Shown: one piece after another, positions 1-64,000 of the stretch
How the letters are laid out: the number at the start of each line of letters is the position of its first letter
How positions within the stretch are numbered: position 1 is the first letter of the stretch
DNA from: Dehalococcoidia bacterium
Lineage (GTDB): Bacteria > Chloroflexota > Dehalococcoidia > Plut-88900
NCBI GenBank assembly: GCA_965207225.1
Contig: CBDBLV010000002.1
Location: forward strand, 1 to 64,000
Direction of reading: 5' to 3'
Length of the DNA: 64,000 nucleotides
The notes under the pieces: model-generated
What the model saw: the letters and a program-made list of their open reading frames with translations, nothing else
What the model was told of the DNA's origin: nothing
Databases searched by the model: none
Translations under genes and position numbers: made by a program

Positions 1-361
1 TCAGCAGCCGGTTCAGCGAGTCGGCGGCGGCTCTCGTCTGCGGCGGCAGGTCGTCGGGTTGGGCCTCTTGCAGCTTCTCCCGCAGACCGCCAAGGCGCGG
101 CGGGTGCTGGCGCATGAGCAGCTGCACCGGGAAGTCGAGGGCGTTGAGCGCCCCGGCGAAGGCCCCAAGCTTCGGCTCGTCGATCTCCAGCCCCATCACC
201 TCGCACACGCCCAGCTGCACCCCGTCCAGCCGCACCGGGCCGTCCTCGCTCCAGGTGCGACAGCATGAAGAACAGGGGCAGGTCGGGCGGGAGTTTCGGC
301 GGGGCGGCTCCGAACGTGGAACGGGTCTTCGTTTCGGTGTTCGCATTGCGCGTCTGAACAT
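1..361 (-). pseudogene. N-terminus of a VirB4/TraC-associated conjugation protein, frameshifted, runs off window
   Basis: RBS AGGAGG before ATG at 361. After frameshifts the frame reads EDGPVRLDGVQLGVCEVMGLEIDEPKLGAFAGALNALDFPVQLLMRQHPP. Lies downstream of PrgI/pilin genes. Confidence 0.5.
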
Positions 362-419
362 CGCCCTCCTCTGAGGGATGCCGCTCTCCGCCTCTCATTC
401 AGGTTCAGAAAAAACTCTT

Positions 420-773
420 TCAACTTCGGTTCGCTCTCCTTTTCGTCACTAGGGGACTGGGGAATGGGCCGATGACGCCGTGGCTCAGCAGCGCGGCGAC
501 GCCCTTGGCGGAGCAGAACCAGCGCCAGGCCGATGACGGCCATGCACCACTGCGGTCTTGGCCCTGCCGCCGCCCCGCTCCTCCGCGCCCTCGGCCATCA
601 GGACGAACCCCGCCCAGACGACGGCGAAGACGGCGAGTCCGGCGGCGGCGTAGGCCATCGCGGTCAGCACCGCGTCGAAGGCGGCCAGCATCGCTTCGCT
701 CCTCGGCCGGGGCCGCGCCGACGGTCGCCAACGCAGCCCCGGCAAGGAGGATTGCCGTCCATGCCCGTCTCAC
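420..773 (-). pseudogene. TrbC/VirB2 pilin-like protein, split over several frames
   Basis: Joined frames give signal MRRAWTAILLAGAAL..., then AGLAVFAVVWAGFVLMAEGAEERGGGRAKTAVV-MAVIGLALVLL-AKGVAALL, a two-TM pilin pattern. Confidence 0.55.
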
Positions 774-2484
774 CAGAGCCTGCCCTCAGCTTGACTGGGG
801 GGCCACTCCCATCCCAACCGGCGGAACCAGTCGGTCAGGTCGCCGCCGGGCGTCTGCTCGGCGGGCGGGTCTTCGGGCTCGGGCTCCGGCAGAATGCCAG
901 CACCGCAAAGGCGTCGTCGGACCCGATTTCGGAGGCCAGGGATAGGGACTCTTCCCTTGTCTTGGTGAGGGGTTCCCGGTCGGTCGTCTCAGCCTTGATG
1001 TGCTCGGGATGGACGATGGTGAGGGTCACGTCCCTCTGCACCGTCTCGCCGGGCACCGACAGGGTGGCGGAGACGGTGTGCTCCGTGGTCGTTCCGTCGT
1101 CGCTGGTGACGGTGACCGTCTCGCTGACGGTCCGGGTCGTCCCCGGCCTGTACAGGCTCACCGTCTCGGTGCGCTTCTCCGTCCGCTCCGGGTGGTGGGT
1201 GAGCGTCGTCAGCGGAGGGATGGGGATGTTTAGGGTCGCCTCAAGGCTCACGTCCACGCTCACCGCGTGAAGGGCCTCGCCTGTGGGCACGGCGAGCCGG
1301 AAGCTCGTCTCCCCGTCGGGGACGAATGCGACGCTCGCGGTCGATGCTCCCGTCGTGGCAACGACCGTTCCCGTGATGGCAGTCACCCCGGCGTCCATGA
1401 GCGCCGTCTCGGTGACGCTCTCGTGTCCGGCCACCGTCTGAAGCTCGACCGGGTGCTCGACGGCGTCAACGCAGTCGGACTCGACGACGCCGGTGACGGA
1501 TCCCCGCCGTCCAGCCGAAGTGAGGTCATGCGTTCAGGTCGCATAGCTCGCCTTCAACGACGGGCAAGCGGATAGGGAATCTGCTCATGCTCTCGACGGT
1601 GAGCGCCCCCGCCTGTCCCAGCGCGTCCTCCCAGGAAACGGCAAAGGAGGGCATTGGTCCGTTGAGGGGCAGCGAATAGTCGATGCTCTCTCCCTCTGTC
1701 AGCGTCGCCGAGCCCCAGAAGCGCAGGGTCGTGCCCTGGCCGCCGCCGAAGGCTCTCACCCGGATGTCCAGGTCGGTGGCCGCTCTCAGGGTCACTGCGG
1801 CCCGGTCGCCGGAGACGGTAAGCGCCTCGACGAATATCCGCCGTCCCTCCACCGGCTCCGTGATCTCGAAGTCGATCTCGTCGCGCCACGGCTCGTGTCC
1901 GTCGGCAAGGACCGACTGGGGGACGGTCGCGGCGGCATCGCCACTGCGACGACCGCCATGACCGCTATCCAACCCTTCGGTCCGTGGCCCTGGCTGTCGC
2001 GGCCCGCCTTGCGGGAACGGCGCTTGCCGAACCAGCAGTGGGGTCGGAAGGGCTTTCTCTCCCCGTTGCGCTTCTGCTTCCTGCGGCGGCGCAGCCTCTT
2101 GAGGGTCTTTCCCACCCGCCTCGCCATCAGCCGTAGGGGGCCGGGGCCGCTCTTCACCGGCTGTACCGTGACTGGCGGCTCAGGCCGCACCAGTTGGGAC
2201 ACAGAACCTGCGTAGACCCTGGCTCCCAGCCGGTACTTGAGGAGGTCGGCGGCCACCAGCGGCAGCCGCCGACCTCCTATCTTTCCCACCACTACTGCGA
2301 TGCCCATCAGCCCGAACAGGACGGCGAATCCCATCCGCACCTCGGACGGCCCAACGGGTGCGTAGCGGTATGCGCCGTAGGACAGGGCGCACACCGCCAC
2401 CACCGCAACGATCTGCGGGAAGGTGAACCACAGCAGCACCCTGTCCTCGGCCTGCACGTGGGTCGGTACCTCGTGTTCTCTCAT
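770..2484 (-). pseudogene. PrgI-family membrane protein fused to a long beta-rich extracellular region; multiple frameshifts
   Basis: N-terminus MREHEVPTHVQAEDRVLLWFTFPQIVAV... is PrgI-like. ORFs 1792-2484, 1526-1972 and 835-1434 join through small indels. Final TGA at 770-772 overlaps the next GTG. Confidence 0.65.
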
Positions 2485-2515
2485 TCTTTTCCCCCCTTTC
2501 CTTCCTCACGTGCTC

Positions 2516-2797
2516 CTATTCATCTGCTTCGGCGTCGGGATCGGGCACATCTATCTCCACCGGGGAGCCGACGACCGCGTCCATCACCAGCTCGACGACC
2601 CCGTAGGCCACCATCGCCAGTACGATGCCCGCCAGGGCGGTCATCATGGCGCTCTTGCCGCGCTCCATCTGGTGGGGCGCTCCCGATGCCGTCAGGTACA
2701 GGTAGGCCCCGTAGATGAAGAAGCCCACGCCCACGACGCCCACGATTCCCAGCAGGATGCCCACCAGGTTCGATATGGTCTGTGTCAGGTTTTCCAT
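2516..2797 (-). CDS. TrbC/VirB2-family pilin
   Basis: 93 aa, two hydrophobic helices flanking YLYLTASGAPHQMERGKSAMMTALAG; good RBS. Confidence 0.75.
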   Translation of the reverse strand: MENLTQTISNLVGILLGIVGVVGVGFFIYGAYLYLTASGAPHQMERGKSAMMTALAGIVLAMVAYGVVELVMDAVVGSPVEIDVPDPDAEADE

Positions 2798-2952
2798 CTG
2801 TTTTTCTCCTCTCGTTCTTCGAGCCTTCCGCTCGTCTCTCTCGGTCGGTGTCCGTCAGCTCCGTCACATGCACATCGCTCTGCCTCCGTTGCGGGTTCGG
2901 TCGGCACGGATTGGGCCGCTCCTCTGTGATTTCGTCGTCGTTGTCCTTGAGA

Positions 2953-3922
2953 TCACTCGCCGGCGCTCCTGGGGGCCTCGCTGCCCGCGTCACCGCCGCC
3001 CGACGGGGTGGCCATGGAAGCCGCCGAGCTGAGGCCGCCAGCCGCCGCCGACAGCCCCGCGCTGGCGGCAACCGCGCCCACCGCAACGCCGCCCGGGCCT
3101 CCCGCCGCTCCTCCGGCCAAAAGCCCGATGGTCCGGGCCGACCGCACCATCGAGGCGGGCAGGTTCATCCCGAAGTAGAGGGTGGACAGCCAGGCGTCGA
3201 AGGTGCCGGCGTTGCCAAGAAGGGACGGCACCCTGGTCGCCATGTAGACGAAGGCCAACGACATCAACAGCTTCCACACCAGGTCCTGCACCGGCTCGAA
3301 GGCAGCGATGGCGGCGACCTCGTTCAGGAACCCGAATCCCAACGCCAGGGCGATGAGCTGGATCGCCTGCTGGAAGGTGGTCGTCATGAAGAGCCTGAGC
3401 CAGTGCCGCCCCCAGCCCGCCGTGTGCGGCAGAATCCACAGCCCCAGGGCTATGGGGGCCAACGCCAGCAGGATGTCGATCAACGCAAGGCGCAGGATCA
3501 TCTGCACGATGACGTAGAGGACGAAGAAACCGTAGACCAGGTAGAGAAGGGCCAGCAGCAACGCCATGCCCACGCTCCCCGCCTGAACTGCGGTGAGCAG
3601 AGTCTTGAGGGTTGAACGGAGCGGTGACGTTCAGTGATACCGCGACGAAGCCGGACACGGCGTCGGCAACGTCGATGACCAGGGCGCACCACCACAGGGA
3701 CGACGCCGCTGCAACGAGGCCGAGGACGAGCCTGGGGACCATCTCCCGCCAACCTGTCTGAGACCTTCCGAGGTGCTCGGACACGATGAGCGAGAGGCCC
3801 ATCCAGCCCAGGATCACGATTAGGGCGCCGGACGTGACGGCCCAGACGACCATCCACGCCTGCTGGACAAGGTCGTGGGCGTAGGTGAGGTCGGGAGGAG
3901 TCCCGGTGAGGATGTCGCTCAT
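2953..3922 (-). pseudogene. TrbL/VirB6-family polytopic conjugation protein, frameshifted near 3620
   Basis: ORF 2990-3922 N-half (WREMVPRLVLGLVAAASSLW) continues in ORF 2953-3573 (ILRLALIDILLALAPIALGLWILPHTAGWGRHW); Gly/Ala-rich tail. Confidence 0.8.
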
Positions 3923-3925
3923 GAG

Positions 3926-4531
3926 CTAACTCCCCTCACAGTTGTCGGCGTCCTCGCCCGAGGCCCGCTCCACCACGCCGCACAGCGTCCCGTGGACTCC
4001 CTCGATCACCCACCCGGCTGCGGCCCTGGCCCAACGGGAGGGGTTGAGGGCGCTCAGAATCTTGTCCCAGATGCGTCCCGGCTCGTGGATGGGGACGACG
4101 GCGTAGAAGTCTCCCTGCTTGCCGTCCTCGGCGTGAGCCAGCATGACCAGCAGGTAGGCCCTGTCGGGGTCGAGGTCGGGCTGCTCGTCCAGCCTGGGAT
4201 ACTCCCAGGAGTACTCTCAGCCGTCTGAGCGCTTCTTCTCGCCGCCCCTGACCCGGTACATGGCGGATATCCAGTCGCCGGTGTCGGCGTCGCGAACGGC
4301 GTAGAAGAGGTCTTGGAGCTTGCGGTCGAAGAGGGGCCGTGCGACGAACTCGCCGCCCTTCTTGCGCTCGACGAATTCTCTGTCGGTGTTGACCAGGGTG
4401 ATGTCGCCAGCGGGCGGCGATTGGGCCAGGGCGAGGTTGCTGGTGGGGACGGCGACCAGCGCCGCCAGCAGCAACGCAATCGCCAGCGGAATGAGCCGGC
4501 CATTTGACCGGAGCTTCGATTTCTGCGCCAA
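3926..4531 (-). pseudogene. Secreted hypothetical protein heading the conjugation operon; in-frame TGA at 4217-4219
   Basis: GAGGTG RBS + TTG at 4531, signal peptide LIPLAIALLLAALVAVP. Frame continues past TGA as SDG*EYSWEYPRLDEQPDLDPDRAYLLVMLAH into ORF 3926-4144. Confidence 0.65.
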
Positions 4532-4602
4532 GATGTTCACCTCTCGTGGTTTGCCGCGATTCGCCGGATCGCAGCCCTCGACAGAGAGTGTGAACAAATC
4601 AA

Positions 4603-4626
4603 ACGCCGAAAAAGACCCCACGCATG
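4603..4626 (-). promoter_or_regulatory. Conserved motif copy 1 (inverted partner at 5905-5927), upstream of conjugation operon
   Basis: ACGCCGAAAAAGACCCCACGCATG is the reverse complement of 5905-5927 apart from one extra A. Confidence 0.6.
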
Positions 4627-4820
4627 GTGGCACCATCCATGCCCTCTTATCTGAGGCCCGTTTCGTGCAGTATTGGGGGTGTACAGGAAATGGACTTTTG
4701 TGACTGAGTGGTCAAAGTCGTGATTTCGTAGCTAAATCAGGGGCAAAACCCCCTCTACAGGAGGTGAACGGTGAGCAATCTGATGAAAGGGCGGAGTCCG
4801 GTCTCCAATGACAAAAAGAG

Positions 4821-4912
4821 GCTTGAAGTGGGGGTGCATGACGCGGCCAAAATCGACGGCCCGATGACAAAAACGGCCGAAAAGTCCGCTTGAGGTGGGG
4901 GTGCGTTACGCG
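4821..4912 (+). repeat. Two 25-bp imperfect direct repeats upstream of the HTH gene
   Basis: GCTTGAAGTGGGGGTGCATGACGCG (4821-4845) vs GCTTGAGGTGGGGGTGCGTTACGCG (4888-4912), 22/25 identical. Each has ATGACAAAAA a short distance upstream. Confidence 0.75.
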
Positions 4913-4989
4913 AGGCGAGAGATCGTGCGAATCACGGACTTGGTGGAATTCATAGCTGGAACGAGTCTTCGGAGAAGGAGGAAATTGCC

Positions 4990-5884
4990 ATGAAGACGAC
5001 CGAACACGGCATCGAGGACAGCAGAGACATCGAGAACATGTACCACATGCGGCTCATGACGTTGCTGCAAGAGCTGGTGTGGGAGCGGGGATACAAGGGC
5101 GCGGCGCGGGTGTTGGAGATCGACCAGCGCACGGTGGCCGAGAGCGCCAGGACGGGGAGGCTGTCGCGGCGGATGCGGGAGTCCCTGGAGCGGGCCTTGC
5201 AGGAGGGCGTGGGTTCTGCGGCGGCCCGTCAGCGAGAGCGCAACGACGCCCTGGAGGAGCGCCTGGGGGAGTTGGAGAGCGGGATGGAGTCGCTGGGCAA
5301 GGAGGCGCGCAGGCGGCTGTCCAGGGTGGAGGGCGCGGTGGAGGCTCTGGCAAAGGAGGGCACAGTGAGTCCGAAGACGACCGGGGCCGGTCACGCCGGC
5401 GCCGGTCCCTCGGAGCAGAGCGCTGATAAAGGCGATGATGCAGGGTCAGTGAGCGAAGGAAGTCCTGCGTCAAAGTCGTCGATGCGGCGCGAGTACCCCG
5501 ATCTGGTGACCCTTGAGCCTGCCGATGACGACGAGGAGGTCTTCGGAGACGCCTGGTCCCTGATCGCCCTGTGGCGGGAATTGAAGGAGTCTCACCCCAA
5601 CGAGGGGAAGGGGCTTTGATTGGCTTATGGAGCGAGAGCGGCTGCTGGAGATGGAGCTTGCATTGCTGGAGGAGCACGGGATGACGCTGCCTCCGGAGAA
5701 GCAGCCCCTGCACGGCCTCGACCGCAGCGGCCAGGTCAGCTGGCGCAGGAAGGCCCTCTTCGACACGCGGAGAGGCGCGGGCCAGGCGCGAGGTCGTGAC
5801 CAAGGTGTGGCGGGCGCTCACTCTGAGGTGGTCGGCGGCCCTCGCAGTAGCGCCCGGCGTTGCGGATGCGGGAGTGAACTTTGA
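4990..5884 (+). pseudogene. Hypothetical protein with N-terminal HTH and coiled coil; frameshifted near 5616 and 5775
   Basis: GGAGG RBS; YKGAARVLEIDQRTVAES HTH-like. Removing one T in CTTTGAT restores GKGLDWLMERERLLEME (ORF 5627-5884). Confidence 0.6.
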
Positions 5885-5904
5885 AGCAATTTTCGGGGTG
5901 GGGG

Positions 5905-5944
5905 CATGCGTGGGGTCTTTTCGGCGTCGGAGACCTGCGATAAT
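5905..5944 (+). promoter_or_regulatory. Conserved motif copy 2 plus extended -10 (TGcGATAAT)
   Basis: CATGCGTGGGGTCTTTTCGGCGT at 5905-5927; GATAAT at 5939-5944. Confidence 0.55.
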
Positions 5945-6033
5945 TGCCTCACTGTTTGGCTTTCTCCAAGGTTTCCGACCATAGAAACCTGGGTGCGTGA
6001 TCCCTGTTGCACGGGCTTCGCCCAAGAGGGAAT

Positions 6034-6240
6034 GCTGGCAATGCGGAGTTTGACGTTGGTCCTTCGCAACCAGCGCGGGCCGATTCGACGGAGTTGACGC
6101 AAGGGCCTCCGTCCCCGGCTCAGTCCGGCGGTTGAAGTTTGACGTTGATCCCTCACCCGCTGGGCATAGGTCTGACGGCTGGGGTTGATCGCCTCATCCG
6201 TTGGGCCAAGGAGGACGGGTGCGCATGAGCGCCTCGTCCC
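6034..6240 (+). ncRNA. Putative structured RNA/ssDNA element: four tandem hairpins with TTGA(C/T) loops plus a fifth hairpin
   Basis: Stems at 6034-6074, 6077-6121, 6123-6165 and 6169-6207. Loop motifs at 6050, 6094, 6139 and 6185. Many G-T wobble pairs; no credible ORF. Confidence 0.55.
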
Positions 6241-6266
6241 CGGCAAACTGGTCGAAGTGCGCCTGG

Positions 6267-7997
6267 AGGCTGTCCCATAAGTGGGAAGTGACGGATAGCG
6301 CCCCGGCAGCTGTTCCGACGCGACATCTACGAAGAGATGAAGATGCCGCTTAGACCAGGGTTCGCTTTTACGACCCCAGCCGGGAAGTGATAGGGGAATG
6401 CTGGATTGAAGGGTGAGAGTTGTGTAGTAGCGGCAGTTGCTGTGAGAGAGTGGGGAGAGGCACTAGGCCGCGGATACTTGAGTGGAGGGGTCGGCTCCGG
6501 GTCTCCACGCCTTCCAGATAGTGCGGAGGTTGAAGGCGATGGCAAGCACCGTCCATTCGGCCTTCACGTTGGCAAGGCCACGCAACAGGAACCTCCGAGC
6601 CCTCAGTTGTTCCTTAAAGATCCCGAAGACCGGTTCGACCAGGTACTTCCTCCGTTTGTAGGCCGTCGTGGCTGCCTCGGTAGACATCCATTCTCTGTGA
6701 GCGCGCAGTACATGGTCGCGTGCCCCGATTTCTAGCTTGCGTCCCCGTGGGTAATCCTTGGTGCAGACCCCAAATGCGGGGCAACTGCGGCAGGCCGAGG
6801 CAGAGGCTGCTCGGTATACCCGGACCGGCGTTCCGGCGTTTGTGGACGAGCTGGAGAAGCGCAATATCTTTCCATGAGGACAGACGTACCTGTCGTTGCC
6901 CTCGTCATAGGTGAATCGGTCCTTGTGATAGGGATTGTCCAGTGGTCGGGCCATATCCGGCATTGCCACTTGCTGACCTTTACGGTGACTCGCCTCCAGG
7001 TTCCGGCCTCCACAATAACCGGCGTCTGCCAACGTCAACGGAGTCCTGGTTCCTGTAACACCCTCTGCCTGTTCCATCATCGGGGTCAACTGGAGGGCGT
7101 CATTGACTTGGTCCACAACGTCTACGGCGGTCAGCAGCATGCCGGTCGTCTGTCCGCCTGGTGCCAGCGGTGACACCATAGCTTGGGCGTTGTAGCTGGG
7201 CATGAAGCCCTGACGGGTCCTCATGAGTTTTGCATCCCGATCGGTGAGGTTGATGCGCTTGCGATTCCGCTCAGAAGCCAACTCGTCCATCGCATGACGA
7301 ATCTGCTCCCTCAGCGTTTGCTTGTTGGCTAATTCTTCCGGCAGATGTAATGCGGGGGTATCCTCACCTGCTTCGTTCTGAGCTTCAAGGTCGGAGATCG
7401 CCTTCTCCACCCTGTTCAATAACCGACCCAACTCCCCCGCATCGTAGGTCCTATCTCTTGCCGCATTGGCCCCCACCTTAGTTCCGTCAACCGCCTGCAC
7501 CGCCAGATCCACCAGCTTCATCGTCACCGCCGTGCGCACAGTGCGCTCGAACAGCTTCCTCATGGACTGCCTGTGTTCCTTGTAGAACCGCCACAAGGTG
7601 TTGTGGTCAGGATGCTGCCAGCCGGTCAGCCACAGATACGGTATCTGGTCCCGGCAGGCCGCCTCCAACTTGCGGCAGGAGCGCACCCCGGTCATGAAAC
7701 CGTACAGCCACACGCTCAACAAAGCGCGGGGATGGTAGGCCGGCGCTCCCATCGGGTCGCCGTCTATCTCCACGCCGAGTTCAGCCCAGCCTTCCCTATC
7801 CAGTGCGTCCACAAACTCGGCCACGAATCGGGCTGGATGGTCTAACGGCAACAGATCGTCAAGAGTCGGGGGCAACAGCCACATCTGTTCTCGGTCCATA
7901 TCTCGAAGCGGCATCTCCATCTCTCCTTCGTCGATGTCGCTTCAAAGGTACACCTAACAAGGTTCCATTCACCACTCCCCAACTTCTGAGACAGGCT
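6267..7997 (-). mobile_element. IS1182-family insertion sequence
   Basis: Imperfect terminal IRs AGGCTGTCCCATAAGTGGG / revcomp AGCCTGTCTCAGAAGTTGGG. CTGG occurs at both junctions (exact ends +/-2 bp). Confidence 0.85.
6463..7920 (-). CDS. IS1182-family transposase
   Basis: LPLDHPAR, GAPAYHP, SCRKLE, PDHNTLWRF, AVDGTK, LADAGY, CPHGK zinc knuckle and YKRRKYLVEPVFG motifs. Confidence 0.93.
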   Translation of the reverse strand: MEMPLRDMDREQMWLLPPTLDDLLPLDHPARFVAEFVDALDREGWAELGVEIDGDPMGAPAYHPRALLSVWLYGFMTGVRSCRKLEAACRDQIPYLWLTGWQHPDHNTLWRFYKEHRQSMRKLFERTVRTAVTMKLVDLAVQAVDGTKVGANAARDRTYDAGELGRLLNRVEKAISDLEAQNEAGEDTPALHLPEELANKQTLREQIRHAMDELASERNRKRINLTDRDAKLMRTRQGFMPSYNAQAMVSPLAPGGQTTGMLLTAVDVVDQVNDALQLTPMMEQAEGVTGTRTPLTLADAGYCGGRNLEASHRKGQQVAMPDMARPLDNPYHKDRFTYDEGNDRYVCPHGKILRFSSSSTNAGTPVRVYRAASASACRSCPAFGVCTKDYPRGRKLEIGARDHVLRAHREWMSTEAATTAYKRRKYLVEPVFGIFKEQLRARRFLLRGLANVKAEWTVLAIAFNLRTIWKAWRPGADPSTQVSAA

Positions 7998-8199
7998 GGC
8001 CTGTCGCCTCGGCCGGTTCGACATGTCTGCGGGATGGCTGGCACGCGGCTACACCGCAGCTACGACACGCGCCGGATGCTCCTATAGATGTTGTTAGTGC
8101 TAACTCTAAACTGACCCAGTAGCGCTAATTTGGAATTGACCCACCCCGATAGCGGACGCATCTTCGTCGGGAAACCGATTAGGAGGTGCAGCAAGTCAA

Positions 8200-9435
8200 A
8201 TGATAGGAGGTGGGTTAGTGAGAGAGTTATACGAGTTGAAGGGCGATGGAAGCTCGATCCGAGGGATATCGAGGGAGTTGGGGATTTCCCGGAACACCGT
8301 GCGCAAGTACGTGCGCTCCGACGAGGTGCCCAAGGCCAAGCGGCGAGAGAAGCAGGGGTCGAAGCTGGACCCATACAAGGGTCACATAGATGGTCGGCTG
8401 TCGGCGGGAGTGGACAACTGCGTGGTGCTGCTGCGGGAGATCCGGGAGTTGGGCTACGACGGCAGCTATCCGACGCTGACCAACTACGTGCGGCCTCGGC
8501 GTCGGCCGCGTCAGCCCCGTGCGACGGTGCGGTTCGAGACGGCGCCAGGCGAGCAGGCACAGGTGGACTGGGGCAGCTTCGCCTATGTCGGAGAGGACGG
8601 GCGCAAGCACCGGGTCTGGGCCTTCGTGATGGTGCTGAGCTGGTCTCGGACCATCTACGTGGAGTTCGTCCGGCGCGCCGACGTGGCGACCTTCATCAGG
8701 TGCCACGTGAACGCCTTCGAGTACTTCGGTGGTGTTCCCCGCCGCTGCCTGTACGACAACGCCAAGGTGGTGGTCCTGGGGCGTGACAGGGAGGGCAGGC
8801 CGGAGTGGAACAGCCGGATGCTGGACTTCTCACTGCGAATGGGCTTCGACCTCCGTCTGTGCCGACCCTACCGAGCGCAGACGAAGGGCAAGGTGGAGAG
8901 CGGCGTGAAGTACGTCCGGGGCAACCTGTGGCCCGGTGTCCGCTTCACCGACGACGCAGACATGAACCGCCAGGCCCTGGAGTGGTGCGATGCGGTGGCC
9001 AATCGGCGAGTCCATGGGACGACGCACCGGGTCCCCCGAGAGATGCTGGCTGAGGAGCTCGCCCACCTGGGCAGCCTGCCGCCGCGTTCGGGCCTTGCGC
9101 CCTACATGCGGGAGGAGCGGAAGGTGGCCAGGGACGGCTACGTCCACTGGGAGAGGTCTCGCTACGGCGTGCCCTGGAGCTGGGCGGGTTCGACGGTCCA
9201 GGTGGGTGTGCGGGCCGGTACGGTGGAGGTCTGGTCGGGCGACGTGCGGCTGGCGGTGCATCCCCAAGCCCAGCGGACCGGTCAGCGCCTCACACTGCCG
9301 GGCCAGTGGGACGGACTGCCCGGCGGCGATGATCGTCCTCGTAAGGAAGCCGTGGCGGTGCAGATCCCTGTGGGCCAGGTGGAGCGCCGCTCCCTGGAGG
9401 TGTACGAGTTGGCAGCGGTGGGAGGTGGGCGATGA
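8200..9435 (+). CDS. istA: IS21 transposase
   Basis: HTH ISRNTVRKY, RFETAPGEQAQVDWG, YDNAK, QTKGKVESGVKY, NRRVHGTT. Confidence 0.95.
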   Translation: MIGGGLVRELYELKGDGSSIRGISRELGISRNTVRKYVRSDEVPKAKRREKQGSKLDPYKGHIDGRLSAGVDNCVVLLREIRELGYDGSYPTLTNYVRPRRRPRQPRATVRFETAPGEQAQVDWGSFAYVGEDGRKHRVWAFVMVLSWSRTIYVEFVRRADVATFIRCHVNAFEYFGGVPRRCLYDNAKVVVLGRDREGRPEWNSRMLDFSLRMGFDLRLCRPYRAQTKGKVESGVKYVRGNLWPGVRFTDDADMNRQALEWCDAVANRRVHGTTHRVPREMLAEELAHLGSLPPRSGLAPYMREERKVARDGYVHWERSRYGVPWSWAGSTVQVGVRAGTVEVWSGDVRLAVHPQAQRTGQRLTLPGQWDGLPGGDDRPRKEAVAVQIPVGQVERRSLEVYELAAVGGGR

Positions 9436-10235
9436 TCGCGCTGGAACAGGCTCGCCAGCACCTGGAGACGCTGGGCCTCAAGCAGGCCGTCGAAGCCCTG
9501 GACAACTCCCTGGACGCTGCGGCCACCAAGAAACTGACCTACCCCGAGATGCTGGCAGAGCTACTCGGCGTGGAAGTGGCCGCCCGGAAGGAGCGGTACA
9601 TGTCCACCAGGACGAAGCTGGCTCACCTCCCCTTCCACCGGACCTTGGAGCAGTTCGACTTCTCGTTTCAGCCCTCCATCGACGAGCGACAGGTGCGGGA
9701 ACTGGCCGGCCTGTCCTTCGTCGCCGAAGCCACCAACCTGCTGCTCCTGGGACCGCCAGGTGTGGGCAAGACCCATCTGGCGGTGGCCCTAGCGCTCAAG
9801 GCCATCGAGAAGAGCCAGGGGGCCTACTTCGTCCGAGCCTACGACCTGATGGAGGACCTGAGGAAGGCCAGGGTGGAGAACAACCTCCAACGGCGCATGC
9901 GGGTCTACCTGTCGCCCAAGCTACTCATCGTGGACGAGTTCGGCATCTGGCCTTACGACCGGGACGCCTCCACCGCCTTCTTCACCCTGGTGTCGGCTCG
10001 CTATGAGCGGGGCAGCATCATCCTCACCTCCAACAAGGGCTTCGCCGAGTGGGGTGAGCTTCTGGGCGATACCGTCATCGCCTCGGCCATCCTGGACCGG
10101 CTGCTGCACCACAGCCACGTCCTCAACATCCGAGGCGAGAGCTACCGGCTTAAAGGCAAGAGGCAGGCCGGACTCTTCGCCTCCCATCAACTGCTATCGA
10201 CATCGCCTGAAGCCGCTAGCTCCGGCGACGTCTAA
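9432..10235 (+). CDS. istB: IS21 helper AAA+ ATPase
   Basis: Walker A GPPGVGKT, LLIVDEFG, SIILTSN, AILDRLLHH, GESYR; ATGA overlap with istA. Confidence 0.95.
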   Translation: MIALEQARQHLETLGLKQAVEALDNSLDAAATKKLTYPEMLAELLGVEVAARKERYMSTRTKLAHLPFHRTLEQFDFSFQPSIDERQVRELAGLSFVAEATNLLLLGPPGVGKTHLAVALALKAIEKSQGAYFVRAYDLMEDLRKARVENNLQRRMRVYLSPKLLIVDEFGIWPYDRDASTAFFTLVSARYERGSIILTSNKGFAEWGELLGDTVIASAILDRLLHHSHVLNIRGESYRLKGKRQAGLFASHQLLSTSPEAASSGDV

Positions 10236-10534
10236 ATCCCAGAGGCACTCTTGCTTGCCAGAAAGGAGGCGACTTAACGACAAGGTGGGTCAGTTCTAAC
10301 TTAGCGGAAAAGGGTCAAATCTAACTTAGCATTGACAATGTCAAGCGACTGCGATGAACTCTTCGCAGGCTGGCCGCTTCACGTCTCGCAGCTCTTCCCC
10401 ACTGACCGACTTCACCTTGGGCGAGCTGCGTCTTCTTTCACCCCGGTCTCCCATGCGTTTGCATCGCTGGCGGTCCGGGTGCGTCTTAGGAACGGAGTCA
10501 ACGGCACACAACATTGAGCAAGGAGGTAACGCAC

Positions 10535-11049
10535 ATGGACGAATCAAGGGCACAGGACAACGGAGAAGGAGGTACGAGCATGGCGGAGCAGTACGTCGGA
10601 CCCAGCGCGGCGCGGATCGCAGACCTGCTTCCGCATCGCGTGAGTTTCCACAACGGGTGGTTCTGGACCAGCACGGCGGTGTGCCACGGCGGGAAGTCCG
10701 ATGGGCTGGCGTTTCGGCAGAGGCCCGACGGCAACGGCATCGACGTACGGTGCCACACACGGGGCTGCGGTCGGGCGTGATGGTCACCGAGCTTGAGGCC
10801 CTCACCGGTCTGCCGATCTGGACGGCCTGCGAGCCGGTCAGGGACGCGGCGGTTGGGGCTGAGGCCAAGAAACCCTGGTGGAAGCGGAAGAAGGTCGTGG
10901 TGGCCGGGGTCGTCGCCCTGGTCGTCGCCGCGCCGCTGCTCACCCTCGACCTGGAGCTGTTCTTCCTGAACCTGTTCGGCCTGGGCATCGGCTGGCTGCT
11001 GCTCAGGCGGTTCATGCCCCGTCGTTCGGCGCGGAGGTTCCGTCGCTGA
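10535..11049 (+). pseudogene. Primase-type Zn-binding-like domain fused to C-terminal TM hairpin; 1-nt frameshift near 10777
   Basis: AAGGAGGT RBS. VCHGG...VRCHTRGC in one frame continues as VMVTELEALTG...VVVAGVVALVVAAPLL in another. Confidence 0.5.
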
Positions 11050-11178
11050 CGGCTTCGGGCTTCTCACAACCCATCACAACACGCAGGGGTCGCTCTCTCC
11101 GAGGGCGGCCCCTACTTCTTTGCCCGCAAGCGGGCGTAACGGATTCAAGGCAACACACAGGCACGAAGGAGGTGCGTA

Positions 11179-11685
11179 ATGACGACGGCAACGGCAGCAA
11201 TCGGCACTTGGACGATGGAGACCACAGAGACGATGCGGCCCAGGCGCAGCCTGGAGGAACTGGTGGACCGGGTGTTCGCGGCGATGGGATTCACGGGGGA
11301 GACGGAGACTCAGCCGGTTGAGCGGAGCGCAACCCGCTCCATCCACGAGGCGAGGCGGCTCAGGCAGGCCGGGGACATCGACAACGCGCTGGCAGTGCTG
11401 GGAGACGTGAACGTGGCTGGGGCCACGCCGAGGGAGGTCCGCTGGGCCTTCTCCGAGTGGAAGCAGATGGTCAGGCGGCGGTTCGAAGACCGGGGCGCCG
11501 TGCTCTACAGCCAGGGCACGGGCAGGGCCTCGGCGCTGGTTCCCCACGGCGACGGGACGCTGGAGGTGGCTGCGGTCCTGGGAATGCGCTGGCGGCCCGG
11601 CAAGGTCGTTTCGGGGCGCAGCCTCCGGGGCCTCCAGCCTCTCGTATCGAGTACGAGGCAGGCTCTAGCGAAGGCTTGCCCTTGA
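11179..11685 (+). CDS. Hypothetical protein (ICE-borne)
   Basis: Strong RBS AAGGAGGT, ATG, 168 aa with GC3-rich codons. Confidence 0.7.
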   Translation: MTTATAAIGTWTMETTETMRPRRSLEELVDRVFAAMGFTGETETQPVERSATRSIHEARRLRQAGDIDNALAVLGDVNVAGATPREVRWAFSEWKQMVRRRFEDRGAVLYSQGTGRASALVPHGDGTLEVAAVLGMRWRPGKVVSGRSLRGLQPLVSSTRQALAKACP

Positions 11686-12017
11686 TCCGGCTCTCCGCAC
11701 CCTCCTCGGTCGCATCGGCGGCGCGGTTGTTCTTGCAACCTGGGCGAGGACGCGCTGCCTTCTTACACCTGCTTGCTTGGGCCGAGTGCGCCGCTAGCTA
11801 GCTCTCCCCTCGTCCCGACTCTCCACATCGTTTGCCACGCCGGAGCCTGACCAGTACAGCGACACGGAGGACGCCGCAGCCGGCCATCGGCCACAACGAC
11901 AACACAAAACCCACGGAGACAGTCCCGGCCATTCGGGACAACCAATTCAGAGCGGGACTGTCTCCACCCCACGGGGGTGGTAGGCCGTCCCGCTTCTTCA
12001 TTGAAAGGAGAAGCGAC

Positions 12018-13175
12018 ATGACGACGGCAACCACGACGAGGACCAATCGGACCAAGGACACGGAAACCACGCCGGATGCGGCGGCGACCGCCGAGCGCAG
12101 GGGCAAGCCCGAGAGCGAGCTCAGGGCCGCCGCCAGGAAGCGCGGCCTCACCTTGAAGGAGCTTGCGGCCCTGATGGGCGTCAGCGCAAGCCACCTCTCC
12201 CAGGTCGGCACAGGCAAGAAGCCCTGGACCCCCAACCTGCGGGAGAAGGCGATGGCCGTGCTGGGAGAGGTCCCCGGACAGGGCATCGTCTACCGACAGA
12301 CCCGCGAGGTAGATGCAGAAAGTACCTTCATCCGGGAGCGCGCACGCGAGATAGGAATCACCATGCTGGAACTGTCCGACCGGTCGGGAGTGAGCTACGG
12401 CTACCTGACGCAGGTGGCAAGGGGACGCCGGAACATGGGACCCAAGGTGCAGGCCAGCATCGAGTCGGCGCTTGGGGTGGCGGCCAGGGTCGCCCCCGCA
12501 CAGTGCGCCAACCGCCAGGGCGACGTGATCGAGGGCGACGGCAGCAGCTTCATCAGGGAGACCGCCCGCGCCCTCGGACTAACCATGAGGGAGCTGGCCG
12601 AGAAGGTCGGCGTGTCCGCCGGGTACCTCAGCCAGGTGTCCAGAGGGCACCGTAGCATGGGGGTGAAGCTCCAGGCCAGGGTCGAGGCCATGCTTGGGGG
12701 ACGGGCGAAGGTCGCGTCCGCCCAGTGCCCCAACCTCGACCAACAGGCCGTCTGGGACCGGATGAAGGAGCTCGACGTCAGCCAGAACGAGGTGGCGCGT
12801 AGGGCGGGCATCAGCTCCGGTCACCTCTCCCAGATCATGAACGGCAGAAGCACCCCGTCAGCCGTGGTCCTCAGGAAGTTGCACGGGGCGCTGTTCCGGC
12901 GGGCGGAGGACTCGGAGCGGGTGATGCCCGCGGCCTTGAAGGTCCTGGGCTGGAAGAAGGGGGAGCGCAGCGGGATGGTGGTGCACGGCGCTCGCGGCAG
13001 GGACGGCACGGCCAGGGGCGGCGCGGTCCGCGTCGGCGGTCGCGTGCCCTGGGGAGCGGAGGTGGAGTACGCCTTCCGCGCCGGGTACGACGGCGCAGGG
13101 AAGGTGTCCGTGGACCACGTGGTCGCCCCGGGCTACGCCGCACTGCTGACACAGCCCCAGGCCGGAGCCGCGTAA
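12018..13175 (+). CDS. Protein with four tandem XRE/Cro-C1 HTH domains and a C-terminal beta-rich domain
   Basis: AAAGGAG RBS + ATG 12018. Four repeats of xRxxAxxxG(L/I)TxxELAxxxGVSxxxLSQVxxG. Confidence 0.85.
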   Translation: MTTATTTRTNRTKDTETTPDAAATAERRGKPESELRAAARKRGLTLKELAALMGVSASHLSQVGTGKKPWTPNLREKAMAVLGEVPGQGIVYRQTREVDAESTFIRERAREIGITMLELSDRSGVSYGYLTQVARGRRNMGPKVQASIESALGVAARVAPAQCANRQGDVIEGDGSSFIRETARALGLTMRELAEKVGVSAGYLSQVSRGHRSMGVKLQARVEAMLGGRAKVASAQCPNLDQQAVWDRMKELDVSQNEVARRAGISSGHLSQIMNGRSTPSAVVLRKLHGALFRRAEDSERVMPAALKVLGWKKGERSGMVVHGARGRDGTARGGAVRVGGRVPWGAEVEYAFRAGYDGAGKVSVDHVVAPGYAALLTQPQAGAA

Positions 13176-13266
13176 GGGAATCCGCAGCATGGACGGCCCA
13201 GACGGAGCCGCACACAAGACGAAGGCTTGCTGGCTGACGGAGCTTCGCACTCTCAAGCAGACATCC

Positions 13267-13369
13267 AGGACGTTTGCCGGAACCCAAGCCCCCGGTGGGG
13301 GCGTAGTGCGTCTTCTGTAGACCGCCCCAGGCGGGGCAGCGCAGCGCACTTGGGTTCCGGCGGCGTCCT
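13267..13369 (+). other. Branched stem-loop element in intergenic leader
   Basis: GCCGGAACCCAAG (13276-13288) pairs perfectly with CTTGGGTTCCGGC (13349-13361), extended by AGGACG/CGTCCT and enclosing two GC hairpins. Confidence 0.6.
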
Positions 13370-13399
13370 AGGGTCATCACAAATCAAGGGGACGACACC

Positions 13400-13610
13400 A
13401 TGAACCTCGGAGACTTCATGGACACCTATCGCGACGCCGTCGCCCAGCGGGTGGTGGCGTCCTACCCGCCGCTGTACCGGCCCCCGCATCAAGTGCGGGA
13501 CAGGCTCTCGGAGAACGGCGGCGAGTTGCCCCGCCTGCTCAGGAATCCCTGGGGGCGCAGGCCGACGCCATCAGGGGCGCGGCCCTCTCCCTACAGACCC
13601 ACCCGGTCAG
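13400..13610 (+). pseudogene. Truncated N-terminus of a probable ICE helicase (SNF2/DEAD-like)
   Basis: MNLGDFMDTYRDAVAQRVVASYPPLYRP...LPRLLR, frameshift to PLGAQADAIRGAALSLQTH, then coding signal is lost before any Walker A motif. Family assignment from recall. Confidence 0.4.
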
Positions 13611-13646
13611 CCGTACGCGGTGCAGTAAAAAGGCGACATGCCATGG

Positions 13647-14183
13647 TCAGCGTGATTGACGGATTCTTGCCCACAGCCGGAGCGTCCCGCCGACGCTAAC
13701 CGCCGCCAGCGTGGCCACGATCAGGCCCGTCTTCACCACGGTGAACACGGCGGCCAGCCAGGTCAGCGGAGAAGGCTCGCCGTCGTAGCTCAGGGCGAGC
13801 GCAGCGACGGTTGTATTCTCCAGCACATCCGCAAGGGCGAGGGCCAGCGGCAGCAGATACAGCGGCGCCCCGCCTCGAAAGAGCCGGAACAGCAGGACGG
13901 CGAACAGCAGGCCGTACGAGACCGGGAAGACCATGTCGACGGTGAGCGCGGCGGTCGCATAGACGACCCTTGCGCTGGCGTCGAGCCGGTCCAGAGCGTC
14001 GAAGAGGGCCGCCGCCTCTGCAGGTGTGTACCAGCCCCGACCGTCGAGCAAGTCCAGTCCTCCCAGCCGCGCCTGCCGCCAAGCGAGTCCCGCCACACAA
14101 CCGACGACGCCAATCAGGGCTGCGACCGTCATTCGCCAGGTTGCGAATCGCTCCACCATCCTGCCCATATGCAATGCCTTCAC
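13647..14183 (-). CDS. Hypothetical multi-TM membrane protein
   Basis: Four hydrophobic segments; LLDGRGWYTP, DMVFPVSY and ADVLEN motifs. Confidence 0.7.
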   Translation of the reverse strand: MKALHMGRMVERFATWRMTVAALIGVVGCVAGLAWRQARLGGLDLLDGRGWYTPAEAAALFDALDRLDASARVVYATAALTVDMVFPVSYGLLFAVLLFRLFRGGAPLYLLPLALALADVLENTTVAALALSYDGEPSPLTWLAAVFTVVKTGLIVATLAAVSVGGTLRLWARIRQSR

Positions 14184-14240
14184 CTCCGCTAAACCGGGTG
14201 CCTCCTCAGGACCTGCCCATCACCCGCCCCGTGGTGCAGA

Positions 14241-14280
14241 GCAAGGGGGCCTGGGCAGTGTTGCCGCAGGCCCCCCTTGC
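14241..14280 (-). terminator. Hairpin downstream of giant adhesin gene
   Basis: GCAAGGGGGCCTG ... CAGGCCCCCCTTGC inverted repeat. Confidence 0.55.
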
Positions 14281-14308
14281 ATCCTCTTGCCGGTCCGGCC
14301 GGGCCGGA

Positions 14309-17300
14309 CTAGTCGTCGTCCACGATGGTCATGGTTCCCACGGCGTCGGGCGGGTAGAGGGTCCCGGGCAGGTACGCCTCCACCGCGAAGTACTCGTCCG
14401 GCTCCTCATCGTCGTCGTACTCCAGCCACACCTCCGCCGTCAGCTCCGTCACCCCCGGCGCGAACACCAGCTCACCCTCCGTGTACTGATAGTCGGTCAT
14501 GTGCGCCCGGTCGTCCAGCAGGTGGTACGCAGGCGCGGTGTTCCATCTGATCCTGATCTCCTCGGTGGACGTCTCGGACAGCCGCACCCGGAACTCCAGC
14601 ACGTCGCCCTCAACCGCCGACGCGGCCTCGACGGTGACGGTTATCTCCACCTCCGGCGCGGCATCGTCGTTGTCGGCCACGCCGACCGTGGCCGCGCCCT
14701 GGGACGAGGACACCGTGTAGCCGCTGCCCGCGTTCACCGTCGCCGTCACCGACCCGTCGGTCTCGTCTGCGTCGTCGTCCGTGGTGCCGACGGTGAGGGT
14801 GACGCTGCCCGTGGTGGGTATCGTCACCGTGCGCCGGCCCGTGGTCGCGCCGTAGTCGCCGCTCTGCGACACCGTGACGCTCACCGCCAGGTTGGCCGCC
14901 GGGGCCGGGCTGGCCGTCACCGTGAAGACGGCGTCCCCGCCCTCGGTCACCCCGCTTCCAGCGGTGACGCTCACCACCGGCGTGGGGGCGTCGTCGTTGT
15001 CGGACACGCCGACCGTGGCCGCGCCCTGGGACGAGGACACCGTGTAGCCGCTGCCCGCGTTCACCGTTGCCGTCACCGACCCGTCGGTCTCGTCAGTAGT
15101 ATCGTCCGTGGTGCCGACGGTGAGGGTGACGCTGCCCGTGGTGGGTATCGTCACCGTGCGCCGGCCCGTGGTCGCGCCGTAGTCGCCGCTCTGGGACACC
15201 GTGACGCTCACCGCCAGGTTGGACGCCGGGGCCGGGCTGGCCGTCACCGTGAAGACGGCGTCCCCGCCCTCGGTCACCCCGCTGCCAGCGGTGACGCTCA
15301 CCACCGGCGTGGGGGCGTCGTCGTTGTCGGCCACGCCGACCGTGGCCGCGCCCTGGGACGAGGACACCGTGTAGCCGCTGCCCGCGTTCACCGTCGCGAT
15401 GACCGAGCCGTCGGTCTCGTCAGTAGTATCGTCCGTGGTGCCGACGGTGAGGGTGACGCTGCCCGTGGTCGGGACGGTCACCGTGCGCTGGCCTGTGGTC
15501 GCGCCGTAGTCGCCGCTCTGGGACACCGTGACGCTCACCGCCAGGCTGGACGCCGGGGCCGGGCTGGCCGTCACCGTGAAGCTGGCGGCACCGCCCTCGG
15601 TCACCCCGCTGCCCGCGGTGACGCTCACCACCGGCGTGGGGGCGTCGTCGTTGTCGGCCACGCCGACCGTGGCCGCGCCCTGGGACGAGGACACCGTGTA
15701 GCCGCTGCCCGCGTTCACCGTCGCGGTGACCGAGCCGTCGGTCTCGTCAGTAGTATCGTCGGTGGTGCCGACGGTGAGGGTGACGCTGCCCGAAGTCGGG
15801 ACGGTCACCGTGCGCTGGCCTGTGGTCGCGCCGTAGTCGCCGCTCTGCGACACCGTGACGCTCACGTCCAGGTTGGACGCCGGGGCCGGGCTGGCCGTCA
15901 CCGTGAAGACGGCGTCGCCGCCCTCGGTCACCCCGCTGCCAGCGGTGACGCTCACCACCGGCGTGGGGGCGTCGTCGTTGTCGGACACCGCCACCGTGGC
16001 CGCGCCCTGGGACGAGGACACCGTGTAGCCGCTGCCCGCGTTCACCGTGGCCGTCACCGAGCCGTCGGTCTCGTCGGTAGTATCGTCGGTGGTGCCCACG
16101 GTGATGGTGACGCTGCCCGTGGTGGGTATCGTCACCGTGCGCTGGCCCGTGGTCGCGCCGTAGTCGCCGCTCTGCGATACCGTGACGCTCACCGCCAGGT
16201 TGGCCGCCGGGGCCGGGCTGGCCGTCACCGTGAAGGTGGCGTCGCCGCCCTCGGTGATGCCGCTTCCAGCGGTGACGCTCACCTCAGGCGTGGGCGGCGG
16301 TGGCGTCTGCGCTGACGCCGCCTCCAGCGCCGTCAGCTCGGTCACCACCTCGTCCCACACCGGGCTGCTGTGCCGGTCCGCCATATCCTGGGCCTCGGAC
16401 GCCGTCATCGGGCCGCCCGTGACGCCGGCGCCGTCGTGCTCGCCGAAGGCCAGCAGCACCCGGTTCCAACGGTTCACGTGGGCCGTCCCGTGCTGCGTCT
16501 GCGACGCCAGCTCCCTGACCTTCGCGATCACGTCCGGGTCCACCGTGTAGCCCGTCTGCTCCTCAACGACCGGGTCGTCGTTGTCTGCGACGTCGGCCGT
16601 GGCCGCGCCCTGGGACGAGGACACCGTGTAGCCGCTGCCCGCGTTCACCGTGGCCGTCACCGACCCGTCGGTTTCGTCAGTAGTATCGTCCGTGGTGCCG
16701 ACGGTGATGGTGACGCTGCCCGTGGTGGGGACGGTCACCGTGCGCTGGCCCGTGGTCGCGCCGTAGTCGCCGCTCTGCGACACCGTGACGCTCACGTCGA
16801 GGTTGGCGGCGGGGGCGGGGTTTGCGCTGACGGTGAAGCTTGCGCTGCCGCCCTCGGTGATGCCGCCGCCCGCGCTGACGCTCACCACCGGCGTGGAGGC
16901 GGCGTCGTTGTCGGACACGGCCACCGTGGCCGCGCCCTGGGACGAGGACACCGTGTAGCCGCTGCCCGCGTTCACCGTCGCGGTGACCGAGCCGTCGGTC
17001 TCGTCGGCGTTATCGTCCGTGGTGCCCACGGTGAGGGTGACGCTGCCCGTGGTGGGTATCGTCACCGTGCGCTGGCCCGTGGCCGCGCCGTAGTCGCCGC
17101 TCTGGGACACCGTTACGCTCACGTCCAGGTTCGCGGTCGGGGCCGGGCTGGCCGTCACCGTGAAGACGGCGTCGCCGCCCTCGGTCACCCCGCTGCCAGC
17201 GGTGATACTCACCTCGGGCGTGGGCGGCGGCGGCGGCGTCTGCGCCGCGGCCGCTTCCAGGGCGGTCAGCTCGACGACCACCAGGTCCCAGACGGGGCTG

Positions 17301-20300
17301 CTGTGATTGTCGGCCATGTCCTGGGCCTCGGACGCCGTCATCGGGCCGCCGGTGACGCCGGTGCCGTCGTGCTCGCCGAAGGCCAGCAGCACCCGGTTCC
17401 AGCGGTTCACGTGGGCCGCGCCGTGCTGCGTCTGCGACGCCAGCTCCTTGACCCTGGCGATCGTTCCCTGGTTGACCGTGTAGCCGCCGTCGTCGTCGGA
17501 CACGACCACGACGGCCGTCCCCTGGGACGAGGACACCCGGTAGTCGAGGTTGGCGCTGGCGTCGACGGTGACCGTGACCGATCCGTCGGGCTCGTCCACC
17601 TCGTCGTTGGTGGTGGCCACCGTCAGCGCGGCGTAGCCCGCCGACGGGATGGTCACCGTCCGATGTTCCATGGATATCCCGGAGTCGTCGCTCTGCGACA
17701 CCGTGACGCTCACGTCCAGGTCCGCAGCCGGGGCCGGGTTGGCGCTGACCGTGAAGGTCGCGTCCCCGCCCTCGGTCACGTTGCCGTCGGCGGTCACGCT
17801 GATCAGCGGCACGGACGTGTTGGGCGCGGGCGTCTCGAAGTCCACCGTGAAGGTCTTCGGCGTCGCGCCGGCGGCCAGGGTCCGCACGGTGATCTTGTCC
17901 AGCTGGGTCGTCCCGTGAAGGACGGAGACCACGTAGTGCGACTTCGGCTTAAGGCCGGTGAGCTGGTGCTCGGTGGCGGTGGTCGTGACTTCCGTCAGGA
18001 CCGGGACGCCCGTGAAGCTCTCGTGCCAGACGACCAGGTAGGACGCGCCGTCCCCCTGCGGCTTCCAGGCGACGGTCGCCGTGGTGTCGGAGACGCGCTT
18101 GAGCTGCACCGGCGGCGGCGGCGGCAGGTCGTTGTTGGCGATATAGACCGAGGCGTAGCTCCTGAACCTGTTCAGCCGGTAGCCCTCGCCGAACTGCACC
18201 GTCGCGCCGAGCATCCCGTTGGAGCCCCAACCGGTGTCGTCGACGGTGGGGATGGTGAACGAGACGCTGCCGCCGGTGGGCACGTTGACCGTGCGCTCGC
18301 CCAGGTGCTGGGCGGCGACCACGGAGCCGGGGCCGGCCACGCCCACCCTGACGTCCAGCGGCGCGTCGGGCGCGGGGTTCACGGTGACCGTGTAGACCGC
18401 GTCCTCGCCCTCGGTGATGGTGCCGCCGGCGGCGCTGATCGACACCTCGGGCACACGCTCCACGATGACCGACGTGGGCTCCGCCTCCACCGGCGAGCCC
18501 GCCGCAAGCGTGGTGAAGCGAATCACCGGGCTGGCGGTGCTCAGCTGCGTCGCGCCGTGGTCGGCGTAGTAGACCACCGCCCGGTACTCGGTGTCCGGCT
18601 CCAGGTGGCGGATGTTCCAGGCCGGGTCGTTGGGCTCGGCCCCGAACCAGGCCTCGTCGGCCGGGACGCCGGGGAAGGGCGAGGTGGTGGACCAGTAGCG
18701 CACCTCGTAGCCCTCGGCGCCGACCACCTGAGGCCAGCTCAGGTCGATGCCCGTGTCGGACAGGTTGGCGTAGCTCAGGTCGCCCACGCGCTCCACCACC
18801 GGGTCCGGCAGGTCGCCCAGCAGCCGCTGGCAGCCCACGCAGGAGCCCAGCGTGCGGTGGAAGCTGAAGCTGTCGGTGCGCACCGTCTTCGGCGGCGTCT
18901 CCGTCGAGATCTGGTTGTCGCTGCGCTCGTACAGCTTGTAGCCCTCGACCTGGAAGGTCACGTTGCCGACCACGTTGGCGCCGACGTGGACGTCGACCTG
19001 GACCGGCGTGCGGCTGACCGTGACCGAGCCGGCGCTGACGGCAGAGTCAGTTCTGAAGGTGTGCAGGTGCGAGGCGGCGGGGCTGGTGAACCAGACCCGG
19101 TGGGACCGGAAGTACTCCGACGTGCCGCTCCGCAACAGCGGCTTGGCGAAGTCGGCGCTGATGGAGAAGCGCTTGTCCTGGTCCGCCGGCGGGTCGTTCT
19201 TCGTCCGCACCCAGAAGTAGTGCGCCTTGCGCCCCGTGTTCAGCGAGGCCGGGAAGGCCAGATTGAGCCCGCCGTCCTCGATGGACGTCCAGGTGGTCCC
19301 GTCGTCGATGGAGAACTCCAGGGTCTGCTCCCACTCGTCGTCGTCCCTGATGATGAGCGGCACCTGCACCTCGGGGTAGTCGAAGCCTCCCACCTGGTAC
19401 AGCACGCCATTTTCATAGAAGTTGTGGCCGACGGCGTGGGGCCGGTGGATCAGGAACGTCCCGTGGTCGAAGGCGTCGCTGTCCTGCCCCGCGGCGAGGC
19501 TCACCGGACGCCACTTGTTGGCGTCGCTCTCGTAGACGGACTGCGACGAGAAGGGGCAGCCGTCGTGCCGGTCCAGCAGCGGGCCGGCGGTGCTGCCGTA
19601 GCCGAAATGAATCCCATCCCGGCCAAGCCCTTCGACGATGGGGTCGCCCAGGTTGTAGGGGCTGCGGCTCCCGGTGTGGCACATCAGCCGGTCCCGGTCC
19701 GGTTTGCCCGGCCCGATGTAGCCCCCGAAGTGGCTGAGCGGCTCACCCACCTGGCTGGCGACGTAGAAGTGCCGGCGCTCGTGGGGGTCCACCGCCTGCC
19801 ACTGGTAGGTCACCGCCGGGCCGCCCTCGGTCAGCGTGATCGTCGGCGGCGGGTCGTGCCTGTTGTAGTTGGCGATCACCCAGCCCGTGTCGCAGTCGTT
19901 GCCCGACACCGTGCCCGCGCAGGTGCGGAACTGCACGAAGGCGTCGGCGGCCCCCAGGTTCAGGCCGATCTTGAGCGCCTCGGAGTGGGTGCTCCAGGAG
20001 ACGGCGGGGTTGGGGTAGAGCGACCAGGAACTGTGGCCGTCGCCGATGCTCCAGCCCTCGGGCAGGCGCAGGCCCCGCAGGCGCTCGGAGTTCGACGCGG
20101 TGGCGCGAAGGGTGTACGTGCTGTTGGGCTGCACGGACGCGTCGTATACGTACACCCAGTAGGTGGTGTTCGGCTCCAGCCGCAGCCCCGAACCGTCGTC
20201 GCCCTGGTAGGTGAAGGTGAAGGTCCGATCGGCGCTGCCCACCGGCATGGAGGGGCGCGCCAGGTCGGCCAGGACGTCGGCGGCGGTACTGCCCGGCGAG

Positions 20301-23146
20301 CCGCCGGAGCCGGCCCAGATCTGTACCCTCAGATCACGGGCGGCGTTGGAGTCGCCGATCTCGGCAAACTCGACGTCGACGCTGTTGAGGCGGTAGTGGC
20401 CGCCGTTCTTGCCCGTCGTGAACGACTGCGCGCGGTCACGTACGGTACTGGCAGTCGTCACGGTCAACGCCGCGCCGTCCGCCTGGCCCAGGTTGCTCAT
20501 CACCGCCGGCTCACCGGGCGGCGCGTTCACCGGCGTGGGCTCCACCCGGAACAGGGGCGAGATGCCGTAGAACGCGTGGTCCTGGGTGCTCGCGATGGTG
20601 TTGTAGCTGATGGGGCCGGTGTCCGCGTCGGTGGTCGAGAACCGTCCCCGCCGGGCGTTGCTGGCGCCCAGAGGGTTCGCCTCCTTCGCACCGTCGGTCC
20701 TGGTGCCCGTCCACGGCCAGTCGTTCGAGGTGCTCCTCTCGCCGCTCTCGAAGCGCCGGTCCGCCATCGCCCAGTTCTCCCAGGTGTCGGACCAGAAGCC
20801 GGCGTTGTTCGCCGCGACGCGCTCGCCGTTCAGCCACCAGACCTCCGCGTCCGTGTGCCCGGCGTTGTTGGGGTTGGTCCGGGTGTGGTCCCGGGCGTCC
20901 ACCGCGGCGGTGGAGCCCACCACCCGGAAGTGGTCGGCGTAGCGCCGGACGGCGGCGTGCCCGTCGCGGGCCGCCTCCCGCACGTGGGCGTCGTAGACGC
21001 CGATGTCGGCGGCGGTGGCGTCGCGGTGGTCTTCGGTCATGAACAGCAGCCGGAACGTCTCGCCCGCGCCCAGACCGAGCGGCTTCAGCGGCCAGTCGAA
21101 GGGCACGGTGTAGGAACCGTCCGCGTGGGGCAGCAGCCGGCCGTTGACTCCCATCGACAGAGTGGAGCCGCCGACCAGGGTGATCCAGTTGCCGCCCCCC
21201 TGCGCGCGGATGCGAGCGTCGTTGTTGATGCTCCAGCCGGGCGCCGCGCCCTCGTCCTCGGAGTTGCTCTGCGTGAACTTCACCTGGCTGTTGCCTTCCG
21301 TGAGTCCGGCTGCGTCCAGCACGACCCAGTAGCGGGTGTCCGCCTCGAGCGCGACGCCCGGGTGCGTGAAGCTGTACGTGCCGGCCTGCCGGTTCACGAA
21401 GGCGGGATTGGCCAGGGTCCCCACGACCGTGCCGGGAGCCCCGTTGGCACCTTTGTGGACGGTGACCGTCAGCTTGGAGCCGAAGTCCTCGGTGGACCGG
21501 TTGAAGGCCACGTCCACGCTGGTCAGGGTGTACCCCGAGGGGTTGCCGCCGGTGTCGAAACCCTGCGCCAGGTCCACGTGCAGGCCCTGCACCAGGCCGC
21601 TCGACTGGCCGGTGTTCTTCACCAGCGCCGGGTCGTCGTCCCGCACCCGGACCGTCGCCGTCCCCAGCGACGTGGCCAGGTCGTAGTCCGACCCGTCCAC
21701 CAGCGTCACCGTGACCGAGCCGTGGGCTTCGTCCACGTCGTCGCCGGTGGTGGGGATCTCCAGCGTCGCGGTGCCCGAGTCCGGGATGGTGACGCTGGTG
21801 GGCAGGGTCCCGTACCCGAAGTCCCCGGTCGTGGCCACCGTCACGCTCACCGGCAGGTCCGCCGTGGGCGCCGGGACCGCCGTCAGCGTGAAGCTGGCGC
21901 TGACGCCCTCGGTGACGGCGCCGCCGCCAAGGATGCTCACCCTCGACGGCCGCGGCTTGCTGACGCCGTCGAGGCTGATCTTCAGTGACGATACGTTGGG
22001 GGTCCACGCGCCCGTCGAGGAAGCCGTTCTCGTCCCAGCGCCGTCGGCGATGCTCCAGCCGGCCAGGCCCCCGCCGTCCTCGGCGTCCGAACCCGTCAGG
22101 CGTACCCTCGAAGAACTCTGGCCAGCGTCCATGTCGATCACGAGGAAGTAGGTGGCGCTCCCCTCAAGGTCGATGCCCGCGCTGCTGGTGAAGGTCAGCG
22201 TCTGGTCCGAGGTGGAGGCGGGGAAGCTGGCGGGGTTGGTCAGGGTCCCCAGCGAGCTGCCCGGAGACCCGCCGGAGGCGGCGTGGATGCTGGCGGTCAG
22301 CGCCGAGGAGCTGAAGGCGCTGTCGATGGTGGAGAACTCCACGTCGACGCTGTGCAGGGTGTAGCCGAAGCTGTTGGAGCCGCTGGTGAACGCCTGGTGG
22401 AAGTCATTGCCCAGAAATGAGGTGCCTCCGTCCGCCTGGCCGGTGTTGGCGACGAAGGTCTCCGTCTCGACCGTCTCGACGGCCGTGCCGTGGATGGTCA
22501 TCTTGCGGGACTGGCTGAACGAGGTCCAGGCGCCCGAGGTGTTCCAGGTCCGGTAGTGGCCGTCGTCGGCGATGGTCCAGCCGTCCGCGCCGCCGGCGTC
22601 CTCGGCGTCCGACGCGGTGTTCTGGATGGTGTTGGCGCCGGGCAACAGGACCAGCGTGACGTCCAGCACCGCCCAGTACGTGGTGTTCGCCGCGAGCGCC
22701 ACGCCCGAGTGCGTGAAGCTGTTCGTGCCCGCGGCGATCGTGCCGGGCTTGGTCAGGGTGGCGACCACCGCGCCCGGCGCTCCGCTGCTGTCGCTTCTGA
22801 TCTCGGCAGTCAGCTTCCCCGCCAGCGCGCCGTCGTTGATTTGCGGAAACGAGAAGTCGACGCCCGTCAGGGTGTACCCGCCGGCGTTGGCGCCCGTCGT
22901 GAACGCCTGCGCGTGGTCGTGCTGTACGAAATTGCCGGTGCCGCCGTTCGCCTGCCCGAAGTTGCTGGTCAGCGTCTGCGATGCCTGCTGCGCAGAGGCT
23001 GTTTCAGTCCCTCCAGACAGCAGCACGAACAGCGCCGCCGCCAGCAGGGTCAACGTGAGGAAGGTTCTGGCGGGGCGCCTCAATGAAAGAGAACCCCACG
23101 AAATGCGGGGGGGGGGGGGGGTGAAGCTCCGCAGCGCGTTGGTCAT
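14309..23146 (-). CDS. Giant secreted/surface adhesin-like protein (2,945 aa): signal peptide, four beta-sandwich domains, lectin-like domain, FN3 domains, Calx-beta-like repeats
   Basis: Signal FLTLTLLAAALFVLL..ASA; four (S/A/K)NxGQ...QxFxxG domains; LFMTEDHRDAT..YDAHVR lectin-like region; LEPDTEY/LKPKSHY FN3; repeated VTEGGDAxFTV...TDDxxDExDG...VxDND. Confidence 0.9.
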   Translation of the reverse strand: MTNALRSFTPPPPRISWGSLSLRRPARTFLTLTLLAAALFVLLSGGTETASAQQASQTLTSNFGQANGGTGNFVQHDHAQAFTTGANAGGYTLTGVDFSFPQINDGALAGKLTAEIRSDSSGAPGAVVATLTKPGTIAAGTNSFTHSGVALAANTTYWAVLDVTLVLLPGANTIQNTASDAEDAGGADGWTIADDGHYRTWNTSGAWTSFSQSRKMTIHGTAVETVETETFVANTGQADGGTSFLGNDFHQAFTSGSNSFGYTLHSVDVEFSTIDSAFSSSALTASIHAASGGSPGSSLGTLTNPASFPASTSDQTLTFTSSAGIDLEGSATYFLVIDMDAGQSSSRVRLTGSDAEDGGGLAGWSIADGAGTRTASSTGAWTPNVSSLKISLDGVSKPRPSRVSILGGGAVTEGVSASFTLTAVPAPTADLPVSVTVATTGDFGYGTLPTSVTIPDSGTATLEIPTTGDDVDEAHGSVTVTLVDGSDYDLATSLGTATVRVRDDDPALVKNTGQSSGLVQGLHVDLAQGFDTGGNPSGYTLTSVDVAFNRSTEDFGSKLTVTVHKGANGAPGTVVGTLANPAFVNRQAGTYSFTHPGVALEADTRYWVVLDAAGLTEGNSQVKFTQSNSEDEGAAPGWSINNDARIRAQGGGNWITLVGGSTLSMGVNGRLLPHADGSYTVPFDWPLKPLGLGAGETFRLLFMTEDHRDATAADIGVYDAHVREAARDGHAAVRRYADHFRVVGSTAAVDARDHTRTNPNNAGHTDAEVWWLNGERVAANNAGFWSDTWENWAMADRRFESGERSTSNDWPWTGTRTDGAKEANPLGASNARRGRFSTTDADTGPISYNTIASTQDHAFYGISPLFRVEPTPVNAPPGEPAVMSNLGQADGAALTVTTASTVRDRAQSFTTGKNGGHYRLNSVDVEFAEIGDSNAARDLRVQIWAGSGGSPGSTAADVLADLARPSMPVGSADRTFTFTYQGDDGSGLRLEPNTTYWVYVYDASVQPNSTYTLRATASNSERLRGLRLPEGWSIGDGHSSWSLYPNPAVSWSTHSEALKIGLNLGAADAFVQFRTCAGTVSGNDCDTGWVIANYNRHDPPPTITLTEGGPAVTYQWQAVDPHERRHFYVASQVGEPLSHFGGYIGPGKPDRDRLMCHTGSRSPYNLGDPIVEGLGRDGIHFGYGSTAGPLLDRHDGCPFSSQSVYESDANKWRPVSLAAGQDSDAFDHGTFLIHRPHAVGHNFYENGVLYQVGGFDYPEVQVPLIIRDDDEWEQTLEFSIDDGTTWTSIEDGGLNLAFPASLNTGRKAHYFWVRTKNDPPADQDKRFSISADFAKPLLRSGTSEYFRSHRVWFTSPAASHLHTFRTDSAVSAGSVTVSRTPVQVDVHVGANVVGNVTFQVEGYKLYERSDNQISTETPPKTVRTDSFSFHRTLGSCVGCQRLLGDLPDPVVERVGDLSYANLSDTGIDLSWPQVVGAEGYEVRYWSTTSPFPGVPADEAWFGAEPNDPAWNIRHLEPDTEYRAVVYYADHGATQLSTASPVIRFTTLAAGSPVEAEPTSVIVERVPEVSISAAGGTITEGEDAVYTVTVNPAPDAPLDVRVGVAGPGSVVAAQHLGERTVNVPTGGSVSFTIPTVDDTGWGSNGMLGATVQFGEGYRLNRFRSYASVYIANNDLPPPPPVQLKRVSDTTATVAWKPQGDGASYLVVWHESFTGVPVLTEVTTTATEHQLTGLKPKSHYVVSVLHGTTQLDKITVRTLAAGATPKTFTVDFETPAPNTSVPLISVTADGNVTEGGDATFTVSANPAPAADLDVSVTVSQSDDSGISMEHRTVTIPSAGYAALTVATTNDEVDEPDGSVTVTVDASANLDYRVSSSQGTAVVVVSDDDGGYTVNQGTIARVKELASQTQHGAAHVNRWNRVLLAFGEHDGTGVTGGPMTASEAQDMADNHSSPVWDLVVVELTALEAAAAQTPPPPPTPEVSITAGSGVTEGGDAVFTVTASPAPTANLDVSVTVSQSGDYGAATGQRTVTIPTTGSVTLTVGTTDDNADETDGSVTATVNAGSGYTVSSSQGAATVAVSDNDAASTPVVSVSAGGGITEGGSASFTVSANPAPAANLDVSVTVSQSGDYGATTGQRTVTVPTTGSVTITVGTTDDTTDETDGSVTATVNAGSGYTVSSSQGAATADVADNDDPVVEEQTGYTVDPDVIAKVRELASQTQHGTAHVNRWNRVLLAFGEHDGAGVTGGPMTASEAQDMADRHSSPVWDEVVTELTALEAASAQTPPPPTPEVSVTAGSGITEGGDATFTVTASPAPAANLAVSVTVSQSGDYGATTGQRTVTIPTTGSVTITVGTTDDTTDETDGSVTATVNAGSGYTVSSSQGAATVAVSDNDDAPTPVVSVTAGSGVTEGGDAVFTVTASPAPASNLDVSVTVSQSGDYGATTGQRTVTVPTSGSVTLTVGTTDDTTDETDGSVTATVNAGSGYTVSSSQGAATVGVADNDDAPTPVVSVTAGSGVTEGGAASFTVTASPAPASSLAVSVTVSQSGDYGATTGQRTVTVPTTGSVTLTVGTTDDTTDETDGSVIATVNAGSGYTVSSSQGAATVGVADNDDAPTPVVSVTAGSGVTEGGDAVFTVTASPAPASNLAVSVTVSQSGDYGATTGRRTVTIPTTGSVTLTVGTTDDTTDETDGSVTATVNAGSGYTVSSSQGAATVGVSDNDDAPTPVVSVTAGSGVTEGGDAVFTVTASPAPAANLAVSVTVSQSGDYGATTGRRTVTIPTTGSVTLTVGTTDDDADETDGSVTATVNAGSGYTVSSSQGAATVGVADNDDAAPEVEITVTVEAASAVEGDVLEFRVRLSETSTEEIRIRWNTAPAYHLLDDRAHMTDYQYTEGELVFAPGVTELTAEVWLEYDDDEEPDEYFAVEAYLPGTLYPPDAVGTMTIVDDD
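14664..17820 (-). repeat. 327-bp (109-aa) intragenic tandem repeats: 5 + 2 near-identical units, 1 diverged, plus a duplicated ~90-aa helical spacer
   Basis: CCGTGTAGCCGCTGCCCGCG recurs at 14713, 15040, 15367, 15694, 16021, 16624 and 16951. Confidence 0.95.
23107..23121 (-). repeat. 15-nt homopolymer (G15 on +, C15 on coding strand) in first codons of adhesin
   Basis: Read directly; encodes T-P-P-P-P-R ahead of the signal peptide. Confidence 0.9.
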
Positions 23147-23323
23147 GTCGTCGAACCTCCTGTGTCGCCCGACTTATGCCACGACCCCTGCGGGCGCTGG
23201 ATCAGTAGTATTTCTAGCTCATGTCAATATGTGTCGCAAGCGACCAGTGTATATAATCCGCCAATCTGGGGTTGGTTGTCAATGGGGTCCGGGTTGGATT
23301 GGGGACGGAAAGGGTTCGCCTGC

Positions 23324-23559
23324 TCACCTGGCCTGGATGACGACGCGCCCGCCATCCTCTACTTCCATGTACAGGCTGTGGCTGCGGAGCCGCATACCGC
23401 TTCAAGGATATACCCGCTGATGGCCCATTGACCGCTCTCCACGTCTATGGCGACGACCTTCCCGTCGTGGTCGGCCTCGCCCTGCCGCCGGATGTCGCGC
23501 TGGTATATGTCCTTGCCCAGGCGGGCGGTCTCTTCCTTCGGTCGGCTCGGCGGCACCAC
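23324..23559 (-). pseudogene. Deletion remnant: small DUF5678-like protein N-half joined to C-terminus of a clan AA aspartic protease-like gene
   Basis: RPKEETARLGKDIYQRDIR..GKVVAIDVESGQWAI, then in another frame GMRLRSHSLYMEVEDGGRVVIQAR*. Family calls from recall. Confidence 0.45.
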
Positions 23560-23697
23560 AGGGGGAGACAGGCCAACCAGCTATCGCCTATACTCTGGAC
23601 CAACTGGACTTCCCAGCCGTATTTCGAAGGACGGTTCTGTCCATCGTCAAGATAGGCCGGGTCGATGGGAATCGAATTTCATGACCTCCTGTAAGGC
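23559..23697. other. Putative attachment-site scar: recombinase-like C-terminal peptide (+) running into a degenerate tRNA 3' half (-)
   Basis: + frame ..PAIAYTL...VLSIVKIGRVDGNRIS*; minus strand GCCTTACAGGAGGTCATGAAATTCGATTCCCATCGACCCGGCC. Confidence 0.45.
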
Positions 23698-23837
23698 TTG
23701 AGGTTCCCCAATCCCACTGTCCATGAGTACCTGAGTTTTCCGTTGCTATTGCGTTGGTCGTATGACGGCATAAGGTGAGTGGGGATGATGGGGGTCGGGG
23801 GCCGAAAGCGTGGTTTCGGCGTGCTAAAATCGCGGGT

Positions 23838-24455
23838 ATGAGCATGGGTCTGGATAGCAATGGGCGTCGGTTGGCGGAGCGGGTGGGGGAAGTAGTCGAG
23901 AGTGATTCGACGGCGTTCGAGGCGCAGTGCTACCGGCTACAGGAGCCTCCTGCCCTGGGGAGCCTTGTGGTGGCGGATGATGGAGAGATGGAGGTGTTAG
24001 GGGTGGTGTCGGGGGCGGGGACTTCGTCGATACAGCCGGGGAGGAGGGCGCTGGCGCGGGGGGAGGACGAAGAGTCGGTGGAATCCCTGTATGCGAACAA
24101 TCCGCAGATAGAGAAGCTGTTGATGACTGCTTTCAGGGTGGAGATTGTCGGGTACGGGGATGCCGGGACGATAATTCAGCGGCTGCCGGCCCGACCACCC
24201 AAAGTCCATTCGTTTGTGTATGGGTGCTCTGCAGAAGAGCAGGCCGCATTTGGGGAGTCGTTGGAATTTCTTAGCATTCTAGTCGGGGGTAGAGGGGAGG
24301 CAGGGGACCAGCTGATCGGGGCTTGCTTGAGGCAGCTGAGCGCGGCGACAGATGACCCCCGGGAGTTCCTGGTCAGGGCAGGGAAGGCGTTGACGGTGAT
24401 CTGGGCATCGGAGCCGCAGAGGCTGTACACGCTGCTTGCGGGGATAAGGCCGTGA
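23838..24455 (+). CDS. HAS-barrel domain protein (HerA-associated)
   Basis: VGEVVESDSTAFEAQCY..PPALGSLV..LPARPPKVHSFV; GTGA overlap with herA. ATG 7 nt after TAAAAT. Confidence 0.8.
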   Translation: MSMGLDSNGRRLAERVGEVVESDSTAFEAQCYRLQEPPALGSLVVADDGEMEVLGVVSGAGTSSIQPGRRALARGEDEESVESLYANNPQIEKLLMTAFRVEIVGYGDAGTIIQRLPARPPKVHSFVYGCSAEEQAAFGESLEFLSILVGGRGEAGDQLIGACLRQLSAATDDPREFLVRAGKALTVIWASEPQRLYTLLAGIRP

Positions 24456-26071
24456 CGGAGGGGCAGTTGGGTCGGGTGGTGGGGGGTTCCCTGAGCGAGG
24501 GACTTACTGTCAAGCTGGACAAGGACTCCTCGATAGAGGACATGGCGGTGGGTCGGTACACGGTAATCCAGGGATCGGGGAAGAGGTTTTTCGGGATGGT
24601 GACCGACGTGACGCTGGAGAGCGTCGACGCCCGGCTGTCGGCGTTCCCGCCGGACCCACTGGACCCGTTCGTAGCGGAAGTGCTGTCGGGGACGGCGCTG
24701 TACGGAGGGCTGAAGGTCAGCCCGATGCTGACGATTGGGGCTGCGGAAGCGTCGGGGCCGGAGCCGGTGAGGACGATACCGGGGCACTTTTCCCGGGTGA
24801 GGGAGGCGTCGGAGGAGGACATGGCGCAGGTCTTCGGGAGCGAGGACGAGCGACACTTTTACGTCGGGAACCCGCTGGACATGGAGACCAAGGTATGCCT
24901 TGACCTGGAGGAGTACGCCAAGCGAAGCAACGGCGTGTTTGGGAAGAGCGGTACGGGAAAGACGTTCCTGACCAGGCTGCTTTTGGCGGGGTCTATCCAG
25001 AAGGGGACGGCGGTGAACCTGGTCTTTGACATGCACAGTGAATACGGGTGGGAAGGTCGGAGCGAGGAGCGGTACAAAGTCAAAGGGCTGAAGCAGCTTT
25101 TCCCTTCCAAGGTAGCGGTGTTCACCCTGGACCCGGACAGCTCACGGCGCAGGAGGGTGAGCACGGACTACACGGTGAGGATCGGTTACGAGGAGATCGA
25201 GCCGGAAGACATAAGTCTGCTGAGGGAGACGCTGAACCTGAGCCAGGTTGCGGCGGATGCTGCTTACATGCTGGAACGGGAATTCGGGAAGGGGAAGTGG
25301 CTGGAGCGCTTTCTGCACTATGGGGAAGGGCTGACGGAACTTGCCGACAGGATAAACGTGAACCCGGCGGCACTGGCAGCGTTGCAGAGGAGGCTGGAGA
25401 TTCTTCGGAGGATGGACTTCCTCTCCGAAGGAGGGGGAAGGGACGCGGTAAAGCAGATTCTCGATCACCTGGCGAGGGGGATGAGCGTGGTGCTGGAGTT
25501 CGGGAAGTACGAAAACAATTTGGCCGCATACATCCTCGTTGCTAACCTGCTTACGCGCCGGATACACGACCAGTATGTTCGGAAGGCGGAGGCTGCACTG
25601 GGGGAGGGGGGCGCGGAGCCGGAGCGGCTGATGATCACGATTGAAGAGGCGCACAAGTTCCTGGGGCCGGGACTATCGGGGCAGACGACGTTCGGGACGA
25701 TTGCCAGGGAGATGAGGAAGGTGAACGTGACATTGCTGGTAATCGACCAGCGCCCGAGCGGGATAGACGAAGAGGTTATGAGCCAGATTGGGACGAAGAT
25801 ATGCTGCCTGCTGGACAACGAAAGGGACGTGGACAGGGTGCTTTCGGGGGTGTCCGGGTCGAGGCAACTGAAAACCGTGCTGGCGGGTCTGGACTCGAAC
25901 AGGCAGGCGTTGATATTCGGGCACTCGGTGCCGATGCCTGTGGTTATCCAGACCCGGGAATACGGTGCGGAGTTCTACAAGTCGGTGCAGGGGCCGGTGG
26001 CGGCGGAGGTTGGGGTGTCGGGGGACGGGGCGGGGTTGAGTGCGGACGATCTTTGGGGAGCGATCGAATAG
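24452..26071 (+). CDS. herA: HerA-like (DUF87) helicase/ATPase
   Basis: N-terminal HAS barrel, Walker A GKSGTGKT, FDMHSEY, Walker B ITIEEAH, IAREMRK, IDQRPS. Confidence 0.88.
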   Translation: MTEGQLGRVVGGSLSEGLTVKLDKDSSIEDMAVGRYTVIQGSGKRFFGMVTDVTLESVDARLSAFPPDPLDPFVAEVLSGTALYGGLKVSPMLTIGAAEASGPEPVRTIPGHFSRVREASEEDMAQVFGSEDERHFYVGNPLDMETKVCLDLEEYAKRSNGVFGKSGTGKTFLTRLLLAGSIQKGTAVNLVFDMHSEYGWEGRSEERYKVKGLKQLFPSKVAVFTLDPDSSRRRRVSTDYTVRIGYEEIEPEDISLLRETLNLSQVAADAAYMLEREFGKGKWLERFLHYGEGLTELADRINVNPAALAALQRRLEILRRMDFLSEGGGRDAVKQILDHLARGMSVVLEFGKYENNLAAYILVANLLTRRIHDQYVRKAEAALGEGGAEPERLMITIEEAHKFLGPGLSGQTTFGTIAREMRKVNVTLLVIDQRPSGIDEEVMSQIGTKICCLLDNERDVDRVLSGVSGSRQLKTVLAGLDSNRQALIFGHSVPMPVVIQTREYGAEFYKSVQGPVAAEVGVSGDGAGLSADDLWGAIE

Positions 26072-26104
26072 GGGTCGGGCAATACAAATAGGGAGATTGA
26101 CGGG

Positions 26105-27001
26105 ATGAAAGTCGGATTCATAGGGCTGGGAAACATGGGCGGGCCGATGGCGATGAACGTAGCGAGGGCCGGGTTCGAGATGACGGTGCTGGACCTGGTA
26201 CAGGAGCGGATGACGCCGCTGCTGGAGATGGGGGCGTCGGGGGCGGGTTCGGCGGCAGAGGTGGCGGCCGCAAGTGACGTTACATTCACGTCGCTGCCCG
26301 GGCCGCCGGAGATGGAGGCCGTAGCGATAGGGAAGGGTGGGGTCCTGGAGGGGATAGGGGAGGGGTCAGTGTACGTGGACCTGACGACGAACAGGCCTTC
26401 GCTGGTGCGTCGGATTGAGCCGATGTTCCGGGAGAAGGACTGCGCGATGCTGGACGCGCCGGTAAGCGGCGGGGTGCCGGGGGCGGTGGCAGGCAGGCTG
26501 GCGGTAATGGTTAGCGGTGATGAAGAGACCTATGAGCGGTGCAAGCCGGTGCTGGATGCCATAGGGGACAAGGCGCAGTACTGCGGCTCTATCGGGTGTG
26601 GGACGATATGCAAGCTGGCGCACAACGCGATCAACTATGCGTTCATGGAGGCGGTGGGCGAGTGTTTCACTGTGGCGGTGAAGGCGGGGGTGAAACCGGA
26701 AGTCGTGTGGAAGGCGGTGCGGGACGGCGCGGTGGGGAGGGGGGTGGCGTTACACGTGAGCATCCCCGGCAAGGTGCTGACGGGAGACTTTTCGCCGGAA
26801 TTTGCGATCAAACTGGCGACGAAGGACGTGACCCTGGCCTCGGAGCTGGGGTAGGAGTACGGGGTGCCCATGCCAACCATCGACCTGGCCCTGAAGGACT
26901 TACAGGAGGCGATGGAGCGGGGGTGGGGGGAGGATGACTCGAGGGGAGTGATCAGGTTACACGAAGAACGGGCGGGGGTGGAGCTGAGGGCGGAGGTATA
27001 G
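26105..27001 (+). pseudogene. 3-hydroxyisobutyrate dehydrogenase-family oxidoreductase with one in-frame TAG at 26852-26854
   Basis: GFIGLGNMG, DAPVSGG, KLAHN. Frame continues ASELG*EYGVPMP...GWGEDDS..EERAGV to TAG at 26999-27001. Confidence 0.85.
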
Positions 27002-27017
27002 GGGCGTAGGAGGCGCC

Positions 27018-27962
27018 CTAGCGGATGCGGGACATGGCGACGTCGGCTTCCTGAACCAAGACCTTGACCACGTCCGCGGCGCTCATGACCTCGTTGACTA
27101 CGCCGGCGCTGGCGCCGCAATAAACCAAGCCGTCATCAATGGCGCCATCAAGAAGGGAAGTGCGGGTATGTTCGTCCGAATGTGAATTTGTACCACGTGC
27201 CCCGTTGGTGGAATTACCGAGGTGGTCAAAGGCGGTGTTTCTGAGGAGTCGGACGGGCCGGGTACCGACTGTTGCGATGGCGGTACTGGTGTCGACGGCG
27301 TTGATGATGGCGTCCTTGAAGTTGGGGTGGGCGACGCATTCGTGGGTGGCTACAAAGCGGGTGCCGATATAAGCGGCGCTGGCCCCGAGGCCGATGGCTG
27401 CGGCCAAGCCTCGGCCGTCTGAAATGCCGCCTGAGGCTATGACGGGTATTTCGATCGCGTCGACGACCTGGGGCACGAGGGTGAGGAGAGAAAGGTTGTC
27501 GGTGCTGCCGGGGCCGGCGGCCTCTGTACCGGTGGCGATTACGCCGTCGGCGCCACGGGCCTCGGCGCTGCGGGCCTGGTGGACTGAGCCGACAACGTGA
27601 AACACGGTAATCCCTGCGTCCTTGAGGTGACCGGTGTGGTCTGAGGCGTCGCCGCCAACGGTAACGACGATGGGAACGGCCTGCTCAGTGGTAATGCTGA
27701 CCAGGACGTCGAGGAGGGGGTGGTCGGTGAAGAGGCATACGCCGTAAGGGCGAGGGGTAAGGGCCTTTATCTTTCGGAGCTGGGACTGGAAGTTCTCAAT
27801 TTCATCGCCATCCTCGGGGAGGGCGGCGTTGGGTGTGATCATGCCAAGGGCGCCGGAATTGGATACGGTGGCGGCCAGTTCGGCGTTGGAGACCCAGGGC
27901 ATGCCCGCCTGGATAATGGGAGACTGGATGTTGAGGGACTTGGTGAGTCGGGTAGCTTTCAT
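27018..27962 (-). CDS. Nitronate monooxygenase / FabK-like FMN oxidoreductase
   Basis: PIIQAGM, GTEAAG, PVIASGGISDGRG, IGTRFVATHE. Confidence 0.88.
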   Translation of the reverse strand: MKATRLTKSLNIQSPIIQAGMPWVSNAELAATVSNSGALGMITPNAALPEDGDEIENFQSQLRKIKALTPRPYGVCLFTDHPLLDVLVSITTEQAVPIVVTVGGDASDHTGHLKDAGITVFHVVGSVHQARSAEARGADGVIATGTEAAGPGSTDNLSLLTLVPQVVDAIEIPVIASGGISDGRGLAAAIGLGASAAYIGTRFVATHECVAHPNFKDAIINAVDTSTAIATVGTRPVRLLRNTAFDHLGNSTNGARGTNSHSDEHTRTSLLDGAIDDGLVYCGASAGVVNEVMSAADVVKVLVQEADVAMSRIR

Positions 27963-28143
27963 TGCTCCTCTTTGGTAAGCCGATCCGGACTAGAGCATTA
28001 CGCCTGGGAAGCACCTCAATCTGCCGAGATAGTACACGGTAGTGAGCTGACTTCAAGGATATAATATAACTCAACGGATGAGGAAAGGTTAGAGAGGGCA
28101 GAAAAGGGCGCAGGACAACATCTCAGATCCTGGAGTTTCCGAG

Positions 28144-28326
28144 ATGAAAAAGGACTTAATGAACATATTGGCGTGTCCGGAATGCAAAGGCGAATTGCGC
28201 CTGGACGTGGAAACGGAGGTGGGTGGGGACGTGATATCGGGTGCGTTACTTTGTTCGAAGTGTCCGCACAGCTACCCGATTATTGACTCGATACCGAATT
28301 TTCTGCCGCAAGAGATGCGGCAATAG
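28144..28326 (+). CDS. Trm112-like protein
   Basis: LMNILACPECKG..LLCSKC..YPIIDSIPNFL. Confidence 0.88.
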   Translation: MKKDLMNILACPECKGELRLDVETEVGGDVISGALLCSKCPHSYPIIDSIPNFLPQEMRQ

Positions 28327-28341
28327 CGGGTGGGGAGAGGG

Positions 28342-28920
28342 TCAGGTCTCGCTCTCTTTTTTCTCGATGAGGGTGCCCCTGGGGGTGGAGACGAGGCCCG
28401 AGCCATAGAGCACGCTCCACCGGCGTTTCTTTACCCTTTCGGGTCTGTTGAGGGCGGAAAGCAACTGTGCCACGGTGCGGGACTCGACGGGATGGAAGAG
28501 GAGAGGGTTGAGCTCCGAGAGGGGGTGAAGGACAAAGGCGCGTTCCGGAATGCGGGGGTGGGGGATGGTCAGGTCCGGGGTGTCGATGACCTGGTCGCCG
28601 TAGAAGAGGATGTCGATATCAATGATACGGGGGCCGTCCTTGAAGCTCATGATACGGCCCATCTGGCCCTCTATGTGCTTGAGGTAGGCGAGGAGGTCCG
28701 AGGGGGAGAGGTCGGTGTAGGCGGCGCAGACGACGTTGACGAACCAGGGCTGATCTTTGAGGCCAACGGGTTCGCTTTCGTAGATTGATGAAACCTCGCT
28801 GACAGTTACCAAGTCAGGGAGGAGCTTCAGAGCCCGAGCGAGGTTGGACTCCTTGATGCCGATGTTGGAGCCGAGGCTGAGATAGACCCGGGTGTTACGG
28901 CCAATGCTGGTGTCAGACAT
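28342..28920 (-). CDS. folK: 2-amino-4-hydroxy-6-hydroxymethyldihydropteridine diphosphokinase
   Basis: YLSLGSN, GPRIIDIDIL, IPHPRIPERAFVL. Confidence 0.93.
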   Translation of the reverse strand: MSDTSIGRNTRVYLSLGSNIGIKESNLARALKLLPDLVTVSEVSSIYESEPVGLKDQPWFVNVVCAAYTDLSPSDLLAYLKHIEGQMGRIMSFKDGPRIIDIDILFYGDQVIDTPDLTIPHPRIPERAFVLHPLSELNPLLFHPVESRTVAQLLSALNRPERVKKRRWSVLYGSGLVSTPRGTLIEKKESET

Positions 28921-28922
28921 GG

Positions 28923-29780
28923 CTATGAACCCTCCCGGCCGTTGAGGGGAGGCCTGATAATGGCGTCGGTCATGCGGCAGACGCGGACGATGGCCTGGAC
29001 GTCGTGGACTCGGGCCACGTCTGCGCCGTTGGCGATGCACAGGGCGACGACGGCTGCGGTGCCTTCCACTCTCTGGTCAACGGGAAGGTCCAGGGTGCGG
29101 CCGATCATCGACTTTCGGGAGGGGCCGACGAGAATTGCCGGGGCTATGCTTCTCAGTTCAGAAAGCCTGCGAACTACCTCAAGGTTGTGCTCCAGGGTTT
29201 TCCCAAAGCCGAGGCCGGGGTCGATGATGACGTTTTCGGGTCGGATGCCGGCTTGGACGGCGTATTCCACGCTGGCTTTGAGGCTATACCTGATGTCGGG
29301 GATAAGGTCCTGGTAGTCAGTGCCGCCCTGGTTGTGCATGAGGACCACAGGAACTTGGGCTTCGGCGGCGAGGGGGGCCATGTCCGGGTCATAGCGGAGG
29401 GCCCACTGGTCGTTGATGATGGATGCTCCGGCGGAGATGGCCTCGGCGGCGACGCGGGCGTAGAAGGTGTCGATGCTGATTGGGAGAGTGGTGCGGGAGG
29501 CGAGGGCCTTGATGACGGGAATGACCCGCCGCAACTCGTCTTCTTCAGAGACGGGGGTGTGGCCGGGTCGGGTGGACTGGCCGCCAACATCCAGCATGTC
29601 GGCGCCCTGGGCTTCGAACTCCAGACCCTGCTCCACGGCAGCGTCAACATTTCTGCCGAGACCATCACCGGAGAAGGAGTCGGGGGTGACGTTGATGATG
29701 CCCATGACGAAGGTGCGCGTTCCCCAGGGGAAGGGGGTGGGGTGGGGCTTTCTCAGCGTGTTTGACGGAGCGTTAGTCAT
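28923..29780 (-). CDS. folP: Dihydropteroate synthase
   Basis: MGIINVTPDSFSGDG, STRPG, DPGLGFGK, SRKS, RVHDV. Confidence 0.96.
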   Translation of the reverse strand: MTNAPSNTLRKPHPTPFPWGTRTFVMGIINVTPDSFSGDGLGRNVDAAVEQGLEFEAQGADMLDVGGQSTRPGHTPVSEEDELRRVIPVIKALASRTTLPISIDTFYARVAAEAISAGASIINDQWALRYDPDMAPLAAEAQVPVVLMHNQGGTDYQDLIPDIRYSLKASVEYAVQAGIRPENVIIDPGLGFGKTLEHNLEVVRRLSELRSIAPAILVGPSRKSMIGRTLDLPVDQRVEGTAAVVALCIANGADVARVHDVQAIVRVCRMTDAIIRPPLNGREGS

Positions 29781-29952
29781 GGCAGATTTATCACCTTATT
29801 CAATTCTAGCACTTGGGGTCGGGTGAGGGGATTCAGGTTGTACGGGTAGGGGTAATCTGGTAGCATTCGGCGGGCCGGAGGGCGCATGAAATCGCCCGGC
29901 TACCCCAGTATTTGCCACTCCCAAATGTATCTTGGCGGGCTCTTCAAGAGGA

Positions 29953-31503
29953 ATGTCACCGAACGACAAGCTGGATAAGCTGTTAAAGCTGAGGGACCAG
30001 AGTCGGCTTGGCGGCGGACTCAAATCGATAGAGCGCCAACACACGAAGGGCAAGCTGACTGCCCGAGAGCGGATAGACCTGCTGCTGGACCCCGGGACGT
30101 TCAACGAACTAGACCCGTTTGTGACACATCGGGCGACGGAGTTCGGGCTGAAGGGCAGGGTGTTCATGGGGGATGCGATAGTCACGGGGTACGGGAAGGT
30201 GGACGAGCGGACGGTGTTTGTGTGCTCGCAGGACTTCACGGTTCTTGGGGGCTCGATATCGGAGGCGGTGGGGGAGAAGACGTGCAAGGCCATGGACCTG
30301 GCAATCAGCAACAGGGCCCCACTGATAGCGATCAACGACTCGGGAGGGGCGCGGATACAGGAAGGGGTGGTCAGCCTGAAGGCGGTGGGAGATATCCTGT
30401 ACAAGACAACGCAGGCCTCGGGGGTGATACCGCAGATATCGGTGATAGTGGGGCCGGCGGCGGGTGGGGCGGTGTACTCCCCAGCGATAACCGACTTTAT
30501 TTTCATGGTCAAGGGGATCGGGCAGATGTATATCACCGGCCCCGACGTGGTGAAGGCGGTAACCGGCGAGGTGGTTACCCACGAAGACCTGGGCGGTGCC
30601 TATAGCAACGCGGCCAAGAGCGGGGTCGCACAGTTCATGCACAATAACGAGAAGGAGTGCCTGGACGAAGTGCGTCGGCTTCTCGGGTTTCTACCCTCCA
30701 GCGTTGATGACAAGCCACCGAGCAGAGAATTCGGTGGGGATGCGTACCGGACGGATGAGTCGCTGCGAGGCATCGTCCCGGATGACCCCAGCAAGCCGTA
30801 TGACATGAAGGAAGTTATCAGCCGGGTAGTTGATAACGGGGAGTTCCTGGAAGTGTCCCAGTTGTTTGCTCGGAACATGGTGGTCGGGTTCGGACGGATG
30901 GGGGGCGGGGTGGTGGGGGTCGTGGCACAGCAGCCTTCTCATATGTCGGGGGTGATTGATATAGATGCATCTCAGAAGGGGGCGAGGTTCGTGCGTTTCT
31001 GCGATGCGTTTTCGATACCGATAGTCACGTTCGTAGACGTGCCGGGTTTCATGCCGGGGACGGAGCAGGAGCACGGCGGGATCATCAAGCACGGGGCAAA
31101 GCTGATTTTTGCCTACTCCGAGGCGACGGTGCCGAAGATAACCGTAATCACAAGGAAGGCGTACGGCGGCGCCTACATAGTGATGAGCAGCAAACACGTA
31201 GGCGGGGACATCAACTACGCATGGCCCTCGGCGGAGATAGCGGTGATGGGGGCGAGCGGGGCGGTGAACATCATCTCACGGCGGGAGATCCGGGACTCGG
31301 ATACGCCTGAGGAGACCCGGGCACGGTTGATTCAAGACTACGAAGAGAACTTCAACAACCCTTACCAGGCCTCGTCACGAGGTTTCGTGGATGATGTTAT
31401 CGATCCCGCCGAGACTAGGCCGAAAATCATTGCAGCACTACAGATGCTGGAAAATAAGAAGGTAACACCACCTCCCAGAAAGCACGGCAACATTCCGCTG
31501 TAG
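29953..31503 (+). CDS. Acyl-CoA carboxyltransferase beta subunit (PccB/MmdA/transcarboxylase 12S-like)
   Basis: GKLTARERI, DSGGARIQEG, AGGAVYSPA, DVPGFMPG, RKAYGGAY, KHGNIPL. Confidence 0.93.
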   Translation: MSPNDKLDKLLKLRDQSRLGGGLKSIERQHTKGKLTARERIDLLLDPGTFNELDPFVTHRATEFGLKGRVFMGDAIVTGYGKVDERTVFVCSQDFTVLGGSISEAVGEKTCKAMDLAISNRAPLIAINDSGGARIQEGVVSLKAVGDILYKTTQASGVIPQISVIVGPAAGGAVYSPAITDFIFMVKGIGQMYITGPDVVKAVTGEVVTHEDLGGAYSNAAKSGVAQFMHNNEKECLDEVRRLLGFLPSSVDDKPPSREFGGDAYRTDESLRGIVPDDPSKPYDMKEVISRVVDNGEFLEVSQLFARNMVVGFGRMGGGVVGVVAQQPSHMSGVIDIDASQKGARFVRFCDAFSIPIVTFVDVPGFMPGTEQEHGGIIKHGAKLIFAYSEATVPKITVITRKAYGGAYIVMSSKHVGGDINYAWPSAEIAVMGASGAVNIISRREIRDSDTPEETRARLIQDYEENFNNPYQASSRGFVDDVIDPAETRPKIIAALQMLENKKVTPPPRKHGNIPL

Positions 31504-31520
31504 TCCGTGCAGCCTACCAA

Positions 31521-33821
31521 ATGTCTGAAGAAGCCACCCATAACGGTAAGACACGCCTACGCATAACCGACGTCACCCTGCGCGACGGCCACCAGTCCAT
31601 ATTGGCGACGAGGCTGCGCACTGAGGACATGACGCCGGTGGTGGGGAAGCTGGACGACATGGGATTCCATTCGCTGGAGGTGTGGGGTGGGGCAACGTTC
31701 GACGTGGCACACAGGTTCCTGAACGAGGACCCGTGGGAGCGGCTTAGGGCGTTTAAGAAGCTAGCGCCTAAGACTCCGCTGCAAATGCTGCTGAGGGGTC
31801 AGAACCTGGTCGGGTACAGGAACTATCCAGACGACGTAGTCAGGGCGTTCATCCTGGCGGCGGCTAAGGCAGGAATCGACATTTTCCGCGTGTTCGATGC
31901 CCTGAACGATGAACGGAACATGGAGACGTCCTTTGCGGCGATCAAGGAGGCGGGGAAGCATATACAGGGGGCGCTGAGCTTCACCATAACGGAGTCGAGG
32001 CTCGGGGGGCCGGTGTATACGCTGGACTATTATGTTGAGAAGGCCAAGAGATTCCAGGAGATGGGGGCGGACAGCATCTGCATCAAAGACATGAGCGGTC
32101 TTCTAGGGCCCTACGATGCGTACGACCTAGTCAGGGCACTGAAAGCCAACCTGGACGTACCAGTGCAGCTGCATAGTCATCACACGAGCGGGATGGCCTC
32201 CATGTCGGCGTTGAAGGCGATAGAGGCGGGAGTTGACGTGCTGGACACGTCGCTTTCGCCTTTGGCGATGAGATCGTCGCACCCATCGATGGAGTCGATG
32301 ATGGCGGCGCTTCACGGTACGGAGCGGTATCCCGAACTGGATATCTCAGGGGCCCAGGAGGTATGCAACCACCTGGAATCCGTGTACCCAAAGTACAGGG
32401 AATACATGCGCAGGGACAGGTTGGCGACGACTGACACGTCGGTGATCCACCACCAGGTCCCGGGTGGCATGTTGAGCAATTTGGAGTCTCAGCTCCGGCA
32501 GGCGGATGCACTAGACAGGTTGGGAGAGGTACAGGAAGAGCTGGCAAGGACGAGGGCCGATCTCGGGTATCCGCCCCTGGTGACGCCTACGAGCCAGATA
32601 ATCGGGACGCAGGCCGTGCAGAATGTGCTCTTCGGCCGATACAAGACGATTTCCACGCAGGTAAAGGACTACGTATACGGGCTTTACGGCAAGCCGCCTG
32701 CGCCCATCGACCCCAAACTGGTGAAACGCATACTGAAGGACTATCCCGATGGGCAGACGCCAGTGACCCGGCGGCCGGCAGACGGGATGAAGGGTGAAAT
32801 GGAGGAAGCGAGAAGGGAAGTGGGGGGGCTAGGGAAGTGCGAAGAGGATATACTTACCTATGCGCTGTTCCCCTCCACGGGGATGCAGTTCCTGAAATGG
32901 AAGTACGGGGTGGAAACAGCACCGGACTCGGTGAGGCCGAGGACGTTGGAAGAAGTAGAAGCGGAGGATAAACTAATTGAGGACGTCAAGGAGGGAAAGT
33001 TGACACCGCAAGGCACCGGGGGCCGGAGATCATATACCGTATGGGTAGATGATGAGCAGTTCAGTGTTGTGATTGAGCCGTCGTCCGGAGGCGCTTCGGT
33101 GGCCTCTGCGATGCCATCGGCGCCCAACAGGCTGCGGCCCCAAGTTCCACCACCGCCATCATCGATGCCGGCCCAGGCGGCAGCTCCACCCAGGCCTGCT
33201 GCGGCAGCCCCACCGCCACCGAGGCCCACACCTGTTGCAACGGCCGGGGTCGGGGGTGGGGGGACGATCGTGTCCCCTATGCCGGGCACGGTAATCAGGT
33301 ACCTGGTTGAGGCAGGAGCGAAGGTTAAGGCGGGCGAGGCCGTGGTGCTGATCGAGACGATGAAGATGGAGAATTCCCTTCCGGCGCCGATAGACGGCAA
33401 GGTGGCGTCACTCCCGTGTCAGCCGGGACAGGCGGTGGGAAAGGGTGAGGTGCTGGTAGTTATAGAAGGGTCGGGTCGGGAGAGCGCACCTTCGCCCGCC
33501 CAGACGCCGATACCGGCGGCTCCTCCGCCTCCGACACCGGTCGCTTCAGCAACCCCCGCGAGTCCGCCGCCTGTTGGTGCAGCTCCAGCGGGCGAGGAGT
33601 CGGGGGAGGGGACGGCCATCGTGGCGCCGATGCCGGGAACGGTCATACGCAATCTCGTTGAGGAGGGTGCAGAAGTGAAGGCGGGAGAAGCGGTGATACT
33701 TATCGAGACGATGAAAATGGAGAACTCGCTTCCTTCTCCGGTAGATGGGACAGTGCTGTCCTTGCCATGCAGTGGGGGCCAGGTGGTGAGCAAGGGCGAG
33801 GTGCTGGCGCGGATCGGGTAG
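31521..33821 (+). CDS. Pyruvate carboxyltransferase (PycB/OadA/5S-like) with two C-terminal biotinyl domains
   Basis: LRDGHQS, EVWGGATFD, CIKDM, HSH, PGGM, PPLVTPTSQI; two ETMKMEN domains after Pro/Ala linkers. Confidence 0.92.
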   Translation: MSEEATHNGKTRLRITDVTLRDGHQSILATRLRTEDMTPVVGKLDDMGFHSLEVWGGATFDVAHRFLNEDPWERLRAFKKLAPKTPLQMLLRGQNLVGYRNYPDDVVRAFILAAAKAGIDIFRVFDALNDERNMETSFAAIKEAGKHIQGALSFTITESRLGGPVYTLDYYVEKAKRFQEMGADSICIKDMSGLLGPYDAYDLVRALKANLDVPVQLHSHHTSGMASMSALKAIEAGVDVLDTSLSPLAMRSSHPSMESMMAALHGTERYPELDISGAQEVCNHLESVYPKYREYMRRDRLATTDTSVIHHQVPGGMLSNLESQLRQADALDRLGEVQEELARTRADLGYPPLVTPTSQIIGTQAVQNVLFGRYKTISTQVKDYVYGLYGKPPAPIDPKLVKRILKDYPDGQTPVTRRPADGMKGEMEEARREVGGLGKCEEDILTYALFPSTGMQFLKWKYGVETAPDSVRPRTLEEVEAEDKLIEDVKEGKLTPQGTGGRRSYTVWVDDEQFSVVIEPSSGGASVASAMPSAPNRLRPQVPPPPSSMPAQAAAPPRPAAAAPPPPRPTPVATAGVGGGGTIVSPMPGTVIRYLVEAGAKVKAGEAVVLIETMKMENSLPAPIDGKVASLPCQPGQAVGKGEVLVVIEGSGRESAPSPAQTPIPAAPPPPTPVASATPASPPPVGAAPAGEESGEGTAIVAPMPGTVIRNLVEEGAEVKAGEAVILIETMKMENSLPSPVDGTVLSLPCSGGQVVSKGEVLARIG

Positions 33822-33900
33822 GCGAAAGTTGAAATCAAGTCAGATAACCAGATAGCTTAGACCAGAGGGTGTGACCCAACAAAAGAAGGGGGATTGAACG

Positions 33901-35103
33901 TTGCCGGATGCAAAGGTTATAGAGAAGGCACAGGAGCAGTTCGCGTTGATGCTGGAGCAGCAGCTCGCGAGGGTGGAGCGTATCAAGAACGGGTCCGCTC
34001 GGACGGACTATACGAAGCTGGACAAGGTGGTTATAGGGATACTGGGGGGTGACGGTATCGGGCCGTTCATAGCCGAGGAGGCGCAGATAGTCCTCGAAAA
34101 ACTGCTGTCCGATGCGGTTTCGGCGGGTAAGGTCGAGTTTCGGGTGCTGGAAGGGCTGACTATCGAAAACAGGGCGGCGCATTTGAAGGCGATTCCCGAC
34201 GACGTACTTGCGGCGATCAAAGAATGCCACGTCACCCTGAAGGGCCCGACCACCACGCCGGAGAAGGGTGACGAGTGGCCCAACATCGAGAGTTGCAACG
34301 TGGCGATGAGGAAGGAACTTGACCTCTACGCCAACATCCGGCCAGTACGAATCCCCAAGGAGGGGATCGACTGGACGTTTTTCCGGGAGAACACGGAGGA
34401 CATGTACGCGGTGGGGACGATGGGGGTGAACGTGACGGACGACCTGGCGGTGGACTTCAAGGTGATCACGAGCCCCGGGTCACGACGAATTATCGACGCG
34501 GCTTTCAGATATGCGAAGGACAACGGCAAGAACAGCGTAACGGTGGTTACGAAGGCCAACGTGGTGAAGACCACGGACGGCAAATTCCTGGACATGGCCC
34601 GGGAAGTGGCCAAGGACTACCCGGACATTGACTGGGAAGGCTGGTACATCGACATCATGACGGCCAAGCTGATCGACCCGAAGCGCCGACAGAACTTCCA
34701 GGTGCTGGTACTGCCCAACCTGTACGGGGACATTCTCACGGACGAGGCGGCGGAGATGCAGGGAGGCGTCGGGACGGCGGGGAGCGCGAACGTCGGGGAC
34801 GAGTACGCGATGTTCGAAGCGATCCACGGGAGTGCGCCCAGGATGGTGAAGACGGGTCGGGCGAAATACGCAGACCCGAGCTCGATGATCCGGGCCGGTG
34901 CGATGCTAATGGAGCACATCGGCTACCGAGAACTGGGGCAGAAGCTGAACAAGGCCCTGGACGTCTGCGGACAGTACGAGCGGCGGCTGGTGATGACGGG
35001 TCGGGACACGGGGGCCACGGGCAAGGAGTTCGGGGAGTACCTGGTATCGACGGTGAACGATCCGGACCTGGAAGCCAAGTGGGAGAAGCTGGTCTACGCG
35101 TAG
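33901..35103 (+). CDS. icd: Isocitrate/isopropylmalate-family dehydrogenase, probably isocitrate dehydrogenase
   Basis: GDGIGP, KGPTTTP, RENTED, KANV, NLYGDILTD, EAIHGSAP; adjacent to mdh. Confidence 0.78.
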   Translation: MPDAKVIEKAQEQFALMLEQQLARVERIKNGSARTDYTKLDKVVIGILGGDGIGPFIAEEAQIVLEKLLSDAVSAGKVEFRVLEGLTIENRAAHLKAIPDDVLAAIKECHVTLKGPTTTPEKGDEWPNIESCNVAMRKELDLYANIRPVRIPKEGIDWTFFRENTEDMYAVGTMGVNVTDDLAVDFKVITSPGSRRIIDAAFRYAKDNGKNSVTVVTKANVVKTTDGKFLDMAREVAKDYPDIDWEGWYIDIMTAKLIDPKRRQNFQVLVLPNLYGDILTDEAAEMQGGVGTAGSANVGDEYAMFEAIHGSAPRMVKTGRAKYADPSSMIRAGAMLMEHIGYRELGQKLNKALDVCGQYERRLVMTGRDTGATGKEFGEYLVSTVNDPDLEAKWEKLVYA

Positions 35104-35209
35104 TTGCGGGCTTCGGTCCTGATGGAGAACGGGATATAGGAACCTTAGTGACCCGCGCTCTCAGGGATGGGAGCACACCAAACAAGATAGAGAAGGTCGG
35201 AAAGGGTAA

Positions 35210-36151
<942 letters not shown>

Positions 36152-36182
36152 TCGGGCTACGACTTCCTTCTCTGAAGACTAA

Positions 36183-36220
36183 AGAAGCCGCGCGAAGGGT
36201 CAGGCCTTCGCGCGGCTTCT
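36183..36220. terminator. Intrinsic terminator between convergent mdh and pfkB genes
   Basis: Perfect 16-bp stem AGAAGCCGCGCGAAGG / CCTTCGCGCGGCTTCT. Confidence 0.8.
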
Positions 36221-36285
36221 CGTTCTAGGGTGATCTTGGGACGTTGTTTGTTGAATGTTGAGACGGTTAAGCTGGCCCACACCCC

Positions 36286-36323
36286 CCGCTCGACCCTTCG
36301 AGTGCCTAAGTGTGAGCGGCCCC
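36286..36323 (+). repeat. REP-like palindrome family B copy 1
   Basis: CCGCTCGACCCTTCGAGTGCCTAAGTGTGAGCGGCCCC; similar to 38540-38578. Confidence 0.65.
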
Positions 36324-36339
36324 GCCCCGAGGAGGGGGG

Positions 36340-37272
36340 TCAGGAGGGAAAGTGGGTTGATAGGCGCTGGTGGAATTCCTCGGGGGTGAAGGTGTATTCC
36401 TGGGTGCCCTGGACTTCGATGGCGAAGGATGCACAGGTTGTGCCGAGGCGGCAGGCCTGCAACAGTGACTGGCCGGTTACGAGGCCCTTGATCAGGCCGC
36501 CTCGGTAGGCGTCTCCGGCGCCGGTGGGGTCGACGAGGGTGTCGAGGCGGGGGATGGAGGGGATGTGGGTCTCTCCGTGGTCGGTGACAATGACGGAGCC
36601 GTGATCGCCCTTGGTAGTGATGATGGTGTCGGTAAGACGGAGGAGGGCGTCGTCGGTCAGCCCGGTAATCTCTTTGATAAGGGCTAGCTCATAGTCGTTG
36701 GAGATGAGGATGTGGGAGCCGCGGATGGCATTGGCCAGTGATTTGGACTCCCATAGAGGAAGGGACTGGCCAGGATCGAAGATGTACCTTATGTCCAGCT
36801 GCCTGAAAAGCTGAGGATATTTGATCATGTCGTCGAGATTACCTGGTCCTATGATGGCGATCGAGTTTCCGGAGTGGGTGTTTTCAAGGGGGAGAGGGGA
36901 GGGGTGGCCCATGGCGCCGGGGTTGAAGGCGGTGATCTGGTTGTCGGCCATGTCGGTGATGATGTGGGCGCAGGCGGTGGCTTCCTCTTCCACGATATGG
37001 ACGGCGCTGCGGTCCAGGCCCTTGTCGTCGAGCCATTTGAAGTAGGGCTGGTAGTCTCTGCCGATGGAGGCAACTATGGTGGGGTGTTCGTCGAGTAGTT
37101 TGAGGGCGTAGGCGATGTTGCCGGCGGTGCCGCCGGGACGTTCGACGATGCCGCTGACGGCGAAGCTGATGTTAATCATGTGGAGCTTATCGGGCATGAT
37201 GTGGTCGGCAAAGCGGCCCGGGAAGTCCATGATGCGGTCGTAGGCGAGGGACCCGGAAACGAAGATTTTCAA
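36340..37272 (-). CDS. PfkB-family kinase (adenosine kinase-like)
   Basis: VSGSLAYDRIM, GGTAGNIAY, FDPGQ, NDYE, DPTGAGDAY. Confidence 0.9.
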   Translation of the reverse strand: MKIFVSGSLAYDRIMDFPGRFADHIMPDKLHMINISFAVSGIVERPGGTAGNIAYALKLLDEHPTIVASIGRDYQPYFKWLDDKGLDRSAVHIVEEEATACAHIITDMADNQITAFNPGAMGHPSPLPLENTHSGNSIAIIGPGNLDDMIKYPQLFRQLDIRYIFDPGQSLPLWESKSLANAIRGSHILISNDYELALIKEITGLTDDALLRLTDTIITTKGDHGSVIVTDHGETHIPSIPRLDTLVDPTGAGDAYRGGLIKGLVTGQSLLQACRLGTTCASFAIEVQGTQEYTFTPEEFHQRLSTHFPS

Positions 37273-37352
37273 TGAGGACTCCTTTGGGGGGATGGCGTCG
37301 AATTTCGCGTTGATTGGCTGAGAGTGGTGATTGGATTCGGGAAGAGGGGGGC

Positions 37353-38501
37353 TTAAGAGGCGGGGACGGGGTGGGCGGCCTTTTGGAAGTGAGGCATGAC
37401 CTTTTCGGCAAAGAGTTCGATGCTGCGCATGACCTTGGAGTGGGGGATGTAGGGCATGGTCATGTAGGTCATCAGCTCCTGGAGGCCGATGCTTTCGTGT
37501 AGCTCTTCGAGCTTCTCGACGACGTGCTCGGGGGAGCCGATGAGGAGGTTGCGGTCGAAGAGGAGGTCCCAGTCGAGGGTCATGTCGGGGGTTACTTCTT
37601 CGCCGGGATTCATGAAGTTGACCAGGGGCCGGCGGTTCTGGGTCCAGCGGAAGGTCATGAGGACACCGGCCTCTGCGTCGCGTCGGGCTTCTTCCATGGT
37701 GGGGGCTATGTAGGTAGTGCGCATAAGGGCAATGTCTTCACCGGAGGCGAAAGTTCTGCCCTCGGCCTTGGAGCGGGTGTCGGCGTAGAGCTGGAACTTC
37801 TTCTTGAGGAGGGCGGGGGTGGGCTGCCAATTGATCACCTTCATGCCACGCTCGGCGGCGAACTGGATGGAGCGATCGGTGTCGGTGACCTGCCAGAGGG
37901 GCGGGTGGGGCTTCTGGTAGGGCTTGGGAATCATCTGGAGCTTGGTAACGAGGTCGCCTTCGGACCAGCGGGGGTCGGGGGGGCTGAGGGGGTGGTTCCA
38001 GTGGATACCGGGTGCGGGGAAGGTGTAGTTGGGGCCATCGTGGGAGAAGTATTCGTTGGTCCAGGAGTTGATGAGGATGTCCAGGGTCTCTTCAAATAGC
38101 TCACGGTTGGCGTCGGGGTTGGCGGGGTCGGACTTGGGGTGGAAGGCGGAGCCCTCCCGGGAGCGTACGCCGCGACCAACGGCAACGTCGATGCGGCCCT
38201 TGGTCATCTGATCAAGCATGGCGATGTCCTCGGCGAGGCGGATAGGGTGCCAGTAGGGGAGCAGGTTGGCGCCCTGGCCGAGGCGGATGCGGGAGGTGCG
38301 GCAGGCGAGGTCAGCGCACATGAGGACGGGGTTGGGAAGCTGGTCCATGCCCTCGGGGCCCATGTGGTGCTCGCCGACCCAGGCGGAATGGTAACCGGCC
38401 TGCTCACAGAGGACGACTTCCTCGCGCAGGTCATCGATTAGCTGGTGGTAGGGCCTGTGCCCGTTGGGGTCGACGCGGGTGTCGAAGTAGCCGAACTTCA
38501 T
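37353..38501 (-). CDS. Luciferase-like (LLM) flavin-dependent monooxygenase
   Basis: WVGEHH, HPIRLAEDIAMLD, GRG, PYQKPHPPLW, IGSPE. Confidence 0.9.
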   Translation of the reverse strand: MKFGYFDTRVDPNGHRPYHQLIDDLREEVVLCEQAGYHSAWVGEHHMGPEGMDQLPNPVLMCADLACRTSRIRLGQGANLLPYWHPIRLAEDIAMLDQMTKGRIDVAVGRGVRSREGSAFHPKSDPANPDANRELFEETLDILINSWTNEYFSHDGPNYTFPAPGIHWNHPLSPPDPRWSEGDLVTKLQMIPKPYQKPHPPLWQVTDTDRSIQFAAERGMKVINWQPTPALLKKKFQLYADTRSKAEGRTFASGEDIALMRTTYIAPTMEEARRDAEAGVLMTFRWTQNRRPLVNFMNPGEEVTPDMTLDWDLLFDRNLLIGSPEHVVEKLEELHESIGLQELMTYMTMPYIPHSKVMRSIELFAEKVMPHFQKAAHPVPAS

Positions 38502-38539
38502 GGTGGGAGTATACAACACAGGGACGGATATGCCCCTTC

Positions 38540-38578
38540 CCGCTCGACCTTTCGACTTCGCTCAGGGCGAGCGGCCCC
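38540..38578 (+). repeat. REP-like palindrome family B copy 2
   Basis: CCGCTCGACCTTTCGACTTCGCTCAGGGCGAGCGGCCCC. Confidence 0.65.
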
Positions 38579-38606
38579 GTGCCGGAAAGGGATAGAACCC
38601 CGCCCC

Positions 38607-38633
38607 AGATTCCTCGCGGGGCATCGGAATGAC
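38607..38633 (+). repeat. REP-like palindrome family A copy 1
   Basis: AGATTCCTCGCGGGGCATCGGAATGAC. Confidence 0.8.
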
Positions 38634-38751
38634 CGTAAGAATGGCTATCGGGATGGGGGTGAATAGAGGGGTGGCGTTGACATGGGATTGGGGTGGTTGG
38701 TAGGGTGTTTCCGGCTCTGAGAATAAGGCACGGAAAGGCAGGAAATAGTAG

Positions 38752-39786
38752 ATGAGATTCGACTTTAGTGTCGGGATGGGGCGGACTTTGACGCTGGACG
38801 AGGTGGCGACGCATGCACAGTTGGCGGAGGAGTGCGGGTTCAAGCAGATGACACTCATTGATTCGCAGAACTTGTGCCGGGACGTGTATTCGATGATGAC
38901 GGTGGCGGCGGTTAACACGCACAGAATCCACATCGGGCACGGGGTGACTAATCCCTTCACCCGACACCCTTCTGTAACGGCAAACGGGACGGCAACGATC
39001 AATGAACTGTCGGGGGGTCGGGCGTTCCTGGGGATCGGGGCGGGGTTCAGCTCGGTGATGACTATGGGGATGAAGGCGCGGTCGATGGAGGAGTTTCGGA
39101 ACGTAATCGAATTCTTCAAGGGGTACACGGCTGGGAAAGAGGTGGAATATGACGGGGCGCTGATGCACTCGGAGTGGAGCCGGAGGCAGATCCCGGTGTA
39201 CATGGCGACAGTCGGGCCGAGGTCCCTGCGGATGACGGGTGAGCTGGCGGAGGGCGCCATAATGATTGGCGTGAACCCGACGATCCTAAAGTGGAGCCTG
39301 GAGGTGATGGAGAAAGGGGCGGAGAAGGCGAGGAGGTCCCTGGACGACATAGACAAGTGGGCTCGGACGATGATCTACGTTGCGCCTTCCAAGGAGGCGG
39401 CGCGCCGGGAGGTGGCGTCGTATGCGGCGACGTGTGCGTGCGAAATGTACAGGTCGTTATTGAGGCGGGATACGCCGGAGGTGGAGGACCTGCGGAACCG
39501 GATGGAGGAGATGCAGCCGGGCATCGTTGAGGAGATCAAGGCGGTGTACGACGCCTTTGAACCCTATGAGCACGAGCGAACGGACGCAACGCACTCTGCC
39601 GCGGTGTCGCAGAGGGTGATAGACACCTTCATGCTGACGGGGACGCCGGACGACATCGGGGAGGAGATTGAGAAGCTGCACCCTCTGGGGATAGACAACG
39701 TGTCGACGGTGCTGTTTTCGATTATCGACAAGAAGGGGATGATGAGGGAGATCTCGGATAAGGTGATGCCTTACTTCAGGAATTGA
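38752..39786 (+). CDS. LLM-class (Mer-like, possibly F420-dependent) oxidoreductase
   Basis: GVTNPFTRHP, ELSGGRAFLGIGAG, GPRSL..GELAEG. Confidence 0.88.
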   Translation: MRFDFSVGMGRTLTLDEVATHAQLAEECGFKQMTLIDSQNLCRDVYSMMTVAAVNTHRIHIGHGVTNPFTRHPSVTANGTATINELSGGRAFLGIGAGFSSVMTMGMKARSMEEFRNVIEFFKGYTAGKEVEYDGALMHSEWSRRQIPVYMATVGPRSLRMTGELAEGAIMIGVNPTILKWSLEVMEKGAEKARRSLDDIDKWARTMIYVAPSKEAARREVASYAATCACEMYRSLLRRDTPEVEDLRNRMEEMQPGIVEEIKAVYDAFEPYEHERTDATHSAAVSQRVIDTFMLTGTPDDIGEEIEKLHPLGIDNVSTVLFSIIDKKGMMREISDKVMPYFRN

Positions 39787-39812
39787 GGTGTAAGGTTCTT
39801 CCAAGGTAGGAG

Positions 39813-39847
39813 AGGGCGCCGACTGATGGTTCGGCGCTTTTCTCTTT
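39813..39847 (+). terminator. Intrinsic terminator
   Basis: AGGGCGCCGA / TCGGCGCTTT stem followed by T-rich tail. Confidence 0.65.
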
Positions 39848-39871
39848 ATATGGGGAATGGGAGCCTGCGCG

Positions 39872-39898
39872 AGATCCCTCGCGGGGTCTCGGGATTGG
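39872..39898 (+). repeat. REP-like palindrome family A copy 2
   Basis: AGATCCCTCGCGGGGTCTCGGGATTGG. Confidence 0.8.
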
Positions 39899-39924
39899 AA
39901 GGGGGGAGGGGTGGGTTGACTGGG

Positions 39925-40803
39925 TTAGGCAGGCACTTTGGCGACGAAGCTCTTGGTGTTGACGATGTGGCGGTTGAGGCCCAGGTCTTTGGGGCGTATG
40001 CCGAAGGCGAGGCCTAGCATCTGGGGAAGATGGATGACGGGTAGGCCGATCTGTACCTTCTTCTGTCGGGCGGCCTTGGGTTGGGCACCGTCCAGGTTGA
40101 GGTGGCAGAGGGGACAGGGGGTGACCATGACGTCGGCGCCTTCCTCTTTGGCCTCGATTAGGTGGTTGCCGGTCATGGCGTAGGAGGCCTTTTCGTTCAT
40201 GGTAAGGATGGGGAAGCCGCAGCAGCGGGTCTTGCCGGAGTAGTCAACGGCGATGCCGCCCAGGGTGTTGGTTATCTGCTCGATGTAGGTGTCGCGCTCG
40301 GGGTGGCCTTCGAAGTCGAGGAACATGGTGGGGCGGAGGATGTAGCAGCCGTAGAAGGGTGCGATCTTGACGCCGGTGAGGGGTCGGGTGACTAGGGGTC
40401 CGACCTTGTCGAGGCCGACATCTTCTACGATGACCCAGAGGAGGTGGCTGACCTCAGTAGTGCCCTTGTACTCCAGGCCCTCAAGGGCGAGGGTCTCGTT
40501 GACCTTCGCGAGGTAGTCGGGGTCGTTCTGGAGCTTGTAGTTGGCCTGACTCATGACGCCCTGGCAGGTACTGCAGATGGTCATAAGGGGAAGCCCGAGC
40601 TTCTCTGCCATAGCGAAGGTGCGAGCGTTGAGGGTATCCGAAAGCTCGGGGTTGCGTTCACTGAGGATGCCAGCGCCGGTGCAAGCGGCTTCCTTTAGTT
40701 CGACTAGCTCTATGCCGAGTTTATCTGCAACGGTAAGAGTTGCTTTGAATAGCTCGGGGCAAGCGCCCTGAGAGACGCAACCGGGATACCAGGCGTACTT
40801 CAT
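39925..40803 (-). CDS. HdrB-like CCG-domain subunit (type-E succinate dehydrogenase anchor)
   Basis: YPGC, CTGAG, CSTC, FYGC, CCGFP, PCPLCHLNLD; coupled to sdhB. Confidence 0.88.
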   Translation of the reverse strand: MKYAWYPGCVSQGACPELFKATLTVADKLGIELVELKEAACTGAGILSERNPELSDTLNARTFAMAEKLGLPLMTICSTCQGVMSQANYKLQNDPDYLAKVNETLALEGLEYKGTTEVSHLLWVIVEDVGLDKVGPLVTRPLTGVKIAPFYGCYILRPTMFLDFEGHPERDTYIEQITNTLGGIAVDYSGKTRCCGFPILTMNEKASYAMTGNHLIEAKEEGADVMVTPCPLCHLNLDGAQPKAARQKKVQIGLPVIHLPQMLGLAFGIRPKDLGLNRHIVNTKSFVAKVPA

Positions 40804-41750
40804 TATTCGCTTTCCAGCTTTTCAAATATGCGCTTGATCTTGTCGGCGCCGGGGCGCTTGTGGTGTAAGAGGGGCGGCATCTTGCGGGCGAGAAGGGAGC
40901 GCAGGGCGGTGGGGATGAGGCCCAGCAGAGCGCCGACGTTCCTGAAACCGTAAGATTCGACGATGAGGCGCTTTTCGTCGAGCCAGCCGCTGCGTTTGAT
41001 GGAGTTAGAAAAGGACTCGGCGTGTCGGGCGCCGTTGTTGTTGACGAAGCCGTTTTCGACGGCCTTGTGGCGGAGCTCAAGTATCTGGTCCATGGGGGCG
41101 ACGCCCTTGGGACAGACCTGGACGCATTCGAAGCAGTGAGTGCAGTCCCAGATGCCGCCGGGCTGGCCGAGGGTCTGGAGTCTCTCGGCCTGGATCCCGT
41201 CCCGGGGGTCTCCAGCGAAGCGGAGGGCCTTGGCGAGGGCGGCCGGGCCGAGGAAGCGCTTGTCGACTTCGAGGACTGTACAGTCGGAGACGCAGGCGCC
41301 GCACATGATACAGCCCATGACCTGGTTGAGGGCGAGCATGTCGGCGTTGTCGACGATGTACTCGTGGTCGGGGGTGGGTCCGGTGGGGGAGAGCCAGGGT
41401 TGGACTTTACCTATCTTCTCCCAGAAGGGTTTTGCGTCTACGACGAGGTCCTTGACGACGGTAGTGTTGCCTGTGGGTTCGACGACGATGGTGTCGGAGC
41501 GGGCGAGGGCGTCGGTGATCTTGGTGTTGCAGGCGAGGCCGGCATGGCCGTTGACGCGCATGGCGCAGGAGCCGCAGATGGCGCTGCGGCAGGAGCAGCG
41601 GAGGGCGAGAGACTGGTCCTGGTATTCCCGGATCTTGATGAGGGCGTCGAGGACCATCTCGTGCTCGTCACACTCGACCTTGAAGTCTTCGTAGTAGGGC
41701 CCGGAACCCGATTCCCGGTTGAAGCGTTTGATTTTTAAGGCTACTTCCAT
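40803..41750 (-). CDS. sdhB: Succinate dehydrogenase/fumarate reductase Fe-S subunit
   Basis: SCRSAICGSC, CIMCGACVSDC, CTHCFECVQVCPKG. Confidence 0.92.
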   Translation of the reverse strand: MEVALKIKRFNRESGSGPYYEDFKVECDEHEMVLDALIKIREYQDQSLALRCSCRSAICGSCAMRVNGHAGLACNTKITDALARSDTIVVEPTGNTTVVKDLVVDAKPFWEKIGKVQPWLSPTGPTPDHEYIVDNADMLALNQVMGCIMCGACVSDCTVLEVDKRFLGPAALAKALRFAGDPRDGIQAERLQTLGQPGGIWDCTHCFECVQVCPKGVAPMDQILELRHKAVENGFVNNNGARHAESFSNSIKRSGWLDEKRLIVESYGFRNVGALLGLIPTALRSLLARKMPPLLHHKRPGADKIKRIFEKLESE

Positions 41751-41771
41751 AATCTCTGCTTATGAGGTCTG

Positions 41772-43469
41772 CTAGTAGGTGCGGGCCTGCGGTTGCCATC
41801 GTGTAACTGTAACAGGGAGGAAGTCCATCCGGGGCTCGCCGTCCTTGAGGGTTACGAGGGTGTGGCGGAGCCAGTTTTCGTCGTCTCTTTCGGGGTAGTC
41901 GGTGCGGGTGTGAGCGCCTCTGCTTTCCTTACGTTCGATGGCACCGGCGACTATGGTCTCGGCGCAGTCGAGCATGAAGCCCAACTCCAGATATGATATC
42001 AGGTTGTAGTTGAAGATTTTGCCCTTGTCGTTGATGGAGGCCCGGGCGTAGCGCTCTTTAAGCTGGGCGATGTCCTCTCGGGACTTCTTGAGGCCTTCTT
42101 CATCGCGGAAAACGGCGACGTTGTTGTGCATTGACTGGCCCATGGCGAGTCGAATGGCGGCGGGAGGGTCGGGGGTCGGGTCCCGGTTAAGGATGGCCTG
42201 GATGTGGTTTTCTTCGTCGGTCTTGATAGCGCTGGAGATGATGGGTTGCTGAACGGAGGAGGCGTACTGGGCAGCGTTGAGCCCGGCCCGCCTGCCAAAG
42301 ACCACGGTTTCCAACAGGGAGTTGGCACCCAGTCGGTTGCCGCCGTGGAGGCTGATGCAGGCGCACTCTCCGGCGGCGTAGAGGCCCTCGATGGAGGTTG
42401 CGCCGTCGACATCGGTCTTGATCCCGCCCATCTGGTAGTGCATGCCGGGGACGATGCGGATGGGTTCTTCGACGATGTCCACACCGGCGAACTGGATTCC
42501 GAGCTCGCGTATCTGGGAGAGGCGTTCAAGAATTTTCTGTTTGCCGAGGTGCCGGCAGTCGAGGAGGATGGCTCCGTCGACGCCCCGGCCAGCGTCGATT
42601 TCGACGCGTTCGGCGCGGGATACTACGTCCCGGGAGGCGAGCTCCATCTTGTTAGGTGCGTAGTAGGGGTTACGGGGGTTGCCCATGAAGCGCTCGCCCT
42701 CGTTGTTGATGAGGTAAGCGCCTTCTCCTCTGGCGGCCTCGGAGAGGAGGGCGCCGTTGGCTGGGAGGGTGGTGGGGTGGTATTGGACCATCTCCATATC
42801 GAGGAGAGGAGCGCCAGCATTGTAGGCGAGGGCGATGCCGTCCCCGGTGCAGATCATGGCGTTGGTGGAGGGTTCGTAGACCCGGCCGAGGCCCCCGCTG
42901 GCCATGATAACGGCCTTGGCCTGGATAGGCTCGATGCGGCCGGAGAGCATGTCCATAGCCACTGCGCCGCGGCATACGCCGTCCAGCATGATGAGGGACG
43001 TGACGAACCACTCCTCGTAGACGAATATACCGGCCTTCATCAGCTGCTCGTACATGACGTGGAGGATGGCCTGGCCGGTGATGTCGGCGACGAAGAAGGT
43101 GCGGGCGAAGGATGCGCCGCCGAAGCTGCGGGCGCCGAGCCTGCCGCGCTCGTCGCGGTTGAAGATGACGCCCATGTGCTCAAGCTCGATGATGTCGCTG
43201 GGGGCTTCACGGGCCATGATTTCAATGGCGTCCTGGTCGCCGAGGTAGTCGGAGCCCTTGACGGTGTCGAAGGCGTGGGACTCCCAGTCGTCCTCGCGGC
43301 CTTCTTCGGGCATGGCCGCGTTGATGCCACCCTGCGCGGCGTTGGAATGGCTTCGGACTGGGTGGACCTTGGAGACTACGGCTACGTTGGCGCCGTGTCG
43401 GTGGGCTTCGATGGCGGCGCGCATACCGGCAAGTCCCGCGCCTATAACTAAAACGTCGTGTTGTGGCAA
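41772..43469 (-). CDS. sdhA: Succinate dehydrogenase/fumarate reductase flavoprotein
   Basis: GAGLAG, RSHSNAAQGG, QYHPT, SEAARGEG, HYQMGG, HGGNRLGANSL, ESRGAH. TTG start inferred. Confidence 0.93.
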   Translation of the reverse strand: MPQHDVLVIGAGLAGMRAAIEAHRHGANVAVVSKVHPVRSHSNAAQGGINAAMPEEGREDDWESHAFDTVKGSDYLGDQDAIEIMAREAPSDIIELEHMGVIFNRDERGRLGARSFGGASFARTFFVADITGQAILHVMYEQLMKAGIFVYEEWFVTSLIMLDGVCRGAVAMDMLSGRIEPIQAKAVIMASGGLGRVYEPSTNAMICTGDGIALAYNAGAPLLDMEMVQYHPTTLPANGALLSEAARGEGAYLINNEGERFMGNPRNPYYAPNKMELASRDVVSRAERVEIDAGRGVDGAILLDCRHLGKQKILERLSQIRELGIQFAGVDIVEEPIRIVPGMHYQMGGIKTDVDGATSIEGLYAAGECACISLHGGNRLGANSLLETVVFGRRAGLNAAQYASSVQQPIISSAIKTDEENHIQAILNRDPTPDPPAAIRLAMGQSMHNNVAVFRDEEGLKKSREDIAQLKERYARASINDKGKIFNYNLISYLELGFMLDCAETIVAGAIERKESRGAHTRTDYPERDDENWLRHTLVTLKDGEPRMDFLPVTVTRWQPQARTY

Positions 43470-43683
43470 GTGAAGACCTGTAGCTGGGTCGAGTCTGTGA
43501 ATTTTATCATTTGCGGGGGTTGGGTGACAATACGGATAGCGATATATGAGCCCCCAATGGGACTCTGTTGGCGCCCGGACATGGCACGGGGGTCGGTCGG
43601 GGCTTTTCGATTGGGATGGATTCCGCCTATTATTCAGGTGAAGGCACTGCGGGGCCCGCGAACGGGGCTCCTTGGATATTGAG

Positions 43684-45429
43684 ATGCTCAGGCTTCTTAG
43701 CGTTACCAACTTTGCGACGATAGAGCAGCTGGAAATCGAGCTGGCGTCGAACTTCAACGTGTTGACGGGGGAGACGGGGGCTGGGAAGTCGATCATCGTG
43801 GATGCGGTTAGTTTGTTGCTGGGGGGTCGGGCGGATGCGGGGATGGTGAGGGCTGGGGCGCGGCAGGCCAGGGTGGAGGGTATTTTCCTTCTGGATGCAG
43901 GGCTAAGGCAGGCGGTCGGGGGCGGGCTGGATGAGTACGGCATTGAGGCTGGGGACGAGGAGTTGATCCTGGCTCGGGAGGTTAACCTGGATGGCCGCAA
44001 CACGTGTCGGGTGAATGGCCGGATAGTACCGCTTCGCCTGTTAAGTGGTCTGGCCGAGCACCTGGTGGACATCCACGGGCAAAATGAACATCTGTCGCTG
44101 CTGAGGGTCCGGGAGCACATGGATATCCTGGACAAGTACGGTGGACTGGGGGAGCTACGTTCAGAGGTAGGGGAGCGGGTGCGGAATCTGTTGGAGGTGC
44201 GACGGGAGTTGGAGGAGTTGGGTCGGGAGGAACGGGAGTTTGCACAGCGGGTGGACTTCCTGAGGTACCAGGTAGAGGAGATTAACTCGGCCAGCCTGCG
44301 GCCGGGCGAGGATGAAGAGCTGACTATCGAGCGGGACAGGGTGGCGAATGCGGAGCGGATTATCAGTTTGTCGGACCACGCGTATCGGGCGCTCTACGAG
44401 GGTTTCGAGCAGCAGCAATCAGTGGCGGACCTGATGGGTCAGGCATCGAGAGACCTGGAGCAGCTTGCGCAGCTAGATTCTTCGCTGAAGCAAAACGTTG
44501 AATCGGCGGAGGCGGTGAGCAGCCAGATAGAAGAGATGGCGCGCACGCTGAGGGGGTATCGGGACGGCATAGTTTACAGCCCGGAGCGACTGCAAGAGTT
44601 AGAAGAGCGGCTGGAGCTCATAAGGGGCCTGAAAAGGAAATACGGAGGAACGATTGACGAGGTGTTGACCTTCGGTGAGCAGGCGAATTCGGAACTGGAG
44701 AAGCTGTATCACAGCGAAGAGCGAGAGGAAGAGCTGGAGGGTCGGGAGTTGGAGCTGCGGGAAAAGGTAGGGGAATCGGCTGGGCGATTGTCGGAGGCGA
44801 GGAAGGAGGCTGGCGAACGGCTGGCCGAGGCAATCAGAGAAGAGGCAGCCGGGCTGGCCATGGAACATGCGCAGGTGGTGGTGGATATCCGACAGTCGGA
44901 GGCGGAGGACGGGGCGCCGGTATCTCAGAATGGGAAAAAGGCGAGGATGCTGGCGTTCAATAGCTCGGGTGTGGACTCGGTGGAGTTCCTGATCTCGTTG
45001 AATCCGGGGGAGCCGCCCCGTCCGCTGGCTAGGATAGCCTCGGGGGGAGAGGCGTCGAGGCTGATGCTGGCGATCAAGACGATATTGTCAACGACAGACC
45101 AGATACCGATCCTGGTGTTCGACGAGGTGGATGCGGGAATAGGGGGTCGGGTGGGGGGTGTGGTGGGACAGAAGCTGTGGGGCTTGTCGAAGGACCACCA
45201 GGTGTTGTGCGTTACGCACCTGCCGCAGATTGCGTGCTATGCGGACAGTCATGTGAGGGTGGTGAAGACGACGTCTCGGGAGAGGACTGTGACATCGGTA
45301 GAGGCGTTGGATTGGGAGGGGAAGATGACGGAGGTGAGCCAGATGTTGGGGTCGGGGGGCGGGGCGGCGCGGAGGAATGCGTCGGAGATGCTGGAGGAGG
45401 CGGGGAGGTGGAAGAGGGCCTTGCAGTAG
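43684..45429 (+). CDS. recN: DNA repair protein RecN
   Basis: TGETGAGKS, DIHGQ, IASGGE, FDEVDAG, VTHLPQIA. Confidence 0.96.
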   Translation: MLRLLSVTNFATIEQLEIELASNFNVLTGETGAGKSIIVDAVSLLLGGRADAGMVRAGARQARVEGIFLLDAGLRQAVGGGLDEYGIEAGDEELILAREVNLDGRNTCRVNGRIVPLRLLSGLAEHLVDIHGQNEHLSLLRVREHMDILDKYGGLGELRSEVGERVRNLLEVRRELEELGREEREFAQRVDFLRYQVEEINSASLRPGEDEELTIERDRVANAERIISLSDHAYRALYEGFEQQQSVADLMGQASRDLEQLAQLDSSLKQNVESAEAVSSQIEEMARTLRGYRDGIVYSPERLQELEERLELIRGLKRKYGGTIDEVLTFGEQANSELEKLYHSEEREEELEGRELELREKVGESAGRLSEARKEAGERLAEAIREEAAGLAMEHAQVVVDIRQSEAEDGAPVSQNGKKARMLAFNSSGVDSVEFLISLNPGEPPRPLARIASGGEASRLMLAIKTILSTTDQIPILVFDEVDAGIGGRVGGVVGQKLWGLSKDHQVLCVTHLPQIACYADSHVRVVKTTSRERTVTSVEALDWEGKMTEVSQMLGSGGGAARRNASEMLEEAGRWKRALQ

Positions 45430-45450
45430 GGATCTGAAGATGCAGGTCCT

Positions 45451-45477
45451 AGATCCCTCGCGGGGTCTCGGGATGGG
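45451..45477 (+). repeat. REP-like palindrome family A copy 3
   Basis: AGATCCCTCGCGGGGTCTCGGGATGGG. Confidence 0.8.
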
Positions 45478-45529
45478 AAGGAGGGGCAATGGGATGACAT
45501 GGGGAGAAGGGGGAGCTTAGAATCGTGGA

Positions 45530-46084
45530 ATGAGGGTAATTGCCGGGGAGGCTAAGGGTCGAAAGTTGAAGGCACCTACTGGGGCGACCTTTCGGCCGAG
45601 CGCCGAGAGGGTGAGGGCGGCCTTGTTTTCGATGTTGGAGGCGTCGGGGGTGGGGATGGGTCGAGTGCTGGACCTGTATGCGGGGACGGGGGCGATAGGG
45701 ATAGAGGCGCTGAGCCGGGGGGCGGGGTGGGCGGACTTCGTGGAGCGAGACAGAGCGATGGCGCGTGCGGTCGCCGAAAACCTGACGAACACTCGTCTGG
45801 AGGAACGCGCGCAGGTGCACGTAATGGATGCAGGGAAAGCCGTGGAGACGTTGTCGGGAACGTATGACGTGATATTTTTGGACCCTCCGTATGCAGATGA
45901 GTCGGTTGATCGGGTGGTAGACCGGATAGGGGAGAGGGGATTGTGCGGGGAGGATGGAATGGTGATAGTGGAGCATGCGAGGCGTCGACCTCTTGAGGGA
46001 AGGTACGGAGGACTTGTTCTGCAAAAGGAGAAAAGCTACGGTGATACAATGTTGTCGATCTTTCAGATGGAGGAAAGTCTTTGA
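45530..46084 (+). CDS. rsmD: 16S rRNA m2G966 methyltransferase
   Basis: MRVIAGEAKGR, LDLYAGTG, EALSRGA, DPPY; upstream of coaD. Confidence 0.93.
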   Translation: MRVIAGEAKGRKLKAPTGATFRPSAERVRAALFSMLEASGVGMGRVLDLYAGTGAIGIEALSRGAGWADFVERDRAMARAVAENLTNTRLEERAQVHVMDAGKAVETLSGTYDVIFLDPPYADESVDRVVDRIGERGLCGEDGMVIVEHARRRPLEGRYGGLVLQKEKSYGDTMLSIFQMEESL

Positions 46085-46560
46085 CCACCGCCCTATACCC
46101 CGGCAGCTTCGATCCCGTAACGAACGGCCACCTGGACATTGCCAAGCGGGCCGCCAAACTATTTGACGAACTAGTTATGGCCGTCTATTCAGTCCCGGAC
46201 AACAAGAGGCTGCTATTCTCTACGGAGGAGCGGATAGCACTGGTAAAGGAGTCGCTGAATGGCTACTCCAATATCAGGGTTGTGGGATATTCCGGGTTGA
46301 CGGTGGACTTTGCTCGGGAGATCAATGCCCAGGTCATGATCCGAGGGCTCCGTATGGTGTCGGACTTCGAGCGAGAGTTCGAGATGGCGTTGATGAACAA
46401 GAAGCTGGCGCCGGACATCGAACTGGTTACGCTGATGAGCAGCCTCGAGCACCAGTTCCTGAGTTCCTCGCTGCTGAAAGAGGCGGTGAAATTGGGGGGA
46501 GACCCGGACTCTTTCGTGCCTCCGCATGTGGGGGAAGCGTTGATCAAGAGATTGAGGTAG
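46081..46560 (+). CDS. coaD: Phosphopantetheine adenylyltransferase
   Basis: YPGSFDPVTNGH, RGLR..SDFE, SSS. Confidence 0.96.
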   Translation: MTTALYPGSFDPVTNGHLDIAKRAAKLFDELVMAVYSVPDNKRLLFSTEERIALVKESLNGYSNIRVVGYSGLTVDFAREINAQVMIRGLRMVSDFEREFEMALMNKKLAPDIELVTLMSSLEHQFLSSSLLKEAVKLGGDPDSFVPPHVGEALIKRLR

Positions 46561-46634
46561 GGGACGGGAACCCTCGCGCCAGCGCTCTTTCGGCAAGTGA
46601 CCTTTGCGTAGCTGGTGTTTTAACTCCAGTATCA

Positions 46635-46669
46635 CCCTCACCCTAGCCCTCTTCCTTGGGGGGAGGGGG
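46635..46669 (+). repeat. Intergenic palindromic element (CCCTCACCCTAGCCCTCT...GGGAGGGG type)
   Basis: Resembles a widespread intergenic palindrome type; single copy here. Confidence 0.4.
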
Positions 46670-46704
46670 TACCGGACCTCACCGCCACCCCCCATCCATG
46701 CGAT

Positions 46705-47640
46705 TTATTGGAAGGCGGGCATTACTTCTTCTATGAAGGACTGGACGGCGTCGAAGTCGAAGGGGGCGCGGAAGGCGATGTTGAGGTCGGTCGTGCCGAC
46801 GTCCACGTATTGTCCGATACGTTCTTTCACTTGCTCGGCGGTGCCGAAGAGCATTCCGCCGGGCTTATAGGCGGGGTCGTGGGCCCATGCTGACTCCACG
46901 TCTTTCTTTTTCTTGCGGGCATCGGCTTCGCTGGTGCCCATGTAGAAGCCGAGGTTGACACTGCGGGTGATGGAGACCGGGTCCCGACCTTCCTTTTCGC
47001 ACCAATTGTCGAGAACCTGGTTCTTGGCGGCGTAGACCTCGGGGGCTATGTAGGCGGCGTTCCAGCCGTCGGCGTAGCGGGCGGCGATGCGGAGTGTGCG
47101 CTTCTCGCCGAGGCCCCCGATCCAGAGTCGCGGGTTGGGTTGGATGGGGCGGGGGAAGAGGTAAGCGTTGTCGACGGAGAAGTGATCGCCGTGGAAGGTG
47201 GTGGACTCGCTGTTAAGCATCGAGCGGATGATCTGGGCGCCCTCTTCGAGCTGGTCCAGTCGGGTCTTGATGGGAGAGAAGGGGTAGCCGTAGGCGAGGA
47301 ACTCCATTTCGTACCAGCCGCCGCCGATACCCATTTCGACGCGGCCGTTGCTGATGTGGTCGATGGTCACTGTTGCCTTGGCGAGGAGGGCGGGGTTGCG
47401 GTAGCCGATGGCCATCACGAGACAACCGATGCGGACGTTCTCCGTTTCAGCGGCGATGGCGGCCATGGTAGTCGTAGCCTCGAAGCAGGGGCTCCTGCCG
47501 TTGTGAGTGGGGTTTTCGTAGAAGTGGTCCCAGACGGAGACCCAGTAGAAGCCGTTGGAGTCGGCGATCTGCCAGAGCTTGCGGAGGTCGGGGTAGGAAA
47601 CGTCCTGGACGCCGGTGTGCATGCCGATACGAAGGGCCAT
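46705..47640 (-). CDS. LLM-class, probably F420-dependent oxidoreductase
   Basis: VWDHF, YRNPALLAK, DHISNGR, GGGWYE, GGLGEKRTL, ADGWN. Confidence 0.88.
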   Translation of the reverse strand: MALRIGMHTGVQDVSYPDLRKLWQIADSNGFYWVSVWDHFYENPTHNGRSPCFEATTTMAAIAAETENVRIGCLVMAIGYRNPALLAKATVTIDHISNGRVEMGIGGGWYEMEFLAYGYPFSPIKTRLDQLEEGAQIIRSMLNSESTTFHGDHFSVDNAYLFPRPIQPNPRLWIGGLGEKRTLRIAARYADGWNAAYIAPEVYAAKNQVLDNWCEKEGRDPVSITRSVNLGFYMGTSEADARKKKKDVESAWAHDPAYKPGGMLFGTAEQVKERIGQYVDVGTTDLNIAFRAPFDFDAVQSFIEEVMPAFQ

Positions 47641-47768
47641 GGGAGCCTCCCGTGGTGTGAAAGTGATGGGCTTATATTAGCAGGAAGGGGGAGGGAGGTG
47701 GGGTGCTATAATCGGGCTTGTTCCAAGGCTGGAGGCGTGGCGAAGAGATGCGTGATCACTCAAGTCCT

Positions 47769-47795
47769 GGATTCCTCGCGGGGCCTCGGAATGAC
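47769..47795 (+). repeat. REP-like palindrome family A copy 4
   Basis: GGATTCCTCGCGGGGCCTCGGAATGAC. Confidence 0.8.
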
Positions 47796-47863
47796 AGCGA
47801 AAGAGGCAGCCTTGGAATATCGAAGGCCGGCGCTGGGAAGAGACTGAGATAGGCAAAGGAGCG

Positions 47864-50605
47864 ATGGCGAGTCAGCAGACATCCATGTTGGAGCGGAAGC
47901 CGCTCTTTTTGTTGATGGACGGGCACGCGCTGGTGCACCGGGCGTTTCACGCGCTTCCGCCGTTGACGGTGAACAAGACGGGCGAGCCTATCGGGGCAGT
48001 GTATGGATTCACGAGTGCGCTGCTGAAAGCGCTGGATGAAATCGATCCTACCCACTGCGCAATCGTCTTCGACAGGCCGACTCCTACGTTCAGGCACATG
48101 CAGTACGAGGAGTACAAGGCGCACCGAGCTTCGACGCCGGACGATCTGCGGGTCCAGTTCAAGCGCATACGGGAGCTGGTGTCGGCGTTCGGGATACCGG
48201 CCTATGAGATGGACGGGTACGAGGGTGACGACGTACTGGGAACTCTTTCGACACAGGCCTCGGAGCAGGGAATCGACACGGTGATATTGACCGGAGACAC
48301 GGACACGGTCCAGCTGGTGACGCCTTATGTAAAGGCCCTGCTCCCGAGGGGAATGTTCAAGGACACTGTGCTGTACGACGAGAACAAGGTGGTGGAGAGG
48401 TACGGGGTGCCACCGGTGTTAATCCCGGACTACAAGGGGCTGGTGGGAGACTCATCGGACAATATACCGGGGGTGCCGGGGATCGGGGGGAAAACTGCGG
48501 CGAAGCTGGTGCAGGAGTTCGGGGATATCAAAGGGATATACGAGCACATCGAAGAGGTGAAGCCGCCACGCATCCAGGGCCTGCTTAAAGAGCACCAGTC
48601 GCAGGCGATGATGTCGGTGGAGCTGGCGAGGATAGTGGTGCGGGTGCCGCTGGACCTGGATTTCGATGCTTGCGCAAGGTCGGGGTTCAACAGGGAGGCG
48701 GTTGTCGCCCTGTTCCGGGAGATGGAGTTTTCCAGCTTGCTGGCGCGGCTGCCGGGTGGGGACGGAGAGGACGCGATTGAAGGTGAAGAGTCCGCGGTGT
48801 CGGGGGGAGGGGAGGTGGAGTACCACACGGTCACGGATGAAGATGCCCTTGACAGGATGATTGCGGAGGTAAGGGAAGCGGGCTACTTTGCGTTTGACAC
48901 GGAGACGACGAGCCTGAACGCAATGATGGCGGGGTTGGTCGGGGTGTCTATTTCGGCAGAGCCCAGGGTGTCGTACTACGTGCCGGTGGGGCACATAGTC
49001 GGACATCAATTGCCAATGGAGCTGGTGGTGGAAAAGCTGAAGCCGTTATTCGAGGACGACGCCCTGCCAAAGACGGCACACAATGCGAACTACGACATGA
49101 TGGTGCTGGCTAACTACGGAGTGGAGGTGAAGGGGCTGGCGAACGACAGCATGATCGCTGCGTTCCTGGTCGGGGAGAAGGCGCTGGGGTTGAAGGGGTT
49201 ATCGTTTGATCGGCTGGGTGTCGAGATGACGCCCATCACCGAGCTTATTGGGACGGGGTCCAAGCAGATCACCATGGACAAGGTGAGCGTAGATGCGGCG
49301 AGCCCCTACGCGGCGGCAGACGCCGACATGACGCTCAGGCTGTCGACGATGCTGGAGAAGGAAGCTCGGGGGGAGGGGTTGTGGGGGATGATGGAGGACG
49401 TGGAGCTACCGCTGGTGCCGATCATCGTACGGATGCAAAGGGCGGGGATCGCGCTGGATGCCAAGCTGCTCACGGGGATGTCGATGGAGCTTACGGAACG
49501 TTTGGCAGTACTAGAAGCGGGGATCTATGACGATGTCGGGCACCGGTTTACGATCAACTCTCCAAAGCAGCTGGGGGACGTTCTGTTCAAAGAACTGGAC
49601 CTGCCCAGCGCGAAGCGTACCAAGAGCGGATTCTCGACGGACGCCCGGGTGCTGGAGGGGTTGAGGGGAGCACACCCTATTGTGGAGAAGGTGCTGGAGT
49701 TCAGGCAGATTTCGAAGCTGAAGTCGACATACCTGGACGCGCTTCCTGACATGGTAAACCCGAGGACGGGTCGGGTGCATACAACATTCAACCAGACGGG
49801 GTCGGTTACTGGAAGGGTGTCGAGCAATGACCCGAACCTGCAGAACATTCCGATCAGGACGGAGCTCGGGGGGCAGGTCAGACATGCATTCATAGCGCAG
49901 GACCACCCGGAGTGGGTGCTGCTGGCGGCGGACTACTCGCAGATAGACCTTCGGGTGCTGGCCCACATTTCCGAGGACCCGAGCCTGATCAAGGCGTTCC
50001 ACGATGGGGCCGACATTCATGCGTCTACGGCAGCTTACGTGTTCGATGTTGCAATGGATGAGGTGACGGCGGATATGAGACGGATTGCGAAGACGATCAA
50101 CTTCGGGATCATCTATGGAATCAGTGGTTTCGGGTTGGCGAACCGGACCGGGCTGTCCAACGAAGAGGCGCAGCGGTTTATCGACCAGTATTTCGAGCGG
50201 TACCCGGGGGTGAAGGATTACATGGAGGTGACGAAGCACAAGGCAAAGGCGCAGGGGTACGTGCAGACGGTCTTGGGCAGGCGCCGGCATTTCCCGGAGT
50301 TCAACTCCCGAAACCACAACCTGAGGATGGCGGCGGAGAGGATGGCGATAAACATGCCCATCCAGGGAACGTCGGCGGAGATTACGAAGCTGGCGATGAT
50401 CGGGGTACAGAACCGGATGGACGAGGCCCACATGCAGAGCAGGATGCTGCTCCAGGTACACGACGAGCTCATCTTCGAGGTGCCGAGGGACGAGGTGGAG
50501 GAGATGTCGGGGCTGGCGAGGGAGGTCATGGCGTCGGCGCTGGAGCTTAGCGTTCCGCTGAAGGTGGACGTGAAGATGGGTCCCAACTGGGGAGACATGG
50601 CATAG
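47864..50605 (+). CDS. polA: DNA polymerase I
   Basis: 5'-3' exo (GDSSDNIPGV), 3'-5' exo FDTET, PNLQNIP, ADYSQI, KTINFGIIYG, QVHDE. Confidence 0.97.
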   Translation: MASQQTSMLERKPLFLLMDGHALVHRAFHALPPLTVNKTGEPIGAVYGFTSALLKALDEIDPTHCAIVFDRPTPTFRHMQYEEYKAHRASTPDDLRVQFKRIRELVSAFGIPAYEMDGYEGDDVLGTLSTQASEQGIDTVILTGDTDTVQLVTPYVKALLPRGMFKDTVLYDENKVVERYGVPPVLIPDYKGLVGDSSDNIPGVPGIGGKTAAKLVQEFGDIKGIYEHIEEVKPPRIQGLLKEHQSQAMMSVELARIVVRVPLDLDFDACARSGFNREAVVALFREMEFSSLLARLPGGDGEDAIEGEESAVSGGGEVEYHTVTDEDALDRMIAEVREAGYFAFDTETTSLNAMMAGLVGVSISAEPRVSYYVPVGHIVGHQLPMELVVEKLKPLFEDDALPKTAHNANYDMMVLANYGVEVKGLANDSMIAAFLVGEKALGLKGLSFDRLGVEMTPITELIGTGSKQITMDKVSVDAASPYAAADADMTLRLSTMLEKEARGEGLWGMMEDVELPLVPIIVRMQRAGIALDAKLLTGMSMELTERLAVLEAGIYDDVGHRFTINSPKQLGDVLFKELDLPSAKRTKSGFSTDARVLEGLRGAHPIVEKVLEFRQISKLKSTYLDALPDMVNPRTGRVHTTFNQTGSVTGRVSSNDPNLQNIPIRTELGGQVRHAFIAQDHPEWVLLAADYSQIDLRVLAHISEDPSLIKAFHDGADIHASTAAYVFDVAMDEVTADMRRIAKTINFGIIYGISGFGLANRTGLSNEEAQRFIDQYFERYPGVKDYMEVTKHKAKAQGYVQTVLGRRRHFPEFNSRNHNLRMAAERMAINMPIQGTSAEITKLAMIGVQNRMDEAHMQSRMLLQVHDELIFEVPRDEVEEMSGLAREVMASALELSVPLKVDVKMGPNWGDMA

Positions 50606-50608
50606 GCG

Positions 50609-51427
50609 ATGCCGGAACTGCCGGACGTCGAAGTGATGCGCCGGGTGGTAGCGCCCGGGGTGAGGGGTAGGACGGTTTCGGGGGTGACGCTGAACTGGAA
50701 CAACGCGGTGAAGGCCCCTTCGCCGGGGGAATTCCGAGAAGGGTTGATGGGGGCGACGATAGAGGAAGTCGGGAGGCGGGCGAAGTATTTCCTGTTCCAG
50801 CTAAGGGATTCGCGTACGCTCATTGTTCATTTGAGGATGACGGGGTCGTTGAGGGTGGTTGAGGCCGGTGAGGAGATGCACAAGTACACTCAGACGGTGT
50901 TCCACTTCGAAGACGGGTATGACCTGAGGTTTGTGGACCCGAGGAAGTTCGGGGCTGTGTGGCTGGTGGATGATGCGGCGTCGGTGGTCGGAGACCTGGG
51001 CCCCGAGCCATTGGAGCCCTCCTTCACGGCCGAAGTATTGGGCGGGATATTGGATAGTCGGGGGACGGCGATAAAGTCGTTGCTGATGGACCAGAAGCGG
51101 GTCGCAGGAATAGGGAATATCTACGCGGACGACATTTTGTTCAGGTCCAGGGTGCACCCGATGACCCGGGCGAGAGATGTGAGGGTAGAGGTGGTGGAGT
51201 CGATCCACGAATCGATTGTGTGGGTGCTGAGTCGGGCGATCGACATATTGGAGAAGAATATGCCGGTGGATGCGCCCCCGACGGAGGACCTGGGCCCGAT
51301 GATATTCCTGGTGCCTCGGGAGAAGGGGGTGAGGTGTCCGCGGTGTTCAGGGGAGATAGAGAGGATGGTTGTCGGGGGGAGGGGTACGTATTTTTGTCCC
51401 GCGTGTCAGCCGGAGCCGCCGCGCTAG
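50609..51427 (+). CDS. mutM: Formamidopyrimidine-DNA glycosylase
   Basis: MPELP, RRAKY, HLRMTG, DPRKFG, GIGNIY, C-terminal CPRC..CPACQ. Confidence 0.93.
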   Translation: MPELPDVEVMRRVVAPGVRGRTVSGVTLNWNNAVKAPSPGEFREGLMGATIEEVGRRAKYFLFQLRDSRTLIVHLRMTGSLRVVEAGEEMHKYTQTVFHFEDGYDLRFVDPRKFGAVWLVDDAASVVGDLGPEPLEPSFTAEVLGGILDSRGTAIKSLLMDQKRVAGIGNIYADDILFRSRVHPMTRARDVRVEVVESIHESIVWVLSRAIDILEKNMPVDAPPTEDLGPMIFLVPREKGVRCPRCSGEIERMVVGGRGTYFCPACQPEPPR

Positions 51428-51858
51428 CTACCGCCCGGTAGCGGTCCAAACCCCTTCTGTAGAAGCTCTACGAAGACGCCATGGGAGGAGCTGGGGTGGA
51501 CCCATACGTAGTCGGTGCTTGGGGTGGGGTCGGCGTCCTCGGGGATTCCGGTGATGCGGCCGCCCTGGGAGCGGACGTTTTTTACGGTGCCTACAAGATC
51601 GTCGAGTTCGAAGGTGATCAGGTAGACGCCTTCGCCGCGGGCTTCGAGGAACTTGCGGACGTGGCTGTCGTCGCCGAGGGGTTCAAGGAGCTCTATGAGC
51701 GCCCGCTTTCCATTGCCGAGGAAGGTGTTGCGGTAGCCGAACTGGGTGTTGTCGTTGGGAGGCTGCATGACCTGAAGGTTGTAGAGGCTGCAGAACCTGT
51801 CGGTGGCCTCCTGAAGGTCGTATACGGCGATACATACGAAGCTCAGGTCGGTAGACAT
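51424..51858 (-). CDS. VOC-family protein (methylmalonyl-CoA epimerase-like)
   Basis: IELLEP, KFLEARGEG, WVHPSSSHGVFVEL. Confidence 0.8.
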   Translation of the reverse strand: MSTDLSFVCIAVYDLQEATDRFCSLYNLQVMQPPNDNTQFGYRNTFLGNGKRALIELLEPLGDDSHVRKFLEARGEGVYLITFELDDLVGTVKNVRSQGGRITGIPEDADPTPSTDYVWVHPSSSHGVFVELLQKGFGPLPGGS

Positions 51859-51990
51859 AGTATTTCCTCGCGGGTTGGGTCTAGGCGCAATTACGGCGTG
51901 GTGTAGAATGTAACGGCCCTGCTCAGGGCCATTTTGGTGGATTATATACGCTCCTTGTGCAGTCGTGATGAGCAAAGAAGGGAGTTTGTG

Positions 51991-53196
51991 ATGGAAAAGG
52001 CGTTGGAAGGCTACAGGGTTGTTGACCTGACGCAGTGGGAGGCGGGGACATCGTTCACGCAAGCGCTGGCGTGGCTGGGGGCGGACGTAATCAAGGTGGA
52101 GGCCCCCGGGAGAGGGGACCCGGGGCGAAAGGCCCCGCAGGATGTTCCCGGGCTGGACAGCCCCTATTTCCTGATTCTGAACTCCAACAAGCGGAGCATC
52201 ACGCTCAACCTGAAGTCGGAAGAGGGAAAGAGGGTGTTCTTCGACCTGGTGAGGAATGCGGACGTGGTGGCAGAGAACCAGGGCCCCGGGACCCTGGAGA
52301 GGCTGGGGCTGGGATACGACGTTCTTTCCGAGGTGAACCCGAAGATAGTGCTGGGGCGGATCAAGGGCTTCGGGACCTACGGGCCCTACAGCCATTACAA
52401 GTGCTTCGACATGATTGCCCAGTGCACGGGAGGGTCCTATTCGACCAACGGCTTCAAGGACGGGCCTCCCATTGCGATGGGCACGTCAATCGGGGACATA
52501 GGAACGGGGTACCACGCCGCGCTGGGCGTGGTGTCGGCGCTGCTGCAGAGGGAACGGACGGGGAAGGGGCAGGTTGTTGAGGTCTCGATGCAGGAGTCGG
52601 TGTTCAACTTCAGTCGGGTGGCGATGATGTGGTACTACCACGACGCCGAAATGATCATGAGGAAGGGCGATGACGGCTGGAACACGGCGCCATCCCGGAT
52701 GTACAAGTGCAAGCCCGGCGGCCCCGACGACTACTGCTACATCTACGCCACGGAGAGCATATCCGATTCGTGGAACCAGCTGCTGAGGATAATGGGCAGG
52801 GAGGACCTGATTGGCGATGAGCGGTATGCGACTTCAGAGCTGCGGTTCCAAAGGAAGGAAGAGGTGGACAAGCTGGTTGGGGACTGGGCGATGCAGCACA
52901 CTAAGTACGAGGTGATGAACACCTGCGCCGGCCAGGGGGTCGTGGCCGGGGCCGTGCTGAATGCCAAGGACTTGTTCGAGGACCCGCACATCAGGGAGCG
53001 GGGGATGATCGCTACGATGGAGCATCCGCAGAGAGGTGATTGGGAGATGATTGGCAACCCGATCAACCTGTCCGACTCCCCGACGGAGTACAGGGGAGCT
53101 CCACTGCTTGGGCAGGACACGGACGACGTGCTGTCTGGGGTGCTAGGCTATTCGGAAGATCGCATCGAGAAACTGCACCAGGAAAGCGTGGTTTAG
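51991..53196 (+). CDS. Family III CoA-transferase (Frc/CaiB-like)
   Basis: LGADVIKVE, NSNKRSITLNLK, ADVVAEN, catalytic Asp in IGDIGTG, APLLGQDT. Confidence 0.92.
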   Translation: MEKALEGYRVVDLTQWEAGTSFTQALAWLGADVIKVEAPGRGDPGRKAPQDVPGLDSPYFLILNSNKRSITLNLKSEEGKRVFFDLVRNADVVAENQGPGTLERLGLGYDVLSEVNPKIVLGRIKGFGTYGPYSHYKCFDMIAQCTGGSYSTNGFKDGPPIAMGTSIGDIGTGYHAALGVVSALLQRERTGKGQVVEVSMQESVFNFSRVAMMWYYHDAEMIMRKGDDGWNTAPSRMYKCKPGGPDDYCYIYATESISDSWNQLLRIMGREDLIGDERYATSELRFQRKEEVDKLVGDWAMQHTKYEVMNTCAGQGVVAGAVLNAKDLFEDPHIRERGMIATMEHPQRGDWEMIGNPINLSDSPTEYRGAPLLGQDTDDVLSGVLGYSEDRIEKLHQESVV

Positions 53197-53213
53197 CGGT
53201 CTCCATCAATGGA

Positions 53214-53879
53214 ATGCTAAAACTGGCGACGGCTATTGCCATCGTGCTGGTGATGGCCGGATGTGGGGATGGAGAGCCGGGTGATGGGACCGAGTCGGAG
53301 GTCGCGCTGGGGCATTTCCGGGAGGGGGAGGAATTGCTGGGGAGGGGGCAGCTGGGGGCATCCATCGCCGCCTTTACGAGGGCCATACGCGCCGACCCTG
53401 ACTTCATTGATGCCTATGACAAGCGGGGCGACGTATCCATGGTGATCAAGCGCTGGCCCGACGCGGTGTCCAACTTCGACGAGGTGCTGCGCCTGGACCC
53501 GGACAACGTGCCCGCCTATTTCAACAGGGCGTTTGCTCATTCCCAACTGGACAAACCGCAGGATGCGGTGTCGGATTACACGGAGGTGGTTGAACGGGAT
53601 TCAGGGCAGGCCGAGGCGTACTCAAACCGGGGCAGCCAATATATCAAGATGGGGCTGCCGGCGCTAGCGTTGGAGGACTTCAACAGTGCGATCGAGATAG
53701 ATGGGGAACTGAGTCAGGCGTACGTAGGGAGGGCGATAGCGTATTCGATGCTGGACATGCCGATGCAGGCGCAGGCGGCGATTGATGACTCGGTGGAGCA
53801 GGGATATGTCGAATACAACGTGAAAAGAGTGATAGAAAGAGCTTTAACGGAATACGGGGTGATACAGGAATACCAATAA
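53214..53879 (+). CDS. TPR-repeat lipoprotein
   Basis: Lipobox MAGC; repeated AYxNRG/A TPR motifs. Confidence 0.82.
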   Translation: MLKLATAIAIVLVMAGCGDGEPGDGTESEVALGHFREGEELLGRGQLGASIAAFTRAIRADPDFIDAYDKRGDVSMVIKRWPDAVSNFDEVLRLDPDNVPAYFNRAFAHSQLDKPQDAVSDYTEVVERDSGQAEAYSNRGSQYIKMGLPALALEDFNSAIEIDGELSQAYVGRAIAYSMLDMPMQAQAAIDDSVEQGYVEYNVKRVIERALTEYGVIQEYQ

Positions 53880-53889
53880 TCAACGCCGG

Positions 53890-53945
53890 TTGACGGTTGA
53901 CGGTGTGTCCCGCTAGACTGGTTAGTAAACAGACCGGTCGGTCTA
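53890..53945 (+). promoter_or_regulatory. Sigma70-type promoter and TetR-type operator
   Basis: TTGACG (53890-53895), 18 bp, TAGACT (53914-53919); palindrome AGACC-GGTC-GGTCT at 53931-53944. Confidence 0.7.
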
Positions 53946-53962
53946 GTAGAGAGGCATCCGGC

Positions 53963-54568
53963 TTGTCCACAAGAGTAGAGGCTCGAACCGCGAAGGAGCG
54001 CATTTTGGATGCGGCGGCGAGCCTCTTTGCGCGCCGGGGGTATTACAACGCGAACGTGGATGAGATCATCCAGCAGTCGGGGACTTCCAAGGGCAGCTTT
54101 TACTTTCACTTCCCCAGCAAAGAGCAAATGGCCCTGGGGCTGGTTGACCAGCTGAGCGACAAGTTGGTGAGAAGGCTGGAGCGATCAATTGAGGCAGAGT
54201 CGGACCCGCTGAAGAGGATCCCGCTGGCCATAGACGCCGTACTTTTGACTTTCTCCAGGCAGAGGAAATTGGCGCAGATACTTCTGGTGAATATTGTCGG
54301 GCAGGGGAGATCCATGGACCGGAAGTTCCTGCCGATCCGGGACAAGTTTGCGGGACTGATAAAGAGGGAGCTGGACCGGGCGGTGGAGTCGGGAGATATC
54401 AGGGCAGTCGACACGAACCTGGTGTCCCGGTTATGGCTGGGTTCGCTGAGCGAGGTGATACTACGCTGGCTCTTGGAGGACAAGCCGAAGCCCTTGATGG
54501 AAAGCGCGCCGGAAGTGCGGGACCTGCTGATGAACGGCGTAGTGTCGCGTGGGGAGAGGGCTGGGTGA
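53963..54568 (+). CDS. TetR/AcrR-family regulator
   Basis: RILDAAASLF..GY..VDEI..SKGSFYFHFPSKE. TTG start inferred from RBS. Confidence 0.92.
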   Translation: MSTRVEARTAKERILDAAASLFARRGYYNANVDEIIQQSGTSKGSFYFHFPSKEQMALGLVDQLSDKLVRRLERSIEAESDPLKRIPLAIDAVLLTFSRQRKLAQILLVNIVGQGRSMDRKFLPIRDKFAGLIKRELDRAVESGDIRAVDTNLVSRLWLGSLSEVILRWLLEDKPKPLMESAPEVRDLLMNGVVSRGERAG

Positions 54569-55890
54569 CATACGCAGACGTGGAGATAGCGGCGGAGAAG
54601 GGTGTTAGGGGCCAAGTGAAGTTGACTAGCCGGTCGCATCGGCTGGGCAAGGTCGTGACGCCTACGGAAGTGTTCGGGCAGGCCGAGCGGAGGGAGGACT
54701 TTCGGGCATTCTGGTCACAGAGGGACGGTGACACTACCCTGGTTGGGCTGGGGGTGGCGTGGGGTGTGAGGGTGTCGGGGGAGGGGAGGTTTCAGGAGGC
54801 GAGAGAGTGGTACCGGGAGTTGGTGGCGAACGCCAGTGTGGAAGGGCTGGACGTCGTGGGGACGGGGCCCGTGGCAATCGGCGGATTTCGATTCGATGTG
54901 GAAGCGGAGACCTCGCCGGAGTGGGCCCGATTCGGCGATGGGATCATGGTCGTGCCCCGGGTCTGCTACGCTTGGACACCCGAGGGGCAGTGGGTGACTG
55001 AGAACCGTATCTATCCCGCAAATGGAACGGATAGTCTTTTGCAGGTGGGCGGTGAGCAGAGGGTTGACGTAAGCGTGGAACTGGGGGAAGGCGAAAGGTG
55101 GGTTCGCGCGGTGCCAGGGGCGTTGGAGGCGGTGGGGAAGGGGGAGGTGGAGAAGGTAGTGATGGCGCGGAGGCTGGGGGCGGAGAGGAGGGGTGGGATG
55201 GAGGTAGGAGAAGCACTGGATAAGTTGATTGAAAGCGAGTTCAGATGCTCGGTGTTTGCGATCGGGGTAGGTGGGTCGAAGTTCATGGGTGCGACACCGG
55301 AGCCATTGGTGAGCATGTCGGGAGGGAGTGTTGAGTGCATTTGCCATGCGGGGTCGGTGGCTCGAGGGTCAACGCCTGAAGAGGACAGGCTCATGGGTGA
55401 GGCACTGCTTGGAGATGCGAAGGAGCAGCGTGAGCATGACTTCGCTGCAAGATTCGTCGAGCAGGCGTTGATGGGCCTTTGTGAGCAGTTGACGTGGGAC
55501 TCGGCGCCAAAGGTATCCAAGTTCAAGAACGTCCAGCACCTCTCGACGGCGTTTCGAGGGACGAACAGGAAGGGCCGGGACATCTTGGAATTCGTCGAGG
55601 CCCTCCATCCGACACCTTCCGTAGCCGGGGTGCCGACTAAGAGGGCAGTGGAGCTGATAAGGAAATTAGAGGGGATGGACCGCGGGTGGTACTCGGGGCC
55701 GGTGGGGTGGATGGACCACATGGGCCGGGGGGAGTTTGCGATTGCCATCAGGTCGGGTCTGGTGACAGAGGATCGGGCGTATCTGTATGGGGGCGCGGGG
55801 ATTGTGGAGGGCTCGGATGTTGAGAAGGAGTACGCGGAGACGGAGCTGAAGATGCTGGGGCTGAGGCAGGCGCTGGGGCTGGACGGGTGA
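54565..55890 (+). CDS. menF: Isochorismate synthase
   Basis: KVVMAR, GATPE, KEQREH, VQHL, LHPTPSVAG, RGWYSG, IRSG, GAGIV; GTGA overlap with tetR. Confidence 0.9.
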   Translation: MTYADVEIAAEKGVRGQVKLTSRSHRLGKVVTPTEVFGQAERREDFRAFWSQRDGDTTLVGLGVAWGVRVSGEGRFQEAREWYRELVANASVEGLDVVGTGPVAIGGFRFDVEAETSPEWARFGDGIMVVPRVCYAWTPEGQWVTENRIYPANGTDSLLQVGGEQRVDVSVELGEGERWVRAVPGALEAVGKGEVEKVVMARRLGAERRGGMEVGEALDKLIESEFRCSVFAIGVGGSKFMGATPEPLVSMSGGSVECICHAGSVARGSTPEEDRLMGEALLGDAKEQREHDFAARFVEQALMGLCEQLTWDSAPKVSKFKNVQHLSTAFRGTNRKGRDILEFVEALHPTPSVAGVPTKRAVELIRKLEGMDRGWYSGPVGWMDHMGRGEFAIAIRSGLVTEDRAYLYGGAGIVEGSDVEKEYAETELKMLGLRQALGLDG

Positions 55891-57641
55891 TGAGGGCGGA
55901 AAACCGGAATTATGCTATGACCGGGGCGCTGGTGGAGGGGCTGGCAGGGGCGGGAGTGAAGGATGTGGTGATCTGTCCTGGATCGAGGTCTGGGCCTCTG
56001 GCGATGAGCTTTGTGCGGTGTGAGTCTATTAAGACCTGGATTCACCTGGACGAGAGAGCGGCGGGGTATTTCGCGCTGGGTATGGCGAAGGGAGGTCGGG
56101 GGGCGGTTGTGGTACTCACCACCTCCGGCACGGCGACCACCAACCTGCTGCCGGCGGTGGTGGAGGCCAGGCTCACTGGGGCGCCGCTGATTGTGATTAC
56201 GGCAGACCGACCTCCGGAACTAATCGGCTGGGGGGCAAATCAGACCATCGAGCAGTCGGGTATATATGAAACGCATGTCAAGTGGTCGGTTGACCTTCCA
56301 GTTCCCGGGGCCAGTGTGGACTTAACGGACTATGCCATGGCGGTCGGGAGGAGGGCCTTTGCGACGGCAATGGGGTATCCGTCAGGGCCGGTGCATTTGA
56401 ATGTCCCACTGCGGGAGCCTCTGGCGCCAGTGGCTATTGAAGGAGAAGAAATGGAGGTGTCGTGGGGTGTTGGCATGTTGGGCGCTGTGGTTCCAGCAGA
56501 GGCGCCGAATGGATGGGAAGCCGGGCGGGAGCTAGCAGAGCGATTGAAGGGTGTCGAGCGAGGGATCATCGTGTGCGGGCCCCAGGACAAACCGGGGCTG
56601 GCTGAGGCGGTGTCGGGAGTGGGGAGGAGCCTTGGGTATCCGATTCTTGCCGACCCTTTATCACAGGTCAGATTTGGGAAGCATGACCGGACGCATGTTG
56701 TGGACTTCTACGATCTCATGCTACGCGACCAGGGCCTATGGGAACGGCTCGAGCCGGAAGTCGTTATCAGATTCGGAGCGTGGCCGACCTCGAAATCATT
56801 GGGGATGTTTTTGGGTGGGACCAGGGGGGCACGACACGTGCTGGTGACGGACAACGGCTGGGCTGACCCGAGTCATCTGGCTACTAACGTTGTGCAGGCG
56901 GATCCGCTCTCCTTCTGTAAAGGGATGGTGTCGAGAGGTGAGGAGCCCAACAGAGAAGCCGGGTGGTTGGAGAGGTGGGTTGGGTTCAGCCGGGTGGTGA
57001 GGAAGGGGGTGGGGGAGTATATGTCAGGGATGGAGGAGTTGTTTGAAGGAAAGGTGTTTTGCGAATTGCGGGACCAGCTGCCTGAGGATGCGATCCTGTT
57101 CGCCGGGAACAGTATGCCTGTTCGAGACATGGACACGTTCATGGCCACTTCTGGCAAGACGATCAGGGTTATGGGCAATCGAGGCGCTAGCGGAATAGAC
57201 GGCGTGGTGTCGACGGCGCTGGGGTCGGGAGCCGGGACGGGGGCGCCTGTAGTTGCAGTGGTCGGCGACCTGTCGTTCTTCCACGACTTGACGGGTCTGC
57301 TGATGGCGAGGCACCCTGAGATAAACGCGACCATTGTCGTCTTGAACAATGACGGTGGCGGGATTTTTTCGTTTCTGCCGCAGGCGAAGTACGGCGACCA
57401 TTTCGAAGAGGTCTATGGGACGCCTCACGGGCTCGCATTTGGATCGGTGGCGGAGCTGTACGGGTTGGGATATACGCGGATCGAAGGTTGGGACGAGTTT
57501 GGGGAGGCGGTGGGGAGGGGTGTGGGGACTAGGGGCACGTCCATTATTGAGGCGCCCGGGTCCCGGGAGAGGAATGTTGTGCTTCACCGGGAGGCGGCAT
57601 CGGCCGCAATGCAGTCTCTGCGGAGCGGCGACAGGAGCTAA
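55887..57641 (+). CDS. menD: SEPHCHC synthase
   Basis: PGSRSGP, DERAA, TSGTA, ADRP, GANQT, NSMPVR, NRGASGIDG, GDLSFFHD, NNDGGGIF. Confidence 0.96.
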   Translation: MMRAENRNYAMTGALVEGLAGAGVKDVVICPGSRSGPLAMSFVRCESIKTWIHLDERAAGYFALGMAKGGRGAVVVLTTSGTATTNLLPAVVEARLTGAPLIVITADRPPELIGWGANQTIEQSGIYETHVKWSVDLPVPGASVDLTDYAMAVGRRAFATAMGYPSGPVHLNVPLREPLAPVAIEGEEMEVSWGVGMLGAVVPAEAPNGWEAGRELAERLKGVERGIIVCGPQDKPGLAEAVSGVGRSLGYPILADPLSQVRFGKHDRTHVVDFYDLMLRDQGLWERLEPEVVIRFGAWPTSKSLGMFLGGTRGARHVLVTDNGWADPSHLATNVVQADPLSFCKGMVSRGEEPNREAGWLERWVGFSRVVRKGVGEYMSGMEELFEGKVFCELRDQLPEDAILFAGNSMPVRDMDTFMATSGKTIRVMGNRGASGIDGVVSTALGSGAGTGAPVVAVVGDLSFFHDLTGLLMARHPEINATIVVLNNDGGGIFSFLPQAKYGDHFEEVYGTPHGLAFGSVAELYGLGYTRIEGWDEFGEAVGRGVGTRGTSIIEAPGSRERNVVLHREAASAAMQSLRSGDRS

Positions 57642-57643
57642 CA

Positions 57644-58510
57644 GTGACCCTGGTACCAGTGAACGGGATCGAGTTGAACGTCGAGGTGCAGGGGCACGGG
57701 CCTACGATTGTCATGCTGCACGGGTTTACGGGGGACGTGAGCACATGGCATTCCCTGGCGGACCACCTTAAGGAGCGGTACACCACGGTGCTGGTAGACC
57801 TTATCGGACATGGGAGGTCGGATGCGCCGGAGGAGCCGGATAGGTATTCGATGGAGCGGTGCGTGGAGGACCTGCTGGCGCTTGCGTGTAGACTCGGGAT
57901 TGGGGAAGCGGTGTGGATGGGGTATTCAATGGGGGCCCGAGTGTGTCTGTGCCTTGCAGTTACTGCGCCCGAGCGATGCCGGGCATTAGTCCTGGAGGGA
58001 GTGTCGGGAGGGATTGAGGATGAGGAGGAGAGGGTTGCGAGGGTATTGGCAGATAGAGGGGTGGCGAAACGGATAGAGGAGGAAGGGGTGGGGTGGTTTG
58101 TCGACTACTGGGAGTCGCAGGCGCTGTTTACGAGCCAGGTCAGGCTGGATGAGGAAGTGAGATCAGGATTGCGGCGGCAGAGGCTCGGGAACCGGGCCAC
58201 TGGGCTGGCCAACAGCTTACGTGGGATGGGGACCGGCGCACAGCCAACGATATACAGTCAGTTGCCGGGATTCCAGAGGCCAGCGTTGTTCCTGGCAGGG
58301 GAGGAAGACAGGAAGTTCGTGGAACTGGGTCGGCGGATGAGCGGATTGACTCCGAGGGGAAGGTTCGAGTCGATCAGCGAAGCGGGTCACTGCGCGCACC
58401 TGGAGAACCCTCAGCAGTTTCGTGAGAAGGTCAGCGATTTCTTAGAGGTATTGGAAAGCGCGCCTAGACGTGAGCCCGTCCCCGGGGCCCGAGGGAGAAG
58501 TGTTGTATAG
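57644..58510 (+). CDS. menH: SHCHC synthase
   Basis: HGFTG, GYSMGAR, R...D, SLRGMGTGAQ, GH; follows menD. Confidence 0.92.
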   Translation: MTLVPVNGIELNVEVQGHGPTIVMLHGFTGDVSTWHSLADHLKERYTTVLVDLIGHGRSDAPEEPDRYSMERCVEDLLALACRLGIGEAVWMGYSMGARVCLCLAVTAPERCRALVLEGVSGGIEDEEERVARVLADRGVAKRIEEEGVGWFVDYWESQALFTSQVRLDEEVRSGLRRQRLGNRATGLANSLRGMGTGAQPTIYSQLPGFQRPALFLAGEEDRKFVELGRRMSGLTPRGRFESISEAGHCAHLENPQQFREKVSDFLEVLESAPRREPVPGARGRSVV

Positions 58511-59558
58511 CGTCGTGGTCAAGGGAAATGCCGAGACCCGGGGAGTCGGGGGTGGAGAGGAAGCCGTTGGTCGGGGCCAGGGGGGTTTGGAGGAGGTCGT
58601 GGGTGAGTAGGGGGCCGGTGGCGAGGCCGCAGGCATGGGGGAGGTCCAGCGCGGCGGCGAGATGGGTCGTGGCGGCCAGGCCAACGCCGGCCTCCAGTGT
58701 GGATGTAAGGACGACGCTGAGGCCTTTGGTTCGGGAGTGGTCGATGATGGAACGGGCGACAGAGATGCCGCCGACTCTTGCAAGCTTTAGTACCAGGAGG
58801 TCTATGGAGTTAGAGTCGGCGAGTTCCCGGGCAGACTGGAGATTTTCTACGGACTCATCGGCGGCGATGGGGATAGGAGAGTCTCGACGGAGCCGGGAGA
58901 GGGTGTTGGGGTCGGCGGGGGTAACGGGCTCTTCGATGAATTCGGGTGAGTATTTTGCGAGGTGTTGGAGGGCAAGAGCGGCCTGGGGCTCTGGCCAGGC
59001 CTGGTTGGCGTCGAGGCGGAGCTTGACGGAGCGGCCGACGTTCCGGCGGACTCGGGAAAGAGCGTCTTCGTCGAGGTCCAGGGGTCGGCCCCCAACCTTT
59101 AGCTTGATGGTGCGAAAACCCTCTTCGGCGACCTTGATGGCGAGGGTTTCAGTTGCAACGGGGTCGGCCTCGCTGATCACGGCGTTGACCTCCACGGGTT
59201 TGGGGACGCCGTCCAGGAACTCGGCCAGCGACTTGCCTTCGGACTGGGCAAGGCAATCAAAGGCGGCTGTCTCCAGGGCAAAGGCGAGGGGTGGAGGAGG
59301 GACTGCGGACAGGGGTGCTGAGGCAAGGGGACGATTCAGCAGGGCCGGGGCTACGGTTTCGAGGGCTGTGGCGATGAAGCGGAGGGAGGAGTGGCCGCGA
59401 ACCAATGCGGCAGGAGCCTCACCGATGCCAACGAGTCCATCGTCGGTCTCAAGCCAGACTATGAGGCTGAAGCGGGTGTCGATGAGAGAAGAAGAGGTAC
59501 GGAAGGGAGTTTTGAACGGGATGCCTACGGTCTGCCATTCGATGGCGCGGATTAGCAT
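58464..59558 (-). CDS. menC: o-succinylbenzoate synthase
   Basis: Enolase superfamily KLKVG, RLDANQ, EEP, AADES, LK..RVGG, CGLAT. Confidence 0.88.
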   Translation of the reverse strand: MLIRAIEWQTVGIPFKTPFRTSSSLIDTRFSLIVWLETDDGLVGIGEAPAALVRGHSSLRFIATALETVAPALLNRPLASAPLSAVPPPPLAFALETAAFDCLAQSEGKSLAEFLDGVPKPVEVNAVISEADPVATETLAIKVAEEGFRTIKLKVGGRPLDLDEDALSRVRRNVGRSVKLRLDANQAWPEPQAALALQHLAKYSPEFIEEPVTPADPNTLSRLRRDSPIPIAADESVENLQSARELADSNSIDLLVLKLARVGGISVARSIIDHSRTKGLSVVLTSTLEAGVGLAATTHLAAALDLPHACGLATGPLLTHDLLQTPLAPTNGFLSTPDSPGLGISLDHDAIQHFSLGPRGRAHV

Positions 59559-59627
59559 GAGTGGCAAGTAGGAGGGGTCACGACGTAAGGGCGTCGGGCC
59601 CCAAATTGAAGATAATTCGGAGGGATC

Positions 59628-60431
59628 ATGAATTCGACCTATACGGACATCATATACGAAAAGGGGGATGGAATAGCCAAGATCACCATCAACAGGCCCG
59701 AGGTGCTCAATGCATTCCGGCCGCGGACAATAGACGAGATGGTGGATGCGTTCAAGGATGCCTGGTTCGATGAGCAGGTTGGGGTGGCGGTGCTCACTGG
59801 TGTTGGGGACAGGGCGTTCTGCTCTGGGGGCGACCAGCGATTGAAGGGGCCCGGTGGGTACCGGGACGACTCGGGATCGACGAGGATGCAGGTGCTGGAG
59901 CTGCACCGAACGATGAGGTCGATACCGAAGCCGGTCATCGCTATGGTGAACGGCTATGCCATTGGAGGGGGCCACGTGCTCCACGTGCTGTGCGACCTCA
60001 CGATAGCGAGCGAAAATGCGATATTCGGGCAGACGGGGCCGAAGGTCGGCAGCTTTGACGGGGGGTTCGGGGCGGTGTATCTGGCGCAGATCATCGGGGA
60101 GAAGAAAGCCAGGGAGTTCTGGTTCATGTGCCAGCAGTACTCGGCCAGGGAGGCGGAAGCGATGGGGCTGGTGAACAAGGTCGTGCCACGGGAGGAGCTG
60201 GAAGCCGAGACGGTGCGGTGGTGCAAGGAGATGCTGAAGAAGAGCCCGACGGCGCTGCGGATGCTGAAAGCTTCCTTCAACGCGGCGACAGACTGGGTTT
60301 ACGGGCTTCAGGCGGTGGCCCATGGGGCAAACAGTCTGTTCTACGGTACGGAAGAGGCACTGGAAGGCAGCAACGCGTTCCTGGAGAAGCGGTCTCCGGA
60401 CTTTTCGCCCTACAGGCACATGCCCTGGTAG
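59628..60431 (+). CDS. menB: 1,4-dihydroxy-2-naphthoyl-CoA synthase
   Basis: [32 protein letters not shown]. Confidence 0.97.
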
Positions 60432-60447
60432 CCGGTTGGTGAATGAC

Positions 60448-61356
60448 ATGATGACACGTACTCTGAGCTACGGTCGGGCGTGGTTTTGGGCGTCGAGGCC
60501 CTTCTCGCTGAGCGCGGCGGTGGTGCCGGTGCTGGTGGGGAGCGCGGTGGCAGCCGAGCAGGTGAGCATCAGCTGGCTGCTGTTTGCCTTTGCGCTGGTG
60601 GGGTCGCTGGCTATCCAGATCGGGACGAACCTGACGGACGAGTATGCGGACCACCGTCGGGAGGGGGGGCGGGCAAAGTTCCCGGCGCCGCACAAGGTGC
60701 TGGCCCGAGGGTTGTTGACGGAGAAAGAAGTGCTGATCGGGTGCATCATGACTTTTGCGGTTGGGATTGGGATGGGGCTGTACATCGTGACGGAAGTCGG
60801 GTGGCCGATCCTGGCGGTAGGGCTGGGAAGCGTGTTTGTGGCGGTGTTCTACAGCGCGGGCCCCAAGCCCCTAGGCGACACGGGTTTGGGGGAGGCAACG
60901 GTATTCTTCTTCATGGGCCCGTTGATGATGGTGGCGGCATACTACGTTCAGACGCAGGAGCTGGCTTGGGCGCCGTTTTGGGCGTCGATGCCGGTGGCGT
61001 TCCTGGTGATGGCGATCCTACACTGCAACAACCTGCGGGACGTGGATGAGGATAGAGAGAGCGGAAAGAGGACCTTCGTTACGATGCTGGGGCCGAGGGC
61101 GGGGCGGGTGATATACGTCGGGTTCCTGGCGGCGTCTTATGGCAGCATGGTGATAGTTTCCGTTACGGGTGTGGTATCCATTTGGGGGTTGGTGGGGTTG
61201 GCGTCGTTGGTGTGGGCATACCTGGCGGCCAGAAGGGTCTTGACGGGAAAGGACCGCCGGGAGATGAGCATGGGGTTGGTGAAAACGGCGAAGCTGCACG
61301 GGCAGTCGGGGATGCTGTATGCGGCGGGGTTGGGCGGGGCGGTGGTGTTCGGGTAG
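60448..61356 (+). CDS. menA: DHNA polyprenyltransferase
   Basis: RPFSL, QIGTNLTDEYAD, YSAGPKP, NNLRDVDEDRESGKRT. Confidence 0.92.
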   Translation: MMTRTLSYGRAWFWASRPFSLSAAVVPVLVGSAVAAEQVSISWLLFAFALVGSLAIQIGTNLTDEYADHRREGGRAKFPAPHKVLARGLLTEKEVLIGCIMTFAVGIGMGLYIVTEVGWPILAVGLGSVFVAVFYSAGPKPLGDTGLGEATVFFFMGPLMMVAAYYVQTQELAWAPFWASMPVAFLVMAILHCNNLRDVDEDRESGKRTFVTMLGPRAGRVIYVGFLAASYGSMVIVSVTGVVSIWGLVGLASLVWAYLAARRVLTGKDRREMSMGLVKTAKLHGQSGMLYAAGLGGAVVFG

Positions 61357-61358
61357 GT

Positions 61359-62588
61359 TCAGCCGCCGCGGGCCAGTTGCTTCAGGTTGGTGGACTCATC
61401 GGAGAGGGAGGAAGCGTCGACGGGGGTCTTTTGGCCGATGAGGGTGCGGGTGGGCCTGATATCTCGGAAGTTGTTCACTACCAGCGCCCCGTGTACTGAC
61501 CCATCCTTCAGGTAGAAGGCAGTAAATTTCTCCTCGGCGGGGTCGCCCCGCACTGCGACCTCGTCCCACTCGGTGGCGTGGCCCAGATACTGGATGTTGA
61601 GGTCGTACTGGTCCGACCAGAAGTAGAGGGTGGGAGAGTAGGGTTCGGGGGCGGCTAGCATGGACTTTGCCGCAGCAGCGCCCTGGTTGAGAGCGTTGTC
61701 CCAGTGTTCAACACGGAGTCGGTGGCCGAGACCCGGGTGGTACCAGTTGGTGACGTCTCCGGCAGCATAGATGTCGGGGTGGGATGTCTGACAGAACTCG
61801 TTGACGAGGATGCCGCTATCTACTCCAAGTCCAGCGGATTCGGCGATAGAGGTGTCGGGTGAGATGCCTACACCGATTACGACGAAATCACAGTCGATTG
61901 AGTTGCCCTGGTCGGTGACGACCTGCTCAGCGCGGGCATTGCCTCGGATTTCGGAGATGCCTTCGCGTAGCCGCAGGTCAATACCCCGGTTGGTGTGGAG
62001 GTTAGCATAGATGGCGCCCATCTCTTCACCAAGAATGTGGGCCATGGGCTGGGGCTGGATTTCGAGTACGATGACCTCGAGGCCGGCTGTCTTGCAGACG
62101 GCAGCGACCTCGGAGCCGATGAACCCGGCGCCTACGATGACAGCCCTGGAGGCGCCGTTCATGGCCTGGGCGATGGCCCGGGAGTCGTCTATGGTGCGGA
62201 GGTAGTGGACACCCTCAAGGTCCGAGCCGGGGATGGGGAGAGTCTTCACCCGCGAGCCGGTGGCGAGGAGGAGCTTGTCGTAGCGGAGGGATGCGCCGCT
62301 GGCCAGGGTCACAGCGTGGGCATCAGTATCGATGGAGGTGGCTTCGGCACCCAGGTGAAGCTCGATGGACTGCTCGGCATAGAAATCTTCGGTCTTGAAA
62401 AATAGCTTTTCCTCCTCTTTCGCTCCGCTGAGGAATTCCTTTGAGAGGGGAGGACGGTCATAGGGACGGTGGGGCTCGGCCCCGACGAGGTGGACTTCAC
62501 CGTCGAAACCCTGCTTTCGGAGGGTCTCGGCGGCGGTGCCTCCGGCTATCCCTGCACCAACGATCACATAGGACTGTTTTTCTGCCAT
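61359..62588 (-). CDS. FAD-dependent ferredoxin reductase (HcaD/Pdr-like)
   Basis: GAGIAG, PYDRPPLSK, LATG, GAGFIGSE, AAGD, RVEHW, FWSDQY. Confidence 0.9.
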   Translation of the reverse strand: MAEKQSYVIVGAGIAGGTAAETLRKQGFDGEVHLVGAEPHRPYDRPPLSKEFLSGAKEEEKLFFKTEDFYAEQSIELHLGAEATSIDTDAHAVTLASGASLRYDKLLLATGSRVKTLPIPGSDLEGVHYLRTIDDSRAIAQAMNGASRAVIVGAGFIGSEVAAVCKTAGLEVIVLEIQPQPMAHILGEEMGAIYANLHTNRGIDLRLREGISEIRGNARAEQVVTDQGNSIDCDFVVIGVGISPDTSIAESAGLGVDSGILVNEFCQTSHPDIYAAGDVTNWYHPGLGHRLRVEHWDNALNQGAAAAKSMLAAPEPYSPTLYFWSDQYDLNIQYLGHATEWDEVAVRGDPAEEKFTAFYLKDGSVHGALVVNNFRDIRPTRTLIGQKTPVDASSLSDESTNLKQLARGG

Positions 62589-62731
62589 TTCACTATTCTC
62601 GTAGCTGGATTTAGCATCGGAAGTATAGCATTGAGCGCCTGCGACTCCAGGGTGCGCCTGTGCAAGGGATATCGACAACGTATAAAGTATGGCGCACAGT
62701 CCGAGTCGATGGATAAGGAATCTTTTGAGGC

Positions 62732-63751
62732 ATGGTATTCAAGAGTTTTTTGAGATTGGGCGCGGTGACGGCGATTGTTGCGTTGGCTAGCGCGGGGTGC
62801 CTGCCACAAGCGGCCACCCCCACGCCACTGCCTATAGTGATTCCCGGGGAGACGCCGCCAATGGTAATGAAGCTGGACCTGGAGGTGCTGGCTCCGACAC
62901 ACCTGGAATCGGACGGGGAGAGCGTGTGGGTGTCAAGTGTCGGGACGCCGGGCCAGTTGAATACTACAGTTCAGAGATTCGGGCTGGATGGGACGGAGCT
63001 GGTCAGCTTTGATATTGGGAGTACGCCCGGGCCGATCCTGTTCGACGGTGAGAACATATGGGTGGCTGAACTGGGGACGCCAAATGAGCCGGGAAGTTCG
63101 GTATTCAAGCTGTCGGGGGAGGGGGTGGAGTTGGGTGCCTACGAGGCGGGCATTGTGCCCTTTGCAATGACTTTTGACGGGGAATCTTTATGGGTGGTGA
63201 ACCCTACCGAGGACACCGTGACGAAGATATCTACTTCTGGGCAGAAATTGGGAAGCTTCGGGGTGGGGGATGGGCCGTCGGCGGTTGGGTTCGACGGGGT
63301 GCACGTGTGGGTTACGAATATGGGGTCTCCGGAGTCGGAGGGGAACACGGTGCAGAAGTTGGATGGGGATGGGCGAATAGTGGCGGAGTACGAGGTCGGG
63401 CTCAGGCCGATAGCGATGGCCTTCGATGGAAGCAGCATGTGGATAGCCAACAGCGGGCCATTGGAGGACGACCAAGCGGACTCGGTGACCCGGTTGGGCT
63501 TGGACGGGCGACGATTGGGGGAATTCAGGGTCGGGAACGGGCCGGTGGACATCCTGTACGACGGGGAAAGTATCTGGGTAGCTAATGCGGGGAGCAACAA
63601 CGTTATGAGACTTTCCACCTCGGGCCTGACACTGGGGGTTTTCGACGTGGAGTCAGGGCCGGTGTCGCTGGCGCTTGACGGCAAAGACGTGTGGGTGGCG
63701 AGCCTGGAGGGGAATACGCTTTCGAAGATTGTGTTGCCGGGTGGGGGGTAG
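62732..63751 (+). CDS. Lipoprotein with YVTN/YncE-like beta-propeller
   Basis: Lipobox SAGC; repeated VGxxPxxxxFDGxxxWVxN blades. Confidence 0.85.
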   Translation: MVFKSFLRLGAVTAIVALASAGCLPQAATPTPLPIVIPGETPPMVMKLDLEVLAPTHLESDGESVWVSSVGTPGQLNTTVQRFGLDGTELVSFDIGSTPGPILFDGENIWVAELGTPNEPGSSVFKLSGEGVELGAYEAGIVPFAMTFDGESLWVVNPTEDTVTKISTSGQKLGSFGVGDGPSAVGFDGVHVWVTNMGSPESEGNTVQKLDGDGRIVAEYEVGLRPIAMAFDGSSMWIANSGPLEDDQADSVTRLGLDGRRLGEFRVGNGPVDILYDGESIWVANAGSNNVMRLSTSGLTLGVFDVESGPVSLALDGKDVWVASLEGNTLSKIVLPGGG

Positions 63752-63812
63752 GGGGTTGCTGAACGGTTGAAACACTGGAAAAGGCCCTGATGGATGCTAA
63801 AGAGGACATTTT

Positions 63813-64000
63813 ATGGATAGGCGAATAACACTGTCTGCAAGGGCTGAGGCACGTCTTGCGATACTGGCGTCCAAAGCAGGAAGAACAAAAGACTCCTGCC
63901 TGAGGGAGATCATTGAGCGCGGGTTAGAGGACGCAGAGGGCTACTATCTTGCGGCGGAAGTATTGAAAGGCGTGAGAGAGGGTAGGGTACGGGTATATTC
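63813..64000 (+). CDS. Ribbon-helix-helix (RelB/CopG-like) antitoxin-like protein, runs off window
   Basis: Not in ORF track. AGAGGA RBS; MDRRITLSARAEARLAILASKAGRTKDSCLREIIERGLEDAEGYYLAAEVLKGVREG. Confidence 0.7.
   Translation, partial: MDRRITLSARAEARLAILASKAGRTKDSCLREIIERGLEDAEGYYLAAEVLKGVREGRVRVY

What the first reader, a model, noticed from the sequence alone, without database searches (positions are those of the whole stretch)
6034..6207. Array of four ~45-nt hairpins, each displaying a TTGA(C/T) loop: candidate decoy/sponge RNA or ssDNA signal
Seen: four adjacent bulged stem-loops whose stems differ in sequence but keep pairing (TGCGGAG/CTTCGCA, GACGGAG/CTCCGTC, GTCCGGCGG/CCGCTGGGC, GGTCTGACGG/CCGTTGGGCC). 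The loops are conserved: TTGACG at 6050, 6094 and 6139, TTGATCG at 6185 (spacing 44, 45, 46 nt). Abundant G-T wobbles favour folding of the + strand. The array starts ~90 nt after a TGcGATAAT -10. Established: repeated loop motifs on variable stems is how protein-titrating RNAs such as CsrB are built, and TTGAC resembles the sigma70 -35 box. Inference: an undescribed multivalent protein-binding ncRNA or single-strand transfer signal of this ICE family. I recognise no known family here.
Basis: partly seen in the sequence, partly recalled or inferred. Interest (0 to 1): 0.85.

Follow-up and report, generated by a model that had tools for sequence, protein, structure and literature searches.

The report
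Large hairpin-array RNA of Dehalococcoidia ICEs
The four hairpins are real and form the middle of a previously undescribed, highly conserved, roughly 0.4-0.9 kb structured RNA (most likely a regulatory leader) carried by conjugative elements of Dehalococcoidia, although the copy in this window has been broken by two insertion sequences.

Summary
Window 6034-6207 folds into four stem-loops on the + strand only, with the stated motifs at the stated positions.

It is not a free-standing 174-nt element. It is the middle of a non-coding stretch of about 400-890 nt (median 600; partly capped). This stretch lies between a 281-aa gene and a 171-aa gene of a ~28-kb integrative conjugative element (ICE).

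- **Distribution:** 9 close and 7 divergent copies in this genome, and in 113 of the 118 loci then held.
- **Promoter:** a -10 box sits at a fixed distance upstream in 91 of 105 loci.
- **Non-coding:** there is no codon periodicity.
- **Strand and chemistry:** it folds better than shuffles only as sense-strand RNA, z -2.84. Antisense RNA gives +0.32 and sense DNA +0.38.
- **Stems:** they covary.
- **Modules:** 1-8 recognised per locus, spaced 40-49 nt, with TTGAC-type always before TTGATCG-type.
- **Known families:** no Rfam match.

In the TTGAC modules, GAC pairs with GUC, so only UU(U) is unpaired.

The window copy is cut by insertion sequences at 6265/6266 and about 8075/8076.

Best reading: a new structured leader RNA with multivalent hairpins. 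Function is unproven. Expression evidence is weak.

The parts
4990..5884 (+). Upstream gene of the module ('p281'; helical, N-terminal HTH-like). Here it is split by a frameshift into 4990-5619 and 5627-5884.
   Evidence: ORFs. The intact 281-aa version is in copy L003:1916-2761(-). Homologues precede the RNA in the related loci. No Pfam family. Model.
5936..5944 (+). Extended -10-like promoter element TGcGATAAT (hexamer 5939-5944).
   Evidence: Read. A (G/A)ATAAT-type hexamer sits at one fixed position relative to the conserved RNA start in 91 of 105 non-redundant loci. No conserved -35.
5950..6033 (+). Conserved 5' domain of the RNA. P1 hairpin 5966-5992. P2 5993-5996/6009-6012. P3 6013-6016/6020-6023. 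Tentative pseudoknot UCCCU 6001-6005 with AGGGA 6027-6031.
   Evidence: Alignment A2 and pair counts. P2 pair UA:58 / GC:30. CM R1 hits 94 of 99 loci. Pseudoknot is tentative.
6034..6074 (+). Hairpin module 1 (type A: GGAG-UUU-GAC-GUUG-GUC-CUUC).
   Evidence: Fold. Covariation (H1 outer stem 98.0% paired of 198 cells; CG:17 / GC:11 at one pair).
6077..6121 (+). Hairpin module 2 (type A; the tip helix is degenerate in this genome).
   Evidence: Fold. H2 outer stem 97.4% paired of 192 cells.
6123..6165 (+). Hairpin module 3 (type A; inner stem and tip are degenerate in this genome, canonical in relatives).
   Evidence: Fold. Alignments. H3 outer stem 82.6% paired of 350 cells.
6169..6207 (+). 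Hairpin module 4 (type B: 7-nt loop UUGAUCG on a GGGG/CCUC inner stem and a 10-bp G-U-rich outer stem).
   Evidence: Fold. 109 type B modules are 87.5% paired, against 38-52% when slid. Covariation score 0.377 against 0.303 shuffled (0 of 500).
6213..6239 (+).
   Evidence: Folds. Conserved in the alignment.
5950..6265 (+). Piece 1 of the interrupted RNA gene.
   Evidence: Homology to uninterrupted copies ends at 6265.
6266..7998 (-). Insertion sequence (485-aa transposase ORF 6463-7920) that cuts the RNA gene.
   Evidence: Copies at 99.7-100% identity elsewhere in the genome, and homology of the flanks to uninterrupted ICE copies. ORF. Junction read. The transposase ORF was not scanned against a family library; 'transposase' and 'IS' rest on its copy number and my reading of the ORF.
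7999..8075 (+). Piece 2 of the interrupted RNA gene.
   Evidence: 97.4% identical to C4:720005-719929 and two other copies. Read.
8076..10349 (+). Second insertion sequence, which I read as IS21-like (ORFs 8200-9435 and 9432-10235; multi-copy core 8092-10337). Borders are approximate.
   Evidence: Four other copies at 99.7-100% identity. ORFs. Junctions read. The IS21 name is my recognition of the two-ORF layout, not a family scan.
10350..10534 (+). Piece 3 of the RNA gene: the conserved 3' part with the pyrimidine tract GCUGCGUCUUCUUUCACCCC and the ribosome-binding site AGGAGG at 10521-10526. The start is approximate.
   Evidence: Read. Conserved 3' consensus over 65 loci.
10535..11049 (+). 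Downstream gene of the module ('p171': Cys/His zinc-ribbon-like N-terminal domain plus two C-terminal membrane helices). Here it meets a stop after 81 codons (frameshift).
   Evidence: Translation. Intact 171-aa version at L003:733-1248(-). Alignment A6. Model (low confidence).

Best explanation
The hairpins are the central, modular part of a large structured RNA of about 0.4-0.9 kb.

It is transcribed rightwards from a conserved -10 promoter about 7 nt upstream of window position 5950. It runs as a leader into the operon p171 - p167 - 4xHTH regulator of a serine-recombinase/T4SS ICE of Dehalococcoidia.

Its layout is:
1. A conserved 5' domain of three short helices, possibly with a pseudoknot.
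2. A tandem array of ~41-48-nt hairpin modules. Type A or C modules (GGAG-UU(U)-GAC-loop-GUC-CUUC, or GGAG-UGAUAAGCC-CUUC) always precede type B modules (GGRG-UUGAUCG-CYUC).
3. A conserved 3' domain ending at the ribosome-binding site.

Shown: conservation, synteny, non-coding nature, sense-strand RNA-specific folding, stem covariation, and modularity.

Inferred: the repeated, nearly invariant apical motifs on variable stems are multivalent docking sites for a trans-acting factor. That factor could be an element- or host-encoded protein, or another RNA loop. Its occupancy would set how much of the downstream regulatory operon is made, through attenuation, RNA stability or access to the ribosome-binding site, and so whether the ICE becomes active.

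The copy in the window is an inactivated relic. The RNA gene is split by two IS elements, and both flanking genes are frameshifted.
For: Repetition and synteny:
- 9 copies of 5885-6265 in the own genome, and 16 matches to the 5'-domain model R1.
- Homologous DNA at 67-86% identity over up to 581 nt in 28 of 400 other genomes sampled from the class.
- The 5' motif is present in 113 of the 118 loci then held, always downstream of the p281 homologue.
- R1 hits 94 of 99 loci.

Conservation and coding:
- Nucleotide diversity of the non-coding stretch is 0.239, no higher than the 0.276 of the neighbouring CDS.
- The codon-phase diversity ratio is 1.06-1.07 in the array and 3' part, against 1.63-1.97 in the CDS control.
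- 92 of 105 loci have stops in all three forward frames of the array.

Promoter: a (G/A)ATAAT hexamer at a fixed position in 91 of 105 loci.

Folding of the intact 555-nt copy:
- Sense RNA: -249.9 kcal/mol, z -2.84, 0 of 100 shuffles as good.
- Antisense RNA: z +0.32.
- Sense DNA: z +0.38.

Covariation:
- Type B: 87.5% of 1634 cells paired against 38-52% slid; 112 double-change cells against 50.9 +/- 9.5 in shuffles (0 of 500).
- Type A inner stem and tip: 92.6% of 768 cells paired against 31-60% slid; score 0.246 against 0.179 (0 of 500).
- Outer stems: 98.0, 97.4 and 82.6% paired.
- G-U pairs make up 356 of 1634 cells (B) and 72 of 768 cells (A). These fit the sense strand only.

Modularity:
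- 95 of 103 loci have 1-8 recognised modules.
- The order (A/C)*B* holds in 95 of 95.
- Core spacing is 40-49 nt in 281 of 317 intervals.
- Strict module cores occur in the own genome only within 1 kb downstream of R1 hits (9 of 9 type A, 10 of 10 type B).

Leader-like ending: no terminator-like site was found, and conservation continues to the ribosome-binding site.

Weak RNA evidence: in four metatranscriptome runs from three studies, contigs of relatives cover the 5' domain and first hairpins at word depth 13-28. Flanking genes reach 0-8. One contig, seen in two runs, ends 2 nt past L003:1813, about 7 nt after the -10 box.
Against: - No direct proof of transcription. The RNA-run evidence is from assembled contigs of relatives, cannot show strand or ends reliably, and the runs were found with this very stretch.
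- No canonical -35 and no consensus sigma-70 promoter by scan.
- No binding partner identified. p281, p171 and p167 have no family match. The p281 model has no PDB match better than E 0.83.
- The loop conservation figures in A3 and A4 are partly circular, because modules were collected with a regex on the loop and inner stem. Independent support comes only from flank-anchored alignments and a census of 32 loci (81 of 83 hairpins).
- Much of the 5' domain is invariant, so it says little about structure. The pseudoknot has only four covarying sequences, from one clade, and a weak shuffle control.
- Related sequences are not independent, so shuffle-based counts overstate significance.
- The reverse strand is often free of stops (only 12 of 105 loci have stops in all three reverse frames). 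The case against an antisense ORF therefore rests on the missing periodicity and the non-3n module indels.
Confidence: 0.5

Rival explanations
1. Stand-alone trans-acting sponge or decoy RNA. The transcript, or a processed fragment holding the array, accumulates and titrates an RNA-binding protein through its repeated loops, as CsrB/RsmZ do for CsrA. It would not act in cis on the downstream genes.
For: - Variable numbers of near-identical apical motifs on divergent stems.
- Its own -10 box.
- Metatranscriptome contigs cover mainly the 5' half, not the flanking genes (weak).
Against: - No terminator between the array and the next gene, and conservation runs on to the ribosome-binding site.
- Strict synteny with p171.
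- No GGA-in-loop motif, because GGAG is in the stem.
- No match to CsrB/Rsm models in Rfam.
- No candidate partner protein.
Confidence: 0.15
2. Single-stranded DNA signal of the transferred strand. The hairpins would form in ssDNA after conjugative transfer and act as a single-strand origin or priming signal (sso, G4-type ssi) or as part of oriT.
For: - Orientation-specific hairpins inside an ICE.
- The next gene encodes a Cys/His zinc-ribbon-like protein. Its only lead is a weak resemblance (Atlas score 0.86) to CHC2 DnaG-type zinc ribbons, which read ssDNA templates.
- Multi-hairpin priming signals are known from phage G4 and from plasmids (recalled, not checked here).
Against: - With DNA energy parameters the sense strand folds no better than shuffles, z +0.38, with 66 of 100 shuffles as good. 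As RNA it gives z -2.84.
- G-T wobbles make up 22% of type B stem cells and appear as covariation intermediates (GC/GU/AU series). That is typical of RNA and destabilising in DNA.
- A conserved double-strand-type -10 box lies exactly at the 5' edge of conservation.
- The relaxase-like gene is ~10 kb away.
- The recalled ssoA hexamer TAGCG(T/A) occurs in 4 of 103 loci and not in the window copy.
Confidence: 0.1
3. Self-assembling 'ornate' RNA. The palindromic GAUC in the type B loops (and UGAUUCG in the P3 insert) would form loop-loop kissing contacts within or between molecules. The result would be a dimer or higher oligomer whose architecture, rather than a bound protein, is the functional unit.
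For: - GAUC is present in 106 of 109 type B loops (the collection was biased by the regex).
- Large size and many helices.
- Kissing loops and palindromic pairing are the commonest intermolecular motifs of natural RNA multimers, according to passages of the review PMC12990946.
- UUGA fits the YUNR U-turn loop motif of fast-pairing antisense RNAs (recalled from Franch et al. 1999, not checked here).
Against:
- At least 32 of 103 loci, including this genome's close copies, have a single recognised type B module.
- A 4-nt palindrome is a weak contact on its own.
- No similarity to ROOL, GOLLD, OLE or raiA models.
Confidence: 0.1
4. Double-stranded DNA operator or iteron array. TTGAC(G) and TTGATCG repeats at ~44-bp spacing would be binding sites for an element-encoded HTH protein, for example the 4xHTH_3 regulator two genes downstream.
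For: - Repeated short motifs at regular spacing.
- A protein with four HTH_3 domains is encoded nearby.
Against: - It does not explain compensatory changes in the stems, the G-U-specific strand asymmetry, or the conserved 5' and 3' structured domains.
- The module number varies from 1 to 8.
Confidence: 0.05
5. Neutral accumulation of REP/MITE-like hairpin repeats in a long intergenic spacer, with no function of its own.
For: Hairpin number varies, and single modules are gained or lost between close copies.
Against: - Strict module cores are found nowhere else in the 4.03-Mb genome (9 of 9 and 10 of 10 lie downstream of R1 hits).
- The region is at least as conserved as the adjacent CDS.
- The module order is fixed.
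- The stems covary.
Confidence: 0.03

Closest known systems
CsrB / RsmX-Y-Z protein-sponge RNAs
   Same: A variable number of tandem stem-loops that repeat one short apical motif on otherwise divergent stems. The copy number differs between relatives.
   Different: - The motif is not GGA in a loop.
- No Rfam match.
- No terminator, and fixed synteny with a downstream gene.
- Much larger, with conserved non-repetitive 5' and 3' domains.
- No CsrA-like partner identified.
Long regulatory leaders of conjugation or regulatory operons in Gram-positive mobile elements (Tn916 orf12 leader, pCF10 prgQ, pLS20 conAn). Recalled, not checked here.
   Same: A long structured 5' region with its own promoter, placed ahead of genes that decide whether the element transfers.
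   Different: - No sequence or model similarity.
- No leader peptide or antisense partner found.
- A tandem hairpin array of this type is not a feature of those leaders, as far as I recall.
Large ornate RNAs of mobile elements (ROOL, GOLLD, HEARO, OLE)
   Same: Several hundred nucleotides long, many helices, carried by mobile DNA, function initially unknown. Possible palindromic loop contacts (for the general principle).
   Different: - No match to any of their Rfam models.
- Leader-like position.
- A repetitive modular core rather than a unique fold.
Single-strand origins and priming signals (ssoA/ssoU, ICEBs1 sso1, G4-type ssi, Frpo). Recalled, not checked here.
   Same: Orientation-dependent multi-hairpin non-coding region of a conjugative element.
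   Different: - The fold is significant only with RNA parameters.
- G-U-rich stems.
- A conserved duplex-type -10 box at the 5' edge.
- The recalled CS-6 hexamer is absent from most loci.
Type III toxin-antitoxin RNA repeats (ToxI)
   Same: Tandem ~40-nt RNA units directly upstream of a protein gene on mobile DNA.
   Different: - The units are not near-identical direct repeats. TRF finds only one weak 2.4-copy array at 75% matches.
- The downstream protein has no ToxN-like family match.
- No terminator between the repeats and the gene.

Membership tests
Any Rfam 15 family (includes CsrB/Rsm, STAXI, ROOL, GOLLD, HEARO, OLE, group II intron domains) | Covariance-model match at or near the family's gathering score. 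| tested here: not met
   - Window 5500-6700 at E<=10: 3 matches, all E>8 and far below gathering score, none inside 5885-6265.
- Intact copy L003 (3376 nt): 4 matches. The best is ftsZ-DE, 27 bits against a gathering score of 72.2, and it lies outside the RNA region.
CsrB/RsmZ-type sponge RNA | Many GGA motifs exposed in hairpin loops or single-stranded linkers. | tested here: not met
   GGAG/GGRG is the 5' arm of the inner stem and pairs with CUUC/CYUC (92-94% of cells paired). The loops are UUGAUCG or a variable 3-5-mer.
CsrB/RsmZ-type sponge RNA | An independent gene ending in an intrinsic terminator. | tested here: not met
   No terminator-like site in L003:1100-2100. Conservation continues to the ribosome-binding site of p171.
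CsrB/RsmZ-type sponge RNA | Binds and titrates a cognate RNA-binding protein. | not testable with these tools
   No partner identified. Neighbouring proteins have no RNA-binding family or fold match.
Single-strand origin / ssi signal | Stable secondary structure of the single DNA strand. | tested here: not met
   With DNA parameters: MFE -108.7 kcal/mol, z +0.38, 66 of 100 shuffles fold as well.
Single-strand origin (ssoA type) | Conserved CS-6 hexamer TAGCG(T/A) in a terminal loop (motif recalled from memory). | tested here: not met
   Present in 4 of 103 loci and absent from the window copy.
Single-strand origin / oriT | Orientation-dependent priming or nicking activity on ssDNA. | not testable with these tools
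   This needs a biochemical or genetic assay.
Type III TA antitoxin RNA (ToxI-like) | Near-identical tandem direct repeats followed by a ToxN-family endoribonuclease gene. | tested here: not met
   TRF finds one array, period 40, 2.4 copies, 75% matches. The downstream 171-aa protein has 0 Pfam families.
Structured cis-regulatory leader RNA (generic kind under which I file it) | Own promoter, same strand as and contiguous with the downstream gene, conserved structure with covariation, non-coding. | tested here: met
   -10 box in 91 of 105 loci. Synteny. Covariation. No codon periodicity. No terminator.
Structured cis-regulatory leader RNA (generic kind under which I file it) | Shown to be transcribed and to change expression of the downstream gene. 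| tested here: inconclusive
   Only contigs of relatives in four metatranscriptome runs, with no strand information. The regulatory effect is not testable here.

The most novel reading that the evidence does not exclude
This would be a new class of large, modular 'ornate' RNA carried by integrative conjugative elements. A pseudoknotted head is followed by an expandable rack of hairpins. Their U-turn-like UUGA and palindromic GAUC apices would either kiss each other to build an RNA-only multimer, or act as a multivalent decoy that captures a host or ICE factor when the element switches on. The array length (1-8 recognised modules) would tune valency.
Probability: 0.15. Interest if true: 0.85.

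Novelty: new variant of a known kind. Interest (0 to 1): 0.68.

Why it matters
New large structured bacterial RNAs are rare, and most known ones were found in well-sampled phyla.

This one has several notable properties:
- It is 0.4-0.9 kb long and conserved at least as well as the protein gene beside it.
- It is present in over a hundred loci of uncultured Dehalococcoidia, and in up to 16 copies in one genome.
- It sits at the junction between the transfer genes and the regulatory genes of an ICE.
- It has an unusual expandable architecture: an ordered array of two or three hairpin types.

If it controls ICE activation, it would be a handle on gene flow in a symbiont lineage that cannot be cultured. 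A near-identical copy in another class of the phylum suggests recent exchange.

For RNA biology it offers a natural series of 1-8-module variants for testing how valency and loop identity matter.

For annotation it is a ready covariance-model target that explains a recurrent ~0.6-kb 'empty' gap in these ICEs.

Tried and rejected
**Known families and collections**
- Rfam at permissive thresholds on the window region and on an intact copy: nothing credible.
- Plasmid and phage collections, blastn 'distant' mode with the 581-nt intact region: no match in either.
- Consensus promoter and terminator scan of the intact copy: 0 of each.

**Antisense ORF.** The - strand carries a 142-aa ORF at 5818-6246. 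The reverse strand lacks stops in many loci: only 12 of 105 have stops in all three reverse frames. I rejected a coding role because diversity shows no 3-nt periodicity and whole modules of 40-49 nt come and go.

**Pseudoknot in the 5' domain.** 87 of 94 sequences have at least 5 complementary bases, but the per-sequence shuffle control is weak (median 0.39; 2 of 94 at <=0.05). I keep it as tentative only.

**Anti-Shine-Dalgarno idea.** A conserved pyrimidine tract about 100 nt before the ribosome-binding site pairs with it in the MFE of one copy. This was not tested across loci and is not claimed.

**Function of the neighbouring genes**
- No Pfam, NCBIfam or PHROG family for p281, p171 or p167. 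One sub-threshold NCBIfam hit for p281 (18.6 bits against a cut-off of 123) was ignored.
- p281 model: pLDDT 74.4, pTM 0.36. The best PDB match has E 0.83. Cro-like HTH matches have E>1.
- p171 model: pLDDT 60.4, too poor to search with.
- Atlas leads are below 0.9 and count only as leads.

**First module census.** double-counted overlapping regex matches. It is replaced.

**Hairpin census.** My anchor for the array's end matched only 32 of the loci.

**RNA-run depth.** Parts of the stretch without cover, and differences in depth, cannot rank expression. I use them only as a weak hint.

**Run shares.** DNA holders labelled 'sponge metagenome' hold 0.21-0.32 of the sampled words.

**Literature.** Four full-text searches found no paper on this RNA or on these ICEs. 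Only the listings and abstract starts were seen. For PMC12990946 three passages were read. Supplements were not consulted.

Full report
**1. The observation**

TTGACG begins at 6050, 6094 and 6139, TTGATCG at 6185, and TGcGATAAT lies at 5936-5944.

RNAfold of 6020-6215 on the + strand gives four separate stem-loops: 6034-6074, 6077-6121, 6123-6165 and 6169-6207. MFE is -88.3 kcal/mol, z = -2.10, and 7 of 200 dinucleotide shuffles fold as well. The - strand gives z = -0.05, with 89 of 200 shuffles as good. Energy alone is therefore suggestive but not compelling. The case rests on comparison with relatives.

**2. Context in the window and genome**

The stretch 5885-6265 occurs nine times in the 4.03-Mb genome. 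Six copies are 95-100% identical, one is 89%, and two are partial at 80-91%.

Blast of window 1-12000 against the genome shows that these copies belong to a multi-copy element.

It also shows that the window copy is interrupted:
- Homology to uninterrupted copies stops at 6265.
- An IS occupies 6266-7998 (485-aa ORF on the - strand; other copies are 99.7-100% identical).
- Homology resumes at 7999-8075.
- A second IS occupies about 8076-10349. It has two ORFs that I read as IS21-like, and a multi-copy core at 8092-10337.
- Homology resumes again at about 10350 (junctions read).

An uninterrupted copy is L003 (G000:C4, element on the - strand). There a 281-aa gene (p281) ends about 100 nt before the conserved non-coding region. 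A 171-aa gene (p171) starts about 570 nt after the region begins, and a 167-aa gene follows.

In the window p281 is frameshifted (4990-5619 and 5627-5884). The p171 homologue meets a stop after 81 codons. The window therefore holds a decayed copy.

**3. The element is an ICE**

On the C4 copy the repeated unit is about 28 kb.

Genes called by codon-position GC and scanned with Pfam are:
- two large serine recombinases;
- a small HTH_3 protein;
- a 553-aa protein with a Replic_Relax match (E 1.4e-5);
- an 843-aa coupling-protein-like ATPase (TrwB_AAD_bind, TraG-D_C);
- a 764-aa VirB4/TraC-like ATPase;
- TrbL/VirB6.

All of these lie on the strand opposite to the RNA. On the RNA's strand come p281, the non-coding region, p171, p167 and a protein with four HTH_3 domains. 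A Calx-beta surface protein of 1600 aa follows on the opposite strand.

Titles of related records name Dehalococcoidia or Chloroflexota MAGs.

**4. Relatives**

- A blast of the intact 581-nt region against 400 other genomes sampled from the class found matches in 28. Identity was 67-86% over up to the whole length.
- A scan of the species-representative genome collection used a 14-sequence alignment of p281 (A1). It confirmed 348 of 375 candidate stretches and returned the best 80 as loci.
- An nhmmer profile of the first ~98 nt of the region finds it in 113 of the 118 loci then held. It always lies downstream of the p281 homologue on the same strand.
- After removing identical copies, 105 regions remain.
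- A covariance model of the 5' domain plus the first hairpin (R1) has these hits:
  - 94 of 99 loci searched;
  - 16 places in the own genome, nine at 135-145 bits and seven at 35-62 bits;
  - 1 of 150 other genomes sampled across the phylum. That genome belongs to a different class and scores 141 bits, as high as the own copies.
- There is no match in the plasmid or phage collections.

**5. Non-coding, with a promoter at its edge**

The distance from the conserved start to the ribosome-binding site of p171 has a median of 600 nt and a range of 397-889. The script set 600 as a default where no AGGAGG was found, so the median is partly capped.

Nucleotide diversity by codon phase is flat in the array (ratio 1.06) and in the 3' part (1.07). 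It is 1.63-1.97 in the p281 coding control. Overall the non-coding stretch is no more variable than the CDS (0.239 against 0.276).

92 of 105 loci have stop codons in all three forward frames within the array. The reverse strand is often open (12 of 105 with stops in all frames), as expected for 64% G+C DNA. It shows no periodicity, and whole modules of 40-49 nt are gained and lost.

Homology among divergent copies begins just after a -10-like box. Anchored on the invariant GGCUUU, the best TATAAT-like hexamer sits at one position in 91 of 105 loci. The hexamers are GATAAT (44), AATAAT (40) and GACAAT (5), with the remaining 16 loci spread over other hexamers.

No conserved -35 exists. The consensus scan finds neither a sigma-70-type promoter nor an intrinsic terminator in the intact copy.

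**6. Structure**

The intact 555-nt region was folded three ways:
- As sense RNA it gives -249.9 kcal/mol, z = -2.84, and none of 100 shuffles is as good.
- As antisense RNA it gives z = +0.32.
- As sense single-stranded DNA it gives z = +0.38.

The 5' domain has three features:
- a 9-bp bulged hairpin P1;
- a 4-bp P2 whose second pair is U-A in 58 sequences and G-C in 30;
- a P3 that hosts a variable insert hairpin.

A pseudoknot between UCCCU in the P2 loop and AGGGA after P3 is possible. 87 of 94 sequences have at least 5 complementary bases, and four distant sequences have CCCG(A)/(U)CGGG. The control is weak, so I call it tentative.

**7. The hairpin modules**

Modules were collected with regular expressions on the inner stem and apex, which biases the loop statistics. 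They were then aligned.

*Type B* (109 distinct modules, A3) has a ~10-bp outer stem, a 5-bp inner stem and the loop UUGAUCG.
- 87.5% of 1634 cells are standard pairs, against 38-52% when the 3' partners are slid by 1-3 columns.
- 112 cells have changes on both sides, against 50.9 +/- 9.5 in shuffles (0 of 500 reach it).
- The covariation score is 0.377, against 0.303 shuffled and at most 0.161 slid.

*Type A* (96 modules, A4) has this inner stem and tip:
- 92.6% of 768 cells are paired, against 31-60% slid.
- The score is 0.246, against 0.179 shuffled (0 of 500).
- The GAC of the 'TTGAC' motif pairs with GUC (90.6% of cells).
- UU or UUU is a bulge (93 of 96 modules).
- The true apical loop varies: GUUG in 51 modules and many other sequences in the rest.

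Outer stems, analysed by position in the array, are 98.0%, 97.4% and 82.6% paired. One pair in H1 swaps between CG (17) and GC (11).

G-U pairs make up 356 of 1634 type B cells and 72 of 768 type A cells. These would be A-C mismatches on the other strand.

A third apex, GGAG-UGAUAAGCC-CUUC (type C), replaces type A in some lineages.

*Census after merging overlapping matches*:
- 95 of 103 loci have 1-8 recognised modules, with a mode of 5.
- Type A or C modules always precede type B (95 of 95).
- Successive cores are 40-49 nt apart in 281 of 317 intervals. They are 82-90 nt apart, meaning one unrecognised module between them, in 30.
- The window has AAAB.
- The eight loci without recognised modules include a distant group. 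In the member I folded (L030), longer repeat units with a different apex appear in the same place (seen in the fold, not analysed further).

In an unbiased but small census, 81 of 83 top-level hairpins of at least 25 nt, in the arrays of 32 loci, carry one of the three apices.

In the own genome the strict module cores occur only within 1 kb downstream of R1 hits: 9 of 9 type A and 10 of 10 type B. They are therefore not dispersed REP-like repeats.

**8. Expression**

One run search listed 24 runs. Six were RNA libraries, each holding about 0.05 of the sampled words.

Four of these, from three studies and all kept as assembled contigs, were laid on L003:1-3376 at 80% likeness or better.
- Contigs of relatives cover L003 about 1600-1813, which is the 5' domain and the first hairpins, at summed word depth 13-28 in two runs. 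Flanking genes reach 0-8.
- A 179-nt contig present in two runs ends 2 nt beyond L003:1813. This corresponds to window ~5951, about 7 nt after the -10 box.
- Contigs cannot show strand. DNA can contaminate RNA libraries. The runs were selected with this very stretch. I therefore treat all this as a weak hint only.

**9. What it most likely is**

The data fit a transcribed, structured RNA far better than an ssDNA signal, a dsDNA site array or neutral repeats.

Several features make a cis-acting leader of the p171-p167-4xHTH operon the most economical reading:
- its own promoter;
- the lack of a terminator;
- conservation up to the ribosome-binding site;
- invariable synteny with p171.

The nearly invariant apices on covarying stems, repeated a variable number of times in fixed order, suggest multivalent recognition by a trans factor.

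I could not identify that factor:
- p281 is all-helical with a probable N-terminal HTH and no fold match.
- p171 has a conserved C-H...C-H-x3-C cluster, two membrane helices, and only a weak lead to CHC2 primase-type zinc ribbons.
- p167 has no match.

UUGA fits the YUNR U-turn motif of fast-pairing antisense loops (recalled). GAUC is palindromic. RNA-RNA kissing, within or between molecules, therefore remains open. Passages of a 2026 review list kissing loops and palindromic pairing as the usual contacts in natural RNA multimers.

**10. Novelty**

No Rfam 15 family matches. Four full-text literature searches found nothing on this RNA or on these ICEs (listings only).

I file it as a new RNA family of a known general kind: structured regulatory RNA of a mobile element with repeated hairpins. 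It is not a member of CsrB/Rsm, sso, ToxI or any large ornate RNA family.

Noticed in passing
window 6266-7998 and 8076-10349: Two different insertion sequences have landed inside the same ~0.6-kb RNA gene. Both are multi-copy in the genome at 99.7-100% identity (five other copies of the first, four of the second core).
   Followed up: partly
window 4990-5884 and 10535-11049: Both genes flanking the RNA are frameshifted in the window copy. p281 is split at 5619/5627. p171 stops after 81 codons. Together with the IS hits, this ICE copy looks inactivated, while the C4 copy (L003) is intact.
   Followed up: yes
own genome, 16 places: A 4.03-Mb genome carries 16 matches to the RNA's 5'-domain model, nine close and seven divergent. 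This implies many related ICEs or ICE remnants. It may contribute to the 8.3% 'contamination' estimate for the assembly.
   Followed up: partly
G521:C1:360517-360660: A genome of a different class in the same phylum holds a copy scoring 141 bits, as high as the own genome's copies. This suggests recent transfer of the element across classes.
   Followed up: no
L030 (fold); group L027-L032: A distant group keeps the 5' hairpin P1. In the member I folded (L030), the A/B modules are replaced by longer repeated units of about 68 nt with a GUGACUUGUUGCGCC-type apex. In that locus at least, the modular principle outlives the particular motif.
   Followed up: no
L003:1262-1400 (-) and window 10400-10445; consensus: A conserved pyrimidine tract GCUGCGUCUUCUUUCACCCC lies about 100 nt before the ribosome-binding site, with a second UGCGUCUUC copy nearer the gene. 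In the MFE of one copy the tract pairs with the AAGGAGG region, so it may sequester the ribosome-binding site.
   Followed up: partly
alignment A2 columns 77-114, e.g. L021, L046: The P3 helix of the 5' domain carries a lineage-specific insert hairpin. In many loci its apex reads GGA-UGAUUCG-CUC, resembling the type B loop.
   Followed up: no
L003:733-1248 (-), alignment A6: p171 has an invariant C50-H51 ... C73-H74-x3-C78 cluster and two predicted C-terminal membrane helices. The only lead is a weak Atlas resemblance (0.86) to CHC2 DnaG-type zinc ribbons.
   Followed up: partly
window 14309-23146 (-) and 23775-26071 (+): A 2945-aa ORF with a fibronectin type III domain is followed by HAS-barrel and HerA-like (DUF87) ATPase genes. 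In the C4 copy a 1600-aa Calx-beta protein follows the module instead, so the cargo appears to differ between copies.
   Followed up: no
window 5886-5895 and 5938-5947: GCAATTTTCG upstream is complementary (9 of 10) to CGATAATTGC, which overlaps the -10 box (I1). In the C4-type copies the box pairs instead with a different upstream G-run (by eye). The pairing partner is therefore not conserved, and I did not treat it as an Frpo-like ssDNA promoter.
   Followed up: partly
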